Positions 1 to 64,000 of a stretch of DNA of 64,000 bases are shown one piece after another. Below the pieces are notes generated by a model. The model saw nothing but the letters and a program-made list of their open reading frames with translations. It was not told the DNA's origin and searched no databases. Position numbers and translations under genes: made by a program. Numbering within the stretch: position 1 is the stretch's first letter; the number at the start of each line of letters is the position of its first letter. The DNA is taken from the NCBI GenBank assembly GCA_947361615.1, contig CANAJP010000004.1, positions 8,216 to 72,215 on the forward strand. The letters are read 5' to 3'. The stretch is from an uncultured Candidatus Melainabacteria bacterium (GTDB lineage: Bacteria; Cyanobacteriota; Vampirovibrionia; Gastranaerophilales; Gastranaerophilaceae).

Positions 1-1
1 A

Positions 2-148
2 AGCGATATTCACAAAAAAGGTATTACGCCTGACGTTGTGGTTGAATTAACTGAGGATAATGTTAAGAATAAGGACGATGTTCAATTGAAAAAAGCGATT
101 GAAGTCCTTGGAAATATGATAAAAGAGCAAGCTGTAGCAGTCAGATAG
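2..148 (+). CDS. 3' end of a C-terminal processing (S41/Ctp-like) peptidase gene, cut by the window edge
   Basis: Frame is open from the window start to TAG at 146-148. The tail ...KGITPDVVVEL... resembles the GI-x-PD segment of S41 peptidases. Only 48 codons are visible. Confidence 0.4.
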   Translation, partial: SDIHKKGITPDVVVELTEDNVKNKDDVQLKKAIEVLGNMIKEQAVAVR

Positions 149-149
149 T

Positions 150-2513
150 ATGAAATACAAAGAGTGGATTTATAATAAAAATGCAAAAGAAGAAGCCGCT
201 TTGGTTAAGAGGCTTCTTCTTTCACGTGGCTTGACAGAACCTGATGAGGTAGAGGATTTTTTAAACCCTCTGGAGATGAAATTAACCTCGCCTTACGATT
301 TTACGGATATGCAAAAGGCTGTTGATAGAATAATCAAGGCCATTGTTAATCGCGAAAAAATTATTATTTACGGTGATTTTGATGCTGACGGTGTGACGTC
401 GACTTCTCTTTTGATGAAAACATTGAACCATCTTGAAGCGAATGTGGATTATTTTATTCCACACCGTGAAAAAGAAGGCCACGGGCTTGATTCTGCGGCG
501 CTTGTGAGAATTATTACCGCGAAGAAACCTAAGCTTATAATAACTGTTGACAACGGAATCAGCAATGTTAAAGAAGTCGCATTTTTGAAAAGTTTCGGGG
601 TCGATACTATTATCACTGACCACCACGAAGCAAAAGATGAAGTTCCTGCGGCTTTTGCAATTATTAACCCGAAAGCGTCTAATGCTCTATCTGAAACACT
701 TTCTGCAAGAAAAATTAAAGAGTTAACATATCTTGCAGGTGTAGGGGTTGCGTTTAAACTTGCGCAGGCACTTCTTGAGAAATTTGATAAAGTTGAATTT
801 GCCCTGAAAATCCTTCCGCTCGTTGCTGTCGGAACCGTTGCGGATTTGGTTCCGCTGATTGGTGAGAACAGATGTTTTGTTAAGCGCGGTTTGGAACTCG
901 TTATGAACCACACAGGCCTTAGAGAACTTCTTGCAAGTGCGGGGTATTCGCTTGAAAAACCTGTTACGTCAGAAATAGTTGCATTTGGTATCGCACCGCG
1001 CCTTAATGCTTCCGGCCGTCTTGAGAGCGTAGATAGTGCAATGAAACTCCTTTTGAGTGACAATCCGGCTGAAATTCAATTTGCTGTCCAAACACTCAAT
1101 GAGTTTAATTCCATTCGCCAAACTCTTTGTGCCGATATATTTGCACAGGCTGATGAAATGTGGCAAAAAGAGGGCGCAAAAAATCCGGCTGTTGTTCTTT
1201 TCCACCCTGAATGGCATATCGGAATTATCGGAATTGTTGCATCAAAATTTGTGGAAAAATACCACAAACCGGCTTTTCTTATGACATATTCTGAAGAAAC
1301 CCAGCAGTATCGTTGTTCTGCGCGAGGGGTTAAAGGCTTGAATATCTTCGATATCCTAAACGAAAGCGCAGAAGTTTTTGATGGCTTTGGCGGTCACGAA
1401 CTTGCAGGAGGTTGTTCGTTCTCTAAAGAAAGAATCTCCTTTGAGGCTGTAAAATCAGCGATTAACAAAACTGTAAAAACAATGTTGAACGGTGAAGAAT
1501 TAAAACCATTTGTAGAAGTTGATTTAAAACTTACGCCGTCAGATATTACGGAAGAACTCATTGACCAGCTTGAAATATTTGAACCATTCGGCGCATCTAA
1601 CCCTAACCCTGTTTTTGCTGTCGAAAACCTCATCGTTAAAGAAAAAAAACTTATGGGACAGGATAAAAACCACCTTAAACTCATTTGTGAAGCAGGCGGG
1701 CATGAGTTAACCTGTATATGGTGGCAAAAAGGTGACGTTACGCTTGATACAGGCGATAAATTAGATGTGCTTTTCCACCCTAATCTAAATGAATTTAATG
1801 GCAATAAGTATCTTCAATTAATCTTACAGGACGCGCATTCCGATGCGATAGAATACGAAAAAGACGCAGAACCTGCGCAGGAATTGAAAGTTTTTGACCA
1901 CCGCAGAAAAACAAATATTCTCCCGATGGTCGACGATTACGTTAAAAATTCTAAGTTGAATATAAGAGTTTTTGCCGAAAGCAAAAGCGTTGTGGATTCC
2001 CTGCGTCCATTTAATGCACTGACAGAACGTGTGTTCAATCGCAATAATATTGAAACTTGTGATTCTGTTATGTTTTTTGATTATCCTGCAGACAGGCATG
2101 CGCTTTGCGAAATCCTTGAGAAAACTTCCGTAACTTCAATCCATCTGATGAACTATGATGTTAAACATTTTTCGCAGGAAGAATTTTTGCAAACATCTTT
2201 TAAAATGCTCAAATATGCCGTGAATTATACAAATGGTGAGGTAGAAATTTATAAATTTGCAAGTTTTCTGGGAAAATCCAATGAGGTTCTCGGGCTTCTC
2301 TTCTCTATGTTTGAAGAGGTTGGACTTATAAAAATTCTTTCAAAAAACACACAAACAATAACGATTTCTCTTGATGAAACGGTTAGTCTTTCAAATGTTC
2401 TTCATACGGAAGCTTATTCTAGGCTTCAAGAAGCCGTCGCAGAATGTGAAGAGTTCCAAACATTATTGTTAACAGAAGATTTAGATAAAGTTCAGGAGTT
2501 GTTTACCCTTTAG
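150..2513 (+). CDS. recJ: single-stranded-DNA-specific exonuclease RecJ
   Basis: 787-aa ORF with DHH-family motifs: DFDADGVTS, ITVDNG, IITDHHE. Has the GGH motif (GFGGHELAGG) and a long C-terminal extension. Confidence 0.93.
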   Translation: MKYKEWIYNKNAKEEAALVKRLLLSRGLTEPDEVEDFLNPLEMKLTSPYDFTDMQKAVDRIIKAIVNREKIIIYGDFDADGVTSTSLLMKTLNHLEANVDYFIPHREKEGHGLDSAALVRIITAKKPKLIITVDNGISNVKEVAFLKSFGVDTIITDHHEAKDEVPAAFAIINPKASNALSETLSARKIKELTYLAGVGVAFKLAQALLEKFDKVEFALKILPLVAVGTVADLVPLIGENRCFVKRGLELVMNHTGLRELLASAGYSLEKPVTSEIVAFGIAPRLNASGRLESVDSAMKLLLSDNPAEIQFAVQTLNEFNSIRQTLCADIFAQADEMWQKEGAKNPAVVLFHPEWHIGIIGIVASKFVEKYHKPAFLMTYSEETQQYRCSARGVKGLNIFDILNESAEVFDGFGGHELAGGCSFSKERISFEAVKSAINKTVKTMLNGEELKPFVEVDLKLTPSDITEELIDQLEIFEPFGASNPNPVFAVENLIVKEKKLMGQDKNHLKLICEAGGHELTCIWWQKGDVTLDTGDKLDVLFHPNLNEFNGNKYLQLILQDAHSDAIEYEKDAEPAQELKVFDHRRKTNILPMVDDYVKNSKLNIRVFAESKSVVDSLRPFNALTERVFNRNNIETCDSVMFFDYPADRHALCEILEKTSVTSIHLMNYDVKHFSQEEFLQTSFKMLKYAVNYTNGEVEIYKFASFLGKSNEVLGLLFSMFEEVGLIKILSKNTQTITISLDETVSLSNVLHTEAYSRLQEAVAECEEFQTLLLTEDLDKVQELFTL

Positions 2514-2716
2514 AGCGTTTATAGGTAAAAAGAAAGTCTCGTCAATAGACAAGACTTATAAATATACATTTACCCTAGACGAATAATAGCATGGACTAAG
2601 TTTTTTGTCAACAGGTTAACTTGTTGGGCGATAACTATTTGGTCGGTTTGTAACGAATTTGTAACAATGGCGAACTTTTTATGATATTATTCGTTATAGA
2701 AATGTGGGCAGATGAA

Positions 2717-2746
2717 TTGACATTACTGCCCGCAATGCGATATAAT
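2717..2746 (+). promoter_or_regulatory. sigma-70-type promoter for the 2777 gene
   Basis: TTGACA, an 18-nt spacer, then TATAAT, about 30 nt upstream of AAGGAG and the ATG at 2777. Confidence 0.6.
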
Positions 2747-2776
2747 TTAAACGTTAGTGAAATTAAGGAGAAAATT

Positions 2777-3178
2777 ATGAAGAAATTATTTGCACTTGTG
2801 GCATTACTTGCATTAACAACAGCAGGCGCATCTTACGCTGCAGGCACTTACACTGAATCTGTCGTTAATAAATATACTTCAGGCGTTGCTAAAAAAGAGC
2901 AACAAATGAAAAATGAAGCAGCAGCAAGACAACAGGCAAGAGAAGCTCAAAAAGCAGAATTCCAGAAAAAAGTAGAGGCGGATAAAGCTGCTCGCGAAGC
3001 TAGACAAGCTGAATTTAACAAAAAAATTCAAGACCAACAAGCTGCAAATGAAGCAAAAAGAGCAGAGTTTCAGAAAAAAGTAGAAGCTGATAAAAAAGCA
3101 CGTGAGGCTCGTCAGGCTGAAACTGATAAGAAAATTCAACAGAAAAAAGAAGCTTGGAACACTTTAATGGGTAAATAG
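2777..3178 (+). CDS. secreted Lys/Gln/Ala-rich coiled-coil repeat protein
   Basis: AAGGAG RBS sits 7 nt before the ATG at 2777. Signal peptide MKKLFALVALLALTTAGASYA. Internal repeats are AEFQKKVEADK(A/K)AREARQAE. The upstream part of the tracked ORF (2681-2776) has no RBS. Confidence 0.7.
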   Translation: MKKLFALVALLALTTAGASYAAGTYTESVVNKYTSGVAKKEQQMKNEAAARQQAREAQKAEFQKKVEADKAAREARQAEFNKKIQDQQAANEAKRAEFQKKVEADKKAREARQAETDKKIQQKKEAWNTLMGK

Positions 3179-3202
3179 CGATAAGCTTATTTTTAGATAA
3201 TT

Positions 3203-3226
3203 AAAGGCCGCATTTGCGGCCTTTTG
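3203..3226. terminator. bidirectional intrinsic terminator between convergent genes
   Basis: aaaGGCCGCatttGCGGCCtttt hairpin flanked by A and T runs. Confidence 0.75.
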
Positions 3227-3229
3227 TTA

Positions 3230-3889
3230 TTAATATAAAATTTTTTCAAGCAGAACATCCTCTAACTCTTTTATGTTTTTACACGCGGCAATATGTTCTA
3301 CCCTCGCCAAATCTTGAATGCAGCTAAAACCAAATCCGTGGGTTAGTGCGATGAAATCAATTCCCGCTTCATTCGCGCCTCTTGCGTCTGCATTGCTGTC
3401 GCCAACCATGACACAAGATTTTTTGTCAGCATTAAGTTTTTTAATACATTCATTAATTATATCTGTTTTGGTAAGTTTTCCTTCCAGATCGCTTCCCATT
3501 GCGTAATCGCAAAAATCCAGAATCCCGAATTCCTTCAAAACAGCCATCGCATTGTCATGACTTTTATAAGTCGCAACTGCAATTTGGCGCCCCTGTTTTT
3601 TTAATTCTGCAAGCATTTCCAGTACGTTAGGGTATAAGGCTGCACGAAACATGGAATATTTTTTGTAATTTGCGCGGAACATGTTTGCATAATTCATTGC
3701 CGTTTCTTTATCCATATTAAAGTGATGGGCGAAAGAATCTTGTATCGGCGGGCCAATAAAAGTTTTTAGAATTTCGTACGATGGTGTTTCAATGCCTATT
3801 TCTTTTAACGTGATTTTTACTGCATCAATGATGCCGATTGTTGAATCAATTAATGTACCATCTAAATCAAAAATAACTGTTTTATACAT
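3230..3889 (-). CDS. HAD-superfamily phosphatase (phosphoglycolate-phosphatase-like, subfamily IA)
   Basis: DLDGTLIDS motif I and a GDSNADARGA motif IV region. Last gene of the glycan operon; overlaps the upstream gene by 8 nt. Confidence 0.8.
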   Translation of the reverse strand: MYKTVIFDLDGTLIDSTIGIIDAVKITLKEIGIETPSYEILKTFIGPPIQDSFAHHFNMDKETAMNYANMFRANYKKYSMFRAALYPNVLEMLAELKKQGRQIAVATYKSHDNAMAVLKEFGILDFCDYAMGSDLEGKLTKTDIINECIKKLNADKKSCVMVGDSNADARGANEAGIDFIALTHGFGFSCIQDLARVEHIAACKNIKELEDVLLEKILY

Positions 3890-5498
3890 GCAAAATTTCT
3901 CCGGATTTCTGATAATTTGATTTCGTTAAAAATTCAATCTGTATGTACTTTTGGAATTCCGCAAGCTGTTTGACAATTTCATTTGTAACTTCAACAACGT
4001 TTTCCTGTTGTTGGAAGAATTGATAGTTTTTGTCATAATAATTCTGAGTATACTTTGAAAATCCATCAAATCCCGCTAAAATTACTTTATTAACTTTTAA
4101 TTTTATCAGTGTTTTCATTAATAAGTATAATGAAGATTCGCCCATGATTGTATCTTTTGAAATTAAATTATTCCAGTTGAGAACAAAATCGGTGTTGTTC
4201 TCTTTGTCGGCAATGTTGCTTGTTATTATAACCTTACCGGAATTTTTAGTTTTTGTATAATAGTCAGTAAACTGGTCATATCGTTTTGCATTGCTGATAA
4301 ATATGTAATCTGTTGGAAAATTCGTATTAATATGGTTAACAGAGAATATTATCGGGTTGTGTTCATTAATATAATCTTTGATTTTATTATATTGAGTTTT
4401 GACTGACTTTCCAGGGCCGAGTAGCAAAATTGTAGAGTTTGCAATTTTTTTGCTTAATTGATCATAAGCTTTTTTATCATCAATATTATTTTGTTGGTGC
4501 TTCTGGTAAAGTTCTTCAATATAATCTTTGTCGAATGTCAGTTTTTTGTCTTCCTGTATATTACTTAAAATTTCATTGATTTCTTTGACCGGAAGCATAT
4601 TTTTCTTCTCAAGGTATGAAACATAATTCGGATGGCAGTCATTCAACGCTGAAATGTAGTATGAGAATTGATATCCCCAGCTATATTCTTTTAAAAATTT
4701 CAAAATTTCAAGTTCAATAGTGTTGAGGATTTCAGGCATATCATAATTTTTTGAATGGTTTGTATTTAGATACATTGCAAGTAGTTCGGTATTGCAATTT
4801 CCTGCAGATTTTCCCATACCATATAATGAACTATCAAGAATAATGCTTCTGTTTGTTTTGATATTCAATAATTCTATGGCATTAGAATATGCAAGCTGGA
4901 AGTTATTATGCGAATGATATCCGATTTCAATGTTTTCATTTAGGTTATTGTCAAGAAGATAGAAGTATCTAAATAGTCTATCTTTATGTAACAGCCCGTA
5001 AGTGTCTACCAGTGACATCGCAATAGGGTTTAAGTCATTTACCAAATCAATTAAATCAAGCATTTCTCTGTCAGAGTATGTGGTAATTGAAACAGGGTTT
5101 GTATAAACTTCATATCCCTTTTCTTTAAGTTGATGGCAGAATTGTATTGCATTATGCATGTCTTTTTTCTTAAAAATTACACGAATGCCGTCAAGAAAAG
5201 AATCTTTTTGGAGCGAAATATTGTCTATAGAACATGTTCCATAATCAATCATACCAACAACAGTGGTATTACCTTTAGTTTGGTTTTCGAGAATTTTATC
5301 AAATGTCTTGGTATCAGGATTTATTGTTCGGTTCATATCAAGCGAGCGTGAATCATTAATAAATCCGACTTCAATAATGTCAACATTTGATTTAATTAAT
5401 CTTCTAAAAATACTGCGAATAGAATTATACCCGAAATTCCAGTCATTAAGGAAACCGCCGTCGCGTAAAGTGCAGTCTAAAAGTCTAATTTTTCTCAT
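3882..5498 (-). CDS. fusion protein: N-terminal DRE-TIM (HMGL-like / 4-hydroxy-2-oxovalerate-aldolase-like) domain plus C-terminal DUF115/GT42-like nucleotide-sugar-transferase-like domain
   Basis: N-terminal motifs: LLDCTLRDGG, GYHSHNNFQLAYSNA, LDSSLYGMGKSAGNCNTEL (metal and substrate motifs of DRE-TIM metallolyases). C-terminal motifs (aa ~355-538): LLLGPGKS, DYIFISNAKRY, GESSLYLLMKTLIKLKVNKVILAGFDGF. These resemble the GNGPSL / SG..M / GiDFY pattern of Cst-type (GT42) and Maf/DUF115 proteins. Confidence 0.6.
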   Translation of the reverse strand: MRKIRLLDCTLRDGGFLNDWNFGYNSIRSIFRRLIKSNVDIIEVGFINDSRSLDMNRTINPDTKTFDKILENQTKGNTTVVGMIDYGTCSIDNISLQKDSFLDGIRVIFKKKDMHNAIQFCHQLKEKGYEVYTNPVSITTYSDREMLDLIDLVNDLNPIAMSLVDTYGLLHKDRLFRYFYLLDNNLNENIEIGYHSHNNFQLAYSNAIELLNIKTNRSIILDSSLYGMGKSAGNCNTELLAMYLNTNHSKNYDMPEILNTIELEILKFLKEYSWGYQFSYYISALNDCHPNYVSYLEKKNMLPVKEINEILSNIQEDKKLTFDKDYIEELYQKHQQNNIDDKKAYDQLSKKIANSTILLLGPGKSVKTQYNKIKDYINEHNPIIFSVNHINTNFPTDYIFISNAKRYDQFTDYYTKTKNSGKVIITSNIADKENNTDFVLNWNNLISKDTIMGESSLYLLMKTLIKLKVNKVILAGFDGFSKYTQNYYDKNYQFFQQQENVVEVTNEIVKQLAEFQKYIQIEFLTKSNYQKSGEILHV

Positions 5499-6160
5499 TA
5501 CTTGCCCTCTTGTCTTAGCTTTTTATACATAAATTCTGCGAATTCAAAGTCAACCATATCATCAATATCTATGGCTTCAACTTTGTCTACCGGATATAAA
5601 TAAGGGTTTTTTCCTACATAATGGCTTAATTCGATTAATCTGTCACGTTTTATAATATTAATCGCGAAATTTAAAGCCATAATATTTGGTAAATCTTGAC
5701 TTTTAGGTGTTTTGCTTAATTCATAATTTATAGGCTTTCCGTCGAGCCATAAGAATTCTTTAATATAATGAGCGGTATTTACCGAATCGTACTGTTTACA
5801 GTTGGCGAAATAGAAATCAATACATTTTTCGATTGTTGAATCTTCAATCATCGGGCTGGTAACGTTTGTGTACATAATTATATCGCTGTCACAATTTTCA
5901 GCAATATTTTTGTACATTTCGTTGGTGACGTTATCGCCTGCATAATATTCATCTCTTTTTACTGCTTGTACCCCCAGACTTCTAGCGATATCAAGCATTT
6001 CATCATCGTTTGAGTTTACAACAATACCGTCAAGATTTTTTAGGCGTTGTAATTGTTTTATTTTTATTGTGAGTAAATTGCTGTCTGCAAACGGTCTAAT
6101 ATTTTTATTGGCGACTCTTTTAGAACCTGAACGTACTGGTATTAAAGCTTTAATTATCAT
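5498..6160 (-). CDS. acylneuraminate-cytidylyltransferase-family CMP-sugar synthetase
   Basis: N-terminus [20 protein letters not shown] matches the CTP_transf_3 signature. 220 aa. 1-nt and 4-nt overlaps with the neighbouring genes. Confidence 0.8.
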
Positions 6161-8601
6161 ATTATTTCCTCTTTCTTTTTATCAAAATATCCTTTTTTAC
6201 TTGCAAAATGCTCTATTTCTTTATTTTGTGATAATAAAGGTCGCTGGTTTACATAATTTTGACATTTTTCATACAATATTTTTTTTAATTCAGTTTTGGA
6301 GTAAAGTTTTGCATCTACAGATAATAATTCATTAATTGGTGTTGTATATTCTGTAACCATTTTTTTAAATAATAAGTCAAGCCAGCGAAGATCCAGAGTT
6401 TCATCGTGTATTCTTTCTAGTAGTGATAGCGAAAAACCAGGAGTTTTTCTAAAATACATTTGATGCAATGAGGCAGAAGAAGAAAGCGAAACAATTGCGT
6501 CAACGTCAATATCATAACATTCCATAGGTAGAGTTGTATTTTCCATTATCACAACAGCAGGATTATCAATATATTTTCTCGGATCTCTCGGGTGTGGTTT
6601 GAAATATATTTTGTAACCTAATTCAATTAACTGTTCAATTAAACAGTTTTGTAAGCAAATATATTCATCTCTTGGTAATCCTGAAATTTCCCACCAAGAG
6701 CCGCAGAAGATGATAGTCTTTTTATCTTTTGTGATTTCTATATTTAACGGACAAAGCTTTTCGCAATCTTTTGCGACGTCAAGAAAGATTGCCTTATTTA
6801 GCGGAATTATTTTATTGAAATAATTTTTATCAAGTCCGAAAAAATCGAGTTTATCTAAATAATTATGCATTATTATTTTATCGACTTTACTGTAATCCAG
6901 ATCTGCCAGGCGTGCCATTTTACTGCCTACACCCTCGTCTGTTAAAATCCATTTGGCATTAGGGTATAATTCTTCTGAAAGAAAAATAAACTGGTATTGA
7001 TTGGAAAAGAATATTTCATCAAAGTCGTATAATTTATTTTCAATAAAGAATCGTCTAAAATCAGTAATCTTACCGTATAATGTGTATATTTCTTTGAAGT
7101 CGTGCAGACTTGCAATTTTCTTGCAGGCAGTATCAAACATCGGATTTTTCATATTCGAATATATGAATAATACGTCTTCGCAATTTGGTGTATTCAATTG
7201 CTTAATAATTGCAAGGTCGTTTACCAGAGAAATATTTCCGGTGGTTAAAAATAGTCTGCGTGTAATGTTTTTATTTTTTCTGTTTAAGTATTCATTATTA
7301 GCTTTTACAAAATTTTTGACATGTCTTTTTATACTAATTTTGCATTTGATTTTGATTCCAAAAATTTTAATTAGTTTATATTTATTATTTCCCCTATATT
7401 CATTACCAATGTATAATATTTTTTTAGGAAGTTTTTTTAAAAATGATATGCAATCGCGTTTTCGAGATATTTTAATTTTCATTCCTAAAATACTAAATGT
7501 TTTGTGATTATTGTCTGAATTTTTAACAGAAAATATTTTTTGGTAATGCATTGATATTTTCAAGCCTAAAAGTCTTAAAACCATTTTTGGCTTTCGATTT
7601 CTATAGATTTTAAGGCCGAATATATTATTCCCAAATGCCTTAAACGGAATATCAAGCTGTAAAATTCTGTAATATTGTTGTTTTTTTATAAAATTAATTT
7701 CCTCCCCCCAGTCATAATTTGAAGGTAAGGTGTTTACAAAATCAGATAGAAGTTTTTTTATATCATCTGTTAATTTTTCATTATAGGACAAATCAAATAA
7801 TATTGTGTTGAATAGTCTGCGAAAGATTAGTTGGTTGAATTCTTCAAGTTGATTTTGTTCTTTATAAAAATTTAAAGCTGTAAGCGTAGAGTTTATATGG
7901 GTAGTTAATAAAAATTGAAAGTCCTTGTTCAGAAAGCTCATTGCAGAACTATTACGAATGTTGTAATTGTATAAACATTTATCAATGAAGTATAAATATT
8001 TTACTTTAATCATGTACATTAAATTGAATAATACATCTTCAGATATTTTATAATTTTCGAATTTTAGCTTGAGGCCTTGAATTATAGAGGCTTTATACAG
8101 AAATGCCCATGGAGGTAAAAACATACGGGTTATTAGTTTAACGGATTTTTGTTGTAACCCTTTTGTAAATTTTGAATGCCAATTTTTTATTCTTATGTAA
8201 TCACGTTCCGGTAAGTTTTCATTAATATTATTGGGGAAAAAACATACCAGGTCGGTTTTTGGATTTGAAAAGTACGCGTCCACAGCCAATTCATAGCATT
8301 CAGGTTCAAGCCAGTCATCAGAGTCGACAAATGCAATATATTCACCTGTTGCTATGTCAAGTCCGTGGTTTCTTGCAGCTGAAACACCTGCATTCTCTTG
8401 ATTTATTACTATAATTCGTTCATCTTTTTTTGCATATTCTTCTAATATCGTGTGTGAATTATCTGGAGAACCATCATTAATACAAATTATTTCAAGGTTT
8501 TTATATGTTTGATTAATAACACTATCCAAACATTTTTCTAAATATTTTTCGACATTATATACTGGTATAATTACTGATATTTTGGGATTTAAATTTGTCA
8601 T
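6157..8601 (-). CDS. bifunctional glycosyltransferase: N-terminal GT2 domain, basic repeat linker, C-terminal sialyltransferase-motif (GT38/GT52-like) domain
   Basis: aa 8-100 carry [14 protein letters not shown]...INDGSPDNS...FVDSDD (GT2). The C-terminal half carries LTDEGVGS (aa 552-559), [12 protein letters not shown] (aa 665-676) and VSLSSSASL. By eye it is colinear with E. coli NeuS (LIEEGTGTY, IFIKPHPKEPKK, IGLTSSSL). Confidence 0.65.
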
Positions 8602-8613
8602 TTTTACCTCTTG

Positions 8614-9627
8614 CTATCTTAAAAAATTTTTTGCTTCCCTTATTTTTTCTTTACAAGCTGCTTTTTTATTTTTATAATGTTCTTTCTTTTTGCCTTGAGA
8701 TATTAAATATAGAAATTTATAACGCCAATATTTCAAAATATTTTCACGATATTTGAAAGTTATTTTTATTATTTCTGTATCATTCGGTGTTTTATTCAAT
8801 GGTAAATTTAGCACATCAGTGAATATTTTTTCATAAAATGGTGTTAATTTTGCATAATACCAAAAATATTCTCCATAACGTGAATTAAATGTTGTCCAGG
8901 GTTTTATTTTGTGGATGTAGTGCAAAATTTTATGGTTTGAAACCATTTGTTCCTTTTCTGCTTCATCTAAGACATTAAACCATTTTTCATAAACACAAGT
9001 TGCAGCATTCCAGCACCAATCAAGATATAAAACTTTATCTTTAAAAATAGCATTAAATAAATCCTGATCCGGGAATTTTAATTCCATTGTTGGTGCTAAT
9101 TCGATAGCTCTTTGTTCAAAGTTTATCTCTCTCCATTTATTGAGATTTGCATAAAACATTCCTGTATTGAAATATGGGTTTGTTTCAGGTGTACGGTGGC
9201 ATTTATACCATGCATCTTTTGCTGCAGCAATACAATAGTTGTCTATATTTATGCTCCAAAGCTCTGATAAATCACCGGTAACAATCATATCACCCTCTAG
9301 AATAATTGCGCGTTCTAGATTAGGAAAGAGCGACGAAATCATTAATTTCGCATAAACAATTTTAGAATCAATGTGAGTATTTACGCAGTAAGGAAGTTCA
9401 AAACTTAAACCTGCATTCAAGTATTTATATTCAATATCAAAATCGTAATGCCTTTTTAACATTTCTACTTTGTTAATTGTTTCTTGCCGAATATCTTCTG
9501 TCAAAATATGAAAGAATAGTTTATAATTTTTGTTAATATTTTCAAGCGCAGAAACGAGTAATACCGATACATACGGCATATATTTGTCAGAACTTGGAAT
9601 TATTATATCAATTATTTGCTGCTGCAT
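8614..9627 (-). CDS. GT8-family glycosyltransferase
   Basis: ILEGDMIVTGD (DxD region), NTGMFYANL and HYIHKIKPW motifs. Start set at the internal MQQQ, because the longer tracked ORF runs further into the upstream gene. Confidence 0.75.
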   Translation of the reverse strand: MQQQIIDIIIPSSDKYMPYVSVLLVSALENINKNYKLFFHILTEDIRQETINKVEMLKRHYDFDIEYKYLNAGLSFELPYCVNTHIDSKIVYAKLMISSLFPNLERAIILEGDMIVTGDLSELWSINIDNYCIAAAKDAWYKCHRTPETNPYFNTGMFYANLNKWREINFEQRAIELAPTMELKFPDQDLFNAIFKDKVLYLDWCWNAATCVYEKWFNVLDEAEKEQMVSNHKILHYIHKIKPWTTFNSRYGEYFWYYAKLTPFYEKIFTDVLNLPLNKTPNDTEIIKITFKYRENILKYWRYKFLYLISQGKKKEHYKNKKAACKEKIREAKNFLR

Positions 9628-10903
9628 ATTTTCCCTCTTTTTCAGCTGTATTTTTACCGTCCGCGAACGCCTGGTGAGTCCAAAAATATTCCCATTTCCC
9701 AAACCGTCCTATACTTTCTATTCCTATTGAGTTAAGATAATCAAGAATTATTTGACGGTTTTCATAGATATTGTGGTCAAAAATTATATTGGCATATTTT
9801 TCAAAACGAATATCTTTAATAATGATATCTTTTTCTTCACAAACGCCCATGTTAATTAGTTTTTCGATGGTATTTTTTATAACCTCATCGGCTGGTGGAA
9901 TTTTTGCCTTATTGGAAAAGAAAATTTCTGCTTGTAGAGAACTACATCCTTGAGGCACATTATCTGATGATTTTAGACTTGGAGAATAAACTCTGCTTGA
10001 CAAAATATCTTCATCATAGATATAAAACCAGAGATATTTTGCAATATCAGGTTTGTTAAACCCTAAGGAAACCATGTAACCGGAGGTATACATAAGATTT
10101 GCTGCCGCGGTTTTGATATTACTAGGAACATTGTCGAGCATTTTAATTATTTCAGGCAATGGCAAAGTAGAAATCAATCTTTCATATTTTGTTTCGCTTC
10201 CATCCTTGAAAAATACTTTACGGGAAGAGGTATCTATTTTAACAGCTTCTTTATTAAATTCTATATTTAACCCTTTGCGACATTTGTTTAAAATACTTCT
10301 AAATCCACCGGTTTTGGGGTATTTCATAACTTTTGAATAATAAAAACATTCGTCCTGAGTTTCAAATGCTCCGCGCAATACCTGTTTGATATCAGGGGTG
10401 TACATTCTTTGTCCGACCCATTTCGTTTCAAGTTCGCGTGCTTCTACTCCCCAGTATTTACGTGTATATTTAAACGGGAAATTCTCAGCAAAATAGTCAC
10501 CGTACTGCACTCTTAGCCATTCTTCATAGTTTTCGATTTCATCAATAGGTTTCATTTTTTTATTGATAAATCCGTCTATGATGTTAACTTTTTCTTCTAT
10601 AGAAAGTGGCGCAAGGTTATTCTGTGCGGGATGTCTTAGCCAGATGCCTTTGTAATAATTTGAAGGGAATGGAATGTGTTCCAACATTTCAGATGATTGC
10701 TTGAATAAGTTAACCGTATATTCATCCGGAGCAAAAGAAAAGTGGACAAATTTGTCAAAGCGAAAACCGTTTATTGTAAAATTTCCGCATAAACCACCCC
10801 AATCATTGTTTTTTTCATATATTATGACGGGTTCTTTTTCCAGATTTAAGTGATAGCCTGCTGATATACCTGCAATACCGCTTCCTAGAATTACTGTTCC
10901 CAT
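9608..10903 (-). CDS. FAD/NAD(P)-binding oxidoreductase (amine-oxidase / UDP-galactopyranose-mutase superfamily)
   Basis: N-terminal Rossmann motif VILGSGIAGISAGYHL...EKNNDWGGL. Lies inside the glycan operon. Confidence 0.65.
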   Translation of the reverse strand: MGTVILGSGIAGISAGYHLNLEKEPVIIYEKNNDWGGLCGNFTINGFRFDKFVHFSFAPDEYTVNLFKQSSEMLEHIPFPSNYYKGIWLRHPAQNNLAPLSIEEKVNIIDGFINKKMKPIDEIENYEEWLRVQYGDYFAENFPFKYTRKYWGVEARELETKWVGQRMYTPDIKQVLRGAFETQDECFYYSKVMKYPKTGGFRSILNKCRKGLNIEFNKEAVKIDTSSRKVFFKDGSETKYERLISTLPLPEIIKMLDNVPSNIKTAAANLMYTSGYMVSLGFNKPDIAKYLWFYIYDEDILSSRVYSPSLKSSDNVPQGCSSLQAEIFFSNKAKIPPADEVIKNTIEKLINMGVCEEKDIIIKDIRFEKYANIIFDHNIYENRQIILDYLNSIGIESIGRFGKWEYFWTHQAFADGKNTAEKEGKYAAANN

Positions 10904-11985
10904 AGGTACCCCTTATCTGTATGAGCTTTGATTTGTTTTTTGCAATATTCAAACATATCGTCTGAATTCAAAGCTTCTTTGTACCAATCAACGGTGAATT
11001 CGATTGCTTCGTGTAAATTCAGCATTGCTTTCCATTGCAACATTCTATAGGCTTTTGTCACGTCAAGGCTTAGAAGCGTATTTTCGTGAACCATTTCTGC
11101 TCCTGAAACGTCAACAACTTTACCTTTTCCGTAGTATTTAACAAGATATTCAACAACTTCCCAAACGGTTTTGTTGCACTCGATTGGTGGGCCGAAGTTA
11201 AAACCTTGAGCGTATTCCGTCGGGTTCTCCATTAATTTTTGTCCAACGCGCAGATAACCGCTCAATGGTTCAAGTACGTGTTCCCAAGGGCGAGTTGCTT
11301 TTGGTGAACGGATTTCAATATCTTTTCCTTCTTCGATAAATCTAATGCAATCAGGGATAAGTCTGTTATCAGACCAGTCGCCGCCACCGATTACGTTTCC
11401 GGCACGGACTGAGGCTATTGCTTTGCCGTGTTTAGCGTAATCTTTTGGGTTGAAATATGAATTTCTGTATGATGAAATCATTAATTCCGCACAGCCTTTT
11501 GATGAAGAATATGGGTCATAGCCGCCCATTCTGTCTGTTTCTTTGTATCCCCAGATTTGTTCTACGTTTTCATAGCATTTGTCAGATGTTATCATTACAA
11601 CTGTTTTTATGCAATCAAATTTTCTAACCGCTTCCAAAATATTCAATGAACCCATTACGTTGGTTTCATAAGTATATTTAGGGTTGTTGTATGCAGTTCT
11701 TACAAGAGCTTGTGCTGCAAGGTGGAAAATAATTTCAGGCTGATATTTTGCGATAGTTTCTTCTAATTTTGCGCTATCTCTAACGTCACCTTTAACATCA
11801 GCAAATAAATGTTTTTCAAGGTGTGAGGCTTTGTAGTTCCCGCGTTCAGAATATGGTTCAAGTGCATATCCGACAACTTTTGCGCCTAACATTGTAAGCC
11901 AGATTGAAAGCCAGCTTCCTTTGAAACCGGTATGTCCGGTTACTAGAACTGTTTTTCCGGCATAAACGTTATTGAAGTTTGACAT
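10891..11985 (-). CDS. rfbG: CDP-glucose 4,6-dehydratase
   Basis: GKTVLVTGHTGFKGSWLSIWL, YSSSK and other RfbG/DdhB hallmarks. Start set at MSNFNN. Confidence 0.88.
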   Translation of the reverse strand: MSNFNNVYAGKTVLVTGHTGFKGSWLSIWLTMLGAKVVGYALEPYSERGNYKASHLEKHLFADVKGDVRDSAKLEETIAKYQPEIIFHLAAQALVRTAYNNPKYTYETNVMGSLNILEAVRKFDCIKTVVMITSDKCYENVEQIWGYKETDRMGGYDPYSSSKGCAELMISSYRNSYFNPKDYAKHGKAIASVRAGNVIGGGDWSDNRLIPDCIRFIEEGKDIEIRSPKATRPWEHVLEPLSGYLRVGQKLMENPTEYAQGFNFGPPIECNKTVWEVVEYLVKYYGKGKVVDVSGAEMVHENTLLSLDVTKAYRMLQWKAMLNLHEAIEFTVDWYKEALNSDDMFEYCKKQIKAHTDKGYLWEQ

Positions 11986-12874
11986 TAGTCTTTTCCTTTC
12001 CTTGTGCAATTATTTCTTCTAAAGCTTGTTCTATTGTATATTTTTGTTGCCAGCCTATTTCATTCACAATACGCGAATTATTGCCAACTACAAATTTATA
12101 TTGGTTACTGACTTGTTCATTAAATATAACAAGATGTTCTTTATTCATTAGGCGTGCAATTGTTAGTACATAATCTGTAATGCTTGTTGCTTTGCCTGTT
12201 GAAATATTAAAAATTCCATTTTTATCTGAATCAAGAATCTCCACGAAAGCATTTGCGACATCTTTTGAATAGATATAATCTCTGATAAGACTTCCGCTAC
12301 GAATTTCTACAGGTTTATCGTTTTGTAGTGAATTCATAACATCACCTGTCAAGCGTCTTAAATCTTTTTCTAAGCCGAAAGCCGAGAAAATTCTACCCCA
12401 AGCAAAATCCATTTCATTATTCAAACAGAATAATTCAGCAATTTCCCTTAAAGTATTTTTGCATTTGCCGTAAATATGCTGTGGCTCAAGCGGGCTTGTA
12501 TATTCCTTAAGCAAGGCATTGTTTTCTGCATATTCAATATATGTACCTGCCATAACAACTTTTTTACCGCCATGTTGTTTGAACGATTTCAGTAATTCAA
12601 TTGAGGCTATTAAGAAATCAAAATTTATATTGTCATTAAACATACCAGTAGTCTGCCACGCCAGATGTAGTAAATGCGTAGGTTTTATTTCCGCTAGAAT
12701 GCTGTTTATTGCTTTGTGATCAAACAAGTTTCCCTGAATCCAGTGGATTTGAGTAGATGAGGGTAGATTTCCGGTAGTAAGTGCATAAACTTCATATCCT
12801 TTACTTAATAACGGTTGTAAAGTTTCTTTGCCTATAAGTCCTTTTGCACCGGTTACAAAAACTTTTTTAGTCAT
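11969..12874 (-). CDS. NAD-dependent sugar epimerase/reductase (extended SDR)
   Basis: VFVTGAKGLIGK Rossmann motif and a YGKCK catalytic YxxxK. Confidence 0.8.
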   Translation of the reverse strand: MTKKVFVTGAKGLIGKETLQPLLSKGYEVYALTTGNLPSSTQIHWIQGNLFDHKAINSILAEIKPTHLLHLAWQTTGMFNDNINFDFLIASIELLKSFKQHGGKKVVMAGTYIEYAENNALLKEYTSPLEPQHIYGKCKNTLREIAELFCLNNEMDFAWGRIFSAFGLEKDLRRLTGDVMNSLQNDKPVEIRSGSLIRDYIYSKDVANAFVEILDSDKNGIFNISTGKATSITDYVLTIARLMNKEHLVIFNEQVSNQYKFVVGNNSRIVNEIGWQQKYTIEQALEEIIAQGKEKTNVKLQ

Positions 12875-13775
12875 TAATATGCTCCTTCCACCAGTTTACG
12901 CACTGCGATAAACCTTCTTCAAGAGAGTATTTTGGTTTCCAGTGTAATTCATTTAAAAGTTTTGTATTGGAACCGATAGCTACAGGTTCTTCAAATGCAC
13001 TCGGGATAGCTCCGTACAAAATTTCGCCTTTAAAATCAGTAAGTTCTTTTATCTTTTCGACGATGTTTTTTAACTTTACAGGTTCGCCTGAACAAATATT
13101 TACTGCACCATTTATATCACTTTCAAAAAGTTTAATGATTGCATCTGAAACATCTTCAACGTGAAGATAATCTTGAAATTTTGTACAGGTGGAAACTTTT
13201 ACGTCTTCATTTTTAAGCATTGAAGTTATGACATACGGCATTAGACGTTGCGGTCTTTCATATTGGCCGTAAAGATTGAAAATCCTTGCCCATTTAAAGT
13301 CTATTCCGTTTTGTTCACAGTAGCTTTGTGCCAAATTAAACAATGCGGCTTTTGATTTGCCATACAAGGATTTATTATTCAATGGTGTCAAATCTTCTTT
13401 GAAATAACCATATTCAAAATCGTATTCCGAGATACTTCCTGCTATTAACACTTTTTTCCCACCGTTTTCGTGAAAACATTTAAGTATATTTAAGGAGGCT
13501 GCAACCCAATCAATGTTGATATTGTGTGTATGGCATTTTGCATCACCATACCAGGCGAGATGAATTAAGTCTTCAAATTTGTTTTTATCGAATAATTTCT
13601 TAACTTGATTAACGTCCAACAAATCGAGAGTTATGGTGGTAAGGTTTTTGTGTTTGAAATCAATTTCATTTTGATATTTAATCCCTACAACTTCATAACC
13701 TCTTTCAATTAAGTCTTTAACCGTTTGTTTACCTATAAATCCTGAAGCTCCTGTGATTAGGACTTTTTTGTTCAT
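12867..13775 (-). CDS. NAD-dependent sugar epimerase/reductase (extended SDR), paralog of the previous gene
   Basis: VLITGASGFIGK and YGKSK motifs. Confidence 0.8.
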   Translation of the reverse strand: MNKKVLITGASGFIGKQTVKDLIERGYEVVGIKYQNEIDFKHKNLTTITLDLLDVNQVKKLFDKNKFEDLIHLAWYGDAKCHTHNINIDWVAASLNILKCFHENGGKKVLIAGSISEYDFEYGYFKEDLTPLNNKSLYGKSKAALFNLAQSYCEQNGIDFKWARIFNLYGQYERPQRLMPYVITSMLKNEDVKVSTCTKFQDYLHVEDVSDAIIKLFESDINGAVNICSGEPVKLKNIVEKIKELTDFKGEILYGAIPSAFEEPVAIGSNTKLLNELHWKPKYSLEEGLSQCVNWWKEHIND

Positions 13776-13776
13776 C

Positions 13777-14595
13777 TTAGACCTTTCCCATTAGACTTAC
13801 AAAATTATTTTGTTTATCCCAGACTTTCCAAGGGGCGTTATCATTTGCCCACATTTCGTCAAGTTCTATTTTATCGCGCAAAGTATCCATCGGGCGCCAG
13901 AAGCCATCGTGCTTATATGCAACTAATTCCCCGGCGTTTGCAATGCTTTCAAGTGGTTTTCTTTCGAATATTTCGTTCGGGTTATTGGCTTCAATGAAGT
14001 TGAAAACTTCCGGTTCACAGACGAAAAATCCACCGTTAATCCAGTTACCATCACCTTTTGGCTTTTCTCTGAATGACGTAATCATATTATCAGGTGTTAT
14101 GTTTAATGCTCCAAATCTTCCTGATGGTTGCACTGAAGTCATTGTCATTAGTTTGCCTGATTTTTTGTGGAAATCAACAAGTTCTGAAATATTGACATCA
14201 GATACTCCGTCGCCGTAAGTCAACAAGAAAGGTTCGTTACCTACGTAATCCTGTGCTTTTTTTATGCGTCCGCCAGTCATTGTATCCTGACCTGTGTAAA
14301 GCATTGTCACGCGCCACGGTTCGGTACGCATTTTGTGGAGTTCAACACTATTAGTTCTCATATCCACAGTTATGTCTGAATATCTTTGATAATAGTGCAC
14401 AAAGTAATCCTTGATGATATGAGATTTGTAACCTGTGAGGATTACAAAATCATTGAAGCCGTAATGAGAATAGATTTTCATTATGTGCCAAATTATCGGG
14501 TAGCCACCAATTTCCACCATTGGTTTTGGTTTCGAAACGGTTTCTTCGCCTAATCTTGTTCCGAGACCACCCGCAAGAATCAAAACTTTCATCAA
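13777..14595 (-). CDS. rfbF: glucose-1-phosphate cytidylyltransferase
   Basis: MKVLILAGGLGTRLGEETVSKPKPMVEIGGYPIIWHIMKIY is near-canonical RfbF/DdhA. First gene of the operon. Confidence 0.92.
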   Translation of the reverse strand: MMKVLILAGGLGTRLGEETVSKPKPMVEIGGYPIIWHIMKIYSHYGFNDFVILTGYKSHIIKDYFVHYYQRYSDITVDMRTNSVELHKMRTEPWRVTMLYTGQDTMTGGRIKKAQDYVGNEPFLLTYGDGVSDVNISELVDFHKKSGKLMTMTSVQPSGRFGALNITPDNMITSFREKPKGDGNWINGGFFVCEPEVFNFIEANNPNEIFERKPLESIANAGELVAYKHDGFWRPMDTLRDKIELDEMWANDNAPWKVWDKQNNFVSLMGKV

Positions 14596-14696
14596 ATGCT
14601 CCTTATATCTGAACTCTTCTTTTTTAATATACCATAAAAAAGATTTTATTACTTATTTATGAATAATTATTAAAAAGTCTTAGAAGAGCTGTTTTA

Positions 14697-15239
14697 CTAT
14701 AAAATGAAGTTCATATAACTTTCGTCTATTTTATCCTGTTCAATACCAATGTAACGCAGTGTTATTGATGTTGAGGAGTGGTTAAGGATTTTTTGTAAAA
14801 GTGCTATATCGTTGAACTTTATATAATGATGATATCCGAAGGTTTTTCTTAAAGAGTGTGTTCCTACTTTGTATTCAATGCCAAGTTCTGCGCAGACGTT
14901 ATTTATAATTCTGTAGGCCTGGTGTCGATCGAGTCGGTTGTCGTAAACTGTTTTAAACAATGGTTCTTTATTTTTACGGTTTTTGGTGTGAATTTCTATA
15001 AGTTTTTGAAGCTTTTCGTTTATTGGGAATTTTTTGTATTTTTTGGTTTTTTTCTCAATAATTGTTATATGGGTTTTATCTTTGACGTCACCGACATTAA
15101 GATTGAGAATGTCTGAGATTCTGAGGCCGCTGTTTGTGCCCATTACAAAAAATAATAAATCTCTTAAACTTTGATTGGCGAGTGCAGTTTCGATTTTTTT
15201 TAAATCATCTTTGTTTCTGATTGGTTCTACGATGTTCAT
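14697..15239 (-). CDS. small (180 aa) catalytic-domain-only tyrosine recombinase, FimB/FimE-sized
   Basis: GLRISDIL (Arg I), HSLRKTFGYHHY (H-x-x-R) and LNHSSTSITLRYI (His...Tyr nucleophile). Confidence 0.85.
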   Translation of the reverse strand: MNIVEPIRNKDDLKKIETALANQSLRDLLFFVMGTNSGLRISDILNLNVGDVKDKTHITIIEKKTKKYKKFPINEKLQKLIEIHTKNRKNKEPLFKTVYDNRLDRHQAYRIINNVCAELGIEYKVGTHSLRKTFGYHHYIKFNDIALLQKILNHSSTSITLRYIGIEQDKIDESYMNFIL

Positions 15240-15348
15240 AAGTCCTCCTTTATTATTGGCTTATGTTAAATTGTAGATGTAAAATGGGTTCTGGTTAATA
15301 TTTAGGGAAGATTTAAGTTGTAAGTGCTTGAATAGAAAGGAGGTTATT

Positions 15349-15900
15349 ATGGTGAGAAAATATGTGGCTCAACCAATTAAAGACAAAAAGGATATTCAAA
15401 CTGTAGAACAATATCTGAAAGAACGTAATTATAGGGATTATGTTATTTGGGTGCTGGGCCTGAATTCAGGATTGCGTGTGTCAGATATCATCGGGTTAAA
15501 TGTTTCTGATGTTACAAATAAAACACATATTTCAATTATAGAAAAAAAGACATCTAAACAGAAAAATTTTTATATCAATGATAAATTAAAAAGAGTTCTG
15601 GAAGATTTTACCAGAGGAAGAGTGCTTGAAGAACCGCTATTTATTGGAAAACAAGGCCGTCGATTAGATCGTTCTCAGGTCTATCGTTTTATTAAAAAAG
15701 CTTGTGATGATAATGGAATAAAAACTCATGTTTCAACACATACGATGCGAAAATCTTTTGGTTATCATCATTATCAAAAGTTTAAAGATTCAATAATCCT
15801 GCAAAAAATTTTTAATCACAGTAGCCAGAGAATAACTCTAATGTATATAGGTATAGAACAAGATGAAATTGATTTGAGCTATAAAAATTTTGAATTATAG
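15349..15900 (+). CDS. small (183 aa) tyrosine recombinase, paralog of 14697-15239, divergently transcribed
   Basis: AGGAGG RBS before the ATG at 15349. Motifs GLRVSDII, HTMRKSFGYHHY and FNHSSQRITLMYI. Confidence 0.85.
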   Translation: MVRKYVAQPIKDKKDIQTVEQYLKERNYRDYVIWVLGLNSGLRVSDIIGLNVSDVTNKTHISIIEKKTSKQKNFYINDKLKRVLEDFTRGRVLEEPLFIGKQGRRLDRSQVYRFIKKACDDNGIKTHVSTHTMRKSFGYHHYQKFKDSIILQKIFNHSSQRITLMYIGIEQDEIDLSYKNFEL

Positions 15901-15919
15901 ATAAGTCGTTGCTCCACTT

Positions 15920-16099
15920 TGTATCATTTTGTATCATTTTGATACACGAAGCAATATATCAACGAATATATGTTAAAAAAAGGCTATTGTCAATTTGAAT
16001 AGCCTGCATTTTGTAACAAATTTAAGAATTTTCCCATCTATTCTTCTGTCAAAACTCTTTTGTATCAATTGTTTTCAACGTTTGCCCCAAAATGATACA
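15920..16099. promoter_or_regulatory. candidate invertible DNA switch carrying an outward-facing promoter
   Basis: The 12-bp motif TGTATCATTTTG is present twice in tandem (15920-15931, 15930-15941). It is present once inverted as CAAAATGATACA (16088-16099). Between the copies, on the minus strand, lies TTGACA (15993-15988), 17 nt, then TATATT (15970-15965). Confidence 0.5.
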
Positions 16100-16133
16100 G
16101 AATGGGGCAAAGTGAAGTAGAGGATTTGAATTT

Positions 16134-17096
16134 ATGCCAGAAGTTAGTAATGAAGTTAATATCGCAATGATATTAGACGATGCTTATTTGATGTGTTCAC
16201 TTTGTACTATTTATTCCTTGAAAAAGAACAAGAAGAAAAACTCGGTTTATAATTTATTCCTTTTTCTCAATGATGTTAGTCTGTCTGCTAAAAGATTGTT
16301 GAATAAACTGAGTTCATATAATTTCAATGTTATGATGATTGATGCAAGCGTAGAAAGATTCAAAAATGTTTCCCGTATTGTTCATATAACCCAGACTGCA
16401 CTTATTAAATTTAATTTGTCAGGTTTGTTGTCGAATTTAGATAAAGTTTTATATATAGATGGGGATATTATTGTTCAGAAAGATTTAACTGATTTGTATA
16501 ATATGGATGTTTCGGATTATTATTTGGCGGGTGTAAGGGAATTGCGAGCTGAGAAAAAGTACAAGTTTCATAAATTAGTGGGGCAGAAATATTATATAAA
16601 TTCCGGTGTTATGTTGATGAATCTTGATTTGTTAAGAAAAGACAACCTTGAACAAGTTTTTATTGACACCAAGCTAAATCAGCCCAAAGAGTGGAAATGT
16701 ATGGATCAAGATGTATTTAATTATGTTTGTGGCGCAAAAATAAAGTATCTGGGAGTTGAGTATAATAATCCCTGTATAATATTTGTTGATTCTGGAACAA
16801 CCATAGATGAAATAAATAGTTTTTATAATACAAAATATAAAACAATAAAGGATTTATGTAAGAATTCTTATATATTGCACTATGCTGGCCCGCCGAAGCC
16901 GTGGTTATATGAAATACCTTACCATTCGAAATTATATTCTCGTTATTTGTTAAATTGTAAAGTTCCTTTGTATGAGAAACCGCCTTGGTTTACCAAAATT
17001 TTTTCTGTTTCGAACTTAGAGAGTAAAACTCATACTGTTATAAAAATATTAGATATCAGAATAAAAATAAGGAGAAGAAATAGTGTCAAAGGTTAG
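16134..17096 (+). CDS. GT8-family glycosyltransferase
   Basis: YIDGDIIVQKD (DxD), NSGVMLMNL and HYAGPPKPW motifs. C-terminal basic motif KIFSVSNLESKTHTVIKILDIRIKIRRR. Confidence 0.8.
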   Translation: MPEVSNEVNIAMILDDAYLMCSLCTIYSLKKNKKKNSVYNLFLFLNDVSLSAKRLLNKLSSYNFNVMMIDASVERFKNVSRIVHITQTALIKFNLSGLLSNLDKVLYIDGDIIVQKDLTDLYNMDVSDYYLAGVRELRAEKKYKFHKLVGQKYYINSGVMLMNLDLLRKDNLEQVFIDTKLNQPKEWKCMDQDVFNYVCGAKIKYLGVEYNNPCIIFVDSGTTIDEINSFYNTKYKTIKDLCKNSYILHYAGPPKPWLYEIPYHSKLYSRYLLNCKVPLYEKPPWFTKIFSVSNLESKTHTVIKILDIRIKIRRRNSVKG

Positions 17097-18282
17097 TGTA
17101 ATTATACCTGTTTATAATGCTGAAAGATATTTGAGAGAATGTCTGGACAGTTTAATTAATCAAACATTATCTGATATAGAAATTATATGTGTTAATGATG
17201 GTTCTACAGATAATTCATTAAGTATTTTAAATGATTATTCTCAGAAAGATGACAGAATAAAAATTCTTAACCAGGAAAATCAGGGGCCTGCTGTTGCTAG
17301 AAATAATGCATTAAAGATATCTAGCAGTGAATTTATTATGTTTTGTGATAGTGATGATTTTTATTCTCCTGATATGTGTGAGGTAATGTATAAAACTATT
17401 ACTCAGCAAGATTTAGATATTGTGCAAGTCGCATCAAATGTTATTTCAGGTTATGATGAGCATATTCGCAATGTTGAAAATTTTAAAAAATATTTATCTT
17501 TTAATAAACGTGAAAATATTGATTTGAATAAGACTCAAAATAAGTTATATTTTACGAATGAAATTTGGAACAAAATTTTCAGAAATGATTTGATTGAGAA
17601 ATATAATATAACTTTTCCTTTGCAAAAATGTGGCGAAGATAGATGTTTTATAATGCAATACATTGCGATAAGTAGCAGAGGTTCTATTATTGATAAAAAG
17701 TTACATAATTATAGATTATTTGCAGGAACTTTGAGTGAGCAATTTGAGCATGATTATTCTTTATGTTTTTCATCTCCTAAAGGGTTAAATATTGTTTTGA
17801 AATTTTATAAAGAGAATAATATCTTTGAAAATAATGAGGAATATTTTGTAAATAAAGTTTGTTTTTCGTTGAAAAAATATTATGGAAAAATTCCTTTTGA
17901 ATTGCAAAAATTATATATTAGAGAACATATACGATTGTTTGAAAACCTCGAAATAAAAAAAGAGGTTTTGAATAGGTATAAATTAGCAAAATATTTATGG
18001 CGTTGTGATGTTCGAAACGTTAAAAATATATTGAATAATAAAATGGTATACACGTATCAAGAGAGAATTTTTTCGATCAAAAATGCCAGTATTCACAAGG
18101 TGGTGACAATTTTAGGGTTAAAGTTTAAATTTAGATCAGGAAAGCTTGTTGAACGTGAAAGATTTAGAAGCCTTGAAAATAAATTAAATTACGCAAATCG
18201 ATTATTGCTTGAACAAAAAAATATTCTTATGCAACACGAAGAATTATTGAACGAACTTGTCTGGCAAAATGGAAAAACTTAA
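17083..18282 (+). CDS. GT2-family glycosyltransferase
   Basis: [25 protein letters not shown]...VNDGSTDNS...FCDSDD motifs. C-terminal motif ERIFSIKNASIHKVVTILGLKFKF followed by a coiled-coil tail. GTG start overlapping the upstream gene. Confidence 0.85.
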   Translation: MSKVSVIIPVYNAERYLRECLDSLINQTLSDIEIICVNDGSTDNSLSILNDYSQKDDRIKILNQENQGPAVARNNALKISSSEFIMFCDSDDFYSPDMCEVMYKTITQQDLDIVQVASNVISGYDEHIRNVENFKKYLSFNKRENIDLNKTQNKLYFTNEIWNKIFRNDLIEKYNITFPLQKCGEDRCFIMQYIAISSRGSIIDKKLHNYRLFAGTLSEQFEHDYSLCFSSPKGLNIVLKFYKENNIFENNEEYFVNKVCFSLKKYYGKIPFELQKLYIREHIRLFENLEIKKEVLNRYKLAKYLWRCDVRNVKNILNNKMVYTYQERIFSIKNASIHKVVTILGLKFKFRSGKLVERERFRSLENKLNYANRLLLEQKNILMQHEELLNELVWQNGKT

Positions 18283-18293
18283 AGGGGGCGCAG

Positions 18294-19610
18294 GTGAACA
18301 TAACGGTAATAGGCACAGGGTATGTTGGTTTGGTTGCAGGGGCTTGCCTTGCAGATATGGGAAATAACGTTATATGTATTGACAATAATCTCGACAAACT
18401 TAGACAACTTGAAAACGGTATAATCCCTATTTATGAACCGGGGTTGGAAGAGCTTGTTAAATCTAATGTTCTGGAAGAAAGATTGAAATTTTCTTTTGAT
18501 ATTGATTCTGCTGTAAAAGCTTCAGAAGTCTGTTTTATTGCTGTCGGAACTCCACAGGGGGAAGACGGGTCGGCGGATTTACAATATGTATTTGAGGTCG
18601 CAAAATCTATTGCTAAAGCGATGAACGGATACAAAGTTATTGTTGATAAATCGACGGTTCCCGTCGGTACTGCTGAAAAAGTTGCTGAAATTATTGCGAA
18701 AAATACGAGTATGCCTTTTGACGTTGTTTCTAACCCTGAGTTTCTCAAACAAGGGAATGCCGTTGATGATTTCTTGCATCCTGATAGGGTTGTGATAGGT
18801 TCAAATTCAAACAGGGCAACTATGATTATGCAAGAGATTTATTCGCCGTTCTTTAGGACTGGGAATCGTGTTATTGTTATGGATGTTAAATCCGCAGAAA
18901 TGACAAAGTATGCTGCGAATTCGTTTCTTGCTACTAAAATTTCGTTTATGAATGAGATTGCGAATTTGTGCGAAAAACTTGGCGCAGACGCTGAAATGGT
19001 TCGGGTTGGTATGTCAACAGATAGTCGTATCGGTAACAAATTTTTATTCCCCGGGCTTGGATATGGTGGAAGCTGTTTTCCTAAAGATGTTAAAGCTTTA
19101 ATAAAAACGGGGCTTGAAAATGGTTGTGATATGTCTATAATTAAGTCTGCGGATAATGTAAATGAATTTCAAAGGGAAAGATTTATAAATAAAATTATTG
19201 ACAGATTTGAGGGAGATTTGTGTGGTAAGACATTTGCAGTTTGGGGCTTGGCGTTTAAGCCTAAGACGAATGATATGCGTGAAGCGCCGGCGATTACGAT
19301 AATTGATGCATTGTTGGAACGTGGGGCAAAGGTGCAGGCTTATGACCCTAAAGCGTTTGATTGCGCGCGGATTTATTTTAAAGATAGAATTACTTATTCT
19401 CAATCGGCGTATTCTGCATTAGAGAATGCTAATGCGTTGCTTCTTCTGACAGAATGGAACGAGTTCAGACGTCCTGATTTTGATAGGATTAAAACATTGT
19501 TAAAAACGCCTGTGATTTTTGATGGGCGTAACCAATACGACGCTAAAAGACTTATAGATAAAGGGTTTGAATATTATCAGATAGGATGGTGTCAGGCTAT
19601 TTGTCGGTAA
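18294..19610 (+). CDS. ugd: UDP-glucose 6-dehydrogenase
   Basis: ITVIGTGYVGLVAGACLADMGN and GGSCFPKD (catalytic Cys). 438 aa. Confidence 0.92.
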   Translation: MNITVIGTGYVGLVAGACLADMGNNVICIDNNLDKLRQLENGIIPIYEPGLEELVKSNVLEERLKFSFDIDSAVKASEVCFIAVGTPQGEDGSADLQYVFEVAKSIAKAMNGYKVIVDKSTVPVGTAEKVAEIIAKNTSMPFDVVSNPEFLKQGNAVDDFLHPDRVVIGSNSNRATMIMQEIYSPFFRTGNRVIVMDVKSAEMTKYAANSFLATKISFMNEIANLCEKLGADAEMVRVGMSTDSRIGNKFLFPGLGYGGSCFPKDVKALIKTGLENGCDMSIIKSADNVNEFQRERFINKIIDRFEGDLCGKTFAVWGLAFKPKTNDMREAPAITIIDALLERGAKVQAYDPKAFDCARIYFKDRITYSQSAYSALENANALLLLTEWNEFRRPDFDRIKTLLKTPVIFDGRNQYDAKRLIDKGFEYYQIGWCQAICR

Positions 19611-20295
19611 GAATGTTTATTTTTTGTTGCTTTAATTGCTTGAAGCGTTTTTGGAAACTAAAGATTTCATCCAGAGTTTCGAATGATTTCATTATATTGC
19701 CCTTGCCGTCAATTATGCATCTTATAGAATCTTCGCAAGGTGAATCTGGTTTTACATATACATAACTATTCCCTTTGTTTTGCATAATAACTTCAATAGT
19801 GCGTTTCTTTTGTTCATCCCTTATGCGCGTAGCTTCTGCGGTCGAATTAATTTGGGGCGCTTCAATATTTAGCCTTAACGCATTAGAAATTTTTTCAACT
19901 TCCTTTTGGGCTTTAGGAGTTTTAGATTTTTTGCGAGGGCTTTTTTGTTGTGCGGCAGTGGTGCATATTTCTTTTATATCGGTTATGACTTTTGTTGCTT
20001 TGTCGTGGATTAATTTTATTAAATCTTCAGGTTTTTCGCTGTCTAAGCCGGATTTCGTGTTGATTTGTGGGAAATATTCGATACCGGAAACATTGTTTTC
20101 TTCGATATATTTACCGATTCTTTTGTCATAATTATTTCTAATGACAATAACTTGGTCGCCTTTTTCTAAGATGTCATTGAAAACTTGTTTGCCTTGGGTA
20201 AATAGGGTCGGGATTTCGTTTTTAGCCTTGATTTCGTTGGGTTTTATTCTGAATGCACCTTCAAAATTAGGGCTTGGTATATTTGATATCAACAT
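19597..20295 (-). CDS. hypothetical protein (232 aa)
   Basis: Long ORF convergent with ugd. I recognise no motif. Confidence 0.5.
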   Translation of the reverse strand: MLISNIPSPNFEGAFRIKPNEIKAKNEIPTLFTQGKQVFNDILEKGDQVIVIRNNYDKRIGKYIEENNVSGIEYFPQINTKSGLDSEKPEDLIKLIHDKATKVITDIKEICTTAAQQKSPRKKSKTPKAQKEVEKISNALRLNIEAPQINSTAEATRIRDEQKKRTIEVIMQNKGNSYVYVKPDSPCEDSIRCIIDGKGNIMKSFETLDEIFSFQKRFKQLKQQKINILTDK

Positions 20296-20392
20296 TTTAT
20301 TCTCCTTAGTTGTAGTAAAACTTGTGAAAATTTTTTTTGCTAACTAAAAAAGAGTAAAATGCATCTTTTAAGGAGTCATACGGATTGAGTAT

Positions 20393-20557
20393 TTATGAAA
20401 AATTATATTGAGTTGTTATTTCGCCATTAGGTAATTCAAAAATTATTTTCCCATTTATACAATAAACATTTGGAATACCATTTTTATGGTTATTCTCTTG
20501 AGCTTTTTTAATAGCTCTATTACCTAGTTTTAATAATTTTTCAGATAATTTTGTCAT
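20393..20557 (-). CDS. 54-aa protein translationally coupled to the zeta-like ATPase gene (possible antitoxin)
   Basis: Not in the ORF track (<60 aa). Hand translation: MTKLSEKLLKLGNRAIKKAQENNHKNGIPNVYCINGKIIFELPNGEITTQYNFS. Its ATG shares one base with the upstream TAA (TAATG). Confidence 0.55.
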   Translation of the reverse strand: MTKLSEKLLKLGNRAIKKAQENNHKNGIPNVYCINGKIIFELPNGEITTQYNFS

Positions 20558-21126
20558 TATTCAAAATCCTTTATAAATTTATTATACAAATTTTCACTAA
20601 ATATTTCAATCTCACTGTTAGCAAATTGAGCAACTAAAATATATTCAGTAGTACCGTTATAAAATAAATTCCATTCATCAACTATGTTTTTATACAAGTA
20701 CCAAAAATTATCCTTACTTCTATGAAAACGTCTAATAATATCTTCTCTAGGAATATTATGTCCACCGTTTAAGACTCTAATTTTAATTCTATTTTCGCAC
20801 AAAATAGGACTATCTAAGTAAGAATAAATTAAAACTACTTGATAACCTAAATTTTTGGCTTTTTGAATAGTTTTTATATGGTTTTTACCTGATAATGTAG
20901 TTTCAATGGCAAAGGATTTCCCTGAATTAAGTAAATTTTCAAGTTTTTTTATGACAATCTTACCAGCTTTTATTTTTACGCTTTCAATATTATTAGGACA
21001 TATTTCTTTTGCTACATCATCAGCATTTAGGAATGCCAAATTTTCTGATGGCAAGAGTTCGCTTGCTAATGTGCTTTTACCACTACCATTTGCGCCTGCT
21101 ATGATATATAGAATTTTATCTTGCAT
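20557..21126 (-). CDS. zeta-toxin-like P-loop kinase/ATPase (COG4185-like)
   Basis: Walker A IIAGANGSGKST at the N-terminus. 189 aa. The ETTLSG segment is typical of zeta/AAA_33-type kinases. Confidence 0.7.
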   Translation of the reverse strand: MQDKILYIIAGANGSGKSTLASELLPSENLAFLNADDVAKEICPNNIESVKIKAGKIVIKKLENLLNSGKSFAIETTLSGKNHIKTIQKAKNLGYQVVLIYSYLDSPILCENRIKIRVLNGGHNIPREDIIRRFHRSKDNFWYLYKNIVDEWNLFYNGTTEYILVAQFANSEIEIFSENLYNKFIKDFE

Positions 21127-21218
21127 AAGATTATATTAGCACAAATAAATGTCCTAGCAAGACAAGCTGGTGGCGGAGAACCTGAGGCTTGCTGTTGTTC
21201 TCATCTCACCCGCAGAAT

Positions 21219-21254
21219 AAAACAGGAAATAACAAAAGTCATTTCCTGTTTTAT
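21219..21254 (-). terminator. intrinsic terminator after the 97-aa ORF
   Basis: Perfect 10-bp stem aacaggaaat/atttcctgtt, followed on the minus strand by TTTTATT. Confidence 0.7.
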
Positions 21255-21265
21255 AAGTTTAATAT

Positions 21266-21559
21266 TTACACATTAATATGGAATTTTGCATGCGAAAGTT
21301 CTTCTGGTTTACGAGCTGAAAAGCTGCATGGAAGATAGCCCTTAAAAAGAAAAGGCTTAGTTTTTTTAGCTGGTTTTGCCCCCATTATCATCATTTCAGT
21401 TTCAGCCATTATTGTTGGCAAACCGCCTAATTTAGTTCCATTTACCGTACTATTTGTCATTGAAGCATTTGTTAATACGTTTTTTAAACCTTTTGCATTG
21501 GGACGGCAAGTTAATCCCCTATAATTTAATTTAGAAACACAATCTGCAAATTGCGGCAT
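21266..21559 (-). CDS. hypothetical protein (97 aa)
   Basis: AAGGAG RBS 7 nt upstream of the ATG and a terminator downstream. No recognisable motif. Confidence 0.45.
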   Translation of the reverse strand: MPQFADCVSKLNYRGLTCRPNAKGLKNVLTNASMTNSTVNGTKLGGLPTIMAETEMMIMGAKPAKKTKPFLFKGYLPCSFSARKPEELSHAKFHINV

Positions 21560-21680
21560 ATTTAACTCCTTATATTTTACTACACATGTGTGTAATGTAG
21601 GAACACTATCAAATTTGCGATTTTAACAAAACAAAGCTTAATAATAGTTTACAATGAGATTGAAATACGTGTTCAAAGCA

Positions 21681-21707
21681 AAAAAGAGTCCCGAAAGACT
21701 CTTTTTT
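21681..21707 (-). terminator. terminator of the tRNA operon
   Basis: aaaaaGAGTCccgaaaGACTCtttttt hairpin directly 3' of tRNA-Tyr. Confidence 0.7.
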
Positions 21708-21711
21708 AGTT

Positions 21712-21794
21712 TGGGCAGGGGTGGATTCGAACCACCGTAGGCTCGCACCGACAGATTTACAGTCTGTTCCCTTTAGCCACTCGGGCACCTACCC
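21712..21794 (-). tRNA. tRNA-Tyr (GTA)
   Basis: Reverse complement is GGGTAGGTGCCCGAGTGG...GACTGTAAATCTGTC...GGTTCGAATCCACCCCTGCCCA. Long variable arm. CCA is not encoded. Confidence 0.88.
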
Positions 21795-21992
21795 ATATTT
21801 AATTGTTGATTTTAGACTCTCTTGTTTAATGTGTTCCGCCAGTGTCCGTAACCTGCCTAGTGCTATTTTCGGCTAATTACTTGTTTTATTGTTTCCTGTG
21901 CTATTCATATTCCATTGGTTGCGGACCGGCCACACACATTTTTGAGTTTATATCAGATTGGTATCTCTGACTTAGTTCGAGATAACGCAATA

Positions 21993-22064
21993 TGCCCTTG
22001 ACGAGATTTGAACTCGTGGCCTCTCCCTTACCAAGGGAGTGCGCTACCCCTGCGCCACAAGGGC
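21993..22064 (-). tRNA. tRNA-Thr (GGT)
   Basis: Reverse complement is GCCCTTGTGGCGCAGGGGTAGCGCACTCCCTTGGTAAGGGAGAGGCCACGAGTTCAAATCTCGTCAAGGGCA. Confidence 0.88.
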
Positions 22065-22180
22065 TTGCCCTTTGGAGTGCTTCACTTTACGGTTTTAGGT
22101 GACCAAGGGAGTGCTGCTACCCTCCTCTACTCAAACGATACTCAATCGTTTTCGCGGAGTCCTTGCCACAAGGGCTTGTT
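22065..22180 (-). pseudogene. tRNA-Thr(GGT)-derived remnant / tRNA-like element
   Basis: Minus-strand sequence GCCCTTGTGGCAAGG-[38 nt insert]-GGGTAGCAGCACTCCCTTGGTCACC...AAAGGGCA. It copies the acceptor 5' half, D arm and anticodon-arm 5' half of the adjacent tRNA-Thr. It has no T arm. Confidence 0.55.
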
Positions 22181-22189
22181 TTCCAAAAA

Positions 22190-22264
22190 TGGAGCCGGCA
22201 ATAGGAATCGAACCTACAACCTACGGTTTACAAAACCGTTGCTCTACCGTTGAGCTATGCCGGC
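22190..22264 (-). tRNA. tRNA-Thr (TGT), CCA encoded
   Basis: Reverse complement is GCCGGCATAGCTCAACGGTAGAGCAACGGTTTTGTAAACCGTAGGTTGTAGGTTCGATTCCTATTGCCGGCTCCA. Confidence 0.9.
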
Positions 22265-22274
22265 GCGTGAGAAA

Positions 22275-22303
22275 ATTATATAATGGACAAAATTGAATGT
22301 CAA
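22275..22303 (-). promoter_or_regulatory. consensus sigma-70 promoter of the tRNA operon
   Basis: On the minus strand: TTGACA, 17 nt, TATAAT. It ends about 10 nt before the 5' end of tRNA-Thr(TGT). Confidence 0.75.
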
Positions 22304-22325
22304 GTGTTTTTTATACCATTATTTA

Positions 22326-23303
22326 TTAATTACTTAACAATTTGTTTTCGCCGAATACAAATGCCCGAAACTCCTGTTTTATAGGCTTGTAGAATTCTTT
22401 TACAAGTACGTGTTGGGTTTGAATACAGCTGTAATTGCGGGCATGAAGATAGGTTTCATAATCCTGCGCAAATTTTAAATATTTATTTTGTTTTAAATAC
22501 GCTTTAAATTCACTATTACGTTTTGTCGCAATGCTTTTCAGCGCAAAAGAAATTATTGCATCGTAGTTAAGCTGGTAGCCGTTGTTTTTTGTGAGAGTTA
22601 TTATAAAATTGTAGTTGTCGTTTGTTTGCACGGTTAGAAACGCGATTGCCGTATCGTTGTTGAATAATACGTAATTGCTTTCAGATTTGTTGTCAAAAAG
22701 TTTCAATAATGGCGTTTTAAACTCGTTTTCCGTGCGTGTGAGTGCGGGTTGATAGTGTGTAATTATTTCGCCGTTGATAAGCTCTGAAATTTGTCGGGCA
22801 TGCCCGTCGTTTGATGCTATAAACTCCAGAGGTTCGACAGCGTTAAAATAATCAAAGTCATGCGAAATATCCCAGAGGTTTTCGTATGAACAGCACCTGA
22901 ACCCGCAGCCGTCTATGAAAAGCTGTTCTAAATCTTTTTGTTTGTTGTCGACAATAACTTTGAAGTTTTTGGCGCCTTTTTCACCGTAGTGGCGAATAAT
23001 AAATTTAATAAGTTTTTTGCCTGTGAGGTAGTCGTTATTTTCAAAAAGCAGGCGTTTGATGTTAATTTGTTCGTGATTGCCGTGCGTTGTTGAAACACAA
23101 ATAAGCCCCTTTATTATCCCGTTTTCTGATAGAACATAGGATTCGGGCATAAATTTGAAGTGCAAAGGCAGAATTCCTTGCAGGGGACTTGCGCATTCTT
23201 TCAGAAGATTATATTTAAAATAGTCTTCGTTAAAACCGGTAATACCTGCGATTTTTTTGAGGCGTGATTTATCGAAAATATTTAGTCTTCTGATGTTGCT
23301 CAT
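22326..23303 (-). CDS. GNAT-fold acetyltransferase-like protein (325 aa)
   Basis: The segment GKKLIKFIIRHYGEKGAKNFKVIVDNKQKDLEQLFIDGCGF has the GNAT motif A/B pattern. The function is unknown. Confidence 0.5.
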   Translation of the reverse strand: MSNIRRLNIFDKSRLKKIAGITGFNEDYFKYNLLKECASPLQGILPLHFKFMPESYVLSENGIIKGLICVSTTHGNHEQINIKRLLFENNDYLTGKKLIKFIIRHYGEKGAKNFKVIVDNKQKDLEQLFIDGCGFRCCSYENLWDISHDFDYFNAVEPLEFIASNDGHARQISELINGEIITHYQPALTRTENEFKTPLLKLFDNKSESNYVLFNNDTAIAFLTVQTNDNYNFIITLTKNNGYQLNYDAIISFALKSIATKRNSEFKAYLKQNKYLKFAQDYETYLHARNYSCIQTQHVLVKEFYKPIKQEFRAFVFGENKLLSN

Positions 23304-23376
23304 AGAATTATTATAACGTTTTTATTGTAAATCGACAAGGTGCCGGAACGCAATGCGTTCCGGCGTATCTTGAATA

Positions 23377-23916
23377 TTAGTTAAAGTATCTTTTCAAAAG
23401 ACCGTCGAAACCTCTGCCGTGGCGGGCTTCGTCTTTAGCCATTTCGTGAACTGTGTCGTGAATAGCGTCATAGCCGAGTTCTTTGGCGCGTTTGGCAAGC
23501 ATAAGTTTGCCTTCGCAAGCGCCTTGTTCAGCGGCTGCTCTGAGTTCAAGGTTTTTCTTTGTTGAATTAGTTACAACATCACCGAGAAGCTCAGCGAATT
23601 TAGCTGCGTGTTCAGCTTCTTCAAATGCGTATCTTTTGTAAGCTTCTGCGATTTCAGGGAAGCCTTCGCGCTCAGCCTGTCTGCTCATAGCGAGGTACAT
23701 ACCAACTTCGCAGCATTCGCCGTTGAAGTTAGCAAGTAAACCTTCCATAACTTCTTTATCTTCAACTTTACCGTCACCTACTTTGTGTTCGCAAGCGTAA
23801 ACTTTTTCGCCGCCAGCTTCTTGTGAAGTGAAAGTTGTAGCGCCGCAAATAGGGCATTTTGCAGGTTGAACATCAGCTTCTGTAGTCCATCCGCATACTG
23901 TACAAATGTATTTCAT
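23377..23916 (-). CDS. rbr: reverse rubrerythrin (N-terminal rubredoxin-like domain plus ferritin-like diiron domain)
   Basis: CTVCGW...CPICG at the N-terminus, followed by the EEAEHAAKF and EARH diiron motifs. Confidence 0.85.
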
Positions 23917-24011
23917 AAATTCTCTCCTTTATTAAATAACCAATCATATTTTATTATATAAGTACTTAAATGTAAATAGAACTAGCAATTTTTTTGATTC
24001 AGTTGTTTTAT

Positions 24012-25406
24012 ATGGGTATGACAGTAGGAAAAATTAGTGCGAATGTAGTTTCAAATATGGTTTCGGGAAGTTCCGCGGAGAATAAAACGCCTGAAACATC
24101 TTATGCGACTGAGCCGAAAAAAGATAATAAAAAAGTTTTGATGTGGGCGCTTGGCGGTCTGGCGTTAGCCGGTGCGGCGGGAGTTCTGATTTATAATGCT
24201 AGAAAAGGCAGGAGTGCGGGTGCAGGCGCTGCTGCTGGAGCAGGCTTTTCGTTCGGAACGTTCGCTAAGAAGTTTGCTGATGAATCTATTTTTGCAAAAA
24301 CGATAGAAAATGTTCAAAATAAAGTTGATGGAATTAATTTCCGTCAGGAAAAAGGTCACTGGGAAATGAGCAATATCCCTGAACAATTTGGCTGTCGCTT
24401 GTTAAAACCTGAACAGGCTGACGCCAATGGATTTGTTTCCTGTTTTGATTTTTCTTCCCGTGAAATGGCGTTTCAAGTGTTAAACCACAAAGACGGTAAA
24501 ACTATATTTAATGTTGGTGAGGGGTTAGCCGTCACAGTAGATTCTGCCAGTGGTAAAGTATCCGAAGTGTTTAGCGAGTTAGATGGAATTGGCGCCGAAC
24601 ATTGTCAGAAGTTCGTAGATGATTTAGACTTGAAAAAACTTATTGATGACTCTGATTACCGAAAGAATTATTGTAAATCTATTCGCGATGTTGTCGGAGA
24701 GATTGTGGAAAAAGAAAGTTTGTCTGCAATTGCAGACAAAACGGGCAAGACATTTGATGAAATCAAAGGTATTCAGGATTCTGCGGAGTTTCAGGATTAC
24801 TGGCGTTCTATGGCGCAGCTGGGAGAAGACATCCACGGCGTAAATAATGGTTTGAATCGTTTCCACGGATTATTTAACGTGCCTGAAAGCGTTAATATTC
24901 AAAAGATTTTCGGGTTTGTAGAGGGCAAGGATAAATTTTATTTCCTTGAAGATTTTGTGACTGGAAACAAAGGTTTTGAATATCGTGTTAATATGATTGA
25001 GGATGGCTCAGGCTTGATACCTCGGCAAACTGTTGCGGAAATTCGTGATCTTTCAGTTCCTGATGAACGCTTGAAAATTGGCGATGGGTCTAACGGTGAA
25101 TTCTTTGCGTATGAAAGATATAATGAGGATATGACCGGGTTTGTGAACATTAGGTATTATAATCCTGCGGAATTTAAGGACGGAAATGCGCGAGTTACAA
25201 TGATTTCTACAAAAGACTTGTCACTTAATATGGAAGAAACGGCTGATGGGGTTCAACATCTGACAGTAAGACGTGGTGATGAAGTGATTTCTGAAGCGCA
25301 GTGCGAAACATTGATGAATGTTTTGAAAGATGAATCAATGCGCGCAACTTTTATAAAAGATTTTGTGACCCGCGGTACAGAAATGCTGCAGAGTTATTTA
25401 GGATAA
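24012..25406 (+). CDS. membrane-anchored hypothetical protein
   Basis: Single TM helix (VLMWALGGLALAGAAGVLIY) followed by a Gly/Ala-rich linker and a ~370-aa domain with no recognised motif. The start is uncertain (TTG 23994, ATG 24012 or 24018). Confidence 0.55.
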   Translation: MGMTVGKISANVVSNMVSGSSAENKTPETSYATEPKKDNKKVLMWALGGLALAGAAGVLIYNARKGRSAGAGAAAGAGFSFGTFAKKFADESIFAKTIENVQNKVDGINFRQEKGHWEMSNIPEQFGCRLLKPEQADANGFVSCFDFSSREMAFQVLNHKDGKTIFNVGEGLAVTVDSASGKVSEVFSELDGIGAEHCQKFVDDLDLKKLIDDSDYRKNYCKSIRDVVGEIVEKESLSAIADKTGKTFDEIKGIQDSAEFQDYWRSMAQLGEDIHGVNNGLNRFHGLFNVPESVNIQKIFGFVEGKDKFYFLEDFVTGNKGFEYRVNMIEDGSGLIPRQTVAEIRDLSVPDERLKIGDGSNGEFFAYERYNEDMTGFVNIRYYNPAEFKDGNARVTMISTKDLSLNMEETADGVQHLTVRRGDEVISEAQCETLMNVLKDESMRATFIKDFVTRGTEMLQSYLG

Positions 25407-25407
25407 T

Positions 25408-25638
25408 CTAATCATCATCGTCGGGTTCTATTTCCGGCAGAAGTGTGTAAAACTCTTTGCACACTGAAATTAATCTTTCGTGGATAAGTGTTGCGAGAGC
25501 TTCCAGGTGAACTGGTTTTAATGGGCTGTCCATCATGCTTTCTGCCAATATGTATGAAACATTTTTCAGGTTTTCAAGTGCGCAGGAAATTTTATCGATT
25601 TGATTGTAAATTTCATCTGTGACAATTTTGTGTTTCAT
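25408..25638 (-). CDS. 76-aa acidic helical protein, head-to-head with an XRE regulator
   Basis: ORF ending ...PEIEPDDDD. Weak colinear similarity to the 79-aa ORF at 39844-40083. Confidence 0.55.
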   Translation of the reverse strand: MKHKIVTDEIYNQIDKISCALENLKNVSYILAESMMDSPLKPVHLEALATLIHERLISVCKEFYTLLPEIEPDDDD

Positions 25639-25734
25639 TTGACCTCCGGTGTATGCTGTAGACTATTTTTTATATACTGTAGCATATTGTCTGTAGTATG
25701 TCAATAATATACTATAGAATACAAAGGATAGGCT

Positions 25735-25962
25735 ATGATAACTGAACGAATTAAAAAAATAGGTTTAAAGGTAAAATTAGAAAGAGTTAAAAGAGGATTG
25801 TCACGCGAAAAACTTGCGGAAATGGCTGATTTGCATACTGGTACGATAGGTACAATTGAAAGAGGTGAAAAAGAACCTTCAATCACCACGCTTGAACAAA
25901 TCGCTGCGGCTTTAAATATTGAATTTGAAGACCTCATTAATGTTTCAAATGTTGAGTTGTAA
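25735..25962 (+). CDS. XRE-family helix-turn-helix transcriptional regulator
   Basis: LSREKLAEMADLHTGTIGTIERGEKEPSITTLEQIAAAL is a classic Cro/CI HTH. Confidence 0.85.
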   Translation: MITERIKKIGLKVKLERVKRGLSREKLAEMADLHTGTIGTIERGEKEPSITTLEQIAAALNIEFEDLINVSNVEL

Positions 25963-25968
25963 AATTTT

Positions 25969-26050
25969 CTGTCATCCTGAAACAAGTTCGGGATGACAAG
26001 GAACAGAGCGTTTTGCTTGGCAAAGTCGCAAATCCGCAAATTCAGCATGA
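25969..26050. repeat. palindromic MITE-like repeat copy (GTCATCC[CT]GAA..TTCGGGATGAC family)
   Basis: gtcatcctgaaacaagttcgggatgac (25971-25997), plus a second half-site ttcagcatgacaaagg about 40 nt downstream. Confidence 0.7.
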
Positions 26051-26065
26051 CAAAGGTGCTAAAAA

Positions 26066-26095
26066 ACGGCCCCTTGCGGAGCCGTTTTTTTTTTG
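26066..26095. terminator. bidirectional terminator (XRE gene / groEL)
   Basis: aaaaaACGGCcccttgcggaGCCGTttttttttt. Confidence 0.7.
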
Positions 26096-26113
26096 AGAAT
26101 GTTTAGAGTTTGA

Positions 26114-27766
<1,653 letters not shown>

Positions 27767-28051
27767 CTACTCAATTACTGCTAATGCGTCTTTTATTGAT
27801 AAAATTTTATAATTTGTGTCGTCTAATTTTACGTCTGTTCCTGAATATTTTGCGTAAAGAACGATATCACCAACTTTAACATCAAGAGGTTCTCTTTCGC
27901 CTTTGTCGTTCATTTTGCCAAGACCTACCGCAACAACTTCACCTTTTTGTGGTTTTTCTTTTGCGCTATCAGGAATAAAAATTCCGCCTGAAGTTTGCTC
28001 TGTATCTTCAATAACCTTAATTACAATTCTTTCTCCTAACGGTTTTAACAT
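27767..28051 (-). CDS. groES: co-chaperonin GroES
   Basis: 94 aa: MLKPLGERIVIKV...GGIFIPDSAKEKPQKGEVVAVG. Confidence 0.95.
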   Translation of the reverse strand: MLKPLGERIVIKVIEDTEQTSGGIFIPDSAKEKPQKGEVVAVGLGKMNDKGEREPLDVKVGDIVLYAKYSGTDVKLDDTNYKILSIKDALAVIE

Positions 28052-28164
28052 ATCGTTCTCCTTTTCTTATTTCTATACAAACTATATAATATACCGAAAA
28101 TGAGAAAATATATATAACCTTAATGAAAAATTAAGGTTTCGGGTGGGTTAGTCGAGGTGAACTA

Positions 28165-29622
28165 TTATGATAAAATTTCGAGCTTGCTGCTCATTTCTGC
28201 GATTAAATCGAGGTCGCTGGTTTGGTTCGCAAAGTGAAGCCCTTTGGTTAAAAGACTTTTGGCTTTATTAATATTGTGGTATTCCATCATTAGGTCAGCT
28301 GCGGAGTTGTAGTTTTGGGCAACTTTTTGAGGCGACTCGGCGTCGGTGTAATGTTTTACCGCTTCTGAGTATTCATGTAACGCTTCTTGTGGTTCGCCGA
28401 ATTTATTCAATCCGTCTGCGCGGTTTGAAGCGATGTAGCCCTTAACTTTTGAATTGTCGGTTTGGGCCGCTAAATCTTTGGCTGTTGAGTAGTATTCTAG
28501 TGATTCTTGTTCGTACATGTCGGCGTAAATGTTGCCCATTTTTGTCAGTGATACGGATTGTGCGACAAGGTTGTCCTCTTCGCCCGCATAGGCCACCGTT
28601 GTATAATAGTGGTCGAGCGCAGGTGAAATTTGGTTTACGTTGTCGTAAATCTGTGCCATTGAGTAGTGGGCTTTAATTTTGACAGTGTTTTCTGTCGCGC
28701 TTTCAAGTGATTTATGGTAGCTTGTGAGTGCTTGCGGCAGGTAATTGTAGTCGTTGTAAATGTCGCCGACTTCAAGGTAAATTTTTGATTTCACAGACTC
28801 TTCGCCCAGTTCGTCTGCGCGGGTAAGTGCTTTTTGAAAGCTTAAAAGTGCCGCTTTAGGGTTGTTTTCACGTGCCAGTTGTTTGGAGTATTTGAACATG
28901 TTTTTAAGTTCTTCATCCACTTTCGGCACTGCAGGTTGAGGGGTAGGTTGTTCCGCAGCCGGTGTTTCCTGTTCTTTGTTCAATGTTTTTTCAGGGAATT
29001 TTACCAGAAACTGCGGGTTGATATCGTTTTCGTTATATTTGAAATCTATTTGTTGGAGGAAAATCGCGTCAACCCAGTTTTCGACGACTTTTGATTCCTT
29101 GTTGAGGGTTTCTGAAATGTAAGCGTCGAGTAGTGATGAAGCATTTTTCAGGTTTGATTTAATAAGTTTTGTGTTCGGATTGTCTTTTGTTACCTGAGAA
29201 TTAATCAGGTTTAAGTAGCCGTCAACTTCCTCTTGAAGTTCCGGCGGGGTTCCGATTGCAAGCGCTGTGTTGCGGAAATCTTTTAAAACTTGTGCAATGT
29301 TGATATTTGCGGATACATTTTGGTGCTCAAAAGTGTCAACAGGTGCAGAGTTTTGTGGTGCAATGTAGCGTGACTGTGCCTGAATTTGACTTTTTGCAGC
29401 CTGCCAGCCCTGTTGTTGAACCTGTGCAGTGTAATTCGGGACAAAAGGTTTTGGTTTGTCTTCAACAAGTGAAAGTCCTTTACTTCTGGCGTGTTCGTTC
29501 TGGCCGTTTTCATTTTCGGCCTGACGGGCGGATTTTTCCTGTTCCTCTTTGGAATTTACAGGCTTCTTCCCGTCTTTGACGATATATGGATGTTGGTTTA
29601 CACTACTTAGGTTTAATCCCAT
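28165..29622 (-). CDS. TPR-repeat protein with a Gln/Pro-rich N-terminal region
   Basis: The C-terminal half contains several 34-aa A/Y-pattern repeats (ALxxYxxAL...). The hairpin aaccttaat/attaaggtt downstream is a likely terminator. Confidence 0.65.
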   Translation of the reverse strand: MGLNLSSVNQHPYIVKDGKKPVNSKEEQEKSARQAENENGQNEHARSKGLSLVEDKPKPFVPNYTAQVQQQGWQAAKSQIQAQSRYIAPQNSAPVDTFEHQNVSANINIAQVLKDFRNTALAIGTPPELQEEVDGYLNLINSQVTKDNPNTKLIKSNLKNASSLLDAYISETLNKESKVVENWVDAIFLQQIDFKYNENDINPQFLVKFPEKTLNKEQETPAAEQPTPQPAVPKVDEELKNMFKYSKQLARENNPKAALLSFQKALTRADELGEESVKSKIYLEVGDIYNDYNYLPQALTSYHKSLESATENTVKIKAHYSMAQIYDNVNQISPALDHYYTTVAYAGEEDNLVAQSVSLTKMGNIYADMYEQESLEYYSTAKDLAAQTDNSKVKGYIASNRADGLNKFGEPQEALHEYSEAVKHYTDAESPQKVAQNYNSAADLMMEYHNINKAKSLLTKGLHFANQTSDLDLIAEMSSKLEILS

Positions 29623-29827
29623 AATCTTTGAACTACCTCACTCACGTTACTACTATACACAAAATTTAGTGTTTAGGCTCTCAATCCTTAGCATGATTTA
29701 TTTAATATTTTTTTGCGAATAGTCAATCTTTGGATTGATTAGTTTTTCTTAACAATTTTGTGAATAAAAAGCAATTTTTGGGTATATATTTATTTTATAT
29801 ATGTGTTATATAAAAAGAGAGTATATT

Positions 29828-30289
29828 ATGGGTAATCCATTTGATTTTAATCCAAAATTTAATACAAGTTTCAGCCAGCTTCCCGGAGTGAATGTAAGCG
29901 GTAATGCTTTGAAAGGGAAGGGTTCGGTCGGATATTCTCTTGATAAGAATAATAGTTTGGATACAGAGGTAAACTTGTTTAAAGGAAGAGCTGCCGCAAA
30001 ATATACAACAACGTCCCTGCTTCCCGGAGGAAAAACTACATTTCAGGCAAGCACTTCGGGAAAAATAGGAGTCGATACAAGCTTTGAAGCAGGTACTCAT
30101 GGCAATGTTTACGGGTATGTGAATGCAAGCATGTCTAATGGTTCTGTTACTGCCGGAGTTGGTTATAAGAATGATAATTTTTCGGCAAAAGCTTTTTATA
30201 ACAGTAATGCCTCTATGCAAAATATGTTAAAAGATATTAATGAATCTGCGATGCAAGCAGGTGTTACTGTTTCTTATACATTAAAATAA
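29828..30289 (+). CDS. hypothetical Gly/Ser/Thr/Asn-rich beta-type protein (153 aa)
   Basis: ATG at 29828. The antisense ORF 29795-30220 is Cys/Ile-rich and looks spurious. Confidence 0.45.
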   Translation: MGNPFDFNPKFNTSFSQLPGVNVSGNALKGKGSVGYSLDKNNSLDTEVNLFKGRAAAKYTTTSLLPGGKTTFQASTSGKIGVDTSFEAGTHGNVYGYVNASMSNGSVTAGVGYKNDNFSAKAFYNSNASMQNMLKDINESAMQAGVTVSYTLK

Positions 30290-30315
30290 TTATAAATTTA
30301 CGCTATAATGTTTTT

Positions 30316-31491
30316 ATGGAAAAGATTATTGCGCTGGTAGATTGTGACTCTTTTTTTGTGTCTTGCGAGCAGTCCGTTAATCCTGACTTGAAAGACAAGC
30401 CGGTTTGCGTGCTTTCAAATCGTGACGGGTGTGTTATTGCGCGTTCACGTGAGGCAAAAAGAATGGGGATTAGAATGGGCCTGCCATATTTTATGGCAAG
30501 ACAGGATTTCCCTAATGCAATTTATATTTCCGGTCATCACGATTTGTATAAACAGGTTTCAGCTAAAGTTATGAATTTATTACGCGAATATTCGCCGACC
30601 GTTGAGGTTTATTCAATTGACGAGGCGTTTATTGATTTGACGGGATTTGAGCGGCTTTACAAGATGAATTCTGTTGATATCGCAAAGTTTCTCCGTCGTG
30701 AAATCCGAGAAAAAATAGATATTCCTGTGTCAATCGGCTTGAGTTCAAGCAAGACTCTGGCAAAACTGGCGTCTGACAAGGCGAAGCACACTTTCGACGG
30801 GGTTTATTATATCGGTGTCGGCAATCTTGATGACGAACTCAGGCACACTCCTGTTCAGGATATCTGGGGGATTGGGCGCAGGCATTCTCTCACAATGCAG
30901 AAAAATGGGATTTTAAACGCTTATGAACTGGTTCAAAAAAGCGACAGGTTCCTTGATAATCTTATTGGAATTCGCGGACTTGAAATGAAACACGAGCTTT
31001 TGGGCGAAATCGTATCTCATGTTACAAATGAAGTTAAGCCGCCAAAATCTATTCAGCGGACTTCTCAACTGGCAAAGTTTACATCTGACAAAGAATATTT
31101 GAAAAATTCTATTAATTTTCATATTCACCGCGCGTGTGCGAATCTGCGCAAACTCGGTGCCAAAACTTTAGAAATTGGTATCCTTCTGCGTACAAAAGAT
31201 TTTAAAGTCTTTGTCGAAAAAGAAACACTAAATAAGGCGTTAGATTTTGAACTCGAAATTTCAAAAGTGGTTTTTCGCCTATTCGATAAAATTTATAGCC
31301 CTAATACAACTTATAGAAGCACAGGCGTGTTTTTTGATAAACTCGTATATAACGACGCAAGCCAGATGTTTTTGTTCACAGATGATGAGGATGATGAGCG
31401 CAAAACAAAACTCAGCCAGTGTTTTGACAGGCTTGAAGCAAAGTTTGGTAAAGATATCGTGCAAACCGGTTTCGTTAAAAAAGATGTTTGA
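30316..31491 (+). CDS. Y-family DNA polymerase, UmuC-like
   Basis: LVDCDSFFVSCEQ...KPVCVLSNRDGCVIARSREAKRMGI closely parallels the UmuC N-terminus. SIDEAFIDLT motif present. Confidence 0.85.
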   Translation: MEKIIALVDCDSFFVSCEQSVNPDLKDKPVCVLSNRDGCVIARSREAKRMGIRMGLPYFMARQDFPNAIYISGHHDLYKQVSAKVMNLLREYSPTVEVYSIDEAFIDLTGFERLYKMNSVDIAKFLRREIREKIDIPVSIGLSSSKTLAKLASDKAKHTFDGVYYIGVGNLDDELRHTPVQDIWGIGRRHSLTMQKNGILNAYELVQKSDRFLDNLIGIRGLEMKHELLGEIVSHVTNEVKPPKSIQRTSQLAKFTSDKEYLKNSINFHIHRACANLRKLGAKTLEIGILLRTKDFKVFVEKETLNKALDFELEISKVVFRLFDKIYSPNTTYRSTGVFFDKLVYNDASQMFLFTDDEDDERKTKLSQCFDRLEAKFGKDIVQTGFVKKDV

Positions 31492-31522
31492 TTTTTTATC
31501 GGAAAAGTTATATAATAATTGT

Positions 31523-32242
31523 ATGTTTAAAAAGATTGTTTATTTGGTTGTATTAATTGTTTTATCTCTGTGCGTTATTGAAAATGTCAGGGTAACAATA
31601 TTGAATAAATGCGTTTTCCCGTCAATGTACATGACTGCACAGAAAAAACAAGACTATAAATCTTTGGTTCGTTGCGGGCAAATTAAGTTTATGGCAAGAG
31701 AATATGACACAGCACAGACTATTTTTCTGTCTGTGTTAAGAAATGCCTCTACTTCAGAGCATAAGAAAGAAAAACAAGACGCATTTTATCATCTTGCAAA
31801 TACTTATTATGAAACAGAAGATTATGATAATGCACTTAAAGCTTATGCTGTTGTCTTGAAAAATGAACCCGGTAACAGAAAAGCTCTGAGAAAATTCGCG
31901 CGTATAAAAATGGCTAAAGGTGATTATGTTTCGCTCTATCCGTTCATTGCAGCTTATATTAAGACAAAGCCAAACGATTCTTTTGGCTACACTGAAGGTT
32001 GTGCTTTGTTAACGCGTTTGGATAAATTCCCTCAGGCCAGAAAATTTTGTGAACAAGCAATTCAAATTCGACGCGGGAATGCAAGGGCACACTATGATTA
32101 TGCAATTTTGTTAGAAAAACAAGGGTTTAAAGAGTTAGCTGCTGAGCAATATAAAGAGGCTAAAGCTCAACAATCTAAGATTAAGTCTAGAGAAGAACTT
32201 GAAGCAATGTTAAATGTAAATAAGGAAAATGTTGAGGATTAA
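31523..32242 (+). CDS. membrane-anchored TPR-repeat protein
   Basis: The start MFKKIVYLVVLIVLSLCVI follows the stop of the polymerase gene. TPR-like repeats present (YYETEDYDNALKAYAVVLKNEPGN...). The tracked ORF start at 31247 lies inside the polymerase gene. Confidence 0.7.
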   Translation: MFKKIVYLVVLIVLSLCVIENVRVTILNKCVFPSMYMTAQKKQDYKSLVRCGQIKFMAREYDTAQTIFLSVLRNASTSEHKKEKQDAFYHLANTYYETEDYDNALKAYAVVLKNEPGNRKALRKFARIKMAKGDYVSLYPFIAAYIKTKPNDSFGYTEGCALLTRLDKFPQARKFCEQAIQIRRGNARAHYDYAILLEKQGFKELAAEQYKEAKAQQSKIKSREELEAMLNVNKENVED

Positions 32243-32254
32243 AAAGCATAACAA

Positions 32255-32414
32255 CTGTCATCCCGAACTTGTTTCGGGATCTGTCAAACGATACTTTTTA
32301 AGTTTAAACAAAAGAATAAATTTTGATTTCAACGTGGAATTAATTGTTGAATTTTTTACTTAATTTTTTTCTTACGGAACACTGGACAGATCCCGAAACA
32401 AGTTCGGGATGACA
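32255..32414. repeat. MITE-like element with 32-bp terminal inverted repeats
   Basis: ctgtcatcccgaacttgtttcgggatctgtca (32255-32286) has its reverse complement at 32383-32414. They flank about 96 bp of AT-rich DNA. Confidence 0.75.
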
Positions 32415-32436
32415 GAAATGTGTTATAACCCGTCGA

Positions 32437-32967
32437 TTAGTATTTCAACATTGAAACTATGTTATCTGTTGCGAGTTTTTCCCGGCCTTTGAGCGCTTCT
32501 AATTCAATCAGGAACGCAATGCCAACAAGGTTTCCGCCCGTTTGTTTGATGAGTTTGCAAGCTGCTTCTGCTGTTCCGCCTGTTGCAAGTAAATCGTCTA
32601 CGATTAAAACATTTGCGCCGGCAGGGATTGCGTCTTTGTGGATTTCAATTGTATCTGTACCATATTCTAAATCATAGCTCTGGCTTAATGTTTCTGCAGG
32701 AAGCTTTTTAGGTTTTCTGATAGGCACAAAGCCTGCGTTCAATTTGTAAGCTATAGGCATACCAAAGATAAAGCCGCGGCTTTCTATACCCGCAACGTAA
32801 TCAATTTTTTGCCCCTCAAATTTTTCGCACATATAATCTATCATGATTTTCAATGTTTCAGCGTCTTTCAAGGCAGTTGTGATATCTCTGAAAACAATTC
32901 CCTCTTTTGGAAAGTTTTCTACTGCACGAATTTTGTCTTTTACTGATGCTATTAATGTTTCAGTCAT
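32437..32967 (-). CDS. apt: adenine phosphoribosyltransferase
   Basis: [20 protein letters not shown]-binding motif. 176 aa. Confidence 0.92.
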
Positions 32968-32983
32968 TTTAGTGTTTTCTCCA

Positions 32984-34306
32984 TTATGCTTTTACGTGTT
33001 GTTGTTCTTCTTCCATAACCAAACCGTGGGCGGTTTTGCCCCAGTTCATGTCTTTTTTCATAAATAAAATTTTAAAACTTATAAATATTACAAGCGGGAA
33101 CCATATTAACAGGAAGTAAATACTTGTTTGTATTGCCTGTATGCAGGCGTTCCATCTTGAAAGGTTGTCATATCTTCTCAGAGCATATCTTATTGTCACA
33201 AAAAATCCGAACCCGATTACAGCTCCGATGATTACCGATGAATACAAAATATGCGGTGAAGCGTCTTTTGCAAGGCATTTGAACGTTCTGATGAATAATT
33301 CCAGCAGGAACCAGCCCGGCATGATGAATTGTGAAATGTAAATGGTCATATCAAGACTTGCCCGAAGCGACATTTCTTTAGATGTCAAAACATCCTGACA
33401 GTATTCGAGGTATCTTCTGATAGTACCTTCAAGCCATCTTCTGCGCTGACGGTAAAGCGGCCAGATGTATGCAATACCTTCTTCGTAAACAATTGCGTCC
33501 ATGCAGAAACGAATATCCCAGCCTTTAATATGAAGTCTTGTTGACATATCAAGGTCATCGGTAATTGTGTAATTGTTCCAGCCGCCGATATCTTCAAGTG
33601 CTTCACGTTTAATAAGTTCGCCGTTTCCGCGAAGTTCAACGGCACCTTTTACTGAGTCACGTGAGATTTGTAATTGCGCGTCCATTGTATATTCGTTGTT
33701 CTGGCATCTGGTCAAAAGATTGAAGTCTTTATTTCTAATAACTTTTCTAGCCTGAACAGCACCTACATCTTCCGGCTCAAGCATTGGTATAAGCTTGTTC
33801 AAAAAGTCCGGCTCAACTGTAGCGTCGGCGTCAAATACAAGAATTGCTTCGCCTTTTGCGAATGCCATTGCGTCGTTTAAAACAGCAGATTTCCCCGGGA
33901 ATGCATCTTGCGGACGGATGAATGCTTTCAGGTTTGAATATTTTTTTTCTAAATCTTTTATTACAGAAGCTGTGTTATCAGAACTTCTGTCGTCGATTAC
34001 GATAATTTCAAAATTAGGATAATCGATACGTTCTATGTTGGCGATTGTATCAGAAATCACGCTTTCTTCATTATGTGCCGGAACCATTATGGTTACAAAC
34101 GGTTTGTAGTTTTCGTTAATCGGCTCGGGGTGAAATTTTAAAACACGTTTTTTAACTTTATATGCGAGGTTAGTTGTAACCCCATAAATGAACATTCCAA
34201 GGCAAATTAGTGCCAGTCCCCAAACCGTATTGAAATAACTCTGATAGATATAAATCGATACAGTTAAACCCAAAATAATAAAGAATAATAAAATCCGTTC
34301 TTTCAT
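32984..34306 (-). CDS. membrane-integrated processive GT2 polysaccharide synthase (PgaC/IcaA/cellulose-synthase-like)
   Basis: N-terminal and C-terminal TM helices. Motifs [23 protein letters not shown] and QRRRWLEG (QxxRW). Confidence 0.85.
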
Positions 34307-34446
34307 AGCTTTATCTTAAATCCTATAATGTCCGAGAAAGTTTCGCTAGCGAAACTTTGGAGTGGCGTGTTAGACAGCGCAGCCACGGGTTGACCTGCGG
34401 GAGCGGGGCAAGCAAGTGGCGGAGAACTGCTTTTAAATTGATTATA
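34307..34446 (-). promoter_or_regulatory. GC-rich structured 5' leader of the GT2 synthase gene, with putative promoter
   Basis: On the minus strand: TTCAAC, 17 nt, then TATAAT (34446-34441). About 125 nt follows that is markedly more GC-rich than its surroundings. It includes the perfect 22-nt palindrome aaagtttcgctagcgaaacttt (34337-34358) and CGCAG/CUGCG and GUGGC/GCCAC pairings. Confidence 0.45.
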
Positions 34447-34485
34447 TCAAAAAAACACAGAAAGTTGAAACGAGCGTAAAAAACG

Positions 34486-34833
34486 TTACACATTTAACAT
34501 TTTTAAAAAGCTTTTCAATTTTCCTTTGAAGTCATTTCCCTGTGGAATATTTGCGGATTTATAAAATTCTTTATATGAGTTTATGATATTGAATGGCAAA
34601 TCTTCGTCGTTATCGAGGATTTCGGCAATCATCATTAAATAACTGTCCTGCTCTTCTTTATATAAAAGGTCGCGTTTGCGCAAATCTTCATCGGCTTCGA
34701 AATACACTAATGCATGGTAAGAAGCCTGAATGCTTTCGTCCTCAATATCATGCGGGAATTGATTAATCGCTTCGCGCACGCAAATTTTGCCGATTAGAAC
34801 TTCTCTAATTAATTGCGCAACTTTTTTTCTCAT
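34486..34833 (-). CDS. 115-aa acidic soluble protein co-transcribed with the BlaI-family repressor
   Basis: ATGA overlap with the upstream gene. No TM segment and no recognised motif. Confidence 0.55.
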   Translation of the reverse strand: MRKKVAQLIREVLIGKICVREAINQFPHDIEDESIQASYHALVYFEADEDLRKRDLLYKEEQDSYLMMIAEILDNDEDLPFNIINSYKEFYKSANIPQGNDFKGKLKSFLKMLNV

Positions 34834-35171
34834 TTTACTAATAAGTCATATTTAGCTTCAACAAAACGGATAAGATTTGAAGAATTTCCTTCAAAGAAGT
34901 TGTTAATGACTTCGTTTACAGCTTCAAGAGCCATTTCTTCTCTCTGCATAGTTGCTTTGTAGAAGAATTTTTTACCAACTCTGTATCTAACGAGAATGCT
35001 TTTTACGGTTAATCTGTCCATAACCGTCTTTATAGTTGTGTATGCACGCTCTACCCCTTTGCTTGACAGGTAATCAACAACGTCCTGAATTGAAATATCA
35101 TTATCTTCGCCGTTGTTTGTTAAATCCCAAATCGAGTTTAAAATGTCAATTTCTAAAGTTCCGCATGTCAT
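34830..35171 (-). CDS. BlaI/MecI/CopY-family winged-helix repressor
   Basis: LEIDILNSIWDL...ISIQDVVDYL...AYTTIKTVMDRLTVKSILVRYRVGKKFFYKA matches the penicillinase-repressor fold pattern. Confidence 0.8.
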   Translation of the reverse strand: MTCGTLEIDILNSIWDLTNNGEDNDISIQDVVDYLSSKGVERAYTTIKTVMDRLTVKSILVRYRVGKKFFYKATMQREEMALEAVNEVINNFFEGNSSNLIRFVEAKYDLLVK

Positions 35172-35246
35172 AAGTTCTTCCTTCTTCCTATTATAATAAA
35201 GTGTATTACGATTGTAACATATTGGTTTTATTTTTGCAATAGCTGA

Positions 35247-36395
35247 TTAGAACATTTCCAATAGATTTTCTTCTTTTGTTACAAAACTTTTTTTTCTTCT
35301 GGCTTTCTCGTTTTTCTTCTTTGTTTTGTTGGAAACTTTTTTGTAGGCATTATCTATAGAAATTTTAGTTAATGGTGTGCCTTTTTTCTTGTCGAAGAAA
35401 ACGAGCCAGAAATTTCTGTTAATGTTATCAACGGCAAATGAAATGTTTCCAACGATTTTTTCACCGGGTTTAATTTGTTTGAACATGATTTTTGTATCGC
35501 CAAAGATTGATGGTCTGAAAGTTGCGTTGTAGTCGTTGATAAGCGCCATGTCGAGGCCTGAAAGATTTTTGTCAGAATGGTTGGTAATCATGACTGTGAG
35601 TGTGATGGTGTTTGCGACATCAAACGGGTCTTTTTCGTGTTTTATGTTGCTGATAAAAATATCTAAACCCGGATAGAAAAGTTCGTGCTGCATAAGAGCT
35701 TCTTCGCGATAGACCGGAAGTTCCACGTCTGATTTGATTTTGACTTTAATTTCATCTCCAGGGGCGATTAAGACATTGTGCCCTTTTCTAACCAGCGCCA
35801 TGCCTAAACCGTAAGCACCTCCAACGGCAGCGCCTGCTGCGAGAGTGTAGCCTTGAGATGCAATAGCGGCTTCAATTCCTAACAGGTTAAGCGCGACAAA
35901 CCCTCCGACAACGCCGCCTGCGGCAGTGTAGCCGACATCCTGTGCAACGATTTTAGCTGTTTCTACAACGGGATGAAGCTTTGTACTCATGTGGCCCTCG
36001 ATTGGGATTTCACGGCCATCAGGTGTAATCAGATAGTCAAAATCCATTTCAATCCACGCGGAACGTCCTAGGCTTTTAGCTTCACCTGATTCAATAATTG
36101 AGCCGTGCGCGATAGTTCCTTTCGGGATGATAACGCCTTTGTCACCGACAACATCGGTCGTGACTTCGGCGAAAAATTCATCACCCTCAATCGTAAGGTT
36201 TCCGTCGAGTACCTGTGAAACAGTCATGTTGATAACATCTTTGCGCTCTAATTTTTCGACTTCTCCAGTGAAAATTTCTTCTTGACGCGGAATGAAGTTT
36301 TCATTGTATTCAACAGACGCGTCGAATGTTTGCGCCATAACAAGCGGCTGAGCCAATAAAACGGATGAAATGACTATGCCCAAAATCTTCTTCAT
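35247..36395 (-). CDS. secreted protein with a TrbI/VirB10-like beta segment, a glycine-zipper region and a C-terminal Ig-like segment
   Basis: Start set at MKKILGIVISSVLLAQPLVMAQ (signal peptide). VIIPKGTIAHGSIIESG...AWIEMDFDYLITPDGREIPIEG resembles TrbI-family motifs. Gly-zipper AAGGVVGGFVALNLLG...AAGAAVGGAYGLGMA. Confidence 0.5.
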   Translation of the reverse strand: MKKILGIVISSVLLAQPLVMAQTFDASVEYNENFIPRQEEIFTGEVEKLERKDVINMTVSQVLDGNLTIEGDEFFAEVTTDVVGDKGVIIPKGTIAHGSIIESGEAKSLGRSAWIEMDFDYLITPDGREIPIEGHMSTKLHPVVETAKIVAQDVGYTAAGGVVGGFVALNLLGIEAAIASQGYTLAAGAAVGGAYGLGMALVRKGHNVLIAPGDEIKVKIKSDVELPVYREEALMQHELFYPGLDIFISNIKHEKDPFDVANTITLTVMITNHSDKNLSGLDMALINDYNATFRPSIFGDTKIMFKQIKPGEKIVGNISFAVDNINRNFWLVFFDKKKGTPLTKISIDNAYKKVSNKTKKKNEKARRKKSFVTKEENLLEMF

Positions 36396-36467
36396 AATGA
36401 AATTATACAACAAGCGCGGTGTATAATCAAATAAATTTCGGCAAATTTTTCTTTTACTGTTTTTATT

Positions 36468-38423
36468 ATGAATATGCAAGTGAAATCGAATATTTCTCAA
36501 ATAGGTTTTAAAGCAATTACCCTCAACAAAGAAGAGGAACGGAGAACGACGGTTTTGTTGAATTCGTTAGGGGAAAATACCGGAAAAGATGAGCTTATTA
36601 AAAGCCAACTTTTTGATGTTTTTGACAAGCATATCCAGAAAGAAGCTGGACTAAAAGTTAAGAGTTGTCATTCACTGCCGGATTTTTTGCAGAAAATCTA
36701 TTTGGCTTTTTTAGAAAAATTAGAAGCAGGAAAAACTGAAAAATTGACATCTACTGCACTTGTTGAATATTTAAACATTATTAAACCGGCTAAGGATGAA
36801 ATTCTGCCAGATTTCGCGTTTGATACAAAGTCTATTCATTCAAAAATCTCAAACAATATGGACTTTACGCTTGAAACTCTTCTCACCGAAGGCGATTTAC
36901 CTGTATATGCAAGTTCGGCAAATCAAGAAGAACGTTTGCCATACCAACAACATTTAAAGAATGTTATAGAAACAAGCAGCTTGAAAGACAAAGAAAAAGA
37001 AGTTTTATTAGAATCCGGAAGCGGGAAAACGTATCGAGAATTGGCAGAAGAATATTTAACCAGTGTTTGTTCAATAAGAGAGAAAATATTTTGTTCTCTT
37101 ATAAAATTGAAATATTCACTGGGCCTCTTGCCGGGAAAATATAAAGAAAATATTGAAACTTCCAGTAAACTTTTGAATATCGACAAGGATGTTTTTGAGC
37201 AAACCGCTTTTAAAAAGCCTCAACTATTCTATCTAACCCCTGAGTTTCTTGTGCAGAACGTCGAAACTACCGCTAAACTTTTGAAACAGAAAAAAGAAGT
37301 TTATATCCAATCTGCGTTAAAACAGCCAACATTATTCTACTTAAAACCAGAACGAATTAATCAAAATGTTGAAGCAACAAGCAAGCTTTTAAACCTTAAA
37401 AAGGATGATTTTATCAAAGCAGCAGTCAAATATCCGTCGTTATTTTATCACAAGCCACAAACAATCAACCATAATGTTGAAACAACGAGTAAACTTTTAA
37501 ACCTTAAAAAAGAAATTTTAGTCAAAGCCGCAGTTAACCAACCGCCATTATTTTACCAAAAACCTGAAACCATTAACCAAAATATAGAAACAACAGGTGA
37601 GATTTTGAACGTTGAAAAAGATGTTTTGGTTCGTGCCGCTCTTAATCGGCCAACTTTATTTTGCCAGAAACCGGAAACTATTAATCAAAACATTGAAAGC
37701 ACGGCGCAACTTCTGAATATCGATAAAGATGTATTTATAAAAGCGGCAATAAAACGCCCTGCCTTATTTGGCCGTAGCCCTGAAACCCTTAATCAAAACA
37801 TAGAAGTCGCAAGCAAACTTTTGAATTTAGAAAAAGAAGTTTTTGTTCAAGCGGCGATTAAGCAACCTACTCTATTTTGTCAGAAGCCTGATACGCTAAA
37901 TCAGAACGTAGAAACAATTAGTAAATTGTTAAATGTTGAAAAGTCTGTATTTGTTCAGGCCGCTCTAAAACAACCTACATTATTCTACCGCGCTCCCGAA
38001 TCTATTAACAGTAATATAGAAACCACAAGTCAGCTTTTGAATACTAAAAAGGATGCTTTTGTTAAATCCGCTCTGATAAAACCGCAGTTGTTTATTTTAA
38101 AGCCTGAAACTATCGTGAAAAAGGTGAAAATTATGCAATATTACGATGAAATACTGGGAAATAAAAATAATAGAAAAAGTGTTCTTCTGTATTCCGACGA
38201 AAAATTATATCATAGAATACTGGATTACCTAGTTACTTCTCAACACAAATTAAAATCATCTATGAGTGAGTTGGCATTAGTATCACTGTTAGAAAAGCAT
38301 GATGGCGCATATAAATTTGAAATCCCTCAAAATTCATTGACACAAGAATTTATAGAATATGCACAAAATTTTTCTCTAAAACATCTCCATAAACAGATAT
38401 TTAACTTTAAAATTAAAATTTAA
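36468..38423 (+). CDS. sigma-70 region-4/LuxR-type HTH protein with nine tandem 36-aa mTERF-like repeats
   Basis: aa 172-216: LKDKEKEVLLESGSGKTYRELAEEYLTSVCSIREKIFCSLIKLK. aa 225-548: 9 repeats of INQN(I/V)ETTSKLLN(L/I)-K(D/E)VF(V/I)KAA(I/L)KQPTLFYQKPET. Confidence 0.7.
   Translation: MNMQVKSNISQIGFKAITLNKEEERRTTVLLNSLGENTGKDELIKSQLFDVFDKHIQKEAGLKVKSCHSLPDFLQKIYLAFLEKLEAGKTEKLTSTALVEYLNIIKPAKDEILPDFAFDTKSIHSKISNNMDFTLETLLTEGDLPVYASSANQEERLPYQQHLKNVIETSSLKDKEKEVLLESGSGKTYRELAEEYLTSVCSIREKIFCSLIKLKYSLGLLPGKYKENIETSSKLLNIDKDVFEQTAFKKPQLFYLTPEFLVQNVETTAKLLKQKKEVYIQSALKQPTLFYLKPERINQNVEATSKLLNLKKDDFIKAAVKYPSLFYHKPQTINHNVETTSKLLNLKKEILVKAAVNQPPLFYQKPETINQNIETTGEILNVEKDVLVRAALNRPTLFCQKPETINQNIESTAQLLNIDKDVFIKAAIKRPALFGRSPETLNQNIEVASKLLNLEKEVFVQAAIKQPTLFCQKPDTLNQNVETISKLLNVEKSVFVQAALKQPTLFYRAPESINSNIETTSQLLNTKKDAFVKSALIKPQLFILKPETIVKKVKIMQYYDEILGNKNNRKSVLLYSDEKLYHRILDYLVTSQHKLKSSMSELALVSLLEKHDGAYKFEIPQNSLTQEFIEYAQNFSLKHLHKQIFNFKIKI
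37140..38114 (+). repeat. 108-bp tandem coding repeats (9 units) inside 36468-38423
   Basis: Period-36-aa protein repeats are visible directly in the translation. Confidence 0.85.
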
Positions 38424-38668
38424 GTATTCTTTTTCGGTATTAATGCCCATAAACCGGCGCCGGTTGCAAGAATTCCGTTTATTAAAATTGAATTTTTTGT
38501 CGGAGATTTGAATACCTGACATTTTCTTCCAGCATAATCGAGTCCTACGCCGAATGCAAACCAGCCTCCTGCTGTTGTTGCTGCATTTTGTAAATTTTGT
38601 CGTTTGTTTATGCGTGGAGTTGTTTTAGGATAAGTTGTATTTATTTTTCCATCAAAAGTTACGGGCAT
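38420..38668 (-). CDS. small membrane protein (82 aa from MPVTF)
   Basis: Two hydrophobic Gly-rich segments. The longer tracked ORF would run through the tRNA-Ser terminator hairpin. Confidence 0.45.
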   Translation of the reverse strand: MPVTFDGKINTTYPKTTPRINKRQNLQNAATTAGGWFAFGVGLDYAGRKCQVFKSPTKNSILINGILATGAGLWALIPKKNT

Positions 38669-38704
38669 TGTGTAAATCCTTGTTTGCTTAGAAGCGCGTT
38701 TTAT

Positions 38705-38731
38705 CAAAAAAGCCACCTTGTTAGGTGGCTT
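38705..38731 (-). terminator. terminator after tRNA-Ser
   Basis: aaaGCCACCtaacaaGGTGGCtttttt on the minus strand. Confidence 0.7.
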
Positions 38732-38735
38732 TAAA

Positions 38736-38825
38736 TGGAGGAGGAGGTGGGATTCGAACCCACGGAACGCGTGAACGTTCGACAGTTTTCAAGACTGCTC
38801 CAATCAACCGCTCTGGCACTCCTCC
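38736..38825 (-). tRNA. tRNA-Ser (TGA), CCA encoded
   Basis: Reverse complement is GGAGGAGTGCCAGAGCGGTTGATTGGAGCAGTCTTGAAAACTGTC...GTGGGTTCGAATCCCACCTCCTCCTCCA. Long variable arm. Confidence 0.88.
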
Positions 38826-38888
38826 AAGGAGTTTGGATACCTATTATTTTATATGCTGAATTTTTATTGTCAATATTTGATTAATAAT

Positions 38889-39530
38889 TTAATTTTTGCA
38901 AATGAAATCTTGGAAATTTTTACGTTGCAACTCGAATACATCATATAATTGTGCGGATTGTTCAAAACCAAGTCTTTTGTAAAATTCTTTTTTATGTTCA
39001 AATGGTTTTAATTCGATTGCTTCTGCTTCAGAATTGTTCACTACGCGGACTAAACCCAGCATTAATTTGCGGCCGATGTTTTTAAATTTCTCTTTGTAGG
39101 GAATTTCAATACCTAAAAGTTCCAGGTTTTTCTTATGATGCACAGCTAAAGGATTATTGGCTGATTGGGTTTCTAGGTTTTGCAAGTAAAATATAGGTTT
39201 GTCGTTGCGGTGTAATATTCGTCCATCGCAAATGCCAAGAATTTCTTCAGGGTTAAGTTCGTCAAAATCTGTTTTTTGTATTGTAATAGCAAACGCACGT
39301 GTATGTTCATCTGCACGCAGGTCAAAAATGCAATCTGTCGTAAGCGCTGATTTCGGGTGAGAGCTAGCGTATTTCGTAAGTGCAGGAAGATCATATCTTC
39401 TGTCGAGTTGCACCAGTGTTGCTTGCGCGTTTGTATAGAATGGCGTAAACGGAATATTGCGTTTAATAACTGTTCTGCATATAGGGTTTGCGTTGAAGCT
39501 CTGTGCCGTCTTGTTATTTTGGATTCTCAT
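38889..39530 (-). CDS. hypothetical protein with a C-terminal GNAT-like segment (213 aa)
   Basis: NIGRKLMLGLVRVV...EFYKRLGFE pattern. Weak call. Confidence 0.45.
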   Translation of the reverse strand: MRIQNNKTAQSFNANPICRTVIKRNIPFTPFYTNAQATLVQLDRRYDLPALTKYASSHPKSALTTDCIFDLRADEHTRAFAITIQKTDFDELNPEEILGICDGRILHRNDKPIFYLQNLETQSANNPLAVHHKKNLELLGIEIPYKEKFKNIGRKLMLGLVRVVNNSEAEAIELKPFEHKKEFYKRLGFEQSAQLYDVFELQRKNFQDFICKN

Positions 39531-39566
39531 GCTTGTTGTAACACTCGTGAATATTTTTTTTGCTAG

Positions 39567-39725
39567 TTAAAGAGTTTCTTTATTCTTTTCCACGTATTCT
39601 GTGAGAATTTTCGATGCTAAGTTACTCGCTGAGCGATTCTCCTGCGCTGCTAATTTTTTAAATAATTCAAATATTTTTTTCTCTATGATGACGACAAATC
39701 TTTGTTTGTTTATTTTAATAGTCAT
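39567..39725 (-). CDS. ribbon-helix-helix (CopG/Arc-like) DNA-binding protein
   Basis: MTIKINKQRFVVIIEKKIFELFKKLAAQENRSASNLASKILTEYV has the beta-strand then two-helix RHH pattern. Start set at the internal ATG. Confidence 0.7.
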   Translation of the reverse strand: MTIKINKQRFVVIIEKKIFELFKKLAAQENRSASNLASKILTEYVEKNKETL

Positions 39726-39740
39726 GTTAAACCCTTTTTC

Positions 39741-39835
39741 ATAAGTTTGCAAACTTATGTTAATATATCACACAAAGGTGTTGCAATCAAGTAAAATTGG
39801 TGTACAATTAGTTTGTAAACTATTTGTAAACAATG
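39741..39835. promoter_or_regulatory. divergent promoter/operator region with TTTG(C/T)AAAC repeats
   Basis: Perfect 18-bp palindrome ataagtttgcaaacttat (39741-39758). On the plus strand TTGCAA, 16 nt, TACAAT (39781-39808). This is followed by gtttgtaaac and tttgtaaaca. Confidence 0.55.
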
Positions 39836-39843
39836 AGGTGTTT

Positions 39844-40083
39844 ATGCAAAATTTGTACTATGAATTTGACAAGATGGTTGGACAGGTGATGGAGGTTAAA
39901 GACCTGAGTTTTACTCTTACAAGTGCGATGAAAGGATGTATCGCAGACTCGGCAGAAGCTTATTCGCTTCTTCCGGCTATGGAAATACTTAGCAATAAAA
40001 CTAATACTCTTTATGAAAAAGCAGAAGAATTTTCAACTAAAATGCTACAACAAGATTTGTGTGCCGACCATGATTCTATGTGA
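39844..40083 (+). CDS. 79-aa acidic helical protein, head-to-head with the RHH regulator
   Basis: GAGGTG RBS before the ATG at 39844. Its 3' end overlaps the convergent porin gene by 39 nt. Confidence 0.5.
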   Translation: MQNLYYEFDKMVGQVMEVKDLSFTLTSAMKGCIADSAEAYSLLPAMEILSNKTNTLYEKAEEFSTKMLQQDLCADHDSM

Positions 40084-41244
40084 GTCGTCGCGGCCCTGAT
40101 TCTGGCAGAAAATGTAGTTCAGGATAAGTTTTAAGCCCTGACCTTTGATAAAATAGTTGATACCTGCAGTGTATTCGCGGCGCAGGTTATGGGAAACATT
40201 TCTATCAGGATCAAATTGGTCAAACCTTGCTACAAGTTGGAGTTTTGGTGTGATTTTGTAGCCGACAGTTGTATAAAAACCGGATGATTGTCTATTGGTA
40301 TAGCCTGCGACACCGTTAGAGCCGTCTGCCTGTGCCCATTCAAAGTTCGCAAAAAATCTTTTGTATTCATAACCTGCGTAGGCGCCGGCTACGAAAAAAT
40401 CACCGCTTCCGTACTGACCGCCGTTGATACCGCCGCCAAGTTTTAATTTACCGTATCTGCCGTCGGTTTTGCCCAGTGGTTTTAGGTTCACCCAGCCTGT
40501 GAATTCAACGCCAGGCATGAATTTTCTGAAATATGTGTCAGAGCTGTAGCCGCCGAAGTCGTATTCTACTAAGTCGTAGTTTCCCTGAACCCTTAAACCG
40601 AATTTACGTACTGTACCGTAGGTTCGTGAAATTTGTGAACGGTTAACGAATGGGAGAGTGTAAGGGCTTTGACCGCCTTCCATACCAATAGGGGGACGGG
40701 AGTTCCCGAACATTACGCGGTGGTGTGGAATTCTGTTGGTCGCTACGTATAAATCCGCAGGAAGATTTTGCCAGAAGGTTCTGTTATGTACAGGGTTGAA
40801 GTTAAACATAAGGCGAAAATCTTCTTTGCCGCCGCGAAATTTACCGTCAATACCGACATTAAAGTGGCCCTCTGAGTAATCGACGGTTGTAGGTTGGTTG
40901 TGCCCCATAGAAACACCAACTTGTGGCAAGATTGAACCCCACAGATGAACGCTTTCAACGGGGCCTTTTTTTATCTTGAAAGTTGTCATTTCTGAAAGCA
41001 GATGATATGGAGTGTCTGTTTGGACGACTTCGGCTTTCAGTATATCGTGAACTTTTTCGGAAAATGTTTTTTCGTGCGGTATCTGGATATCTTCAACGCG
41101 AGGTGCTATTTCCTGAACCTGTTCGACTTCGCTTTCTAAGATTATGTCTTTAAGTTCAACAGGGGCAATTTCTGTTTCTTCGATTGCCTGTGCGGGTATA
41201 AATGATAATAAAATTAGTGTAAATATTAAAAAAATCTTTTTCAC
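40045..41244 (-). CDS. outer-membrane beta-barrel porin-like protein (phosphate-selective porin O/P-like)
   Basis: Signal peptide MKKIFLIFTLILLSFIPAQA. Alternating beta-strand pattern and an ARFDQFDPD segment. Confidence 0.5.
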   Translation of the reverse strand: MKKIFLIFTLILLSFIPAQAIEETEIAPVELKDIILESEVEQVQEIAPRVEDIQIPHEKTFSEKVHDILKAEVVQTDTPYHLLSEMTTFKIKKGPVESVHLWGSILPQVGVSMGHNQPTTVDYSEGHFNVGIDGKFRGGKEDFRLMFNFNPVHNRTFWQNLPADLYVATNRIPHHRVMFGNSRPPIGMEGGQSPYTLPFVNRSQISRTYGTVRKFGLRVQGNYDLVEYDFGGYSSDTYFRKFMPGVEFTGWVNLKPLGKTDGRYGKLKLGGGINGGQYGSGDFFVAGAYAGYEYKRFFANFEWAQADGSNGVAGYTNRQSSGFYTTVGYKITPKLQLVARFDQFDPDRNVSHNLRREYTAGINYFIKGQGLKLILNYIFCQNQGRDDSHRIMVGTQILL

Positions 41245-41268
41245 GGCTAGTTATAACCTTTTAATAAT

Positions 41269-41292
41269 ATTCGCCCCTGAAACGGGGCGAAT
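41269..41292 (-). terminator. terminator after the Hyf-like operon
   Basis: ATTCGCCCC-tgaaac-GGGGCGAAT, a 9-bp stem. Confidence 0.65.
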
Positions 41293-41308
41293 TCTAATCT
41301 AAATTATA

Positions 41309-42040
41309 TTACTTGACACCTAAATAATCAAGTATTCCATTGATTATTGTCAATGGGTGTGCAGGACAGCCCGGAATATATAAATCTACGGGATGTCTTT
41401 CAAAGAATGTTCTGTCGAGTTCTTCAGAGTCTTGAAAAACTCCGCCGGAAATTGCGCACGCACCTACTGCTATTACGATTCTTGGTTCTGGTGTTGAAAG
41501 GAATGTATCTTCCAGAGCTTTTGCCATATTTTTAGTAACAGGGCCTGTGATTACAACGCCATCAGCGTGGCGAGGGGAAGCTACAAAGTCAATACCGTAT
41601 CTGCCGATATCAAAGTTCGCGTTAGAGCAAGCGTTCAATTCCATTTCGCAGGAGTTGCAGCCGCCGGCTGAAACTTGGCGTAATTTCAATGATTGACCGA
41701 AAACTTTTGTAATTTCTTCTTTTGCGACAATCGGGTTGATTTCACCGTTAACGATTAAATCTTTGCGTTTTGTAGCGCTGTATTTGTGGTTACGGGTGAA
41801 TGTGATTGCACCGTTTGAAACACGCGCGCATTCGCCGCAGAAAGTACATTTGCCAAGGTCAATTTTTTTATCATTGGTAATTGCGCAGGTTGGGCAAGCC
41901 TTTTGACATTCTTCAAGGTTTGTTAGTTTTGCCTCGTCGATTTCCGGAATTCCGCGAAATCTTGGTTTAATCTCGCGGCCTCGTATGTCTTTTATTATTT
42001 GATTTTTTTGTAAGTGTACTGTTTTTAATGTTTTAAACAT
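41309..42040 (-). CDS. group-4 hydrogenase small-subunit/NuoB-like protein with a fused N-terminal ferredoxin-like segment
   Basis: N-terminal CQKACPTC...CTFCGEC. C-terminal GGCNSCEMEL, VASPRHADGVVITGPV, GACAISGG and IPGCPAHP. Confidence 0.8.
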   Translation of the reverse strand: MFKTLKTVHLQKNQIIKDIRGREIKPRFRGIPEIDEAKLTNLEECQKACPTCAITNDKKIDLGKCTFCGECARVSNGAITFTRNHKYSATKRKDLIVNGEINPIVAKEEITKVFGQSLKLRQVSAGGCNSCEMELNACSNANFDIGRYGIDFVASPRHADGVVITGPVTKNMAKALEDTFLSTPEPRIVIAVGACAISGGVFQDSEELDRTFFERHPVDLYIPGCPAHPLTIINGILDYLGVK

Positions 42041-42055
42041 GGTTGTTTCCTTTTA

Positions 42056-43489
42056 TTATAAGTCAAATCCACAATATGAAAGGTCAAAACTTTTGTTGCA
42101 GACAGGGAAGTCTGAAATCTGGTTGTTTCTGACAGCCAGCGCTAGGCCGAACCAGTTGTGGAATGATGGGTCTTTAATTTTGTATTGTTCGATAGCACCG
42201 GATTTATCGGTTGTGATTACGTGTTGAATTTCGCCTCTCCAGCCCTCTGTTAATGTAATACACATACTGTTTGGTGCGTATTCTTTTTTGATTTCAGGGG
42301 TTTCAAGGGTGCCGTCGAGTTCGTCAAGCATTTCAAGAATCAAGTCTTTTGATTGTTTGATTTCCAAAACTCTTTGATATGCTCTTGCCCAAACGTCACC
42401 ATTTTTTGCCGATACAGGTGTAAAATCTTTGTAGTCGTTATAAATACGGCTGTCAACGATTACGCCTGAAGCTCTTGCTGCAGGGCCGACCATACCGATT
42501 TCTTCTGCTTTTTTAGTAGAAACCATACCGGTATTTTCAAGTCTTGAGAGAACTGAAGCGTTTGCAAACATTGCGTCGCACATTTCTGTAACGCGGTTGT
42601 CAACTTCTTCTAACATTGAAACGACCTTGCCTTTGAGTTCTTCGTCAATATCAAAGTTTACGCCGCCTATTCTCATTAAACCTTTACCAAAACGGCTGCC
42701 TGAGATTTCAAGGAGTGTGTTAATAACTAAAGTTCTTGTAACACCCAGAACGTTTGCGGCCATAAGGTATGCAATATCGCCTGCAATTGCGCCGATGTCA
42801 CCGATATGAATTGCCATTCTTTCCATTTCGAGGGCAATTTTACGGATTGTTTGTGCACGGTTGCAAACTTTCATTCCGGAAAGCGCTTCCAGACCGCGGG
42901 CAAAAGTCATTGAGTGACCGATTGTTGTATCGCCGCAGAGTGATTCTGCAAGCCAGATATTCGGGTTCTTTTTAAGCATTTTTTCAACGCCTCGGTGCTG
43001 CCAGCCAAGTTGGATTTCAAGGTGCATTACGCGTTCGCCCTGACATAAAAATCTGAAGTGACCAGGTTCGATAATACCTGCGTGAACAGGTCCTACTGCA
43101 ACTTCGTGAGATTGTAAATCGTCTGATTTTAAGAATTCATAACCATCATTTACTCTAACAGGTTTCAAGAACGGGTGGCCTGCAGGGCGAATTCCGTAAT
43201 TTTCGTAAATTTCACGTTCAAACATGTGAACTGACGGACGTCTGAGGGTCAATGAAGGATATTCGTTTCCGACGATTGTTCCTACTATATGCAATTCTGC
43301 GTTTTTGTCGTCCGCTATAACTGCATATAAATTATTTCTATATTCTTCTTCCTTGTTGATGAACAAATTTGCTACGCGGTAGTGTGTGTCGCTGACCATA
43401 AGCATGAATTCGTTGAATTCAACAACAGGGATGTCTGATTTTTTTATTACTTCGTTATTTTTAAATTTTAGTGTCTTTGTCATTACCAT
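42056..43489 (-). CDS. group-4 [NiFe]-hydrogenase large-subunit homolog (NuoC-NuoD fusion type) lacking the Ni-Fe cysteine ligands
   Basis: GPVHAGIIEPGHFRF and LGWQHRGVEK motifs. The L1 motif reads ESLCGDTTIGHS (canonical R-x-C-G-x-C-x-x-x-H). The C-terminus reads SFDLSYCGFDL (canonical D-P-C-x-x-C). Confidence 0.8.
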   Translation of the reverse strand: MVMTKTLKFKNNEVIKKSDIPVVEFNEFMLMVSDTHYRVANLFINKEEEYRNNLYAVIADDKNAELHIVGTIVGNEYPSLTLRRPSVHMFEREIYENYGIRPAGHPFLKPVRVNDGYEFLKSDDLQSHEVAVGPVHAGIIEPGHFRFLCQGERVMHLEIQLGWQHRGVEKMLKKNPNIWLAESLCGDTTIGHSMTFARGLEALSGMKVCNRAQTIRKIALEMERMAIHIGDIGAIAGDIAYLMAANVLGVTRTLVINTLLEISGSRFGKGLMRIGGVNFDIDEELKGKVVSMLEEVDNRVTEMCDAMFANASVLSRLENTGMVSTKKAEEIGMVGPAARASGVIVDSRIYNDYKDFTPVSAKNGDVWARAYQRVLEIKQSKDLILEMLDELDGTLETPEIKKEYAPNSMCITLTEGWRGEIQHVITTDKSGAIEQYKIKDPSFHNWFGLALAVRNNQISDFPVCNKSFDLSYCGFDL

Positions 43490-44739
43490 ATTATACCACC
43501 TGCGTTTTTAATTAATTCAAATAAGCCGTTTGGCATATAAATACCAAGTACGATTGCCGTTACAATCAGGAATATTTGAGGTAAATAGTTGTTAAACGGT
43601 AATTTTACCGGCTGTGTTTCGGTGTTAGCGTCCTTGCTGTAGTCCATTTTTAAAACTGTACTCATAATACCGAAGAGAACAATTGTTAATAGAAGGACAA
43701 ATACGATGCACAAAATGTATTGCTGGTTGAGTAAGAATTGTTTAATGATTAAAAATTCTGACAGGAACAGCGGTGATGGCGGAATCGCAAGGATTAACAT
43801 TGCGCCCAGTAACCATAACCATGATGTGCATTTGTTTTTGTTTACAAGGTCTTTAACTTCTGCAACTTCTTTTGTGTTGTAAAGGTGCAGGATGTTGCCG
43901 GAGGTCAAGAATAATGAACTCTTAATCAATGAGTGAGAAAGCAGGTGAATTAATGCCCCGATTGTACCAAGGCTTCCGAGCGCAATACCTATTGCGATGA
44001 TACCCATATTTTCTACTGATGAATAAGCGAGCATTCTTTTGTAGTTCTTAATTTTGTATACATAAACTGCAGTGATGAAGATTGAAAGAAGTCCCATCGT
44101 AAGCATTAAAACTTGAACAGTGTGGCCTAAACCTGCAAGGCTCATAAGTTTTACGAGTCTTAGGATAACGAGAACCGCAGAGTTTAATAATGTTGCTGAT
44201 AACATTGCTGAAACCGGTGACGGAGCTTCTGCGTGCGCGTCAGGCAGCCAGCTGTGAACAGGTGCAAAACCCGCTTTTGTACCGAAACCGATTAAAATAA
44301 ATATAAATGATAATTTTAACCAGAATGGATTGATTGCTGTTGCGTTTGCGTACAAATCGTTGTAGAAAAGTGAATTTACGCTTCCTGAACCGATAAGTAA
44401 CAGGATTATACCTACAAACGCAAGTGAAATACCGATTGAGCAGAGGAATGTGTATTTCCAGGTCGCTTCAAGTGAGTTTTTAGACTTGTGAAGCATAATC
44501 AAATATGCACTTGTCAATGTAGTGGCTTCGACAAATACCCAGGTTAGACCTAAGTGGTTACTGAGTAGTGCGCCGACCATTGAAAGGAAAAACAGGAAGA
44601 ATATTGAATAATATCTCAAATTTTCCTTTGCACTTTTGCAGTAGTTGAACCCTTGATAAATCATTACGCAAACGGTTACAACCACGAGTGCAATTAAAAA
44701 TAATAAATTTAAACTGTCTAATATAAAATAATTATTCAT
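43483..44739 (-). CDS. antiporter-like membrane subunit (HyfF/NuoN-like)
   Basis: WLPDAHAEAPSPVSAMLSA motif; polytopic. Confidence 0.8.
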   Translation of the reverse strand: MNNYFILDSLNLLFLIALVVVTVCVMIYQGFNYCKSAKENLRYYSIFFLFFLSMVGALLSNHLGLTWVFVEATTLTSAYLIMLHKSKNSLEATWKYTFLCSIGISLAFVGIILLLIGSGSVNSLFYNDLYANATAINPFWLKLSFIFILIGFGTKAGFAPVHSWLPDAHAEAPSPVSAMLSATLLNSAVLVILRLVKLMSLAGLGHTVQVLMLTMGLLSIFITAVYVYKIKNYKRMLAYSSVENMGIIAIGIALGSLGTIGALIHLLSHSLIKSSLFLTSGNILHLYNTKEVAEVKDLVNKNKCTSWLWLLGAMLILAIPPSPLFLSEFLIIKQFLLNQQYILCIVFVLLLTIVLFGIMSTVLKMDYSKDANTETQPVKLPFNNYLPQIFLIVTAIVLGIYMPNGLFELIKNAGGIIW

Positions 44740-45442
44740 CTTTTGCCATCTCGCTATCTTTTAAATTACAAAGTTGTGAAACATCAGGGTTGCCGTAGAT
44801 ATGGCCGATTTCGCCAATCAACAGCCCCAGAATGAATACTGCAATAAATACGTCAAGTAATACCCCGAGGTTTACAATCAACGGCATTTCTTTTGCGATT
44901 GAAAGTGAAAGCAGGAATATACCGTTTTCCAACATCGCAAAACCGATTATGTGTGTTAAGAGTTTCTTTTTAATAGCGATGAATACAAACGCTGTTATGA
45001 TTGTTGAAACTGAAACGCCGAAGTATAGGCTTGAGATGTTTTGTAAAATATCAGCCTGACTGCTTGCGATGATGAAACCTGCAAACAGGATAATTGTTGA
45101 TATTACAAGTGTATAAAAGTTAGGGAATTGCGGGTTGTTATCCCTTTTGATGTTGTTTTTTTCAGCAACTCTATCCAAAACGTTAGGTATAATAAGCGCT
45201 TTGACAACGAAAGTTTCCAGAATTAGGAAAGTTGCGCCGACGAGTGCATCCACGTGTGTGAACAATGAGGTTATCGCTGCCCAGATGCTTGAGGTATCAA
45301 GTTCGTTGATGTGTGCAAATATTGTTATGATACAAAGGATTATACCTTGAAGTCTTAACATATTTGTCTGTGCTGCGATACGGCTTGAGGTTGCCATATA
45401 TAACATCGAAATCCCGAATATAACAATTAATAAGTTAATCAT
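44732..45442 (-). CDS. HyfE-like small membrane subunit
   Basis: 236-aa polytopic protein in the HyfE position of a hyf-type operon. Confidence 0.6.
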   Translation of the reverse strand: MINLLIVIFGISMLYMATSSRIAAQTNMLRLQGIILCIITIFAHINELDTSSIWAAITSLFTHVDALVGATFLILETFVVKALIIPNVLDRVAEKNNIKRDNNPQFPNFYTLVISTIILFAGFIIASSQADILQNISSLYFGVSVSTIITAFVFIAIKKKLLTHIIGFAMLENGIFLLSLSIAKEMPLIVNLGVLLDVFIAVFILGLLIGEIGHIYGNPDVSQLCNLKDSEMAKDE

Positions 45443-45443
45443 A

Positions 45444-46349
45444 TTACAAATGTCCTCCGTGCATAATTAATAGAACAAGTGCCATTACAATTAACGCTGC
45501 AACTATTAATGTAAAAGTATATTCTATTATGTGAGTTAATCTGATTCTAGCGCATAAAGATTCGATTATGCCGATAAGAACCGCGATAGCGAGAGCTACA
45601 AGTACAGAGCCGATGAAGCTTAACGGAGCGATTGTCATTGTGATGATTGTTGTGAACAACATCATTTTCAACGCTGAACCGTATTGGATAAACGCTAAAT
45701 CAACACCTGAGTTGTCAAGAACCATAACTTCGTGAATCATTGTTAACTCGAGGTGAGTTTTAGGGTCGTCAATCGGAACCCTTGAGCCTTCGATTAAAAT
45801 TATGAGGAATAATGCGCCGACTGTTGCAAGCGCGATTAAAATCATAATGTCATTGTTTGACCAGAAAAGGTGCGCTAGTGATGCAAATGAGTAAACACCG
45901 TTCAGTGCGCAGATTGATGAAATTATGATGAAGAATGCCGGTTCGATTAGAGATGTGTAGCTTACTTCTCTAGAAGCGCCCATTCCCTCAAAGCTTGAAC
46001 CTGTATCCATAGCCGCAACGACTGATACGAATTTACCTAAAGCAAGCAGGTATGAGAAAAGAATAAAATCTCCCTCAAAGTGGATTACGGTAACAAGCAT
46101 TGCCGCAACGATAAGGCAGGCAAGGTTGATAACCGGCGCAACTCTGAAGATTCCTGTTGCTGTTTCACTGATAACTTCGCCCTTGTTCATAAGTCTGTTG
46201 AAGTCAAAGTAAGGCTGGAATATGCTTGCGCCTTGTTTTCCGGCGAATTTTGCTTTTACTTTATTAATTATACCAATGAATAAAAATGGTAGCGATAAAA
46301 GTAATATCATTTTTAATATTGGAAAAATAATCATTGCTAGAATTATCAT
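45444..46349 (-). CDS. HycD/HyfC/NuoH-like membrane subunit
   Basis: EGSRVPIDDPKTHLELTMIHEVMVLDNSG motif. Start set at MIILAMII (TAATG junction with the upstream gene). Confidence 0.8.
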   Translation of the reverse strand: MIILAMIIFPILKMILLLSLPFLFIGIINKVKAKFAGKQGASIFQPYFDFNRLMNKGEVISETATGIFRVAPVINLACLIVAAMLVTVIHFEGDFILFSYLLALGKFVSVVAAMDTGSSFEGMGASREVSYTSLIEPAFFIIISSICALNGVYSFASLAHLFWSNNDIMILIALATVGALFLIILIEGSRVPIDDPKTHLELTMIHEVMVLDNSGVDLAFIQYGSALKMMLFTTIITMTIAPLSFIGSVLVALAIAVLIGIIESLCARIRLTHIIEYTFTLIVAALIVMALVLLIMHGGHL

Positions 46350-48304
46350 TATATTTTCCCTCCTAAAACTAAGCATATTGCGATGATTAAAGCAATGACG
46401 CCGTACCATAAGTATCTTTGAGTGTTACCGCTTTGAATCCAGTAGAATTTAGACAGTAAGTTTTCGTCAAATTTTACGAGCGGATTAATGATGTAGTATT
46501 CAAAGATATCATATATTTTAGATTTGAAAGAAGTTTTTTCAGGGAACAAGTCCTTGATTGGCTTGAATTCCATAACTCTTACGTAGAATGGGTTTAGGAA
46601 GCCCAGAAACGGTCTTGTGAAAGAAGTTGAAGTATATTGAACCTTCGCCGTTCCTTTATCGTAACCGCAGCCCCATGTGTTTCTGACAGTAACGGTTTTT
46701 CCTGAAAGACAAATTTTTCTGACTAAAAGCAATACGCAAATTGTTATTACTAATGTAATGTTGAAGAATGAAATCACAGTAAGGATTTCGACAGGGTAAA
46801 TGAACGGTACGAGTTCAGAAGTTGCGCCGCCGATGAGCAGTATTGAATACTGCGGGAATAAACCGATTAATGATAAAATCACAACCAGCAATACCATCGG
46901 TGCAACCATTGAGAGCGGAACATCAGATTTAACGTGTTCAGCATATTCAGTTCTCGGAGAACCTAAGAAAATTGTGCTGTAAGCGCTTGTAAAAGCCACC
47001 ATCGCGGTTGCACCGACAAACGCTAAACCTGCCATCGCAAGAATCATTACAGGAATTAATAAATAATTAGGAGTGTTGAAAGAGTTCAAAAATCCGTAGT
47101 AGATTAAAAATTCACTGATGAAACCGTTGAACGGAGGTAACGCACAGAGCGCCATTGAACCGATAAGGAAACAGAATGCAGTTTTTGGCATAACTTTAGC
47201 CAATCCGCCAAGTCTTTCCATATCTTTTGTATGAGTTTTATTGTAAACCGCGCCTGCCGCAAAGAACATAAGCGGTTTGAAGATTGCGTGGTTAATAATA
47301 TGCATAAAGCAGCCAAGGAAGCCAAGAGTTTTGAGGCCTACGTTGTGGTACGCAACGCCTAAAATTCCAAGTCCTAAAGCGAGAGTTATGATACCAATGT
47401 TTTCGATTGAAGAATACGCGAGCATTTTTTTGAAATCTCTTTGACCTACCGCGTAAAGAATTCCGAGCAATGCACTGATAAGTCCGATGGCAAGTATTGC
47501 ATAACCTATTGTTGCAGAAGGTTTGCCAAGTAATTGTGTCATTCTGAGAATTCCGTAAATCCCTGTTTTAATCATAACGCCTGACATTAAAGCTGAAATG
47601 TGGCTTGGAGCAACAGGGTGAGCTTTTGGAAGCCATGTGTGAATCGGTACGAGGCCTGCTTTGATACCGAATCCGATAAACATTAAGGTATAAATTAATG
47701 GAGTAACCTGACCGTTGAAGTCAAAGAACCATATACTTCCGGTTTTGATGTTCAAAAGAACGAAACCTGTTATTAAAAATAAAACCCCGATGTGCATAGT
47801 TACCAAGTAACGCATCGCGGTTTTTCTAACTCCTTGTTCGTCTGCATCGAAAAGCATTAATAGGAAAGAGCTGAAACTCATAATTTCCCAGGCGATTAAG
47901 AATGCAAATACATTTTGTGATAATACGACTAAAATCATTGAAACGACGAAAATGTTAAAACAGAAGTAGTGAGAATTAACGCTTTTACCAGCTTCAATGT
48001 ATTTAGCGAGGTATCCTTTGGAGTAAATCATAGCGAGTAGTGAAACTACCGCAATAATAGTAATGAAGAACGCTGACAATCCGTCGAGTGATAAAACAAC
48101 ATTAACCAGAGTGTTGCCGAACTCGAACATAACGTCTTCGTTAAAGCCCTGGCTGGTGAAACCGCCCAGAGTTCCGCCGAGGGCTAAGAGTGTGGCAATA
48201 GAGTTCAAGAAAATCAAATAGTTAGCTTTTTGGTTTTCTTTGAATAGATATTGCGTTGCCGCACCGAATAAATAAATAATTAGGGCTAGTACAATTAGTT
48301 TCAT
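46349..48304 (-). CDS. antiporter-like membrane subunit (HyfB/NuoL-like)
   Basis: WLPKAHPVAPSHISALMSG motif. Start set at MKLIVLALIIYL. Confidence 0.8.
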   Translation of the reverse strand: MKLIVLALIIYLFGAATQYLFKENQKANYLIFLNSIATLLALGGTLGGFTSQGFNEDVMFEFGNTLVNVVLSLDGLSAFFITIIAVVSLLAMIYSKGYLAKYIEAGKSVNSHYFCFNIFVVSMILVVLSQNVFAFLIAWEIMSFSSFLLMLFDADEQGVRKTAMRYLVTMHIGVLFLITGFVLLNIKTGSIWFFDFNGQVTPLIYTLMFIGFGIKAGLVPIHTWLPKAHPVAPSHISALMSGVMIKTGIYGILRMTQLLGKPSATIGYAILAIGLISALLGILYAVGQRDFKKMLAYSSIENIGIITLALGLGILGVAYHNVGLKTLGFLGCFMHIINHAIFKPLMFFAAGAVYNKTHTKDMERLGGLAKVMPKTAFCFLIGSMALCALPPFNGFISEFLIYYGFLNSFNTPNYLLIPVMILAMAGLAFVGATAMVAFTSAYSTIFLGSPRTEYAEHVKSDVPLSMVAPMVLLVVILSLIGLFPQYSILLIGGATSELVPFIYPVEILTVISFFNITLVITICVLLLVRKICLSGKTVTVRNTWGCGYDKGTAKVQYTSTSFTRPFLGFLNPFYVRVMEFKPIKDLFPEKTSFKSKIYDIFEYYIINPLVKFDENLLSKFYWIQSGNTQRYLWYGVIALIIAICLVLGGKI

Positions 48305-48509
48305 ATTTTCTAATATTCCTATCTCTCTTGTTTCAACATCAAATAATACTCCGTAAAGTATAGATTTCAAGCGGAAATTAGAAAACGGGTTCATATTTTT
48401 AACAAAAGGCGAAATGCCTAGTGTAAGAATAGTTTCCGTTGGTTTTATGTGCGTTGCCATCCCGTACTTGGTCGACTGAGTCGACGGCTATAATTGAACC
48501 CACATTTTA

Positions 48510-48557
48510 TTATACGTCTTTAATTATTTCGTTAATATCAACATTGAATGCTTTTGC
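48510..48557 (-). pseudogene. 3' fragment of an XRE-family gene
   Basis: Minus-strand frame encodes AKAFNVDINEIIKDV-stop. Compare ARELGVNINELTKDV-stop at the end of 48816-49031. No N-terminal part is present. Confidence 0.5.
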
Positions 48558-48787
48558 TATTCAAAAAGTTCTTTTATATTAATATTAAGTGCTTTTGCTA
48601 ATCTTTTAGCTGTTGAGATAGTTGTATCTGTTACGCCGCGTTCAATAGCACTCAAATAACTGGGAGATATATTTACCTTAAAGGCAAGTTCGTCTTGGGT
48701 AAGGTTTGCGTTTTTTCGCAAAAAGACGATTTTTTGGCCAAATTTTTTTGTTAATATTTTATCATATTTAAATGCTCGTTTGCCCAT
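48557..48787 (-). CDS. XRE-family HTH regulator (76 aa)
   Basis: LTQDELAFKVNISPSYLSAIERG HTH. Confidence 0.85.
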   Translation of the reverse strand: MGKRAFKYDKILTKKFGQKIVFLRKNANLTQDELAFKVNISPSYLSAIERGVTDTTISTAKRLAKALNINIKELFE

Positions 48788-48815
48788 TATGTCTTTAATG
48801 TACTTTCATTATAAG

Positions 48816-49031
48816 TTATACGTCTTTGGTCAATTCGTTAATATTTACACCTAGTTCACGAGCAATATCAATGATAGTCAGAACATATGTTTCTGTTTTA
48901 CCTGTTTCTATATTGCTGATAGTATCACAAGAAACATTTACCATTTCTGCAAGCTTTTCTTGTGATAAATCTTTTTTCATTCTAGCAAATTTTATGTTTA
49001 ATCCAAGGTTTTTTAATCGTGTATTTTTCAT
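48816..49031 (-). CDS. XRE-family HTH regulator (71 aa)
   Basis: LSQEKLAEMVNVSCDTISNIETG HTH. Confidence 0.85.
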   Translation of the reverse strand: MKNTRLKNLGLNIKFARMKKDLSQEKLAEMVNVSCDTISNIETGKTETYVLTIIDIARELGVNINELTKDV

Positions 49032-49165
49032 TGCTCAATTTTAATATCTTGACAAAAGTCTTACCATGGTATATGCTCAGTTTATCCGGAATGCGTTTCG
49101 GATAATAAGTATATTTTCCATAAATTTTTAAAGTATTCGGCAAGGATGGTGTGATTATGTAAGAT

Positions 49166-49372
49166 TTATTTATCCGGCCAGTATTTAAAAATATCGTTTG
49201 TGTCGCATTCTAGCGCATAACAAAGTTTTTCTAGAGTGTTTAATTCTATACGCGTGATTTTATCGTCATAAATCTTCTTGACCGTGTGGTTATCTAAACC
49301 CGTAATCTTTACGATATCTCTTCTGTCTAATCTCTTCTCGCCCAAGAGTTTTGAAAATCTATTTTCTAACAT
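49166..49372 (-). CDS. XRE-family HTH regulator (68 aa)
   Basis: From the internal ATG: MLENRFSKLLGEKRLDRRDIVKITGLDNHTVKKIYDD. The upstream part of the tracked ORF looks non-coding. Confidence 0.7.
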   Translation of the reverse strand: MLENRFSKLLGEKRLDRRDIVKITGLDNHTVKKIYDDKITRIELNTLEKLCYALECDTNDIFKYWPDK

Positions 49373-49593
49373 ATTAATATAATAACGTATAGGTAAAAAT
49401 AAATCCTTGCTGGTAGTTATAATAACCAGTTGGAGAATTGACATACCAGCAAAAGTAATATATCGTAATTCATGTAAGGAGTTGCGAATGGAAGTACAAA
49501 AATTTAGCATAACAAACACACGAATTTTTACCCCCATTTACCCTTTTTATGTTATACTTTTTTCATAATTTATATTATAAGAGGGAATTTGAT

Positions 49594-51162
49594 ATGGAAA
49601 AATATTATTTGACTACAGCTATTGATTACGTTAACGGTAAGCCACACATCGGACACGCTTATGAAAAGATTTTGACTGACGTTATTGCTCGTCATTATTC
49701 TCAGCGTTGCGATGATGTTTACTTCCTAACAGGTACCGATGAACACGGCGTTAAAATCCAAAAAACCGCAGCCGCTCAAGGTATTACTCCAAAAGAACTT
49801 TGCGATATGAACGCACAATCTTTCAAGGATGCGTGGAAAGCGCTTGATGTTGATTACACTAAGTTCATTAGAACTACTGACGATTATCACGAAGCTGTTG
49901 TTCAAAAAATATTCAAAAAACTTGTTGAGCAAGGCGATATCTACAAACATTCTTACGAGGGCTGGTATTGCTCAGGCTGCGAATGCTTCCTTAACCCGAA
50001 AGATTTGACAGAAGACGGACTTTGCCCTGACCACTTGAAAAAACCGGAAATCGTCAGCGAAGAAAACTACTTCTTTAAGCTTACTAAATATAAAGACGCT
50101 ATTATCAAGCATATCAAAGAAAACCCGACTTTCATCGTGCCTGCGTTCAGAGCAAATGAAGTTTTGAACCAGCTGGAAGATATTCAGGATATTTCGGTTT
50201 CACGTTCTAAATCAAACGTAAGCTGGGGTGTTGATGTTCTTGATGATCCCGAACAGGTTATTTATGTTTGGATTGACGCGCTGTCTAACTACATTACAGC
50301 TATCGGATACGATGTTGACAACGAATCTGATGAGTTCAAAAAATATTGGCCGGTTGATGTTCACGTAATCGGTAAAGATATTTTGAAATTCCACAGCATT
50401 TACTGGATCGGAATTTTGATGGCGCTTGGTTTGCCGCTTCCAAAACATATTTTTGCGCACGGATGGATTACTATTGACGAATCAAAAATGTCAAAATCTT
50501 TGGGCAACGTGATTTCACCGACAAGCGTTATAGAAAATTATAATCTGGAAACTCCTGATGCGTTCAGATATTATATGGCGACTTCTGCGGCTTGCGGACG
50601 TGATGGAAACTATTCCGACGACGACTTCAAAGAAAAAGTTAATGCTCACCTTGCAAACAGCATGGGCAATTTGCTTAACAGAACGCTTTCAATGCTGGTT
50701 AAATACTTTGACGGCGAAATCAAAGAAGAATTTGTTGTGAACCCAGAGTTGAAAAAGCTTGCAGCAAACACTGTTTCATTTGTCAAAACCCACTTTGACA
50801 ATTTTGAAATCGCGGAAGCTGCGCATGAAATTATGACGCTCGTTGACGCTACAAATAAATATGTTACTGACAATGCGCCTTGGACTCTTGCAAAAGAAGA
50901 AAAAATGACAGAATGCGGTTCTGTGCTCAGAACAGTTCTTGAGATTATGTGTACGGTTTCGTCATTAATCTATCCGTTCTGTCCAAATATAGCCCGAGCG
51001 ATGAGTACCCAGTTAGGCTATAATTTGTCGGTTCCTCTTGATGAAGTTGCTAATATAGAGTATAATGCCCTGAAAATTGGTAAACTTATTGAAAAAGAAG
51101 ATATTAAGCCGGTATTTTTGCGCGTAGATAGTGAATTCGCCGACAAATCTTCTAAAAAATAA
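49594..51162 (+). CDS. metG: methionyl-tRNA synthetase
   Basis: PHIGHAYE (HIGH) and KMSKS motifs. Start set at MEKYYLTTAIDY. Confidence 0.95.
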   Translation: MEKYYLTTAIDYVNGKPHIGHAYEKILTDVIARHYSQRCDDVYFLTGTDEHGVKIQKTAAAQGITPKELCDMNAQSFKDAWKALDVDYTKFIRTTDDYHEAVVQKIFKKLVEQGDIYKHSYEGWYCSGCECFLNPKDLTEDGLCPDHLKKPEIVSEENYFFKLTKYKDAIIKHIKENPTFIVPAFRANEVLNQLEDIQDISVSRSKSNVSWGVDVLDDPEQVIYVWIDALSNYITAIGYDVDNESDEFKKYWPVDVHVIGKDILKFHSIYWIGILMALGLPLPKHIFAHGWITIDESKMSKSLGNVISPTSVIENYNLETPDAFRYYMATSAACGRDGNYSDDDFKEKVNAHLANSMGNLLNRTLSMLVKYFDGEIKEEFVVNPELKKLAANTVSFVKTHFDNFEIAEAAHEIMTLVDATNKYVTDNAPWTLAKEEKMTECGSVLRTVLEIMCTVSSLIYPFCPNIARAMSTQLGYNLSVPLDEVANIEYNALKIGKLIEKEDIKPVFLRVDSEFADKSSKK

Positions 51163-51178
51163 CGGAGAGAGAAGTAAA

Positions 51179-51688
51179 ATGAAAAACAATATTACCTTAA
51201 CGGGCATGATGGGCGCCGGCAAATCAATGCTTGCGGAAAGGCTTAGTCGCCATTTGAGCGGGGTTGTAGCAGTCGATACAGATATTTTGATAGAATATCA
51301 TTATAATCAATTTATATCTGATATGTTTGCGCAGAAAGGTGAGAAGTTTTTCAGAGATGCTGAATCAAAAATTCTCAATCTGGTTTATAGTAAGGATAAC
51401 TTGATAGTTGCGCTGGGCGGCGGGGCCTTTGAAAGACCTGAAAACCGCGAACTTATTCAAAAGAACAGCAGGGTTGTATATCTCAAAGCAAGACCCGAAA
51501 CACTTTTCGAGCGTATCGCAAATTGTACTTCACGGCCAATGTTAAAAGAGGGTTTTGGCGTGAAAGAGGTTGAGGAGATTCTCCAACAGCGCGAGGAAAA
51601 TTATAATCAGGCGGATTTCGTCGTTGAAACTGACGGAAAAACGCCTGACGAAATTGTAAAAGAAATTCTAGGATTATTAAATGACTGA
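51179..51688 (+). CDS. aroK: shikimate kinase
   Basis: LTGMMGAGKS Walker A and a LGGGAF motif. Confidence 0.88.
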   Translation: MKNNITLTGMMGAGKSMLAERLSRHLSGVVAVDTDILIEYHYNQFISDMFAQKGEKFFRDAESKILNLVYSKDNLIVALGGGAFERPENRELIQKNSRVVYLKARPETLFERIANCTSRPMLKEGFGVKEVEEILQQREENYNQADFVVETDGKTPDEIVKEILGLLND

Positions 51689-52763
51689 TTTATCACTGAA
51701 CTTAAAATCGCAGGAAAAACAATATAATATATATATAGATAATTATTCGCTTGCGGATTTTAAGTCCAAAATCGTTGAAAATATCGGCGGTAAAAAAGTT
51801 TTGGCCGTGATTTCAAAGAAAGTTGAAAAACTTTATGGTGATAAAATTTTTCCTCTCTGTGATGACGAAAAATTCACTGTATATAAATATATATTGCCAG
51901 ATGGTGAGAAGCACAAAAATTTCAAGAATTATCAACGAATTTTAAATTTTGCACTGAAAAACGGTTTTACGCGCAAAGATTGTGTTTTAGCAATCGGCGG
52001 TGGTGTCGTCGGGGATTTGGCGGGATTTGTTGCCGCGACTTATATGCGCGGGATAGATTTAATTCAGGTGCCGACAACTTTGCTAGCCTGCGTTGACAGT
52101 TCTGTTGGCGGGAAAACCGCTATTGATACAGATTTTGGCAAAAATCTTGTCGGCGCGTTTTATCAGCCAAAAACCGTTATTATTGACGTTAACTTTCTGA
52201 AAACTCTTGATGAAAAGCAGTTTAAGACGGGTCTTGGCGAAGTTGTCAAATATGCGTTTATTGAAAAATCCTGCGGAATGGTCGAATATGAAAATTTGAT
52301 AAACTTTTTGGGTGAGAATTTTGAAAAATTAATGCGAAAAGATGCCAAAATTCTAAAAAAAGTTGTTGAAATTTGCGTTGCCCTGAAAATTTCGGTCGTT
52401 GAAAAAGATGAAAAAGAAAGTGATTTACGTCGAATTTTGAATTTTGGCCACACTCTTGGCCACGCAATAGAAAAATATACAGCTTATAAAAAATATACGC
52501 ATGGTGAAGCGATTGTTCAAGGGATGATTTTTGCGTTTGAACAGGCGTATAAAGTTGGTTTGATTGACGAAAATTATAAATTCGCGGCGTTGAATTTGAT
52601 TTCAAAATTCAATTTTCGCAGTGTCAAAATGCCTAATATGAAAAAACTTGCGAACCTAATGCGTATGGACAAAAAAGCGACTTCCGACAGTATTGTTTTT
52701 GTGCTGCCTAAAGATTACGGACAGGTGCAAATCTGCAAGTTCACTACGGAAGAACTTTCTTAA
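51681..52763 (+). CDS. aroB: 3-dehydroquinate synthase
   Basis: GGGVVGDLAGFVAATYMRGI and NFGHTLGHAIE motifs. Confidence 0.92.
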   Translation: MTDLSLNLKSQEKQYNIYIDNYSLADFKSKIVENIGGKKVLAVISKKVEKLYGDKIFPLCDDEKFTVYKYILPDGEKHKNFKNYQRILNFALKNGFTRKDCVLAIGGGVVGDLAGFVAATYMRGIDLIQVPTTLLACVDSSVGGKTAIDTDFGKNLVGAFYQPKTVIIDVNFLKTLDEKQFKTGLGEVVKYAFIEKSCGMVEYENLINFLGENFEKLMRKDAKILKKVVEICVALKISVVEKDEKESDLRRILNFGHTLGHAIEKYTAYKKYTHGEAIVQGMIFAFEQAYKVGLIDENYKFAALNLISKFNFRSVKMPNMKKLANLMRMDKKATSDSIVFVLPKDYGQVQICKFTTEELS

Positions 52764-53118
52764 ACGTTTTTTTTATAAAGTTCCATGCATTGTTAAATTG
52801 TTTGTTAATCCATTTAACGGGCGCGAATTTTTTGAATTTTGTTACACCGAAAATCAGCGCTGCGCCGGCAATACCGGTAAATAAAACTTTTTTCCATGTC
52901 GGATTGCTGATTAATGGTTTTTCTGCTGGGCTGTAAGTATCTTCCTGTGGTTGTCCGCGCATAACCGCAGTGCTAGGCGGAAGCGGTTGCGGACGGGTTC
53001 TGAACGCAGGATTGCCGATATAGCGCGGCGCTGTGCCGTGCAAGTATGCAGCGCCGTCATAATCAAGAATGCCGTTCGCAGATAGCATATCTAAGCTATT
53101 AACCCAATTTTGTGACAT
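52744..53118 (-). CDS. hypothetical Pro-rich protein with one C-proximal TM helix
   Basis: WKKVLFTGIAGAALIFGV TM segment. Convergent 20-nt overlap with aroB. Confidence 0.45.
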   Translation of the reverse strand: MSQNWVNSLDMLSANGILDYDGAAYLHGTAPRYIGNPAFRTRPQPLPPSTAVMRGQPQEDTYSPAEKPLISNPTWKKVLFTGIAGAALIFGVTKFKKFAPVKWINKQFNNAWNFIKKTFKKVLP

Positions 53119-53226
53119 AAAACATTAACCCTTTACCTATATATAAAGTATTTTGCGTGTAAAAAATTGCTTGTTGCAAATAATTTTTCACGATATAGAA
53201 TATCCGTGAAAGGAGATTTACATAAA

Positions 53227-54114
53227 ATGAGTGAAGTAAGAAAAGAATACACAGCAAGCGACTGTGTTACCCCATCATCCGTTGCCGAAAATATTTGTAA
53301 TAACGTTATGCCCGCAAAAGCAAGCTATGGTAAAATAAAAACTTTAGTTTTAAGTATTGCTGCCGGTGCATTTATTGCATTCGGTGCGCAAGTATCATTA
53401 ACTGTTACAACAGGTTCCGCTGATGTTTTAGGTTTTGGTTTAACAAAACTTCTGGGAGGCCTTGTTTTCGCAGCAGGTTTGATTATGGTAGTTCTTTCAG
53501 GTGCAGAACTATTTACAGGTAACGTTATGATGGCGTTCTCTGTTATCGAAAAGAAAATCAGTTCCTGGCAATTGCTTAGAAACTGGGGTATTGTTTACTT
53601 TGGAAACCTTTTAGGTTCATTGCTTGTTGCTGGTTTGATTTATGCAACAGGATTATGCCACAACTCTCACGAAGAATTGGGCGCATTGGCTATCAATACA
53701 GCATATATGAAGTGTAACCTTACATTCGTTGAAGCGTTTGTAAGAGGTATTCTTTGTAACTGGTTAGTTTGTATGGCTATCTGGATGGCATTTTCAGCAA
53801 AAACTGTTATCGGTAAAATTTTTGCGATTGTGTTCCCTATCACAACATTCTGTGCATCAGGTTATGAACACAGTATTGCAAATATGTTCTTTATTACTAA
53901 CGGTTTGGTTGAAAAATCATCAGAAACTATTGCAGCGGCTTCAATGCTTTCAGCAGATCAGCTTGCAACATTGAACTTAAAATCATTCTTGCTTGGCAAC
54001 CTTGTTCCGGTAACCCTTGGTAATGTTGTCGGTGCGATTGTATTTATCGTGTTGTTATTCTGGACAGCTTACTTAAGACCTGACCACCATAATACAAAAG
54101 AAAATAACAATTAA
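53227..54114 (+). CDS. formate/nitrite transporter family channel (FocA/NirC-like)
   Basis: AGGAG RBS before the ATG at 53227. GAELFTGN, LCNWLVCMA and YEHSIANMF motifs. Confidence 0.88.
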   Translation: MSEVRKEYTASDCVTPSSVAENICNNVMPAKASYGKIKTLVLSIAAGAFIAFGAQVSLTVTTGSADVLGFGLTKLLGGLVFAAGLIMVVLSGAELFTGNVMMAFSVIEKKISSWQLLRNWGIVYFGNLLGSLLVAGLIYATGLCHNSHEELGALAINTAYMKCNLTFVEAFVRGILCNWLVCMAIWMAFSAKTVIGKIFAIVFPITTFCASGYEHSIANMFFITNGLVEKSSETIAAASMLSADQLATLNLKSFLLGNLVPVTLGNVVGAIVFIVLLFWTAYLRPDHHNTKENNN

Positions 54115-54193
54115 AATGAAGCCCTCGCTTGGCGGGGGCTTTACATTTGTAGAAAAATAGTTTAAACTAGGAGTATAAGAAAGGATGGAACTT

Positions 54194-54244
54194 ATGAAAA
54201 AACGTATTGTAAACATTTGCGCAGGGGGGGGGGGGGAGCCCTGA
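54194..54244 (+). CDS. 16-codon mini-ORF ending just after the poly-G tract (MKKRIVNICAGGGGEP)
   Basis: AAGGA lies 8 nt upstream of the ATG at 54194. With 13 G the frame stops at TGA 54242-54244. Confidence 0.3.
   Translation: MKKRIVNICAGGGGEP
54224..54236. repeat. homopolymeric G13 tract
   Basis: gca-GGGGGGGGGGGGG-agcc read directly. Unusual in this AT-rich sequence. Confidence 0.9.
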
Positions 54245-54281
54245 GCCGGTCTTAATTAAAGAATTAGGCGTTACTCCCTCA

Positions 54282-54397
54282 TGTCATGCTGAACTTGTTT
54301 CAGCATCTGTCCCATGTTGCGAACCATTGGGATTTAAAAACGTTGAATACAAAGAGGTACCGTTGGACAGATCCCGAAACGAGTTCGGGATGACAGT
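54282..54397. repeat. MITE-like repeat copy (two inverted half-elements flanking ~52 bp)
   Basis: tgtcatgctgaacttgtttcagcatctgtcc (54282-54312) and tggacagatcccgaaacgagttcgggatgacagtc (54364-54397). Confidence 0.7.
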
Positions 54398-55367
54398 CGC
54401 TGAGCGGCATCCATACACTGGCTTACGGTCAGCGTTTACGATGGCAGAAATTCTGTTATCCCTCACAATCATCGGCGTGGTCGCTGCGATAACGTTGCCA
54501 TCGCTAACCGGAAATATTAACGAGCGGACATGGAACACACAAAGAAAAGCGCTTTATGCAAGATTTTCACAGGCAATGGCACTAATGCCTGCTCTTAATG
54601 GTTATGGAACATTTGTCGCAGCAACAGGTAGTGCATCAGCAGTGGATAATTGTGCGGAAACTTTTGTTACAAGCGGGCTTTCAAAGGTTCTTAAAATTAA
54701 TAATATATGCGATAGCGAGCATTTGGCTGATTGTGGTATCCCTACAAAATTTACAAATTTAGCCGGTAGTCAGATTGGTAGTTTTCCAAAAAATATTGGT
54801 GAAATGAATAGCTTGTTTACAAGTCGAGGTATTGATGGAACAATTAATCCTCAAAAAGATATAGATACTAAAGCGGCAGCGTTTGAAACCCAAAATGGCG
54901 AGTCAATAGCCGTATATTATAATCCAAGCTGTGAAAGTGATATGCAGGAAGTAAATAATGTCTTTGTACAAACTAAAATGTGTGCCAATTTTGTTTACGA
55001 TTTGAACGGAAATAAAGGCCCTAACACTGTGGGCAAAGATATTGGTTTTATTTCGGTTCTTTATTCAAGTGATCCTATAGTTGTTTCCCCATTGCCACTT
55101 ACAAGTGATGTTTCCAATATAGGAACATCTACGAATACAAGTACTCTTTGTAAAACACAGGATGCGGAGAGTCGCGCTCCTAATCGTGATGAACTTTCTG
55201 CCATGTTTTTTAATAAGAAGTTTTTAGGTATAGAAAGAGGTTTGTACTGGTCAACTGCAGTAAAGTCTAGCTCTAATAATATGTGGCACCAAAGTTTTGA
55301 TACAGGACGACGTTATGTTGGAGCTCCTGGTAGTGCCGCATTCCTCAGATGTGTGAAACGAAATTAA
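54390..55367 (+). CDS. prepilin-type N-terminal cleavage/methylation-domain protein with a DUF1566-like C-terminal domain
   Basis: Leader MTVAERHPYTGLRSA, then FTMAEILLSLTIIGVVAAITLPSL. C-terminus ...RDELSAMFFNKKFLGI...YWSTAV...FLRCVKR. The start is uncertain (the tracked ORF uses TTG 54327). Confidence 0.7.
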   Translation: MTVAERHPYTGLRSAFTMAEILLSLTIIGVVAAITLPSLTGNINERTWNTQRKALYARFSQAMALMPALNGYGTFVAATGSASAVDNCAETFVTSGLSKVLKINNICDSEHLADCGIPTKFTNLAGSQIGSFPKNIGEMNSLFTSRGIDGTINPQKDIDTKAAAFETQNGESIAVYYNPSCESDMQEVNNVFVQTKMCANFVYDLNGNKGPNTVGKDIGFISVLYSSDPIVVSPLPLTSDVSNIGTSTNTSTLCKTQDAESRAPNRDELSAMFFNKKFLGIERGLYWSTAVKSSSNNMWHQSFDTGRRYVGAPGSAAFLRCVKRN

Positions 55368-55380
55368 GCAAAACTTTTGC

Positions 55381-55412
55381 AGGGCGGGGCTTTTAAGCCC
55401 CGCCCTCTTTTG
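55381..55412 (+). terminator. strong intrinsic terminator
   Basis: AGGGCGGGGC-ttttaa-GCCCCGCCCT followed by cttttg. Confidence 0.85.
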
Positions 55413-55480
55413 TGTTTGCAATTAAAACATGTTTTATGTAAAATATACCCATTGTAAAAGCTTTATAGAGGACATTTACT

Positions 55481-57010
55481 ATGACACAAAGAGTTCTATT
55501 ATGTATTATGGACGGATGGGGAATTTCTTCAGGCAGCAAAACTACTGATGCGACTATATTAGCGAACCCTGTTAACGTCGAAAGATTAGAAAAAGAAAAC
55601 AAATTTATCCAAATATACGCAGACGGTGAAAACGTAGGTCTGCCAAAAGGTCAGATGGGTAACAGTGAAGTCGGTCACTTGAATTTAGGTGCCGGCAGAA
55701 TTGTTTATCAAGATTTATCAAGAATTAATAACGCGATTAAAGATGGCTCTTTCTATTCTAACGAAAGACTTTTGGACGCTATCAACCATGCGAAAAAGAA
55801 TGATTCAGCGCTTCACATTTACGGACTTGTATCAACAGGCGGTGTTCACTCATCACTTGAACATGTTCTTGCGTTAATTAAACTTGCCGCTGATAACGGA
55901 TTGACGAAAGTTTATGTACACGCGTTTCTTGACGGCCGTGATACGCCGCCGCAAAGTGCTTGCACTTTCCTTGAAACCGTTGAAAACGAGTTGAAGAAAT
56001 ACAATCTTCCGCCTGTTGCAACTGTAATCGGAAGATACTGGATTATGGACCGTGACAACCGTTGGGAACGTGTTGAAAAAGGTTATAACGCGCTTCTGTT
56101 GGGTGAAGGTGAAAAAGCCGCAACTGCAGTTGATGGTGTAAAAGCTTCTTATGAACGCGGCGACAACGATGAATTTGTCCTTCCAACTGTAATCGGCGGC
56201 GAAGAATCAAGAATTCACGATAATGACGCAATTATTTTCTTCAACTACAGACCTGACCGCGCAAGAGAAATTTCTAAGGCTATGATGTTTGAAAACTTTG
56301 ATGGTTTTGCGCGCAAGGCTGTTCGTAAAAATCTTCATTACACAACAATGACACCTTATGATGAAACTTTCACATTCCCTGTTGCGTTCCCGAAAGAAAG
56401 ACTTGTAAACATTTTGGGCGATGTTCTGGAAGCAAATGGTGTTAAACAATTTAGAACTGCAGAAACCGAAAAGTATGCGCACGTAACATTCTTCTTTAAC
56501 GGTGGTGTTGAAGAACCTCAAGCGCACGAAACACGTGTTCTTGTTCCATCTCCGAAAGTCGCAACTTATGACTTGCAGCCTGAAATGAGCGCTCCTGAAG
56601 TTTGTGAAAAAGTTTTGGGTGCAATTGAAAACCCTGAATACGGATTTATCCTTGTAAACTTTGCCAACCCTGATATGGTTGGCCATACAGGTGTTCTTGA
56701 AGCGGCAGTTAAAGCTTGCCACGTTGTTGACGAATGTGTTGGAAAAATCGCTGACGCTTGCGAAAAGAACGGAATTGTAATGCTTTTAACCGCAGACCAC
56801 GGAAACTCAGAAGTTATGGTTAACGAAGAAACAGGCAAACCGCAAACCGCGCACACTACAAACCCTGTTCCGTTTGTTTTAATCAACGCTCCTAAAGACG
56901 TTGAACTCAAAGAAACAGGCGCATTATGTAATATCGCGCCGACCGTTTTAGATATTATGGGTATCGAAAAACCGGCTGAAATGACCTGTGATTCACTGAT
57001 TAAGAAATAA
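55481..57010 (+). CDS. gpmI: 2,3-bisphosphoglycerate-independent phosphoglycerate mutase
   Basis: LCIMDGWG, GNSEVGHLNLGAGR and TADHGN motifs. Confidence 0.95.
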   Translation: MTQRVLLCIMDGWGISSGSKTTDATILANPVNVERLEKENKFIQIYADGENVGLPKGQMGNSEVGHLNLGAGRIVYQDLSRINNAIKDGSFYSNERLLDAINHAKKNDSALHIYGLVSTGGVHSSLEHVLALIKLAADNGLTKVYVHAFLDGRDTPPQSACTFLETVENELKKYNLPPVATVIGRYWIMDRDNRWERVEKGYNALLLGEGEKAATAVDGVKASYERGDNDEFVLPTVIGGEESRIHDNDAIIFFNYRPDRAREISKAMMFENFDGFARKAVRKNLHYTTMTPYDETFTFPVAFPKERLVNILGDVLEANGVKQFRTAETEKYAHVTFFFNGGVEEPQAHETRVLVPSPKVATYDLQPEMSAPEVCEKVLGAIENPEYGFILVNFANPDMVGHTGVLEAAVKACHVVDECVGKIADACEKNGIVMLLTADHGNSEVMVNEETGKPQTAHTTNPVPFVLINAPKDVELKETGALCNIAPTVLDIMGIEKPAEMTCDSLIKK

Positions 57011-57024
57011 AAATAGTAGGAAAT

Positions 57025-59994
57025 ATGACAGATATAGACAAATTTGATATAGATTTTTCATTTAAAAAGAACGATGTTGATGAACTTTTCTTCAACCTGA
57101 GCGAAAACCCGAACGGTTTTAAAAACAAGGATTTCCGCTATACGTTGAGTTTGGTTTATCAGATTATAGAAGAGGAATTTGAGGGCGTATTTTTAAGCCC
57201 GAACCCTCCGGCTAGAAACACAGATTTCTATTTGGTGAATAATTCAGGCAAATTGTCTTTCTTTGTTACTCCTACAAACAATTTTGATTATTACTTAAAA
57301 TCAAAAGGTTCATTGTTCCGCCTTCGTTCGTCTGTAATGGGCAACAAAGTCGGCTATGCAATGGATTTTGATATGGTAATGGATTATTTCGGCGGGTTCG
57401 GAAACATCGTCGGAATGGAAGCTATGACCGAAACTTTCACCTATTTGAACAAATTAACTTATTTTGTTCTTAAACTTGTTGAAAAGTTGTACTTCATTCC
57501 GACCGTTAAAACCCGCGGAAGTATGTTCAGAATTGTTTATGAACCAATTATCGCAAACCAAACTCTTGCGCGCATAATTAACCAGTTTGAAGAAAATCTT
57601 CCTGAAAATTTATTTATTTCAGGCGAAAAACCTGAAAACTTTGTTCGTGACTTTATTTATAACTATTTGAACTACGTTATTTATAAATTTTTAGGAATTA
57701 AAGCATACAAGTTTAAGGATATCAAGTCCGGAACTTATATGATTAAAGACCTTGAACAACGCATAATGATGCGCAGTCATGATTTGGCCGAAAGCTTTAA
57801 CCAATGGTTTGATGAGCTTTATCTTGGTAAATACGACATTATTCCGTTCTTTAAGGTTACAAAACTTGAAGACGAGCTTTTCCAACTTAAAGTTCATATC
57901 AAAGACCGTAAGACTGGTGAAACGGTTCTTATAGATAAACTTTATACGGATGATGAAGTTTTTGGTGCGGCGTCTTCAGATATTGCAAAAATCGTTGAAA
58001 AACAGCTTAATTACGCAATTCGTTATATGCCGGAACTCGAAAATCTTTTTGAAGATGAGGAAAAACTTGCGCTGGATTTGAATTTGACAGAAGTCTATAA
58101 AATTATTACGCAGACGGCATATTACTTACAAAAGGCGCAAATCGAGGTTGTTCTGCCTGATGAACTCGTGAATGTTGTAATTCCGCGCGCTTCAATTAAC
58201 GCAAAGGTTAAAGCCCAACGCTCTCAAGACCTTGCGGATATCTTCAATACTCCGTCATCTTCAAAAATCTCGCTTGACGATATTCTTGATTTTTCATACG
58301 AAATCGCGCTCGGTAACGAGAAAATTTCTCTTGAAGAGTTCGCTGAGTTAACCAAAAATTCGAACGGATTGATTAAGTATAAGAATAAATATATTCTTAT
58401 CGACAAAGAAGAAACCTCAAAAATCTTTGAACAGGTCGCTAAATCCGACATTAAAACAATGTCTAGAATGGAACTTATCCACGCATCTGTTTCCGGTCAA
58501 TTGAAACAATACGACTTCGACTATGACGAGGCCTTTGCAAACGTAATCAAAGACTTTAACAAACCTGTTGATGTTACTCCTCCTGCTGAACTTCAAGGTA
58601 CATTAAGACCTTATCAGGAAACAGGTTTGAAATGGTTGTGGACGAATATTTCCAAAGGTTTCGGGGTTTGTATGGCCGACGATATGGGGCTTGGTAAAAC
58701 TATCCAAATTATCAGCTTAATTCTTAAAATGAAAGAGGAAAAGAAACTTGATAAACCAGTTCTTGTTATCTGTCCGACAACCCTTATCGGTAACTGGATG
58801 AAAGAAATTAAGATGTTTGCGCCTTCTCTTGACGCCGTAATTTACCACGGGGCAGAAAGACAACTCGACGTTAAACACGATATTATTCTTACAACTTACG
58901 CGATTATGAGAATTGACGTTGAAGAGTTTAAGAAAAATCAGTGGGGTATGATTATTGTCGATGAAGCACAAAACATCAAAAACCCTGATACCGCACAAAC
59001 TCTTGCAATTAAACTTCTCAAATCCGATATAAAAGTTGCTATGACCGGTACCCCTGTTGAAAACAGATTGATTGAATTGTGGAGTATCTTCGATTTTATC
59101 AACCCGGGATATCTCGGAACTCTACGTGAATTCCAAAAAAGTTATGCAATTCCTATCGAACGCTTTAAAGAAACTTCGCGTGCAACTAAACTTAAGCTTT
59201 CAGTTTCGCCGTTTGTTCTAAGACGTCTGAAAACTGATAAGAAAGTTATTTCTGACCTTCCGGATAAGATTGTCTTGAACGATTATTGTTATCTCAACAA
59301 ATCTCAAGCGGTGCTTTATGAAAAAACTCTTGACGAAATGATGGCGAAAATCAGCGAGTTTTCAGGCATTAATCGTCGTGGTAATATCTTCAAACTTATC
59401 ACTGCGCTTAAACAGATTTGTAACCACCCTTATCAGTTCTTGAAAAGTGGTGAAATGAGCCGCGAAATGTCAGGAAAACTTGATAAGTGTATGTCCTTAA
59501 TCGAAACGATTATTGAACGTGGTGAAAAAACACTTATTTTTACACAATATCGTGAGATGGGTGACATTTTGTATAAAGTTATAGAAGACGAATTTAATAT
59601 GACACCGCTATTTTTCCATGGTTCATTGACAGTTGGACAGCGTGAGGAAATTATTAAACGCTTCCAGGAAAACGATGACGATAAGATTATGATTTTGTCC
59701 CTGAAAGCGGGCGGAACAGGTTTGAACCTAACGAGTGCCACGAACGTAATCCATTACGATTTATGGTGGAACCCTGCGGTAGAAGATCAGGCGACCGACC
59801 GTACTTACCGTATCGGTCAGGATAAAAACGTAATGGTTCACCGGCTTATTACCTTGGGAACTTTTGAAGAAAAAATCGATGAAATGTTGAAAAGTAAGAA
59901 AGAACTTGCGGATTTGGCTGTATTCGAAGGCGAAAAAATTATTACAGAACTTTCGGATTCAGAAATCTACGAAATCTTTTCACTTACGGTGTAG
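57025..59994 (+). CDS. SNF2-family helicase with a ~500-aa N-terminal accessory region (YwqA-like architecture)
   Basis: DDMGLGKT (motif I), DEAQNIKN (II), TGTPVENR, and the helicase-C motifs LKAGGTGLNLT...QATDRTYRIGQ. Confidence 0.88.
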   Translation: MTDIDKFDIDFSFKKNDVDELFFNLSENPNGFKNKDFRYTLSLVYQIIEEEFEGVFLSPNPPARNTDFYLVNNSGKLSFFVTPTNNFDYYLKSKGSLFRLRSSVMGNKVGYAMDFDMVMDYFGGFGNIVGMEAMTETFTYLNKLTYFVLKLVEKLYFIPTVKTRGSMFRIVYEPIIANQTLARIINQFEENLPENLFISGEKPENFVRDFIYNYLNYVIYKFLGIKAYKFKDIKSGTYMIKDLEQRIMMRSHDLAESFNQWFDELYLGKYDIIPFFKVTKLEDELFQLKVHIKDRKTGETVLIDKLYTDDEVFGAASSDIAKIVEKQLNYAIRYMPELENLFEDEEKLALDLNLTEVYKIITQTAYYLQKAQIEVVLPDELVNVVIPRASINAKVKAQRSQDLADIFNTPSSSKISLDDILDFSYEIALGNEKISLEEFAELTKNSNGLIKYKNKYILIDKEETSKIFEQVAKSDIKTMSRMELIHASVSGQLKQYDFDYDEAFANVIKDFNKPVDVTPPAELQGTLRPYQETGLKWLWTNISKGFGVCMADDMGLGKTIQIISLILKMKEEKKLDKPVLVICPTTLIGNWMKEIKMFAPSLDAVIYHGAERQLDVKHDIILTTYAIMRIDVEEFKKNQWGMIIVDEAQNIKNPDTAQTLAIKLLKSDIKVAMTGTPVENRLIELWSIFDFINPGYLGTLREFQKSYAIPIERFKETSRATKLKLSVSPFVLRRLKTDKKVISDLPDKIVLNDYCYLNKSQAVLYEKTLDEMMAKISEFSGINRRGNIFKLITALKQICNHPYQFLKSGEMSREMSGKLDKCMSLIETIIERGEKTLIFTQYREMGDILYKVIEDEFNMTPLFFHGSLTVGQREEIIKRFQENDDDKIMILSLKAGGTGLNLTSATNVIHYDLWWNPAVEDQATDRTYRIGQDKNVMVHRLITLGTFEEKIDEMLKSKKELADLAVFEGEKIITELSDSEIYEIFSLTV

Positions 59995-60022
59995 AAAAAG
60001 CTCCCAATCGGGAGCTTTTTTT
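59995..60022 (+). terminator. intrinsic terminator
   Basis: aaaaaGCTCCCaatcGGGAGCttttttt. Confidence 0.85.
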
Positions 60023-60103
60023 ATCGTTTAACACACCATACTTTTATACTATGTCAACTATTCAAACATGTTACAAAATCTTTATAATTCTTTAAACTAA
60101 GAG

Positions 60104-60132
60104 TTGACACGGTTTTTTGTTTATTTTACTAT
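60104..60132 (+). promoter_or_regulatory. sigma-70-type promoter upstream of rpsJ
   Basis: TTGACA, 17 nt, then TACTAT. Confidence 0.6.
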
Positions 60133-60253
60133 TGGTACACTGGCGTAGAATATCCGAAATATGATTATTTTAGAATAGCAGCGTCGGTGTATGAAATCCA
60201 CTGGTAACAATGGTTTTCATAGTAGTGGTAGTAAACATAAAAAGGAATGTCAA

Positions 60254-60574
60254 ATGGCAACAAGTAACAAAAAACAACGCATTAGAGTTTGTTTAAAAGC
60301 ATACGATCACAAATTGATTGACGTATCATCAGAAAAAATCGTAGAAACAGCAAAAAGAACAGACGCTAAAGTTCTTGGTCCTATTCCTTTACCTACAAAA
60401 AGACGTGTATATTGCGTATTGCGTTCACCTCACGTAGATAAAAAATCTCGTGAACACTTCGAAATGAGAACTCACAAACGCATTATCGATATATACGAAC
60501 CAACTCAACAGACAACTGAAGAGTTAAGCAGATTAGATTTACCTGCTGGTGTAGATATTGAAGTAAAATTATAA
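60254..60574 (+). CDS. rpsJ: 30S ribosomal protein S10
   Basis: [27 protein letters not shown]...[39 protein letters not shown]. Start set at MATSNKK. Confidence 0.95.
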
Positions 60575-60588
60575 TATCAAAACCGAAA

Positions 60589-60779
60589 TTGAAAATTTAA
60601 TAAGCATTATGCATATAATGTGAACTGCGACCGGTCGGGGTGAAAGCTTAAAAATCCGAACGGAGAGGTAAGCCCTCATAGGTAAAGTACGTAGCGCTCG
60701 CAAGAGAAAATGCAATCCGGCACGGGATGGGAAACTTATGGTTTTACGGGTGTGTTGCGATTGCAAGAAAGGTAAAATT
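60589..60779 (+). promoter_or_regulatory. putative internal promoter plus ~150-nt GC-rich leader before rplC
   Basis: TTGAAA, 19 nt, TATAAT (60589-60619), followed by a GC-rich stretch (gcgaccggtcgggg..., gcgctcgcaag..., ccggcacggg...). Confidence 0.4.
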
Positions 60780-61415
60780 ATGACACTAGGTGTAATAGGT
60801 AAAAAATTAGGAATGACACAAATCTTTGACGAACAAGGTTTGGCTATCCCTGTAACCGTTATTAAAGTTGATGAAACAGTTGTAACTCAAGTTAAAACTG
60901 TTGAAACAGACGGATACAACGCAATTCAAGTAGGTACAGTTCCTGCTAAAGAAAAACACTTGACTAAAGCTCAATTAGGTCACTTCAAGAAAAATAACTT
61001 GAGCAACTACAGACACTTACAAGAGTTCCGTGTTGAAAACCCTCAAGATTATAAAGTTGGTGACAAAATTGAATTGTCAGTTTTGGAAAACGTTGAAAAA
61101 GTAGACGTTACAGGCAAATCAATCGGTAAAGGTTTCCAAGGTACAGTAAAAAGATGGAACTTCGGCCGCGGACCTATGGCTCACGGTTCTAAAAACCACA
61201 GAGAACCAGGTTCAATCGGTGCAGGTACAACTCCTAGCCGCGTTATCAAAGGTAAAAGAATGGCTGGCAACATGGGTAACGAAAGAGTTACTATTACTAA
61301 ATTGAAAGTTGTTAAAGTTGATTCAGCAAACAACTTAGTATTAGTAAAAGGTTCAGTACCTGGCTGCGAAGGCAGATTGGTAACGTTGGTTCCAACCAGA
61401 ACAAAATGGAATTAA
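60780..61415 (+). CDS. rplC: 50S ribosomal protein L3
   Basis: MTLGVIGKKLGMTQIF... and GKGFQGTVKRWNFGRGPMAHGSKNHREPGSIG. Confidence 0.95.
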   Translation: MTLGVIGKKLGMTQIFDEQGLAIPVTVIKVDETVVTQVKTVETDGYNAIQVGTVPAKEKHLTKAQLGHFKKNNLSNYRHLQEFRVENPQDYKVGDKIELSVLENVEKVDVTGKSIGKGFQGTVKRWNFGRGPMAHGSKNHREPGSIGAGTTPSRVIKGKRMAGNMGNERVTITKLKVVKVDSANNLVLVKGSVPGCEGRLVTLVPTRTKWN

Positions 61416-61503
61416 TCCAACAAGACACAAAAGTATTACAGCCGCTCTTGCCATATAAAGCGGAAGTCGCAAGGGGTAAGCGGAAAGCAAAAGGAAAATT
61501 AAA

Positions 61504-62130
61504 ATGTCAAAAGAAATTTTAAGTATAAACGGAGAAAAATTAGGCGAAATCTCTTTAGCACAAGAAGTATTCGCTGTTGAGCCAAACTTGCACGTAATGC
61601 ACTTGGCATTGAGAAGACAATTGAACAACGCACGTCAAGGTTCTGCTTGCGCTAAAACAAGAGCAGAAGTTGCAGGCGGCGGAAGAAAACCTTGGAAACA
61701 AAAAGGTACTGGCCGCGCTCGTGCTGGTTCTTTAAGATCACCTCTCTTTGCTGGTGGTGGTGTTGTATTCGGACCAAAACCAAGAAGCTATGAAATTTCT
61801 ATGCCGCAAAAAGCTAGAAAATTAGCTCTTAAATCTGCATTGTCTGCAAGACAAGAACAATTGGTTGTAGTAAAAGATTTCTCACAAATTGCTCAACCTA
61901 AAACAAAATTAATGGTTAGCGCTCTTAAAGCGTTAAACGTTTCAGGTAAGGTTTTAATCATCGCTGATACTAAAGCTGCTGAAAACGCAAACTTAGAATT
62001 AGCTGCTAGAAATATCCCTAGCGTAAAAATGATTTTACCGTCTAACTTGAATGTGAAAGATTTGTTGGAAGCTGATTTCGTTGTAATCACAGAATCTGCA
62101 GTCAACGTAATTACTGAAAGGTTGCAATAA
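61504..62130 (+). CDS. rplD: 50S ribosomal protein L4
   Basis: GGGRKPWKQKGTGRARAGSLRSPLFAGGGVVFGPKPR. Confidence 0.95.
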   Translation: MSKEILSINGEKLGEISLAQEVFAVEPNLHVMHLALRRQLNNARQGSACAKTRAEVAGGGRKPWKQKGTGRARAGSLRSPLFAGGGVVFGPKPRSYEISMPQKARKLALKSALSARQEQLVVVKDFSQIAQPKTKLMVSALKALNVSGKVLIIADTKAAENANLELAARNIPSVKMILPSNLNVKDLLEADFVVITESAVNVITERLQ

Positions 62131-62435
62131 TGAGTAAGAATACTAACATCGAAAAATTATACGGAATCATCAAAAAACCGTTAATCACAGAAAAATCTAT
62201 GATGGCAACATCATTAGGACAATATACATTCGAAGTGCAAAAAGATGCAACTAAAATCGAAATTGCACAAGCAGTAGAATTAGCTTTTCCAGGAAGAAAA
62301 GTTAAAAAAGTAAGAACAGTTTACATGCCATCTCACGCAAAAAGAATGGGCTTGAAACAAGGCAGAACTGATTCAAGCAAAAAAGCAATCGTAACCATCG
62401 AAGGTGATCCGATTGAAGAAATCGTTGGTGTGTAG
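62130..62435 (+). CDS. rplW: 50S ribosomal protein L23
   Basis: IIKKPLITEKS...YTFEV motifs. ATGA-type overlap with rplD. Confidence 0.93.
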   Translation: MSKNTNIEKLYGIIKKPLITEKSMMATSLGQYTFEVQKDATKIEIAQAVELAFPGRKVKKVRTVYMPSHAKRMGLKQGRTDSSKKAIVTIEGDPIEEIVGV

Positions 62436-62639
62436 CGGATTTTGCGTAGTGCGCCGTGTGAGTGCGTAGCACGAACCCAGCACGAAGTAGCGAAGACAAC
62501 GCGAATGGCAGCGATAGCGAAATGAGCGACTTGTCTGAGTGAAGCAATAATCCAAGACCGATTATTCAACCAACAAAATAATGGGGCGCAACCGATAAAT
62601 GCGCGATTAAGTAAAAGCCAAAACAAAGGAGAAAACAAA

Positions 62640-63467
62640 ATGGCAATTCGTACAATAAATCCAACTTCACCGGGTCAAAGAGGCATGACAAGAAGTGATT
62701 TTGCAGAAGTAACAACTTCAACTCCTGAAAAATCATTATTGTCTAAACTTAAAAAGACTTCAGGTAGAAATAATACAGGTAGAATTACTTGCCGTCATAA
62801 AGGTGGCGGTGTAAAAAAAGCATACCGTATCATTGATTTCAAACGTGACAAATTTGGCGTACCTGGAACAGTTAAAACTGTTGAATACGATCCAAACAGA
62901 AACGTAAGAATTTCACTTGTGTTCTACGCAGATGGTGAAAAAAGATATATCTTAACACCGGAAGGTTTAAACGTAGGCGATGTAATCGTTAGCGGTCCTG
63001 AAGCTCCTGTTCAAACAGGTAACGCTTTACCGCTTGAATTAATCCCACTTGGTTCTGTTGTTCACAACATCGAACTTAAAGCTGGCCGTGGCGGTATCTT
63101 GGTAAGAGCTGCAGGTAACTCAGCACAAGTTATGGCTAAAGAAGGCGACTACGTAACAGTTAAATTACCTTCAGGCGAAATGAGAATGGTAAGAAAAGAA
63201 TGTATGGCAACTATCGGTGTGTTAGGAAACCACGAATTTAAAAACTTATCATTAGGTAAAGCAGGTAGAAAACGCTACATGGGCATCCGTCCAACTGTAC
63301 GTGGTGTTACAATGAACCCTTGCGATCACCCTCACGGTGGTGGTGAAGGTAAAACCGGTCCTGGTGGACACCCTAAAACACCTTGGGGTAAACCTGCTCT
63401 TGGTTACAAAACCCGTAAAAAAGGTAAAGCTTCTGACAAACTTATCGTAAGAAGACGTAAGAAGTAA
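62640..63467 (+). CDS. rplB: 50S ribosomal protein L2
   Basis: [36 protein letters not shown] and [14 protein letters not shown]. Confidence 0.97.
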
Positions 63468-63473
63468 TTGTAG

Positions 63474-63507
63474 TGGGCTTTTTGCTCACGCATAAAGCCC
63501 ATTTTTT
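63474..63507 (+). terminator. terminator-like hairpin plus T6 inside the r-protein operon (possible attenuator)
   Basis: TGGGCTTT, a 12-nt loop, AAAGCCCA, then tttttt. Lies between rplB and rpsS. Confidence 0.5.
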
Positions 63508-63543
63508 AAACATTAATCAAACAAAATTATAAAGGAGAAATTA

Positions 63544-63822
63544 ATGGCACGTTCATTAAAAAAAGGTCCATACGTAGAAGAAGCTCTACAAAAAAGAATC
63601 GAAAAAATGAATGCAAATTCAGAACATAAAGTGATTAAAACATGGTCAAGAGCATCAATGATTATTCCTGATATGTTAGGTCACACAATCGCTGTACACA
63701 ACGGTAAAACTCATGTTCCGGTTTACGTAACAGAGCAAATGATTGGACACAAATTAGGTGAATTCGCACCTACCAGATTGTACAAAGGTCACGCAGGCGC
63801 TGATAAAGCGAAACGTAAGTAG
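63544..63822 (+). CDS. rpsS: 30S ribosomal protein S19
   Basis: [11 protein letters not shown]... and [33 protein letters not shown]. Confidence 0.96.
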
Positions 63823-63942
63823 CCGACTGGAGCGGTTTTATATTTGGATGGTCGCTAAAGATTTAACGAAAATTCAAATATGAAAGGCGGTTGACCCCGC
63901 CTAAAACGAATTACAGTAGTGAAAAACTAAAAGGAAAGAAAA

Positions 63943-64000
63943 ATGGAAGCTAAAGCAAGACAAACAGATATAAAAATGACAGCTAGAAAACTTCGTCGCG
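63943..64000 (+). CDS. rplV: 5' end of 50S ribosomal protein L22 gene (cut by the window edge)
   Basis: MEAKARQTDIKMTARKLRR matches the L22 N-terminal pattern and the expected gene order. Confidence 0.8.
   Translation, partial: MEAKARQTDIKMTARKLRR

Follow-up and report, generated by a model that had tools for sequence, protein, structure and literature searches.

Does the four-gene block at positions 3230-8601 of the window, the whole 64 kb stretch of DNA analysed, encode a route to an activated ulosonic acid that dispenses with the synthases NeuB and KdsA? Is the block a genuine unit? What do its products resemble, and which chemistry best accounts for the company they keep in other genomes?

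The four minus-strand ORFs (Table 1) overlap by 8 nt (the HAD gene with the stop of its neighbour, a fusion gene here termed FUS), 1 nt and 4 nt and form a compact, translationally coupled operon. A sequence-only reading had described four tightly overlapping genes; the coordinates and lengths it gave are exact and its grouping is not due to chance, since the gene order is repeated in many distant MAGs.

Table 1. Features of the four-gene block and of the genes upstream in the same operon (window positions; two dots mark a span or domain).
Feature	Position	Strand	Size or residues	Match
HAD-IA (C1-capped) phosphatase	3230-3889	-	219 aa	Pfam HAD_2, E 1e-35
FUS, DRE-TIM::DUF115/sialyltransferase-fold fusion	3882-5498	-	538 aa	
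FUS C-terminal Rossmann-like domain, DUF115/MptE/sialyltransferase-like fold	3885..4496	-	335-538	
FUS N-terminal DRE-TIM metallolyase (HMGL-like) domain	4722..5492	-	3-259	PF00682, E 2e-20
Cytidylyltransferase, CMP-ulosonate synthetase homolog	5498-6160	-	220 aa	PF02348 CTP_transf_3, E 1e-16
GT2::GT38-like protein	6157-8601	-	814 aa	
GT38-like (polysialyltransferase-fold, GT-B) domain	6430..7254	-	450-724	PF07388 A-2_8-polyST
GT2 domain	8092..8577	-	9-170	PF00535 Glycos_transf_2, E 5e-43
Upstream genes, same operon	8614..14595	-		
GT8	8614-9702	-		Pfam/NCBIfam
Flavin amine-oxidase/mutase-like protein	9608-10903	-		Pfam/NCBIfam
CDP-glucose 4,6-dehydratase	10891-12009	-		TIGR02622, 482 bits, above cut-off
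SDR epimerase/reductase, first of two	11969-12874	-		Pfam/NCBIfam
SDR epimerase/reductase, second of two	12867-13775	-		Pfam/NCBIfam
Glucose-1-phosphate cytidylyltransferase	13777-14595	-		TIGR02623, 394 bits, above cut-off

The 814-aa protein had been read as a GT2 N-terminus joined to a half resembling NeuS and other sialyltransferases, and the profile and structure searches agree. The GT2 domain matches GalT1 (PDB code 5hea, E 1e-38), and PF07388 scores 37.2 bits on the C-terminal half against a curated cut-off of 23.3. With an AF2 model of residues 380-814 (pLDDT 88.7) as query, Foldseek ranks the M. haemolytica polysialyltransferase (5wcn/5wc6, E 1e-8) first and also matches GT52 and GT80 sialyltransferases. 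The D-E-G, H-P and SLSSSAS motifs are located at LTDEGVGS (553-560, DEG being 555-557), FKPHPRDP (667-674) and 705-711, respectively. The His-Pro-Arg of the HP motif (670-672) is invariant in 24 homologs and aligns with that of a GT80 sialyltransferase. On the basis of this fold we propose that the GT38-like domain is a CMP-ulosonate transferase. In the closest relative (L009), where FUS is 92% identical, the same GT2 domain and linker are fused to a DUF115-like domain, so that a predicted Maf/DUF115-like domain stands in for the GT38-like one. Maf/DUF115 enzymes use CMP-Neu5Ac and CMP-Kdo as donors (bioRxiv 10.1101/2020.06.03.131540; PMC11339370).

The assignment of a CTP_transf_3-type CMP-sugar synthetase holds. 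Its best NCBIfam model is PseF (68 bits, below cut-off) and its best PDB match PpNeuA (9T4Z, E 4e-11), a CMP-Kdn synthetase (PMC12934254), followed by CMP-Neu5Ac synthetases. The CTP-binding residues are kept across 20 orthologs; the residues of the C5 pocket do not point clearly to any one substrate. In a collinear operon (L012) the place of the NeuA-like synthetase is taken by a KdsB-like one only 20% identical to that of the window, and a related member of the KdsB-like cluster (L031) passes the NCBIfam KdsB subfamily model (203.5 against a cut-off of 193). To our knowledge every PF02348 enzyme characterised so far activates a free 2-ulosonic acid, and we know of none that activates non-sugar acids.

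We give roughly even odds, a probability of about 0.5, to the reading that FUS, the HAD phosphatase and the cytidylyltransferase make a CMP-activated 3-deoxy-2-ulosonic acid from pyruvate and a phosphorylated aldose, and that this sugar is then transferred. The metal-dependent DRE-TIM domain of FUS would condense pyruvate with a phosphorylated aldose from central metabolism, a pentose-5-phosphate or hexose-6-phosphate giving an 8- or 9-carbon acid phosphate. The HAD enzyme would remove the terminal phosphate, thereby pulling the reversible aldol reaction forward; the PF02348 enzyme, judged by its family, would form the CMP-sugar and the GT38-like GT-B domain would transfer it. The GT2 domain, GT8 and the products of the CDP-6-deoxyhexose genes would add other sugars, building a surface glycan (LOS, LPS or capsule-like). 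The Kdo (KdsA-KdsC-KdsB) and Kdn/Neu5Ac-9-phosphate pathways follow the same logic, whereas here non-homologous enzymes would carry out the first two steps. If this is true, an enzyme of pyruvate-aldolase type replaces the usual NeuB/KdsA synthases in the making of a sialic-acid- or Kdo-like sugar; a literature search found no prior description of an aldolase-based route of this kind.

A phosphorylated intermediate is suggested by the genomic company of the phosphatase. The HAD assignment is sound, with the catalytic motifs FDLDGT (residues 7-12) and GDSNAD (163-168), and the protein is not KdsC-like by tblastn with E. coli KdsC. Members of its cluster lie within 8 kb of 50 of the 83 FUS genes sampled and directly adjacent to 41, the arrangement of a dedicated phosphatase, which suggests that the FUS product is phosphorylated. 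FUS is partnered either by the HAD (50 loci) or by an AroB-related cyclizing phospholyase (19 loci), never by both, a pattern that fits a DAHP-like ulosonate phosphate product.

The triad of PF02348 gene, FUS and HAD is conserved and keeps its gene order across MAGs that are labelled Fusobacterium, Gastranaerophilales/Melainabacteria, Clostridia and Bacillales, and the core also occurs in MAGs labelled Firmicutes and Lachnospiraceae. A minimal cassette (L091) consists of MptE-like, methyltransferase, hexapeptide acetyltransferase, CTP_transf_3, FUS and HAD genes. DUF115-like or PF07388 transferases are found within 8 kb only near PF02348-bearing FUS loci (22/35, as against 0/48 of those without; Fisher p 2e-11, although the loci are not phylogenetically independent). 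The chemistry of the FUS family may nevertheless be broader or different, because most sampled FUS genes adjoin a thiamine-diphosphate (TPP) enzyme, an AroB-like cyclase or RfbH/CDP-sugar genes. An ALS/YerE-like TPP enzyme adjoins 52 of the 83, in many cases along with RfbH and CDP-glucose genes but no PF02348 gene, so nucleotide sugars may be the substrates of the family, or other 2-oxo acids its products.

This leads to an alternative that we regard as unlikely, in which the DRE-TIM domain of FUS attaches a C3 unit derived from pyruvate to a carbonyl group, for example that of CDP-4-keto-6-deoxyglucose, with the C-terminal domain holding the cytidine nucleotide. This would yield a higher sugar, either branched or extended in its chain, and the PF02348 enzyme and HAD would have separate roles. 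Sugars with pyruvate-type C-branches are known, shewanellose being an example, the route to CDP-4-keto-6-deoxyglucose is encoded in the window operon and the fold of the C-terminal domain resembles that of CMP-binding sialyltransferases. Among the 48 loci without PF02348, 25 carry glucose-1-phosphate cytidylyltransferase, CDP-glucose 4,6-dehydratase or RfbH, usually with a YerE-like TPP enzyme, and in a plasmid of Desulfobaculum the genes surrounding FUS are rfbH, a split transketolase and glycosyltransferases. However, 30 of the 35 PF02348-type loci have no CDP-sugar gene within 8 kb, and the minimal cassette has no source of nucleotide sugar except the PF02348 enzyme. That enzyme would still need a source of free 2-ulosonic acid, since this is what its characterised relatives activate, and the tight coupling of FUS and HAD would go unaccounted for.

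Could the ulosonic acid come from a synthase elsewhere in the genome, KdsA in diderms or a distant NeuB, with FUS and HAD supplying or recycling a precursor or modifying the acid (FUS as a lyase, an epimerising aldolase or an aldose maker, for example)? The host is probably a diderm, because one window ORF has a Pfam match to Porin_O_P; such a host should carry KdsA elsewhere, which may provide a conventional supply of Kdo, and our view is limited to 64 kb. There is precedent in the E. coli kps loci, where only KpsF and KpsU are on site and KdsA and KdsC are borrowed, and one FUS operon (L013) includes a KdsD/KpsF-like gene 46% identical to E. coli KdsD, its slot being taken by Rpe-like and PMI-like genes in L010, L016 and L018. 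These genes count in favour of the aldolase route as well.

We nevertheless judge a synthase elsewhere improbable. Some carriers of the triad are MAGs labelled Clostridia, Lachnospiraceae and Bacillales, in which Kdo biosynthesis is not expected, the adjacency of HAD to FUS argues for a phosphorylated FUS product, and neither KdsA, KdsC nor NeuB was found in approximately 1.6 Mb of sequence flanking FUS loci. That the locus lacks NeuB, KdsA and NeuC had been noted from the sequence and is borne out: Pfam detects no such families in 42 window ORFs (40 of the 46 of at least 150 aa, and two shorter ones), and tblastn with E. coli KdsA and KdsC gave no match in the window, nor in any of the loci fetched. 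NeuB, DAHP_synth_1 and Epimerase_2 are not recurrent among 102 neighbour representatives and are absent from Pfam-annotated FUS contexts.

We return to the proposed aldolase route and to the DRE-TIM domain on which it depends. The pyruvate-aldolase-type assignment is upheld by PF00682 and by the motifs CTLRDGG (9-15), HSHNN (195-199) and GKSAGN (229-234). Searched against the PDB, the FUS family profile finds 3dxi, a 'putative aldolase', first (136 bits), then places 4-hydroxy-2-oxovalerate aldolases (50-63 bits) nearer than the IPMS/HCS/CMS group (at most 41 bits); every NCBIfam aldolase score is far below cut-off. The metal ligands Asp13, His195 and His197 are kept, aligning with Asp18, His200 and His202 of DmpG. 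In contrast, the closest characterised aldolases use a histidine as catalytic base (His21 in DmpG, His20 in BphI), and at this position the window protein has Phe16 and the FUS consensus Tyr. We propose, from these comparisons, that the domain is a pyruvate-dependent ulosonate-phosphate synthase. The NeuB-independent route suggested by the sequence-only reading is thus favoured by the triad, the transferase association, the domain and synthetase swaps and the aldolase scores, with the caveat of the missing histidine. That the domain instead carries out an acetyl-CoA Claisen condensation (citramalate/homocitrate-type), or is a 2-oxo-acid lyase or decarboxylase, giving a non-carbohydrate hydroxy-acid substituent on the glycan, is very unlikely: IPMS, homocitrate and citramalate synthases are matched (E 1e-9 to 1e-6), the aldolase histidine is absent and TPP enzymes, users of 2-oxo acids, are the commonest neighbours, but aldolase models outscore the Claisen-synthase models by some 20-45 bits, the partners are a PF02348 synthetase and sialyltransferase-like transferases, and FUS contexts hold no CoA-related genes.

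The C-terminal domain of FUS had been likened to Cst/Maf enzymes, a likeness that stands at the level of fold and remote profile; Pfam PF01973 is not matched by the window protein and by only 2 of 57 homologs. In Foldseek searches a model of residues 300-538 (AF2, pLDDT 87.5) matches SteA (E 5e-5), ST8SiaIII (E 5e-4) and CstII (probability 0.97), with TM-scores of just 0.4-0.46, and hhalign relates the domain to neighbouring DUF115-like proteins (E 2e-4). Gly363, Asn388, Asn403, Arg406, Asn428 and Asp478 are invariant. Almost all phmmer matches to the domain are either at residues ~335-530 of proteins of ~530 aa or in shorter proteins, some of them perhaps fragments. It had also been counted among the transferases that install the sugar, but this is improbable because it is invariant even in the 48 of 83 FUS genes with no nearby cytidylyltransferase. 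More probably it has a regulatory or auxiliary role, with a nucleotide or a phosphate compound as its ligand.

The order of the upstream genes is matched in two other loci (L012 and L093). Judged by their sequences, the CDP genes probably supply the glycan of the four-gene cassette with a second sugar, a CDP-6-deoxyhexose. The CDP-4-keto-6-deoxyhexose formed by this operon is also a possible alternative acceptor.

The four genes that the sequence-only reading placed at 3230-8601 are recovered at exactly those ORF coordinates. Successive genes overlap by 8, 1 and 4 nt, and Pfam and NCBIfam assignments identify them as the 3′ end of a longer minus-strand operon. The central protein, FUS, joins an N-terminal DRE-TIM metallolyase (HMGL-like) domain to a C-terminal domain of probable DUF115/sialyltransferase-like fold. 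The G+C content of the module is 28-31% compared to 38-40% over most of the remaining window. The nearest genome locus, L009 from a MAG labelled 'Fusobacterium sp.', displays approximately 80% DNA identity across the module and recJ. The whole operon is also present in two other loci, L012 and L093, with other genes on the flanks; in L012, from a MAG labelled Gastranaerophilales, the nucleotide identity to 3230-14595 is 65-75%. Low G+C and recurrence amid different adjacent genes suggest that the operon is a horizontally mobile glycan cassette.

Features of the window, and example loci of other FUS cassettes
Feature	Position	Strand	Details
HAD phosphatase	3230-3889	minus	219 aa
FUS	3882-5498	minus	538 aa
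Cytidylyltransferase	5498-6160	minus	220 aa, PF02348
GT2::GT38-like protein	6157-8601	minus	814 aa
Linker of the GT2::GT38-like protein	7348-7623		residues 327-418
GT8	8614-9702	minus	upstream of module
Flavin amine-oxidase/mutase-like protein	9608-10903	minus	upstream of module
CDP-glucose 4,6-dehydratase		minus	upstream of module; TIGR02622, 482 bits
Two SDR epimerase/reductases		minus	upstream of module
Glucose-1-phosphate cytidylyltransferase	13777-14595	minus	TIGR02623, 394 bits
Phage_integrase-family gene	14697-15239	minus	180 aa
Phage_integrase-family gene	15328-15900	plus	190 aa
Inverted repeat	15912-15941 / 16088-16117		30 nt, 83% complementary
GT8	16134-17096	plus	plus-strand glycan operon
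GT2	17083-18282	plus	plus-strand glycan operon
UDP-glucose dehydrogenase	18294-19610	plus	plus-strand glycan operon
ORF without Pfam match	19597-20295
Zeta-toxin-like gene	20557-21126
ORF without Pfam match	22326-23303
ORF without Pfam match	23994-25406
ORF without Pfam match	28165-29622
ORF without Pfam match	35247-36500
ORF without Pfam match	36468-38423
ORF without Pfam match	44732-45442
ORF without Pfam match	54327-55367
Other FUS cassette, locus L066	6421-8235
Other FUS cassette, locus L057	12281-13345
Other FUS cassette, locus L026	3863-5224

The best-supported reading of the module, to which we assign a probability of about 0.5, is a pathway independent of KdsA and NeuB. FUS would condense pyruvate with a phosphorylated aldose, the HAD enzyme would remove the phosphate from the product, the PF02348 enzyme would couple the sugar acid to CMP and the GT38-like domain would transfer the activated sugar.

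Residues 3-259 of FUS match PF00682 (73.7 bits, cut-off 29). A profile of 57 homologs, compared with solved structures, scores 50-63 bits against 4-hydroxy-2-oxovalerate aldolases and at most 41 bits against isopropylmalate, citramalate and homocitrate synthases. NCBIfam models for aldolases give 84 and 67 bits, and those for synthases at most 40; none comes near its curated cut-off (TIGR03217, 67.5 versus 286 bits; NF006049, 84 versus 229). Source annotations vary between 'aldolase catalytic domain-containing protein', 'isopropylmalate/homocitrate/citramalate synthase', '4-hydroxy 2-oxovalerate aldolase' and 'hypothetical protein'. The best solved relative is a structural-genomics 'putative aldolase' (PDB code 3DXI), and the closest characterized relatives are the DRE-TIM class II pyruvate aldolases DmpG and BphI. 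FUS shares with these enzymes an Asp/His/His metal site as well as the motifs RDG and GxGN; its Asp13, His195 and His197 are invariant and align with the DmpG metal ligands Asp18, His200 and His202. The catalytic histidine (DmpG His21, BphI His20) is missing from the alignment, the position being occupied by Phe16 in the window FUS and by tyrosine in the family consensus. FUS has no match to the DmpG communication domain, a DmpF-type acetaldehyde dehydrogenase partner was not found in any annotated FUS gene context, and the surrounding genes point to glycan biosynthesis, not to the breakdown of aromatic compounds.

The 219-aa protein matches HAD_2 (PF13419; 123.8 bits, E 1e-35) and retains both the DxDxT motif (FDLDGT) and the GDxxxD motif (GDSNAD), the features of a HAD-IA phosphatase. 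Among 83 unique FUS genes, a HAD gene directly adjoins 41 and lies within 8 kb in 50 loci; an AroB-like enzyme occurs within the same distance in 19, and the two never co-occur. The paradigm AroB substrate is DAHP, a 3-deoxy-ulosonate phosphate. This strict coupling of FUS to HAD, and the finding that HAD and AroB-like partners exclude one another, suggest that the FUS product is phosphorylated.

The cytidylyltransferase matches PF02348 (61.6 bits, cut-off 22.6), and the CTP-binding residues Arg10, Gly12, Ser13, Arg15, Lys19, Asn20, Gln155 and Asp156 are kept in 20 orthologs. No specific equivalog is assigned; PseF is the best NCBIfam model (67.9 bits, cut-off 205.7) and KdsB models score 35 bits or less. 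The best solved relatives are PpNeuA (PDB code 9T4Z), a Kdn-specific CMP-synthetase (PMC12934254), followed by CMP-Neu5Ac synthetases. The C5 pocket is uninformative as to the identity of the sugar, as positions equivalent to PpNeuA Arg196 and Tyr183 vary among orthologs. In the collinear operon of L012 the synthetase is KdsB-like and only 20% identical to that of the window; a related KdsB-like member from another locus, L031, scores above the cut-off of an NCBIfam KdsB subfamily (203.5 versus 193).

In the 814-aa protein, GT2 occupies residues 9-170. Residues 450-724 match PF07388 at 37.2 bits (gathering cut-off 23.3) over profile positions 2-313 of 316, and the same family is precomputed on 17 of 24 homologs. 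The AF2 model of residues 380-814 (pLDDT 88.7) has a GT-B fold. Foldseek ranks Mannheimia polysialyltransferase first and second (5WCN and 5WC6, E 1e-8, TM only 0.44-0.53), with GT52 and GT80 sialyltransferases also among the matches. In the homolog alignment the glutamate of DEG (residues 555-557) is nearly invariant and HPR (670-672) is invariant; the HP motif lines up with the GT80 sialyltransferase 3s44. A GT38-like half carrying D/E-D/E-G and HP motifs, first noticed by eye, is thus upheld by profile, fold and conservation. GT38 polysialyltransferases (NeuS/SiaD and the M. haemolytica enzyme 5WCN) share PF07388, the GT-B fold and both motifs with the 814-aa protein, at approximately 16-17% identity and a TM of about 0.5 to 5WCN. 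The N. meningitidis W/Y capsule polymerases are two-domain proteins with a hexosyltransferase fused to a sialyltransferase domain. The 814-aa fusion recalls them, with a GT2 partner here and GT4 in theirs. The absence of neuB, neuC and neuA genes makes CMP-Neu5Ac an unlikely donor.

At L009 the corresponding slot (7261-9348) encodes a 695-aa protein with the same GT2 domain and linker and a DUF115/Maf-like C-terminus (HMM E 1e-99), to judge by its domains a natural swap of two sialyltransferase-type modules at one operon position. Characterized members of the DUF115/Maf and GT38 families use CMP-activated ulosonic acids. The donors of Maf enzymes include CMP-Neu5Ac and CMP-Kdo (bioRxiv 10.1101/2020.06.03.131540; PMC11339370). 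In the linker of the window protein the motif hydrophobic-hydrophobic-G-[ILM]-K-I occurs four times. Inspection by eye shows something like it at the start of many PF07388 homologs that stand alone, and of uncharacterized proteins of three neighbour clusters in related operons, the DUF115-like c15 and the clusters c34 and c88. The last two, considered as candidate polysialyltransferase-like proteins, give hhalign E values of 1e-3 or weaker.

The C-terminal domain of FUS had been likened to Cst/Maf enzymes and counted among the transferases that install the sugar. The likeness probably extends to the fold class but not to the PF01973 profile. With the AF2 model (pLDDT 87.5), Foldseek retrieves SteA (MptE-like), human ST8SiaIII and CstII at probabilities of 0.97-1.0 with TM values of only 0.37-0.46. 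PF01973 has no match in the window FUS and matches two of 57 homologs (best E 3.9e-5). An alignment by hhalign with the c15 neighbours (E 2e-4, probability 45%, 159 columns) pairs GPGxS with GxGPS and AGFDG with VG(C/N)D; an HMM of DUF115-like neighbours has zero FUS matches. Maf/DUF115 (MptE-like) proteins and the GT42 enzyme CstII probably share their fold class with FUS, which has a GxGxS-type motif on the first strand. Unlike Maf/DUF115 proteins, the FUS domain falls below PF01973 and is present at loci without a CMP-synthetase. Since it is equally conserved at loci lacking any cytidylyltransferase, a role as a CMP-sugar (Maf-like) transferase is unlikely, contrary to the proposal that it helps install the sugar. 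A search with phmmer of 1.84 billion representatives (50% identity) gave 704 matches. Nearly all of them fall on residues ~335-530 of proteins about 530 aa long, or on shorter ones that are possibly fragments, so that the domain is essentially specific to the FUS architecture. A SIS-type sugar-phosphate isomerase, brought to mind by the resemblance of GPGKS to GMGKS of KdsD, is dismissed by an hhalign probability of 0.5% against the E. coli KdsD SIS domain. On the Desulfobaculum bizertense plasmid NZ_CP090010.1 (locus L090, 8001-9426) a FUS homolog is seemingly split, possibly by a frameshift; PGAP labels the N-part 'hypothetical protein' and the C-part 'glycosyltransferase', and the pair adjoins rfbH and a split transketolase.

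Is there a canonical synthase at these loci? Pfam detects no NeuB (PF03102), DAHP_synth_1/KdsA (PF00793) or Epimerase_2/NeuC (PF02350) in 42 window ORFs, which include 40 of the 46 that are at least 150 aa long. Searches by tblastn with E. coli KdsA and KdsC found nothing in the window or in any fetched locus, approximately 1.6 Mb in total. A set of 102 representative neighbours, drawn from 32 PF02348-bearing loci, shows no recurrence of the three families, which are also absent from Pfam-annotated FUS contexts. The absence noted from the sequence alone therefore holds for the loci covered, in the case of NeuB by Pfam annotation.

With one genome taken per species, a scan by sequence pattern matched at least 599 stretches, and 569 among the matches listed encode a FUS relative; a plasmid search gave distant relatives only. 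ORFs were clustered from 88 loci and the first 26 kb of the window, and the 83 unique FUS genes were classed by neighbours within 8 kb. A PF02348 gene and HAD accompany 24, and a further eight have these two and an ALS/YerE-like TPP enzyme; HAD and the TPP enzyme accompany 15. In 19 cases the TPP enzyme is joined by an AroB-related cyclizing phospholyase (TIGR04425, 441 bits), and most of these also have a FabG-like SDR; in nine the TPP enzyme alone is found, and eight have other neighbours. FUS genes in the window-type order cytidylyltransferase, FUS, HAD group in one clade whose MAGs bear the labels Gastranaerophilales/Melainabacteria and Fusobacterium; the order is also seen in MAGs assigned to Clostridia and Bacillales. 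Cassette carriers include the cultured Clostridium transplantifaecale Marseille-P8228 (L027) and genomes labelled Robinsoniella (L022, L025). Where a PF02348 gene accompanies FUS, 22 of 35 loci have a DUF115-like or PF07388-like transferase no more than 8 kb away, versus none of the 48 where it does not (Fisher p 2e-11, the loci not being phylogenetically independent). Genuine DUF115-like proteins stand beside the triad of PF02348 gene, FUS and HAD or, in L009, form part of a fusion. A minimal cassette, L091, comprises an MptE-like protein, Methyltransf_21, a hexapeptide acetyltransferase, CTP_transf_3, FUS and HAD; in such cassettes FUS is the sole candidate source of a 2-oxo sugar acid.

The main rival to the CMP-ulosonate pathway has FUS adding pyruvate to a nucleotide-bound keto-sugar. 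Two observations count against the CMP-ulosonate pathway, namely the absence of the DmpG/BphI catalytic histidine and the finding that most sampled FUS genes have no CMP synthetase gene among their neighbours, which are TPP, RfbH or CDP-sugar genes. The TPP enzyme stands beside 52 of 83 FUS genes, and other cassettes also hold RfbH with CDP-glucose genes. However, 30 of the 35 PF02348-type loci have no CDP-sugar genes within 8 kb, which indicates that the cassette can do without the CDP pathway. Transferase co-occurrence, the L009 swap, the KdsB-like synthetases of L012 and L031, this lack of CDP genes and the minimal cassettes provide evidence for a CMP-ulosonic acid as the activated species. 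The NeuB-independent aldolase route of the sequence-only reading is thus strengthened in its domains, co-occurrence and swaps, and weakened by the missing histidine and the many FUS genes in other contexts. A phosphonate pathway, in which an HMGL-like phosphonomethylmalate synthase and a cytidylyltransferase provide the only co-mention that we met in the literature, is dismissed as no PEP mutase or phosphonopyruvate decarboxylase occurs in any Pfam-annotated context.

PF02348 synthetases and AroB-like enzymes are established users of 2-oxo acids or 3-deoxy-2-ulosonates. That these and the ALS/YerE-like TPP enzymes all take such substrates is consistent with FUS making a 2-oxo acid or 3-deoxy-2-ulosonate in every context. 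The cassettes with TPP, AroB-like and RfbH partners may make higher sugars, branched or carbocyclic, by a route not yet described. Their RfbH, ALS/YerE-like TPP enzyme, SDRs and TIGR04425 protein recall YerE/YerF of yersiniose synthesis and AroB with DAHP; the window lacks these partners.

Four Gastranaerophilales operons (L010, L013, L016 and L018), homologous apart from one slot, share an order in which an NTP-transferase and APH-kinase fusion is followed in most by a HAD-like protein of ~125 aa. In the next slot L013 has a KdsD homolog with 46% identity to the E. coli enzyme, and the other three have Rpe-like and PMI-like proteins. Then come several proteins of ~350-400 aa and a DUF115-like one, and after these the cytidylyltransferase, FUS and HAD, with an ABC exporter after HAD in L013 and L018. 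Of the ~350-400-aa proteins, one c34 representative has no Pfam match and one c88 representative no NCBIfam match. The KdsD/Rpe slot is a weak hint of a pentose-5-phosphate substrate, e.g. arabinose-5-phosphate leading to a Kdo-like octulosonate. Against this, the window synthetase is nearer to nonulosonate synthetases, and the KdsD, Rpe and PMI genes could serve a separate NDP-sugar route, as could the NTP-transferase/kinase fusion with the small HAD. The PMI- and Rpe-like genes are ambiguous as proof of a hexose-6-phosphate substrate; in Lachnospiraceae the PMI adjoins a GDP-mannose pyrophosphorylase.

In its logic the proposed route follows the Kdo and Kdn pathways; its first two enzymes are not homologous to theirs. 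The Kdo pathway (KdsD-KdsA-KdsC-KdsB; KpsF/KpsU in the E. coli group 2 capsule) also joins an aldose phosphate to a C3 unit, giving a 3-deoxy-2-ulosonate phosphate, and proceeds by a phosphatase and a PF02348 CMP-synthetase. The likeness extends to the KdsB-like synthetases that replace the NeuA-like one in sister operons and to the KdsD homolog of L013. The cassette differs in having neither the PEP-dependent KdsA (PF00793) nor a KdsC-type HAD; its DRE-TIM synthase candidate would use pyruvate, its phosphatase is a C1-capped HAD-IA and the window synthetase resembles NeuA/PseF more closely than KdsB. The Kdn/Neu5Ac-9-P pathways of Bacteroides thetaiotaomicron, Prymnesium and animals (NANS-NANP-CMAS) follow the same order of synthase, phosphatase and CMP-synthetase (PMC12934254, PMC6200933). 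Their synthases are PEP-dependent members of the NeuB family, none of which was found in the cassette loci.

Full-text literature searches found no description of the cassette, and no paper joining DRE-TIM, HMGL-like, DmpG or BphI with nonulosonic or octulosonic acids. FUS, with its 704 C-domain representatives, is a large uncharacterized two-domain family, and the 3DXI structure carries no assigned function. We raise tentatively, and would not yet favour, the idea that FUS is a third family of 3-deoxy-2-ulosonate(-phosphate) synthases, pyruvate- and metal-dependent, of DRE-TIM fold and non-homologous to NeuB or KdsA/DAHP synthase. Such a family would feed three branches: HAD and PF02348 enzymes leading to new CMP-activated acidic sugars installed by GT38- or Maf-like transferases, as in the window; an AroB-like cyclase leading to carbocyclic units; and a YerE-like TPP enzyme leading to higher branched sugars. 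If so, gut anaerobes would carry undescribed surface sugars, and acidic ulosonic sugars, which matter for immune recognition, phage susceptibility and host mimicry, would occur on many bacteria of the gut and the environment, Gram-positives and Melainabacteria among them. Surveys of sialic-acid- and Kdo-like sugars depend on neuB and kdsA as markers, and a pyruvate-aldolase route would be hidden from them. Using pyruvate in place of PEP, FUS-type enzymes would be useful biocatalysts.

Elsewhere in the window are eight sizeable ORFs without a Pfam match at the thresholds used and a zeta-toxin-like gene. Two divergent integrase genes separate the minus-strand glycan operon from another on the plus strand; both are also found in L009 and one in L093. 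Beyond them an inverted repeat encloses 146 bp directly upstream of the plus-strand GT8 gene, a segment that could be an invertible (phase-variable) promoter.

Follow-up and report, generated by a model that had tools for sequence, protein, structure and literature searches.

A probable promoter inverton with its own tyrosine recombinase upstream of a glycosyltransferase operon in Gastranaerophilales

Background

The fimS switch of E. coli is among the closest described systems to the locus discussed here. Its recombinases, FimB and FimE, are about 180-200 aa long and consist essentially of the catalytic domain, and the population is OFF-biased. RecV of Clostridioides difficile is also a tyrosine recombinase, and it acts in trans on several switches, cwpV and the flagellar one among them. 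To our knowledge almost nothing is known about how the Gastranaerophilales, uncultured gut relatives of the cyanobacteria, deal with their hosts or phages. Gut invertons are described in PMC11892184 as often lying near cell-surface modification genes. A single hsdS "epigenetic inverton" has been reported in Melainabacteria by one paper, and our literature search found no paper tying promoter invertons to Gastranaerophilales or Melainabacteria.

This work concerns one locus in a 64,000-nucleotide stretch of DNA from an uncultured Gastranaerophilales bacterium; we call the whole stretch the window. A first-pass annotation had proposed a FimB/FimE-like pair of recombinases next to an invertible promoter that controls a surface glycan operon. 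We believe the two halves of that proposal must be judged separately. The gap that follows the second recombinase gene, rec2, is probably a promoter inverton driven by rec2 and controlling the operon GT8-GT2-Ugd, and we would put the probability of this reading at roughly 0.7 (0.72). The idea of a FimB/FimE-like pair fares much worse. The locus belongs to an inverton family in which the recombinase is encoded alongside its segment. The mechanism is a known one, here in a new lineage and with sites of distinct architecture.

Results

The two recombinase genes are divergent. rec1 (14697-15239, minus strand) encodes 180 aa and rec2 (15349-15900, plus strand) 183 aa; both open reading frames are intact and lie as annotated, and the proteins are 54% identical. 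PF00589 is the sole Pfam match in either protein and spans nearly the full length of each, at 88.9 bits (4.4e-25) in rec1 and 88.7 bits (5.1e-25) in rec2 against a gathering cut-off of 27.1, which places both in the tyrosine recombinase superfamily. The closest solved structure for the catalytic domain is XerA (4a8e). Alignment to it, together with motif positions, gives the catalytic residues R40, H128, R131, H154 and Y163 in rec1 and R43, H131, R134, H157 and Y166 in rec2. Each protein is a catalytic domain only and has the full R...H-x-x-R...H/W...Y set, as had been claimed.

The same divergent pair and its synteny are conserved in the related locus L008, where rec1 is 96% and rec2 88% identical in a region of about 77% nucleotide identity. 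Codon differences from L008 are 67 synonymous to 8 non-synonymous in rec1 and 61 to 22 in rec2, which indicates purifying selection on both genes. The intergenic region between them (15240-15348) is conserved in L008 as well and holds a weak promoter-like site for each, TTGGCT-18-TAAAAT on the plus strand (15256-15285) and TTAACC-17-TACAAT on the minus strand (15298-15270).

Among named protein models those of the Xer recombinases score best (XerA_Arch at 85-94 bits, the best being 94.4 against a cut-off of 220; the cut-offs range from 220 to 335). We reject membership in XerA/C/D/S: the scores are far below cut-off, the alignments are confined to the C-terminal half of the models and the N-terminal core-binding domain is missing. 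We also considered and rejected an integrase of a phage or integrative element, given proteins of 180-183 aa with a catalytic domain only, glycan-synthesis genes as neighbours and the conserved synteny in L008.

It is important to realize that rec1 and rec2 fall in different clades. The rec2 stop codon lies 10 nt upstream of the first heptad of the repeat described below, and a heptad-bounded segment also comes after the gene in each of its homologues of 74-88% identity. We infer that rec2 is the cognate invertase of the switch. A switch belonging to rec1 itself was looked for without success: the 400 nt downstream of the gene hold no inverted repeat, and the window shows no enrichment of the site types seen in the rec1-like clade, CAACA-N10-14-TGTTG and TTACA-N10-14-TGTAA.

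The gap between rec2 and GT8 is 233 nt long (15901-16133), as annotated. Its left end carries IRL (15910-15946, plus strand), a putative recombination site of four TGNNNCA heptads at exact 10-bp spacing: TGCTCCA at 15910, TGTATCA at 15920 and again at 15930, and TGATACA at 15940. The putative right site, IRR (16083-16109, plus strand), has TGCCCCA at 16083, TGATACA at 16093 and TGGGGCA at 16103. The 9-bp hairpin TTTGCCCCA/TGGGGCAAA (16081-16089 / 16103-16111) that had already been pointed out is formed by the inner heptad of IRR together with its outer one.

These ends form an imperfect inverted repeat around an intergenic segment. It is longer than first proposed, 30 nt in each arm (15912-15941 against 16088-16117) at 83% complementarity, with a perfect core of 12 nt and 146 nt between the arms. 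The core TGTATCATTTTG occurs at 15920-15931 and 15930-15941, and its exact reverse complement is found at 16088-16099 as annotated. The two direct copies are where the first-pass annotation placed its tandem 12-mer (15920-15941), but they overlap by 2 nt, and what is really duplicated is the 10-bp unit TGTATCATTT (15920-15939, plus strand). This duplication is polymorphic; L007 (sample SRR15058523) has one copy of the unit, and the window and six other assemblies have two. A further partial direct copy, tttgtatcaatt, is present one base away from its annotated position, at 16059-16070. The internal TGTATCA heptad at 16061-16067 (plus strand), 22 bp inside IRR, aligns with TGATA(T/C)A in most aligned relatives and may be an accessory binding site.

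By itself the 12-mer is weakly significant, with 3 matches in the window against 0.96 expected and 3 reached in 7 of 100 shuffles. The pattern TGNNNCA-N3-TGNNNCA-N3-TGNNNCA is far more specific: it has 3 matches in the 64-kb window, all at the two segment ends, and 0 in 100 shuffles. Among 89 loci it is found only in copies of the window locus and in rec2-clade loci, again at segment ends. The inverted repeat ranks second-best among the short-range inverted repeats in the 64 kb.

The inner part of the segment (15942-16087, 146 bp between the perfect 12-nt cores) holds the predicted promoter TTGACA-17-TATATT at 15993 to 15965 on the minus strand. Its agreement with the consensus, at 11 of 12 positions, is the highest in 14500-16300, and it faces the 3' end of rec2 and points away from the operon, the direction given in the first-pass annotation. 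TTGACA is invariant and the -10 element conserved in the 10 aligned rec2-clade segments. The -35 element sits in the loop of a hairpin, AGGCTATT/AATAGCCT (15981-16005; -11.5 and -12.7 kcal/mol, z about -2.8), which is followed by U7 on the minus strand and by GCAUUUUGU on the plus strand. Among relatives both sides of its stem change; in L010, for example, it reads GGACTGTT/AATAGTCC. We read this hairpin as a two-way terminator that would shield the operon from rec2 read-through. A simple terminator scan made no call on it, and known RNA families and elements gave no match in 15200-16300.

The operon (16134-19610, plus strand) consists of GT8 (16134-17096, PF01501), GT2 (17083-18282, PF00535) and the UDP-glucose 6-dehydrogenase Ugd (18294-19610, PF03721/PF00984/PF03720). 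These open reading frames overlap or abut, and the next one is on the opposite strand. What reads as a ribosome-binding site, GAGGA (16120-16124, plus strand), precedes the GT8 start codon by 9 nt. No strong promoter precedes the operon in the orientation seen here. Of the long-range inverted repeats just one is longer: it measures 70 nt (8505-8574 / 17098-17167), has one arm where the GT2 gene begins, and probably reflects gene paralogy.

The layout is not peculiar to the window. A comparison of 80 related Gastranaerophilales loci shows at least 43 with a recombinase followed by a repeat-flanked segment of about 150-360 bp and then a gene on the same strand; the matching inverted repeat is 19-35 nt long and begins 5-50 nt past the recombinase stop codon, and a plus-strand gene lies downstream in 41 of the 43. 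Glycan or cell-envelope enzymes make up 17 of the 30 downstream genes examined, which fits the proposed control of surface glycans. In some sister loci the downstream genes are defence-like helicases, a pilus-type ATPase or regulators. L026 and L034 come from one chromosome, so a genome can hold several paralogous switches.

Three pairs of homologous loci show the segment in both orientations. L010 and L011, from the BRZ_CB and BRZ_DF samples, have flanks identical at 457/460 and 426/429 positions (>99%), and the inner part matches as its reverse complement at 143/143 positions but on the same strand at only 90/164. The corresponding values for L020 and L021 are 397/430 and 202/219 in the flanks, 93/110 for the reverse complement and 67/119 for the same strand; for L035 and L072 they are 428/465 in the left flank, 161/177 and 114/203. 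In L011 the promoter points toward its downstream gene. The contigs of L009 and L012 end 2-4 nt past the centre heptad, the point at which the two orientations part in the L009-L011 lineage. Assembly error is an unlikely source of these inversions because the repeats, at 21-30 nt, are shorter than the usual assembler k-mers. The earlier claim of an invertible promoter thus gains strong backing from near-identical genomes, but the segment in the window itself has a single orientation in every assembly.

Exact-protein look-ups with GT8, rec2 and P0001 (a rec2 variant, 99% identical) give seven assemblies of this locus besides the window, and the opposite orientation was found in none of them (samples behind these assemblies: DRR519815, SRR31563893, DRR519818, SRR9047546, SRR15058523 and SRR9047538). 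Scanning metagenomes with the constant right-hand flank of the locus gave no match, and scanning with the palindromic site pattern gave two loci, both with the promoter toward the recombinase. P0015, a widely sampled rec2-clade protein, was returned from 4 places, all in the same orientation. Since the promoter points toward the recombinase in all but one of the approximately 17 rec2-clade loci examined, flipping may be rare.

Discussion

We propose the following mechanism. rec2 would bind the heptad arrays at 15910-15946 and 16083-16109, and strand exchange inside the shared core TGTATCATTTTG would invert the inner 146 bp, which contain the promoter and the terminator hairpin joined to it. 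In the present state the promoter would fire toward rec2, antisense to it. We read the operon as OFF here because no strong promoter stands ahead of it; these ON and OFF labels follow from consensus promoter matching. Inversion would place the -35 element near 16036-16041 and the -10 element near 16059-16064; a 5' UTR of about 60 nt would then run through IRR up to the GT8 start codon, and we read this state as ON. The predicted inverted junctions are …ATCATTTTG joined to GGGCAAACGTTG… (the first may also be written as ATCATTTTG joined to GGGCAAACGTTGAAAAC) and …CTTCGTGTAT joined to CAAAATGATACAGAATGG…. A surface glycan of this Gastranaerophilales bacterium would then be modified in a phase-variable manner.

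The alternative that survives best is that the window holds a relic, descended from an inverton but locked because flipping was lost in this species, with the operon either constitutively silent from this promoter or expressed via read-through. A relic of this kind would account for the one orientation shared by the window and the seven further assemblies. However, assemblies report the majority orientation only, so an OFF-biased switch would look the same, and relatives in which inversion is seen are biased likewise, the promoter facing the recombinase in most related assemblies. The window repeat is the more degenerate one: its perfect core is 12 nt against 21-26 nt in relatives, and its outer IRL heptad is mutated (TGCTCCA) and displaced one helical turn by the 10-bp duplication. 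Against this, all seven heptads keep the TGNNNCA form at exact 10-bp spacing, and rec2 is intact and under the purifying selection described above. The rec1 lineage does show that a recombinase of this type can have a fixed promoter as its neighbour where inverted repeats are absent. On balance we consider a locked switch unlikely.

Somewhat less likely still is control in the style of FimB and FimE, in which rec1 and rec2 would act on one segment with unlike directional preferences. The pair is retained in L008 with both proteins well above the nucleotide identity of the region, rec1 lacks a repeat-flanked segment of its own, and the inner heptads are unlike (TGATACA and TGGGGCA), an asymmetry conserved in the rec2 clade that could underlie a directional bias. 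Yet close variants of rec1 (at least 90% identity) are found where rec2, a repeat-flanked segment and any heptad site are all absent. The rec2-clade switches have one recombinase gene nearby, and this includes L010 and L011, which invert with a single one within 2-3 kb. Mixed heptad types are also seen at loci that lack a second recombinase within 2-3 kb; we reject on the same grounds the idea that TGCCCCA and TGATACA each belong to a different recombinase, as both types occur beside a single one. The invertase models for FimB and FimE (NF007370, NF007371) give 33.6-49.5 bits against cut-offs of 221-222. The claim of a FimB/FimE-like pair is not upheld.

We find it very improbable that no recombination is involved, in which case the repeats would be operators or terminators in a conventional regulatory region and the recombinases mobile-element leftovers: the IRR palindrome and central hairpin do fold stably (z about -2.8) and the 12-mer is not striking by itself, but homologous segments are inverted exactly at the repeats between near-identical genomes, at least 43 loci share the layout, the recombinases have no integrase-type N-terminal domain and known RNA families do not match.

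We return to the rec2-driven promoter inverton as the preferred reading. It suggests a wider picture, which we offer tentatively and would not defend in every part. Gastranaerophilales may have a large, diversified family of self-contained cassettes, each a recombinase with its own invertible promoter, using TGNNNCA-type heptad arrays in helical phase. At rest the promoter would transcribe its own recombinase gene in antisense and so keep the switch OFF, which would explain the orientation shared by about 16 of 17 loci examined. Some cassettes might drive a second, distant recombinase, so that the switches form a hierarchy. If so, this would be the earliest described case of promoter phase variation in Cyanobacteriota/Melainabacteria.

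If the main reading is true, Gastranaerophilales may vary their surface glycans through DNA inversion, like Bacteroides. Each cassette is compact, one 180-aa enzyme and a promoter segment of roughly 200 bp that can probably be flipped, and the exact predicted junctions make the idea testable. The recombinase-and-site pairs come in many specificities and could perhaps be put to use as orthogonal genetic switches. Because switches that work in this way are well known, the gain is one of breadth and not of principle.

Comparison with known systems

The role we propose for rec2, inversion of a promoter segment, differs from the Xer role of chromosome dimer resolution. In layout, the locus resembles the RecV switches of C. 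difficile, where short repeat-flanked regulatory segments with terminator or promoter elements lie upstream of surface-protein genes, but cwpV works by terminator formation and the switch proposed here would reorient a promoter. The layout is also like that of the capsular-polysaccharide invertons of Bacteroides (Mpi/Tsr-type) and of the gut invertons detected by PhaseFinder, which are gut-bacterial invertible promoters for surface glycan genes with several paralogous switches per genome. Bacteroides, however, uses one global invertase, whereas in the Melainabacteria, a different phylum, a switch generally comes with a recombinase of its own directly upstream. The likeness to fimS of E. coli lies in a small catalytic-domain recombinase next to a repeat-flanked segment of about 150-300 bp that carries the promoter of a surface-structure operon, and in an apparent bias of the population toward OFF. 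fimS uses both FimB and FimE, and the sharing of one switch by two recombinases is unsupported here. The fimS site is a 9-bp repeat with flanking half-sites, unlike the TGNNNCA heptad arrays at 10-bp spacing, and its target is fimbriae, where the target of the switch proposed here is a glycosyltransferase operon.

The recombinases and their neighbourhood

The window's two mini tyrosine recombinases are divergent ORFs, rec1 on the minus strand (14697-15239, 180 aa) and rec2 on the plus strand (15349-15900, 183 aa, or 190 aa from an alternative upstream TTG start at 15328), and they are 54% identical. The first-pass annotation took each to be a catalytic domain with complete motifs and this holds. 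PF00589 is the sole Pfam match for either protein and covers almost the full length, the N-terminal core-binding domain is absent from both, and when the proteins are aligned to the solved structure of XerA (4a8e) the catalytic residues fall at R40, H128, R131, H154 and Y163 in rec1 and at R43, H131, R134, H157 and Y166 in rec2. The minus strand to the left of rec1 holds a nucleotidyltransferase and three epimerase/dehydratase genes. Right of rec2, beyond a 233-nt gap (15901-16133), the plus strand carries GT8, GT2 and UDP-glucose dehydrogenase genes as overlapping or abutting ORFs. The gene past this operon (20557-21126, minus strand) has Zeta-toxin and AAA_33 domains in the gene table of an identical contig.

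Architecture of the segment

All of the elements that had been described in the gap are there, with small corrections. The inverted repeat is longer than was claimed, reaching 30 nt with 83% of positions complementary (15912-15941 and 16088-16117). The tandem repeat is real but its duplicated unit is 10 bp, not 12; the partial direct copy lies at 16059-16070, one base from where it had been put; and the supposed 9-bp hairpin is present as sequence but is made up of the right site's outer and inner heptads. Each segment end is an array of TGNNNCA heptads at an exact spacing of 10 bp: TGCTCCA at 15910, TGTATCA at 15920 and 15930 and TGATACA at 15940 in the left site (IRL), and TGCCCCA at 16083, TGATACA at 16093 and TGGGGCA at 16103 in the right site (IRR), with an extra TGTATCA at 16061. 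Within the 64-kb window the triple-heptad pattern matches at the two segment ends alone, and it matches in 0 of 100 shuffles. The 10-bp unit TGTATCATTT (15920-15939) has two copies in the window and six assemblies and one in locus L007 (820-846; sample SRR15058523); the left recombination site is thus polymorphic in length, which displaces its outer heptad by a full turn of the helix.

Between the ends lie a minus-strand promoter, TTGACA-17-TATATT, and a hairpin (15981-16005; -11.5 to -12.7 kcal/mol, z about -2.8) followed on the minus strand by U7. The two features overlap, the -35 element being inside the hairpin loop, and we read them as a putative terminator-promoter module; the region matches no Rfam family.

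The window has other inverted repeats. A perfect 31-nt repeat (32255-32285 and 32385-32415, 99 nt between arms), each arm itself a small palindrome (CCCGAA...TTCGGG), has a third related copy 6 kb away at 25966-25998 and is apparently a small palindromic element that recurs. There is also a 70-nt repeat (8505-8574 and 17098-17167) whose arms are 81% complementary and separated by 8.5 kb. It has one arm at the start of the GT2 gene and probably reflects a pair of GT2 paralogues on opposite strands, not a recombination site.

Inversion between related loci

A genome scan with rec2 as query gave 80 loci, nearly all Gastranaerophilales, and the names of homologues put the window's organism in the same group, Candidatus Gastranaerophilales of the phylum Melainabacteria. 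At least 43 of the 80 have a matching inverted repeat of 19-35 nt beginning 5-50 nt past the recombinase stop codon; the flanked segments span 150-360 bp, most commonly about 190-200 bp, and a same-strand gene comes next in 41 of the 43. Closely related pairs of loci are set apart by a clean inversion whose limits coincide with the repeat-flanked segment. L010 and L011, with recombinases 80% identical to rec2, match at 457/460 and 426/429 positions in the flanks, and their inner parts match at 143/143 as reverse complements against 90/164 on the same strand. The corresponding values for L020 and L021 are 397/430 and 202/219 in the flanks and 93/110 against 67/119 inside, and for L035 and L072 they are 428/465 in the left flank and 161/177 against 114/203 inside. 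Mis-assembly seems unlikely because the repeats are shorter than the usual assembler k-mers.

Contigs L009 and L012 terminate 2-4 nt beyond the left site's centre heptad, which in the L009-L011 lineage is where the two orientations part; we infer the effect of a mixed population on the assembly graph. The end of contig L073 is a 56-nt copy of the contig's left site, folded back on it (55/56 matching; 1-56 against 186-241 after the recombinase stop). All three ends resemble the traces that a sample with both orientations would leave in an assembly. The bins of several related contigs are labelled with unrelated taxa, presumably through mis-binning.

The triple-heptad pattern is found at one or both segment ends in nearly all loci with a recombinase at 74-88% identity to rec2 (L008-L019, L088, L089, L097-L100), and in none of the rec1-like clade. 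Across ten aligned segments of the rec2 clade TTGACA is invariant, a -10 element follows 16-17 nt downstream in nearly all, and the hairpin stem varies on both sides. The inner heptads are conservedly asymmetric, TGATACA or TGAGACA versus TGGGGCA. Of about 17 loci examined, L011 alone has the promoter facing the downstream gene, and in the others it faces the recombinase gene; these orientation counts are assembly-level. The closest relative, L008, retains the rec1-rec2 pair and the switch and differs in having a GT2 gene immediately after it.

A model for the switch

We propose that rec2 binds the heptad arrays and that strand exchange inside the shared core TGTATCATTTTG would flip 15942-16087. 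As the window stands, the promoter would transcribe antisense into rec2 and the two-way hairpin would halt rec2 read-through, so the operon is predicted to be OFF. Inversion would move the -35 element to about 16036-16041 and the -10 element to about 16059-16064, some 62 nt before the GT8 ATG. The terminator would then precede the promoter, a layout that should turn the operon ON. This predicted geometry agrees with that of L011, a locus found in the ON orientation. Speculatively, the strong orientation bias could arise from rec2 being transcribed antisense in the OFF state.

It could be argued that the window's switch is a locked relic that no longer flips. The window and seven other assemblies have its segment in one orientation, with the opposite one not found among them, its repeat is more degenerate than those of its relatives, and the 10-bp duplication in its site is polymorphic, being single in L007. 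However, assemblies report the majority state alone, and we consider a relic unlikely and prefer a switch that still inverts.

The role of rec1

The idea that rec1 and rec2 are partners in the style of FimB and FimE is unsupported, since rec1 is nearer the other large recombinase clade (57-66% identity), whose sites look different, and has variants without rec2. These variants, at least 90% identical to rec1, occur in varied contexts but always at the upstream edge of the same nucleotidyltransferase-epimerase operon (14596-14696 in the window), save one (among L101-L107 and L109) that precedes an HMGL-like gene. On the other side their neighbours have nothing in common, being a Y1 transposase, a phage head-tail connector or an HxlR regulator. 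No switch-like sequence was found downstream of rec1; the variants are followed by a terminator hairpin and a fixed promoter-like TTTATGCTATATT. Against L008, rec1 has 67 synonymous and 8 non-synonymous codon differences, and such strong purifying selection argues that it does something. It may delimit a movable glycan cassette, and the rec1-rec2 pair is best read as two cassettes back to back. Protein P0200, recorded from Helicobacter sp. 13S00401-1, is 67% identical to rec1, and the mini recombinase family may not be confined to Gastranaerophilales.

Genes under presumed control

Among 30 downstream genes examined across related loci, 17 encode glycan or cell-envelope enzymes: GT2, GT8, glycerophosphotransferase, TupA-like, nucleotidyltransferases, UDP-galactopyranose mutase and a FemAB-like acetyltransferase. 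Others include a PLD-SNF2 helicase, a VWA protein, a type II/IV secretion ATPase and a LuxR-type regulator, and six of the 30 have no Pfam match. L030, L063 and L066, within the 30, have another small recombinase, a distant one, as the downstream gene, which suggests a switch controlling another switch enzyme. The first gene past the segment is a small tyrosine recombinase, 27-40% identical, in those three loci and in L072 and L080.

Comparison with known systems

Neither recombinase belongs to FimB/FimE (34-50 bits against cut-offs of 221-222), and both fall outside the Xer family models. We found no published link between promoter invertons and Gastranaerophilales or Melainabacteria in the literature searched; one paper reports a single hsdS inverton in Melainabacteria, and the main text of a large inverton survey mentions neither group. 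In function the window's switch matches fimS and the invertons of Bacteroides and C. difficile. It is a known kind of switch, and what is new is the lineage, the recombinase subfamily and the distinct heptad architecture of its sites.

Follow-up and report, generated by a model that had tools for sequence, protein, structure and literature searches.

Many eukaryotic mTERF proteins bind RNA rather than DNA, and to our knowledge every characterized mTERF binds one or the other. Helical-repeat extensions of the TPR type occur on ECF sigma factors. The mTERF motif is built around a conserved proline, positions +3, +10, and +17 from it being hydrophobic (PMC11417379, quoting Roberti et al. 2009), and mTERF proteins are still stated to be absent from prokaryotes in reviews and in a 2026 survey (PMC12977773). 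Prokaryotic mTERF-like DNA binders are already known as pTERFs, a set of DNA-binding tandem-repeat proteins (Nucleic Acids Res 2024;52:10464, PMC11417379), most of them assigned to Bacillota, among which pTERF1 (MBQ3414883.1) and pTERF2 bound specific dsDNA at nanomolar Kd. The DNA motif of pTERF1 was given as ACTNNNAGTC. The pTERF screen admitted periods of 15–35 aa only, the paper described neither an obvious sequence similarity to mTERF nor a conserved proline, and its text mentions no HTH, LuxR, or sigma module and no C-terminal domain (PMC11417379). ECF sigmas with regulatory C-terminal extensions are, for their part, well documented in the passages cited here (PMC8999054, PMC3426412, PMC7826278); in the literature searched, no paper combined mTERF with an ECF sigma.

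The protein described here is encoded in the window, that is, the whole stretch of 64,000 nucleotides analyzed, which comes from an uncultured Candidatus Melainabacteria bacterium. The original prediction had read it as nine mTERF-type repeats fused to a sigma-70 region 4 or LuxR-type HTH. We are highly confident of its architecture and homology, namely a sigma-like N-terminal module followed by nine mTERF repeats and a C-terminal domain specific to the family. The features are as follows:

36468–38423, + strand: whole gene, 651 aa, with sigma-like module, mTERF repeats, and orphan tail (ORF listing)
36525–36782, + strand: sigma2-like helical domain, aa 20–105 (four helices at pLDDT 83–93; sigma-only structure matches; hhalign; TIGR02937; phrog_1740)
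36783–36923, + strand: poorly ordered linker, aa 106–152 (pLDDT 47–67; co-linear alignment with SigA)
36924–37118, + strand: HTH of the sigma4 / GerE-LuxR class, aa 153–217 (family profile against PDB; Pfam scores of relatives)
37140–38111, + strand: nine tandem 36-aa mTERF-type repeats, aa 225–548 (periodicity, unit table, model, structure matches)
37290–37698, + strand: part of the array detectable by Tandem Repeats Finder (period 108 bp, 3.8 copies, 72% matches)
38112–38420, + strand: orphan C-terminal domain, aa 549–651 (family alignment; model pLDDT 77–94, two strands)

The three-module architecture was kept in 72 of 87 long relatives, and the AlphaFold model of the window protein, to which the cluster representative P0001 is 100% identical, reached a pLDDT of 88. 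Since homologs align from Met3, which is invariant in the family alignments, the true start may lie at 36474. Scans of the gene returned weak promoter-like sites and no intrinsic terminator. The GC content is 36.8%; the bacterial contig bears GroEL, RecJ, and tRNAs, and this GroEL shares 90% identity with Gastranaerophilaceae. A "Fusobacterium sp." label was rejected for the host, since the labels of named relatives conflict and these two values agree better with Melainabacteria. When the window protein alone was compared with Pfam, NCBIfam, and PDB, nothing rose above noise, a single-sequence null that was discarded as a verdict because the family profiles and the structure were decisive.

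All family relatives came from metagenomes, and a word-indexed profile search gave the same protein set as the single-sequence search; the single-protein scan of species-representative genomes yielded one locus, labeled Muribaculaceae. No relatives were found in viral contigs, the viral structure library gave no mTERF-like fold, and PADLOC returned no defense match. The family evolves fast, the window protein being 30% identical to its L005 relative versus 62–70% for the syntenic neighbor genes. Tandem paralogs occur, and neighborhoods differ from locus to locus: neither an anti-sigma gene nor another conserved neighbor adjoins the gene at the loci compared, and no ribosomal or RNA-processing gene neighborhood was seen at the loci examined. 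A lone gene without an anti-sigma neighbor resembles the ECF groups regulated through a fused C-terminal extension. ORFs of about 100 aa adjoin the gene in three loci and were rejected as a partner, being mutually unrelated.

The 36-aa (108-bp) period in nine units, as originally predicted, was clear. Shifted by 36 residues, the window protein was 56% identical to itself versus 3–8% at the other shifts of 30–41, and the nine in-register units of aa 225–548 yielded the consensus INQNIETTSKLLNxxKDVFVxAAxKxPxLFYxKPET, in agreement with the one proposed. Two points of that description gave way. The repeats are not near-perfect, the mean pairwise identity of units being just 55% for protein (range 42–69%) and 63% for DNA, with Tandem Repeats Finder seeing only the 3.8 copies listed above; nor do they make up the C-terminal 325 residues, as a 103-aa non-repeat domain comes after the array. 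This domain is conserved across the family, is predicted to adopt an alpha/beta fold, ends on the motif ...YxFEIP...GKxIFxFKIK, and matched nothing in Pfam or PDB by sequence. Within the array, whose net charge is +11, each unit of the AlphaFold2 model consists of helices of 14, 10, and 4 residues at pLDDT >94. Variation is located at unit positions 2–3, 6–8, 10, 13, 15–18, 26, 28, and 31–32, and Pro27 is 93% conserved. Relative to this proline, position +3 is F/L/I (98%), +10 is I/L (93%), and +17 is mostly S/T/A, hydrophobic residues standing at Pro+14 and Pro+21 in place of Pro+17. The 36-aa period was found in the window protein and 98 relatives. Variant periods measure 39 and 41 aa, no group with a period of 35 aa stood out clearly among the family relatives, and the number of units differs between homologs.

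The mTERF identity of the repeats was borne out by family and structure. With the gathering cutoff of Pfam PF02536 (mTERF) at 23.1 bits, 14 of the 26 aligned relatives were matched; the scores span 42–116 bits (six of them being 116.4, 82, 79.9, 75.9, 60.5, and 54.5), and the relatives so scored match the query at E values of 1e-62 to 1e-155. The window protein alone gave no PF02536 match even at E ≤10, so that the profile check held for these relatives and failed for the single sequence. Compared with PDB, the family profile retrieved mS93 (5.8e-9), MTERF3 (1.1e-6), and also MTERF1. Structure prediction led to the same proteins: in Foldseek, the top 11 matches of the model were all mTERFs, with target-normalized TM of 0.55–0.67, among them MTERF1 (E 2.1e-5, target-normalized TM 0.55–0.61) and MTERF3 (TM 0.67, rmsd 3.6), with mS93 and MTERF4 coming after. 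TPR, HEAT, Sel1, and PPR models matched none of the 26 members, and no assignment to such an alternative alpha-solenoid class, named beforehand as an outcome contrary to the prediction, came up. A lack of any mTERF or HTH score, also named as such, is what the single sequence seemed to give, an outcome reversed by family and structure. These results support true mTERF repeats in a predicted superhelical solenoid.

Upstream of the array, the HTH string that had been assigned to aa 172–216 does occur, at aa 175–215, and the N-terminal ~220 aa behave as a divergent ECF-like sigma2–linker–sigma4 module, a reading supported by profile and model comparisons in which all sigma scores lie below curated cutoffs. 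For a model of aa 1–222 (pLDDT 80), the best 50 PDB matches in Foldseek all belonged to the sigma70 family, with alignments of 195–335 columns; SigA, sigmaE (prob 1.0), SigH, SigB, AlgU, SigK, sigma32, CnrH, and SigW were among them. These matches were weak (E at least 2.8e-3, TM about 0.3), the low TM being due to a different orientation of the two domains. Alignment with hhalign to sigmaE gave E 6.5e-5 at 64% probability, beginning at region 2.1/2.2 and running co-linearly from region 2.2 to 4.2. In this alignment the region-2.2-like motif of the sigma2-like domain, PDFLQKIYLAFLEKLE, is paired with sigmaE VPDVVQEAFIKAY. The core-binding motif of region 2.2 (D-x-x-Q-E/K-x-F/Y-L) is present, the family consensus being ED-x-LQ-xx-YL-x-FFE with near-invariant D72 and Q75; D72 is at least 90% conserved in the family, and the window protein has both residues.

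The general sigma-70 profile TIGR02937 (curated cutoff 42.9 bits) was matched by 17 of 22 N-terminal sequences, every score falling below the cutoff and the best reaching 38.2. In relatives it formed a single co-linear stretch covering up to profile positions 6–163 of 165 (31–38 bits, E 1e-9 to 1e-7; alignments begin at profile position 6–27), whereas the window protein alone matched just the sigma4 part at E 0.029. The phrog_1740 sigma factor profile aligned to aa 37–218 of the window protein, and in the comparison of the family profile with PDB, SigA regions 3.2–4 aligned co-linearly over query residues 105–214, so the linker occupies the place of the sigma3.2-like linker in ECF sigmas. Within the segment corresponding to region 2.3/2.4 (consensus T-xxx-L-xxx-LN-xx-KP, aligned at low confidence), no aromatic/basic −10-recognition signature was recognizable. 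Pfam Sigma70_r2 was absent from the window protein, from the listed matches of 26 relatives, and from 10 stand-alone short relatives. As to the HTH, relatives exceeded the Pfam cutoffs (P0037 with Sigma70_r4_2 at 41.3 bits, cutoff 25.7; GerE at 39.8; P0290 and P0044 with Sigma70_r4 at 35.0 and 30.3 bits, cutoff 24.1), and the window protein alone matched no Pfam Sigma70 or GerE model even at E ≤10. In its recognition helix, the window protein has K in place of the near-invariant Q215. The suggestion of a sigma/ECF-like N-terminus of ~215 aa is thus sustained by structure, hhalign, and the co-linear TIGR02937 alignment, and falls short in its sub-cutoff scores and the missing Sigma70_r2; likewise, the sigma/LuxR nature of the HTH stood for the relatives and not for the window protein by itself. 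Stand-alone versions of the N-terminal module, ~215 aa long, exist, and the module also occurs with other C-terminal extensions.

The explanation that we tentatively prefer is that of a sequence-specific nucleic-acid-binding transcription factor combining a sigma-like module with a DNA-wrapping array, a protein likely cytoplasmic and belonging to a bacterial family known solely from metagenomes. By analogy with described proteins, we regard a DNA-binding transcription factor as probable, and a true sigma factor forming a holoenzyme as possible but doubtful. The sigma-like module would dock on the RNA polymerase core; its region-2.2-like helix bears the conserved D72 and Q75, and sigma4 would supply the HTH. 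The mildly basic array could then wrap adjacent dsDNA, as MTERF1 and pTERF1/2 do, and might provide much of the target specificity. Paralogs would have this specificity retuned as their number of units and the residues at the variable positions change. DNA binding by the array is indirectly supported, by analogy with the nanomolar dsDNA binding of pTERF1 and pTERF2 and by the net charge of the array.

A rather unlikely alternative, and the one that survives best, makes the protein a one-component regulator of the LuxR/GerE type that never joins RNA polymerase in the role of a sigma subunit. Here the HTH, probably as a dimer, and the array would bind an operator, the protein acting as a repressor, an activator, or a polar roadblock/terminator like MTERF1, with the sigma2-like domain retained as a relic for folding or dimerization. 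The HTH itself speaks for such a regulator, because its strongest sequence matches in the comparison of the family profile with PDB were GerE (1.7e-5), DesR, and RcsB (about 1e-5), ahead of SigA, and because Pfam GerE was matched by 10 of the 26 members while Sigma70_r2 was found in no member and the sigma scores were all sub-threshold. In addition, pTERF1 binds DNA alone, and its motif ACTNNNAGTC holds an inverted repeat, which may be of the kind recognized by dimeric HTH proteins. Arguing the other way, sigma models align co-linearly along the whole N-terminal module, sigma2 through sigma4, the best 50 structural neighbors of this module are exclusively sigma factors, the region-2.2-like D/Q motif is conserved, and no receiver, ligand-binding, or autoinducer-binding domain was detected in the window protein or the family.

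Less probable still is that the array serves as a fused regulatory extension, which would control the sigma module or sense a ligand or partner and bind no nucleic acid, comparable to the extensions, SnoaL-like or TPR, that ECF41, ECF42, and ECF56 carry. We consider this improbable. Regulatory C-terminal extensions are documented on ECF sigmas in the passages cited above (PMC8999054, PMC3426412, PMC7826278), no anti-sigma gene lies nearby, and the N-terminal module also occurs alone or joined to other C-terminal extensions, all of which would fit; the pTERFs, however, bind dsDNA with nanomolar affinity (PMC11417379). The array is also net basic, and its unit number and surface positions vary as expected of a recognition code. 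Against a purely regulatory role stands, further, the nucleic acid binding of the characterized mTERFs noted at the outset.

That the protein binds RNA and acts, like MTERF4, mS93, or plant mTERF4 or mTERF9, in the biogenesis of ribosomes or the maturation of RNA seems to us quite improbable. Among PDB sequences, the family profile did match the mitoribosomal mS93 best, and MTERF4–ribosome assembly intermediates were among the structural matches, but the array is fused to a DNA-type HTH/sigma module, it is unusual for ribosome factors to evolve fast, to have paralogs, and to vary in repeat number as this family does, ribosomal or RNA-processing neighborhoods were absent at the loci examined, and pTERFs bind dsDNA (PMC11417379). 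A generic alpha-solenoid (HEAT, TPR, Sel1, or PPR-like) resembling mTERF by convergence is disfavored as highly improbable: it could appeal to the missing Pfam mTERF match of the window protein alone and to designed helical toroids among the weaker structural matches, and it has against it relatives at up to five times the Pfam cutoff, sequence matches of the family profile to the solved structures of three mTERF proteins, the mTERF identity of all 11 top structural matches, and the 26 members unmatched by models of those solenoid classes.

For the preferred transcription factor with sigma-like module and DNA-wrapping array, the implications differ with the sigma step. The eukaryote-only view of mTERF is contradicted by family scores well above the Pfam threshold, a stronger case than the pTERF paper made for its own proteins (PMC11417379); the remark in the original prediction that the motif is rare in bacteria was fair and had overlooked the pTERF family. 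The sigma-like fusion is mentioned neither in the pTERF paper nor in the ECF-sigma literature searched, and it suggests DNA recognition by the array and engagement of RNA polymerase by the sigma-like module. Should the sigma step be true, promoter specificity would be built in a new way, and engineered transcription would gain an attractive scaffold; should it be false, there would still be an undescribed architecture, an HTH with a TALE-like solenoid, in the poorly studied gut Melainabacteria. The published DNA motifs of pTERF1 and pTERF2 may partly reflect an unnoticed HTH. Given that Melainabacteria are a sister lineage of cyanobacteria and that the similarity to eukaryotic mTERFs is significant in Pfam, the family could mark the stock from which organellar mTERFs came; together with true sigmas that owe their choice of promoter largely to a modular, evolvable, "programmable" mTERF array, this makes a far-reaching picture that we deem distinctly unlikely.

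Among known systems, the pTERFs are closest by description, and on that comparison the window family and the published pTERF family are one and the same or sisters. Both are bacterial, with metagenome-assembled genomes from gut or rumen as their sole known source, and composed of head-to-tail mTERF-like three-helix repeats (3–11 in pTERFs, nine in the window protein) in a confidently predicted solenoid that resembles MTERF1, with a repeat arrangement that differs among homologs. They differ in period, which is 35 for pTERF1 by its identifier and overwhelmingly 36 aa in the window family, in the Pfam mTERF score, as high as 116 bits, and the conserved Pro27 of the latter, and in taxonomy, pTERFs being mostly Bacillota and the window protein from Melainabacteria; neither MBQ3414883.1 nor the name "Clostridia bacterium" appeared on any of the 18 family clusters inspected. 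With eukaryotic mTERFs (PF02536; MTERF1–4, plant mTERFs, mS93) the family shares two helices plus a short helix per unit, the conserved proline, the superhelical array, and significant profile and structure similarity. Theirs, in contrast, are nuclear-encoded organellar proteins with degenerate, interspersed repeats, whereas the window protein is bacterial, has strictly tandem and regular repeats, carries a sigma-like module as well as an orphan C-terminal domain as fusion partners, and belongs to a family in which Pro+17 is not kept hydrophobic.

From the ECF sigmas (group 4) with fused C-terminal extensions (ECF41, ECF42, ECF56), the protein is distinguished by scores below curated cutoffs, by the lack of a Sigma70_r2 match in its family, and by an extension that belongs to a nucleic-acid-binding repeat class instead of a SnoaL or TPR-type sensor; in common with them are the order sigma2–linker–sigma4 followed by a long extension, the absence of an adjoining anti-sigma gene, and the co-linear similarity to TIGR02937 and sigmaE. 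LuxR/GerE regulators differ in that the HTH here follows a sigma2-like domain in the middle of the protein and is accompanied by neither a receiver nor an autoinducer-binding domain. Finally, TALE, RipTAL, and BurrH proteins are unrelated in repeat fold and sequence; a one-repeat-one-base code is not evidenced for the window family, and variability is spread over about 15 positions and not confined to a two-residue RVD. Nevertheless, what the window family has in common with these proteins is a superhelix of tandem repeats of ~33–36 aa, in which a conserved scaffold presents few variable positions and the number of units varies between homologs.

The gene under study encodes a protein in which three modules follow one another, a sigma-like N-terminus, an array of mTERF repeats and an orphan C-terminal domain. 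The sole identical record, P0001, is metagenomic, and the true start may lie at 36474, given that homologue alignments begin at Met3.

36468-38423, + strand: gene of the window protein, 651 aa (ORF listing)
37140-38111, + strand: nine in-register repeat units, aa 225-548 (unit alignment)
aa 549-651: conserved orphan C-terminal domain with the motifs KKxKIxxYY, then FEIP, then GKxIFxFKIK

The 36-aa periodicity was evident: shifted by 36 residues, the sequence was 56% identical to itself, compared with 3-8% for neighbouring shifts, and the nine units reproduced both the period and the consensus of the original prediction, whose HTH string was likewise located, at aa 175-215. Two further parts of that prediction did not hold, namely that the repeats are near-perfect and that they form the C-terminal end of the protein: the units average 55% identity at the protein level and 63% at the DNA level, with just 3.8 copies detected by Tandem Repeats Finder, and a conserved 103-aa non-repeat domain comes after them.

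When the window protein was used alone, Pfam mTERF gave no match even at E <= 10, and NCBIfam and PDB sequence searches returned nothing useful; read naively, this single-sequence miss would therefore speak against the proposed mTERF assignment. A homologue search recovered 53 relatives, 25-49% identical and without exception of metagenome or MAG origin. PF02536 was matched by 14 of 26 aligned family members, individual relatives scoring 116, 82, 80, 76, 60 and 54 bits (cutoff 23.1). Against PDB sequences, the family profile retrieved the mitoribosomal mS93 (5.8e-9), MTERF3 (1.1e-6) and MTERF1 (~4e-4). With the family alignment as input, AlphaFold2 produced a model of mean pLDDT 88 (>94 over the repeat array) with helices of 14, 10 and 4 residues per unit, which is the mTERF layout. 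The model's best 11 PDB structure matches were mTERFs throughout, including MTERF1 (E 2.1e-5) and MTERF3 (TM 0.67, rmsd 3.6), then mS93 and MTERF4. These relatives' scores, profile matches and structure matches establish the repeats as true mTERF repeats, homologous to mTERF. Taken over 232 units of 69 relatives, the consensus reads INKNIEKSAKLLGISKEEFIKAALKQPQLFYQKPET, with Asn4 (95%), Pro27 (93%) and Pro34 (90%) near-fixed and ~15 positions variable; the array of the window protein carries a net charge of +11. HEAT, TPR, Sel1 and PPR were not assigned in any search of the repeats. A generic solenoid converging on mTERF is effectively excluded.

The HTH (aa 153-217) belongs by sequence to the GerE/LuxR-sigma4 class. 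In the PDB, the family profile found GerE (1.7e-5), then DesR and RcsB, as well as SigA at 2.4e-4 over ~110 residues spanning regions 3.2-4, and relatives exceeded the Pfam cutoffs for Sigma70_r4_2, Sigma70_r4 and GerE. Five independent results carried the sigma likeness over to the whole module. When aa 1-222 were modelled separately (pLDDT 80), the 50 best PDB matches were exclusively sigma70-family factors (among them SigA, sigmaE with probability 1.0, SigH, SigB, AlgU, SigK, sigma32, CnrH, SigW), with a best E-value of 2.8e-3 and alignments of 195-335 columns, which therefore cover both domains. Aligned by hhalign with E. coli sigmaE, the N-terminal profile gave E 6.5e-5 and 64% probability over 130 co-linear columns beginning at region 2.1/2.2, in which sigmaE VPDVVQEAFIKAY faces the family motif ED-x-LQ-xx-YL-x-FFE. 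The NCBIfam superfamily TIGR02937 (sigma70-ECF) matched 17 of 22 N-terminal sequences, in several relatives as a single alignment covering positions 6-163 of its 165, at 31-38 bits, all under the 42.9-bit cutoff. The phage profile phrog_1740 ('RNA polymerase sigma factor') matched aa 37-218 of the window protein at E 1.3e-3 and the relative P0037 at 4.4e-10, and in the viral structure library, too, the matches of high probability were phage sigma factors. The N-terminal 220 residues are thus a divergent sigma-like module, and the HTH class, the sigma-only structure matches and the co-linear alignments support the sigma/ECF-like N-terminus originally proposed. Pfam Sigma70_r2 matched no family member searched, no -10-recognition signature was recognisable in the segment equivalent to regions 2.3/2.4, and in its recognition helix the window protein has Lys at position 215, where Gln is near-invariant. 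Because of these features and the sub-cutoff matches, we label the module sigma-like (ECF-type layout) and do not file the protein as a sigma factor. The phrog_1740 profile is itself unusually long (567 positions) and aligns here through its first ~216, so some phage sigmas may carry long C-terminal extensions too.

The interpretation of the protein as mTERF repeats joined to a sigma-like module is supported by the family profiles and the structure comparisons. Like MTERF1 and the pTERFs, the prokaryotic mTERF-like tandem-repeat proteins, the basic solenoid would bind double-stranded DNA. The sigma-like module would dock on RNA polymerase via a region-2.2-like helix and sigma4, and paralogues, which evolve fast, could have their specificity retuned by unit number together with the variable unit positions. 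The strongest competing reading is a regulator of LuxR type, or a roadblock, without any association with polymerase; the GerE, DesR and RcsB matches speak for it and the sigma-only structure matches against it. Less likely is a regulatory extension without nucleic-acid binding, as in ECF41/42, against which the basic array counts; an RNA or ribosome role, for which the mS93 match counts, is also less likely.

The architecture of sigma-like module, mTERF repeats and C-terminal domain is conserved, all three modules being present in 72 of the 87 collected family proteins of at least 500 aa. Used in an exhaustive HMMER search, the N-terminal profile recovered 74 clusters (50% identity) at E <= 1e-30 and 184 at E <= 1e-10, and the C-terminal domain had no match in Pfam or PDB sequences. 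The sigma-like module also occurs in stand-alone proteins of ~215 aa, with a beta-helix-like repeat (P0276/P0329) and directly on the orphan C-terminal domain without repeats (P0328), and the repeat and C-terminal modules are internally duplicated in P0228/P0259/P0260/P0252. Its first ~107 aa are also borne by P0265, a 1487-aa HD-domain protein. Repeats recur every 36 aa in 98 proteins, and sub-variants with periods of 39 and 41 aa exist. One contig (L007, 5342-11297) carries two paralogues, of 884 and 1098 aa, arranged head-to-tail with 4 bp between them, which points to local duplication and diversification. Repeat-number variation between strains, raised in the original prediction, left no sign among close relatives of the window protein, since these are equal in length (651, 651 and 649 aa). 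On one related contig the neighbouring GT2 and PRTase are 70% and 62% identical and the copy of the window protein 30%, so the gene evolves fast. No neighbour or operon was conserved across the loci compared, and neither viral relatives nor a defence-system match were found.

The remaining genes of the window (GC 36.8%) include RecJ and MetRS as well as the following.

26114-27754: GroEL gene
34830-36395, - strand: BlaI/MecI-type Penicillinase_R repressor (113 aa) and adjoining 382-aa protein
38420-38825 (region), - strand: 98-aa ORF, GTG start, overlapping the stop codon of the window protein gene
38736-38825: tRNA-Ser(UGA), after the 98-aa ORF
40045-48460, - strand: phosphate-porin-like outer-membrane protein, then group-4 [NiFe] hydrogenase/Hyf-like membrane complex
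57025-59994, + strand: SNF2-family helicase, 989 aa, SCO1167/SCO6262 family match

The repressor pair is transcribed divergently from the window protein gene. The usual partner of a BlaI/MecI-type repressor is a BlaR1-type sensor protease; here the adjoining 382-aa protein carries what looks like a signal peptide and matched nothing in Pfam or PADLOC. The 98-aa ORF may be spurious, because no family matched it and the similarly placed ~100-aa ORFs of two other homologue-bearing loci (L002, L004) are not related to it. The helicase shows a weaker likeness to the anti-phage helicases ZorD and DrmD. The porin and the hydrogenase complex, with NuoB-, NuoD- and HyfB-like subunits, are consistent with a fermentative diderm host. 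GroEL was 99% identical to a MAG protein labelled 'Fusobacterium sp.', 90% to 'Candidatus Gastranaerophilaceae' and 88% to 'Heliobacteriaceae', labels that contradict one another. The sole GTDB-representative locus with a homologue (L001) is labelled Muribaculaceae, and some at least of all these bins seem to carry wrong labels. Gastranaerophilaceae are placed in Candidatus Melainabacteria (Cyanobacteriota/Melainabacteria group), so the cyanobacterial sister lineage originally suggested is plausible, not proven.

A 2026 survey still described mTERFs as absent from prokaryotes (PMC12977773). The pTERFs, described from MAGs of the gut and the rumen (Nucleic Acids Res 2024;52:10464, PMC11417379, the single pTERF paper in the literature searched), have 3-11 units and were mostly assigned to Bacillota. 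For pTERF1 the Kd on ACTNNNAGTC was 1.87 nM, and pTERF2 targets a different motif (PMC11417379). The pTERF1 site holds an inverted repeat, ACT/AGT, the site type of a dimeric HTH protein. The text of PMC11417379 mentions no HTH, LuxR, GerE or sigma module; if pTERF1 carries the same HTH, its reported specificity may not stem from the repeats alone. The pTERF screen took periods of 15-35 aa only, and the pTERF1 identifier implies 35 (PMC11417379); the window protein and most of its family have 36. Its authors noted no obvious mTERF sequence similarity and no conserved proline (PMC11417379), in contrast to the PF02536 scores of up to 116 bits and the 93% conserved Pro27 observed here. Compared by published description, the family is either pTERF or a sister family. 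Prokaryotic mTERF-like DNA binders being already published, the window protein is not categorically new; mTERF combined with an ECF sigma or C-terminal extensions was not found in the literature searched, and what sets it apart from the published pTERF account is its fusion to a sigma-like module, an orphan C-terminal domain, an mTERF signal that is strong at Pfam level, and a host that is probably one of the Melainabacteria.
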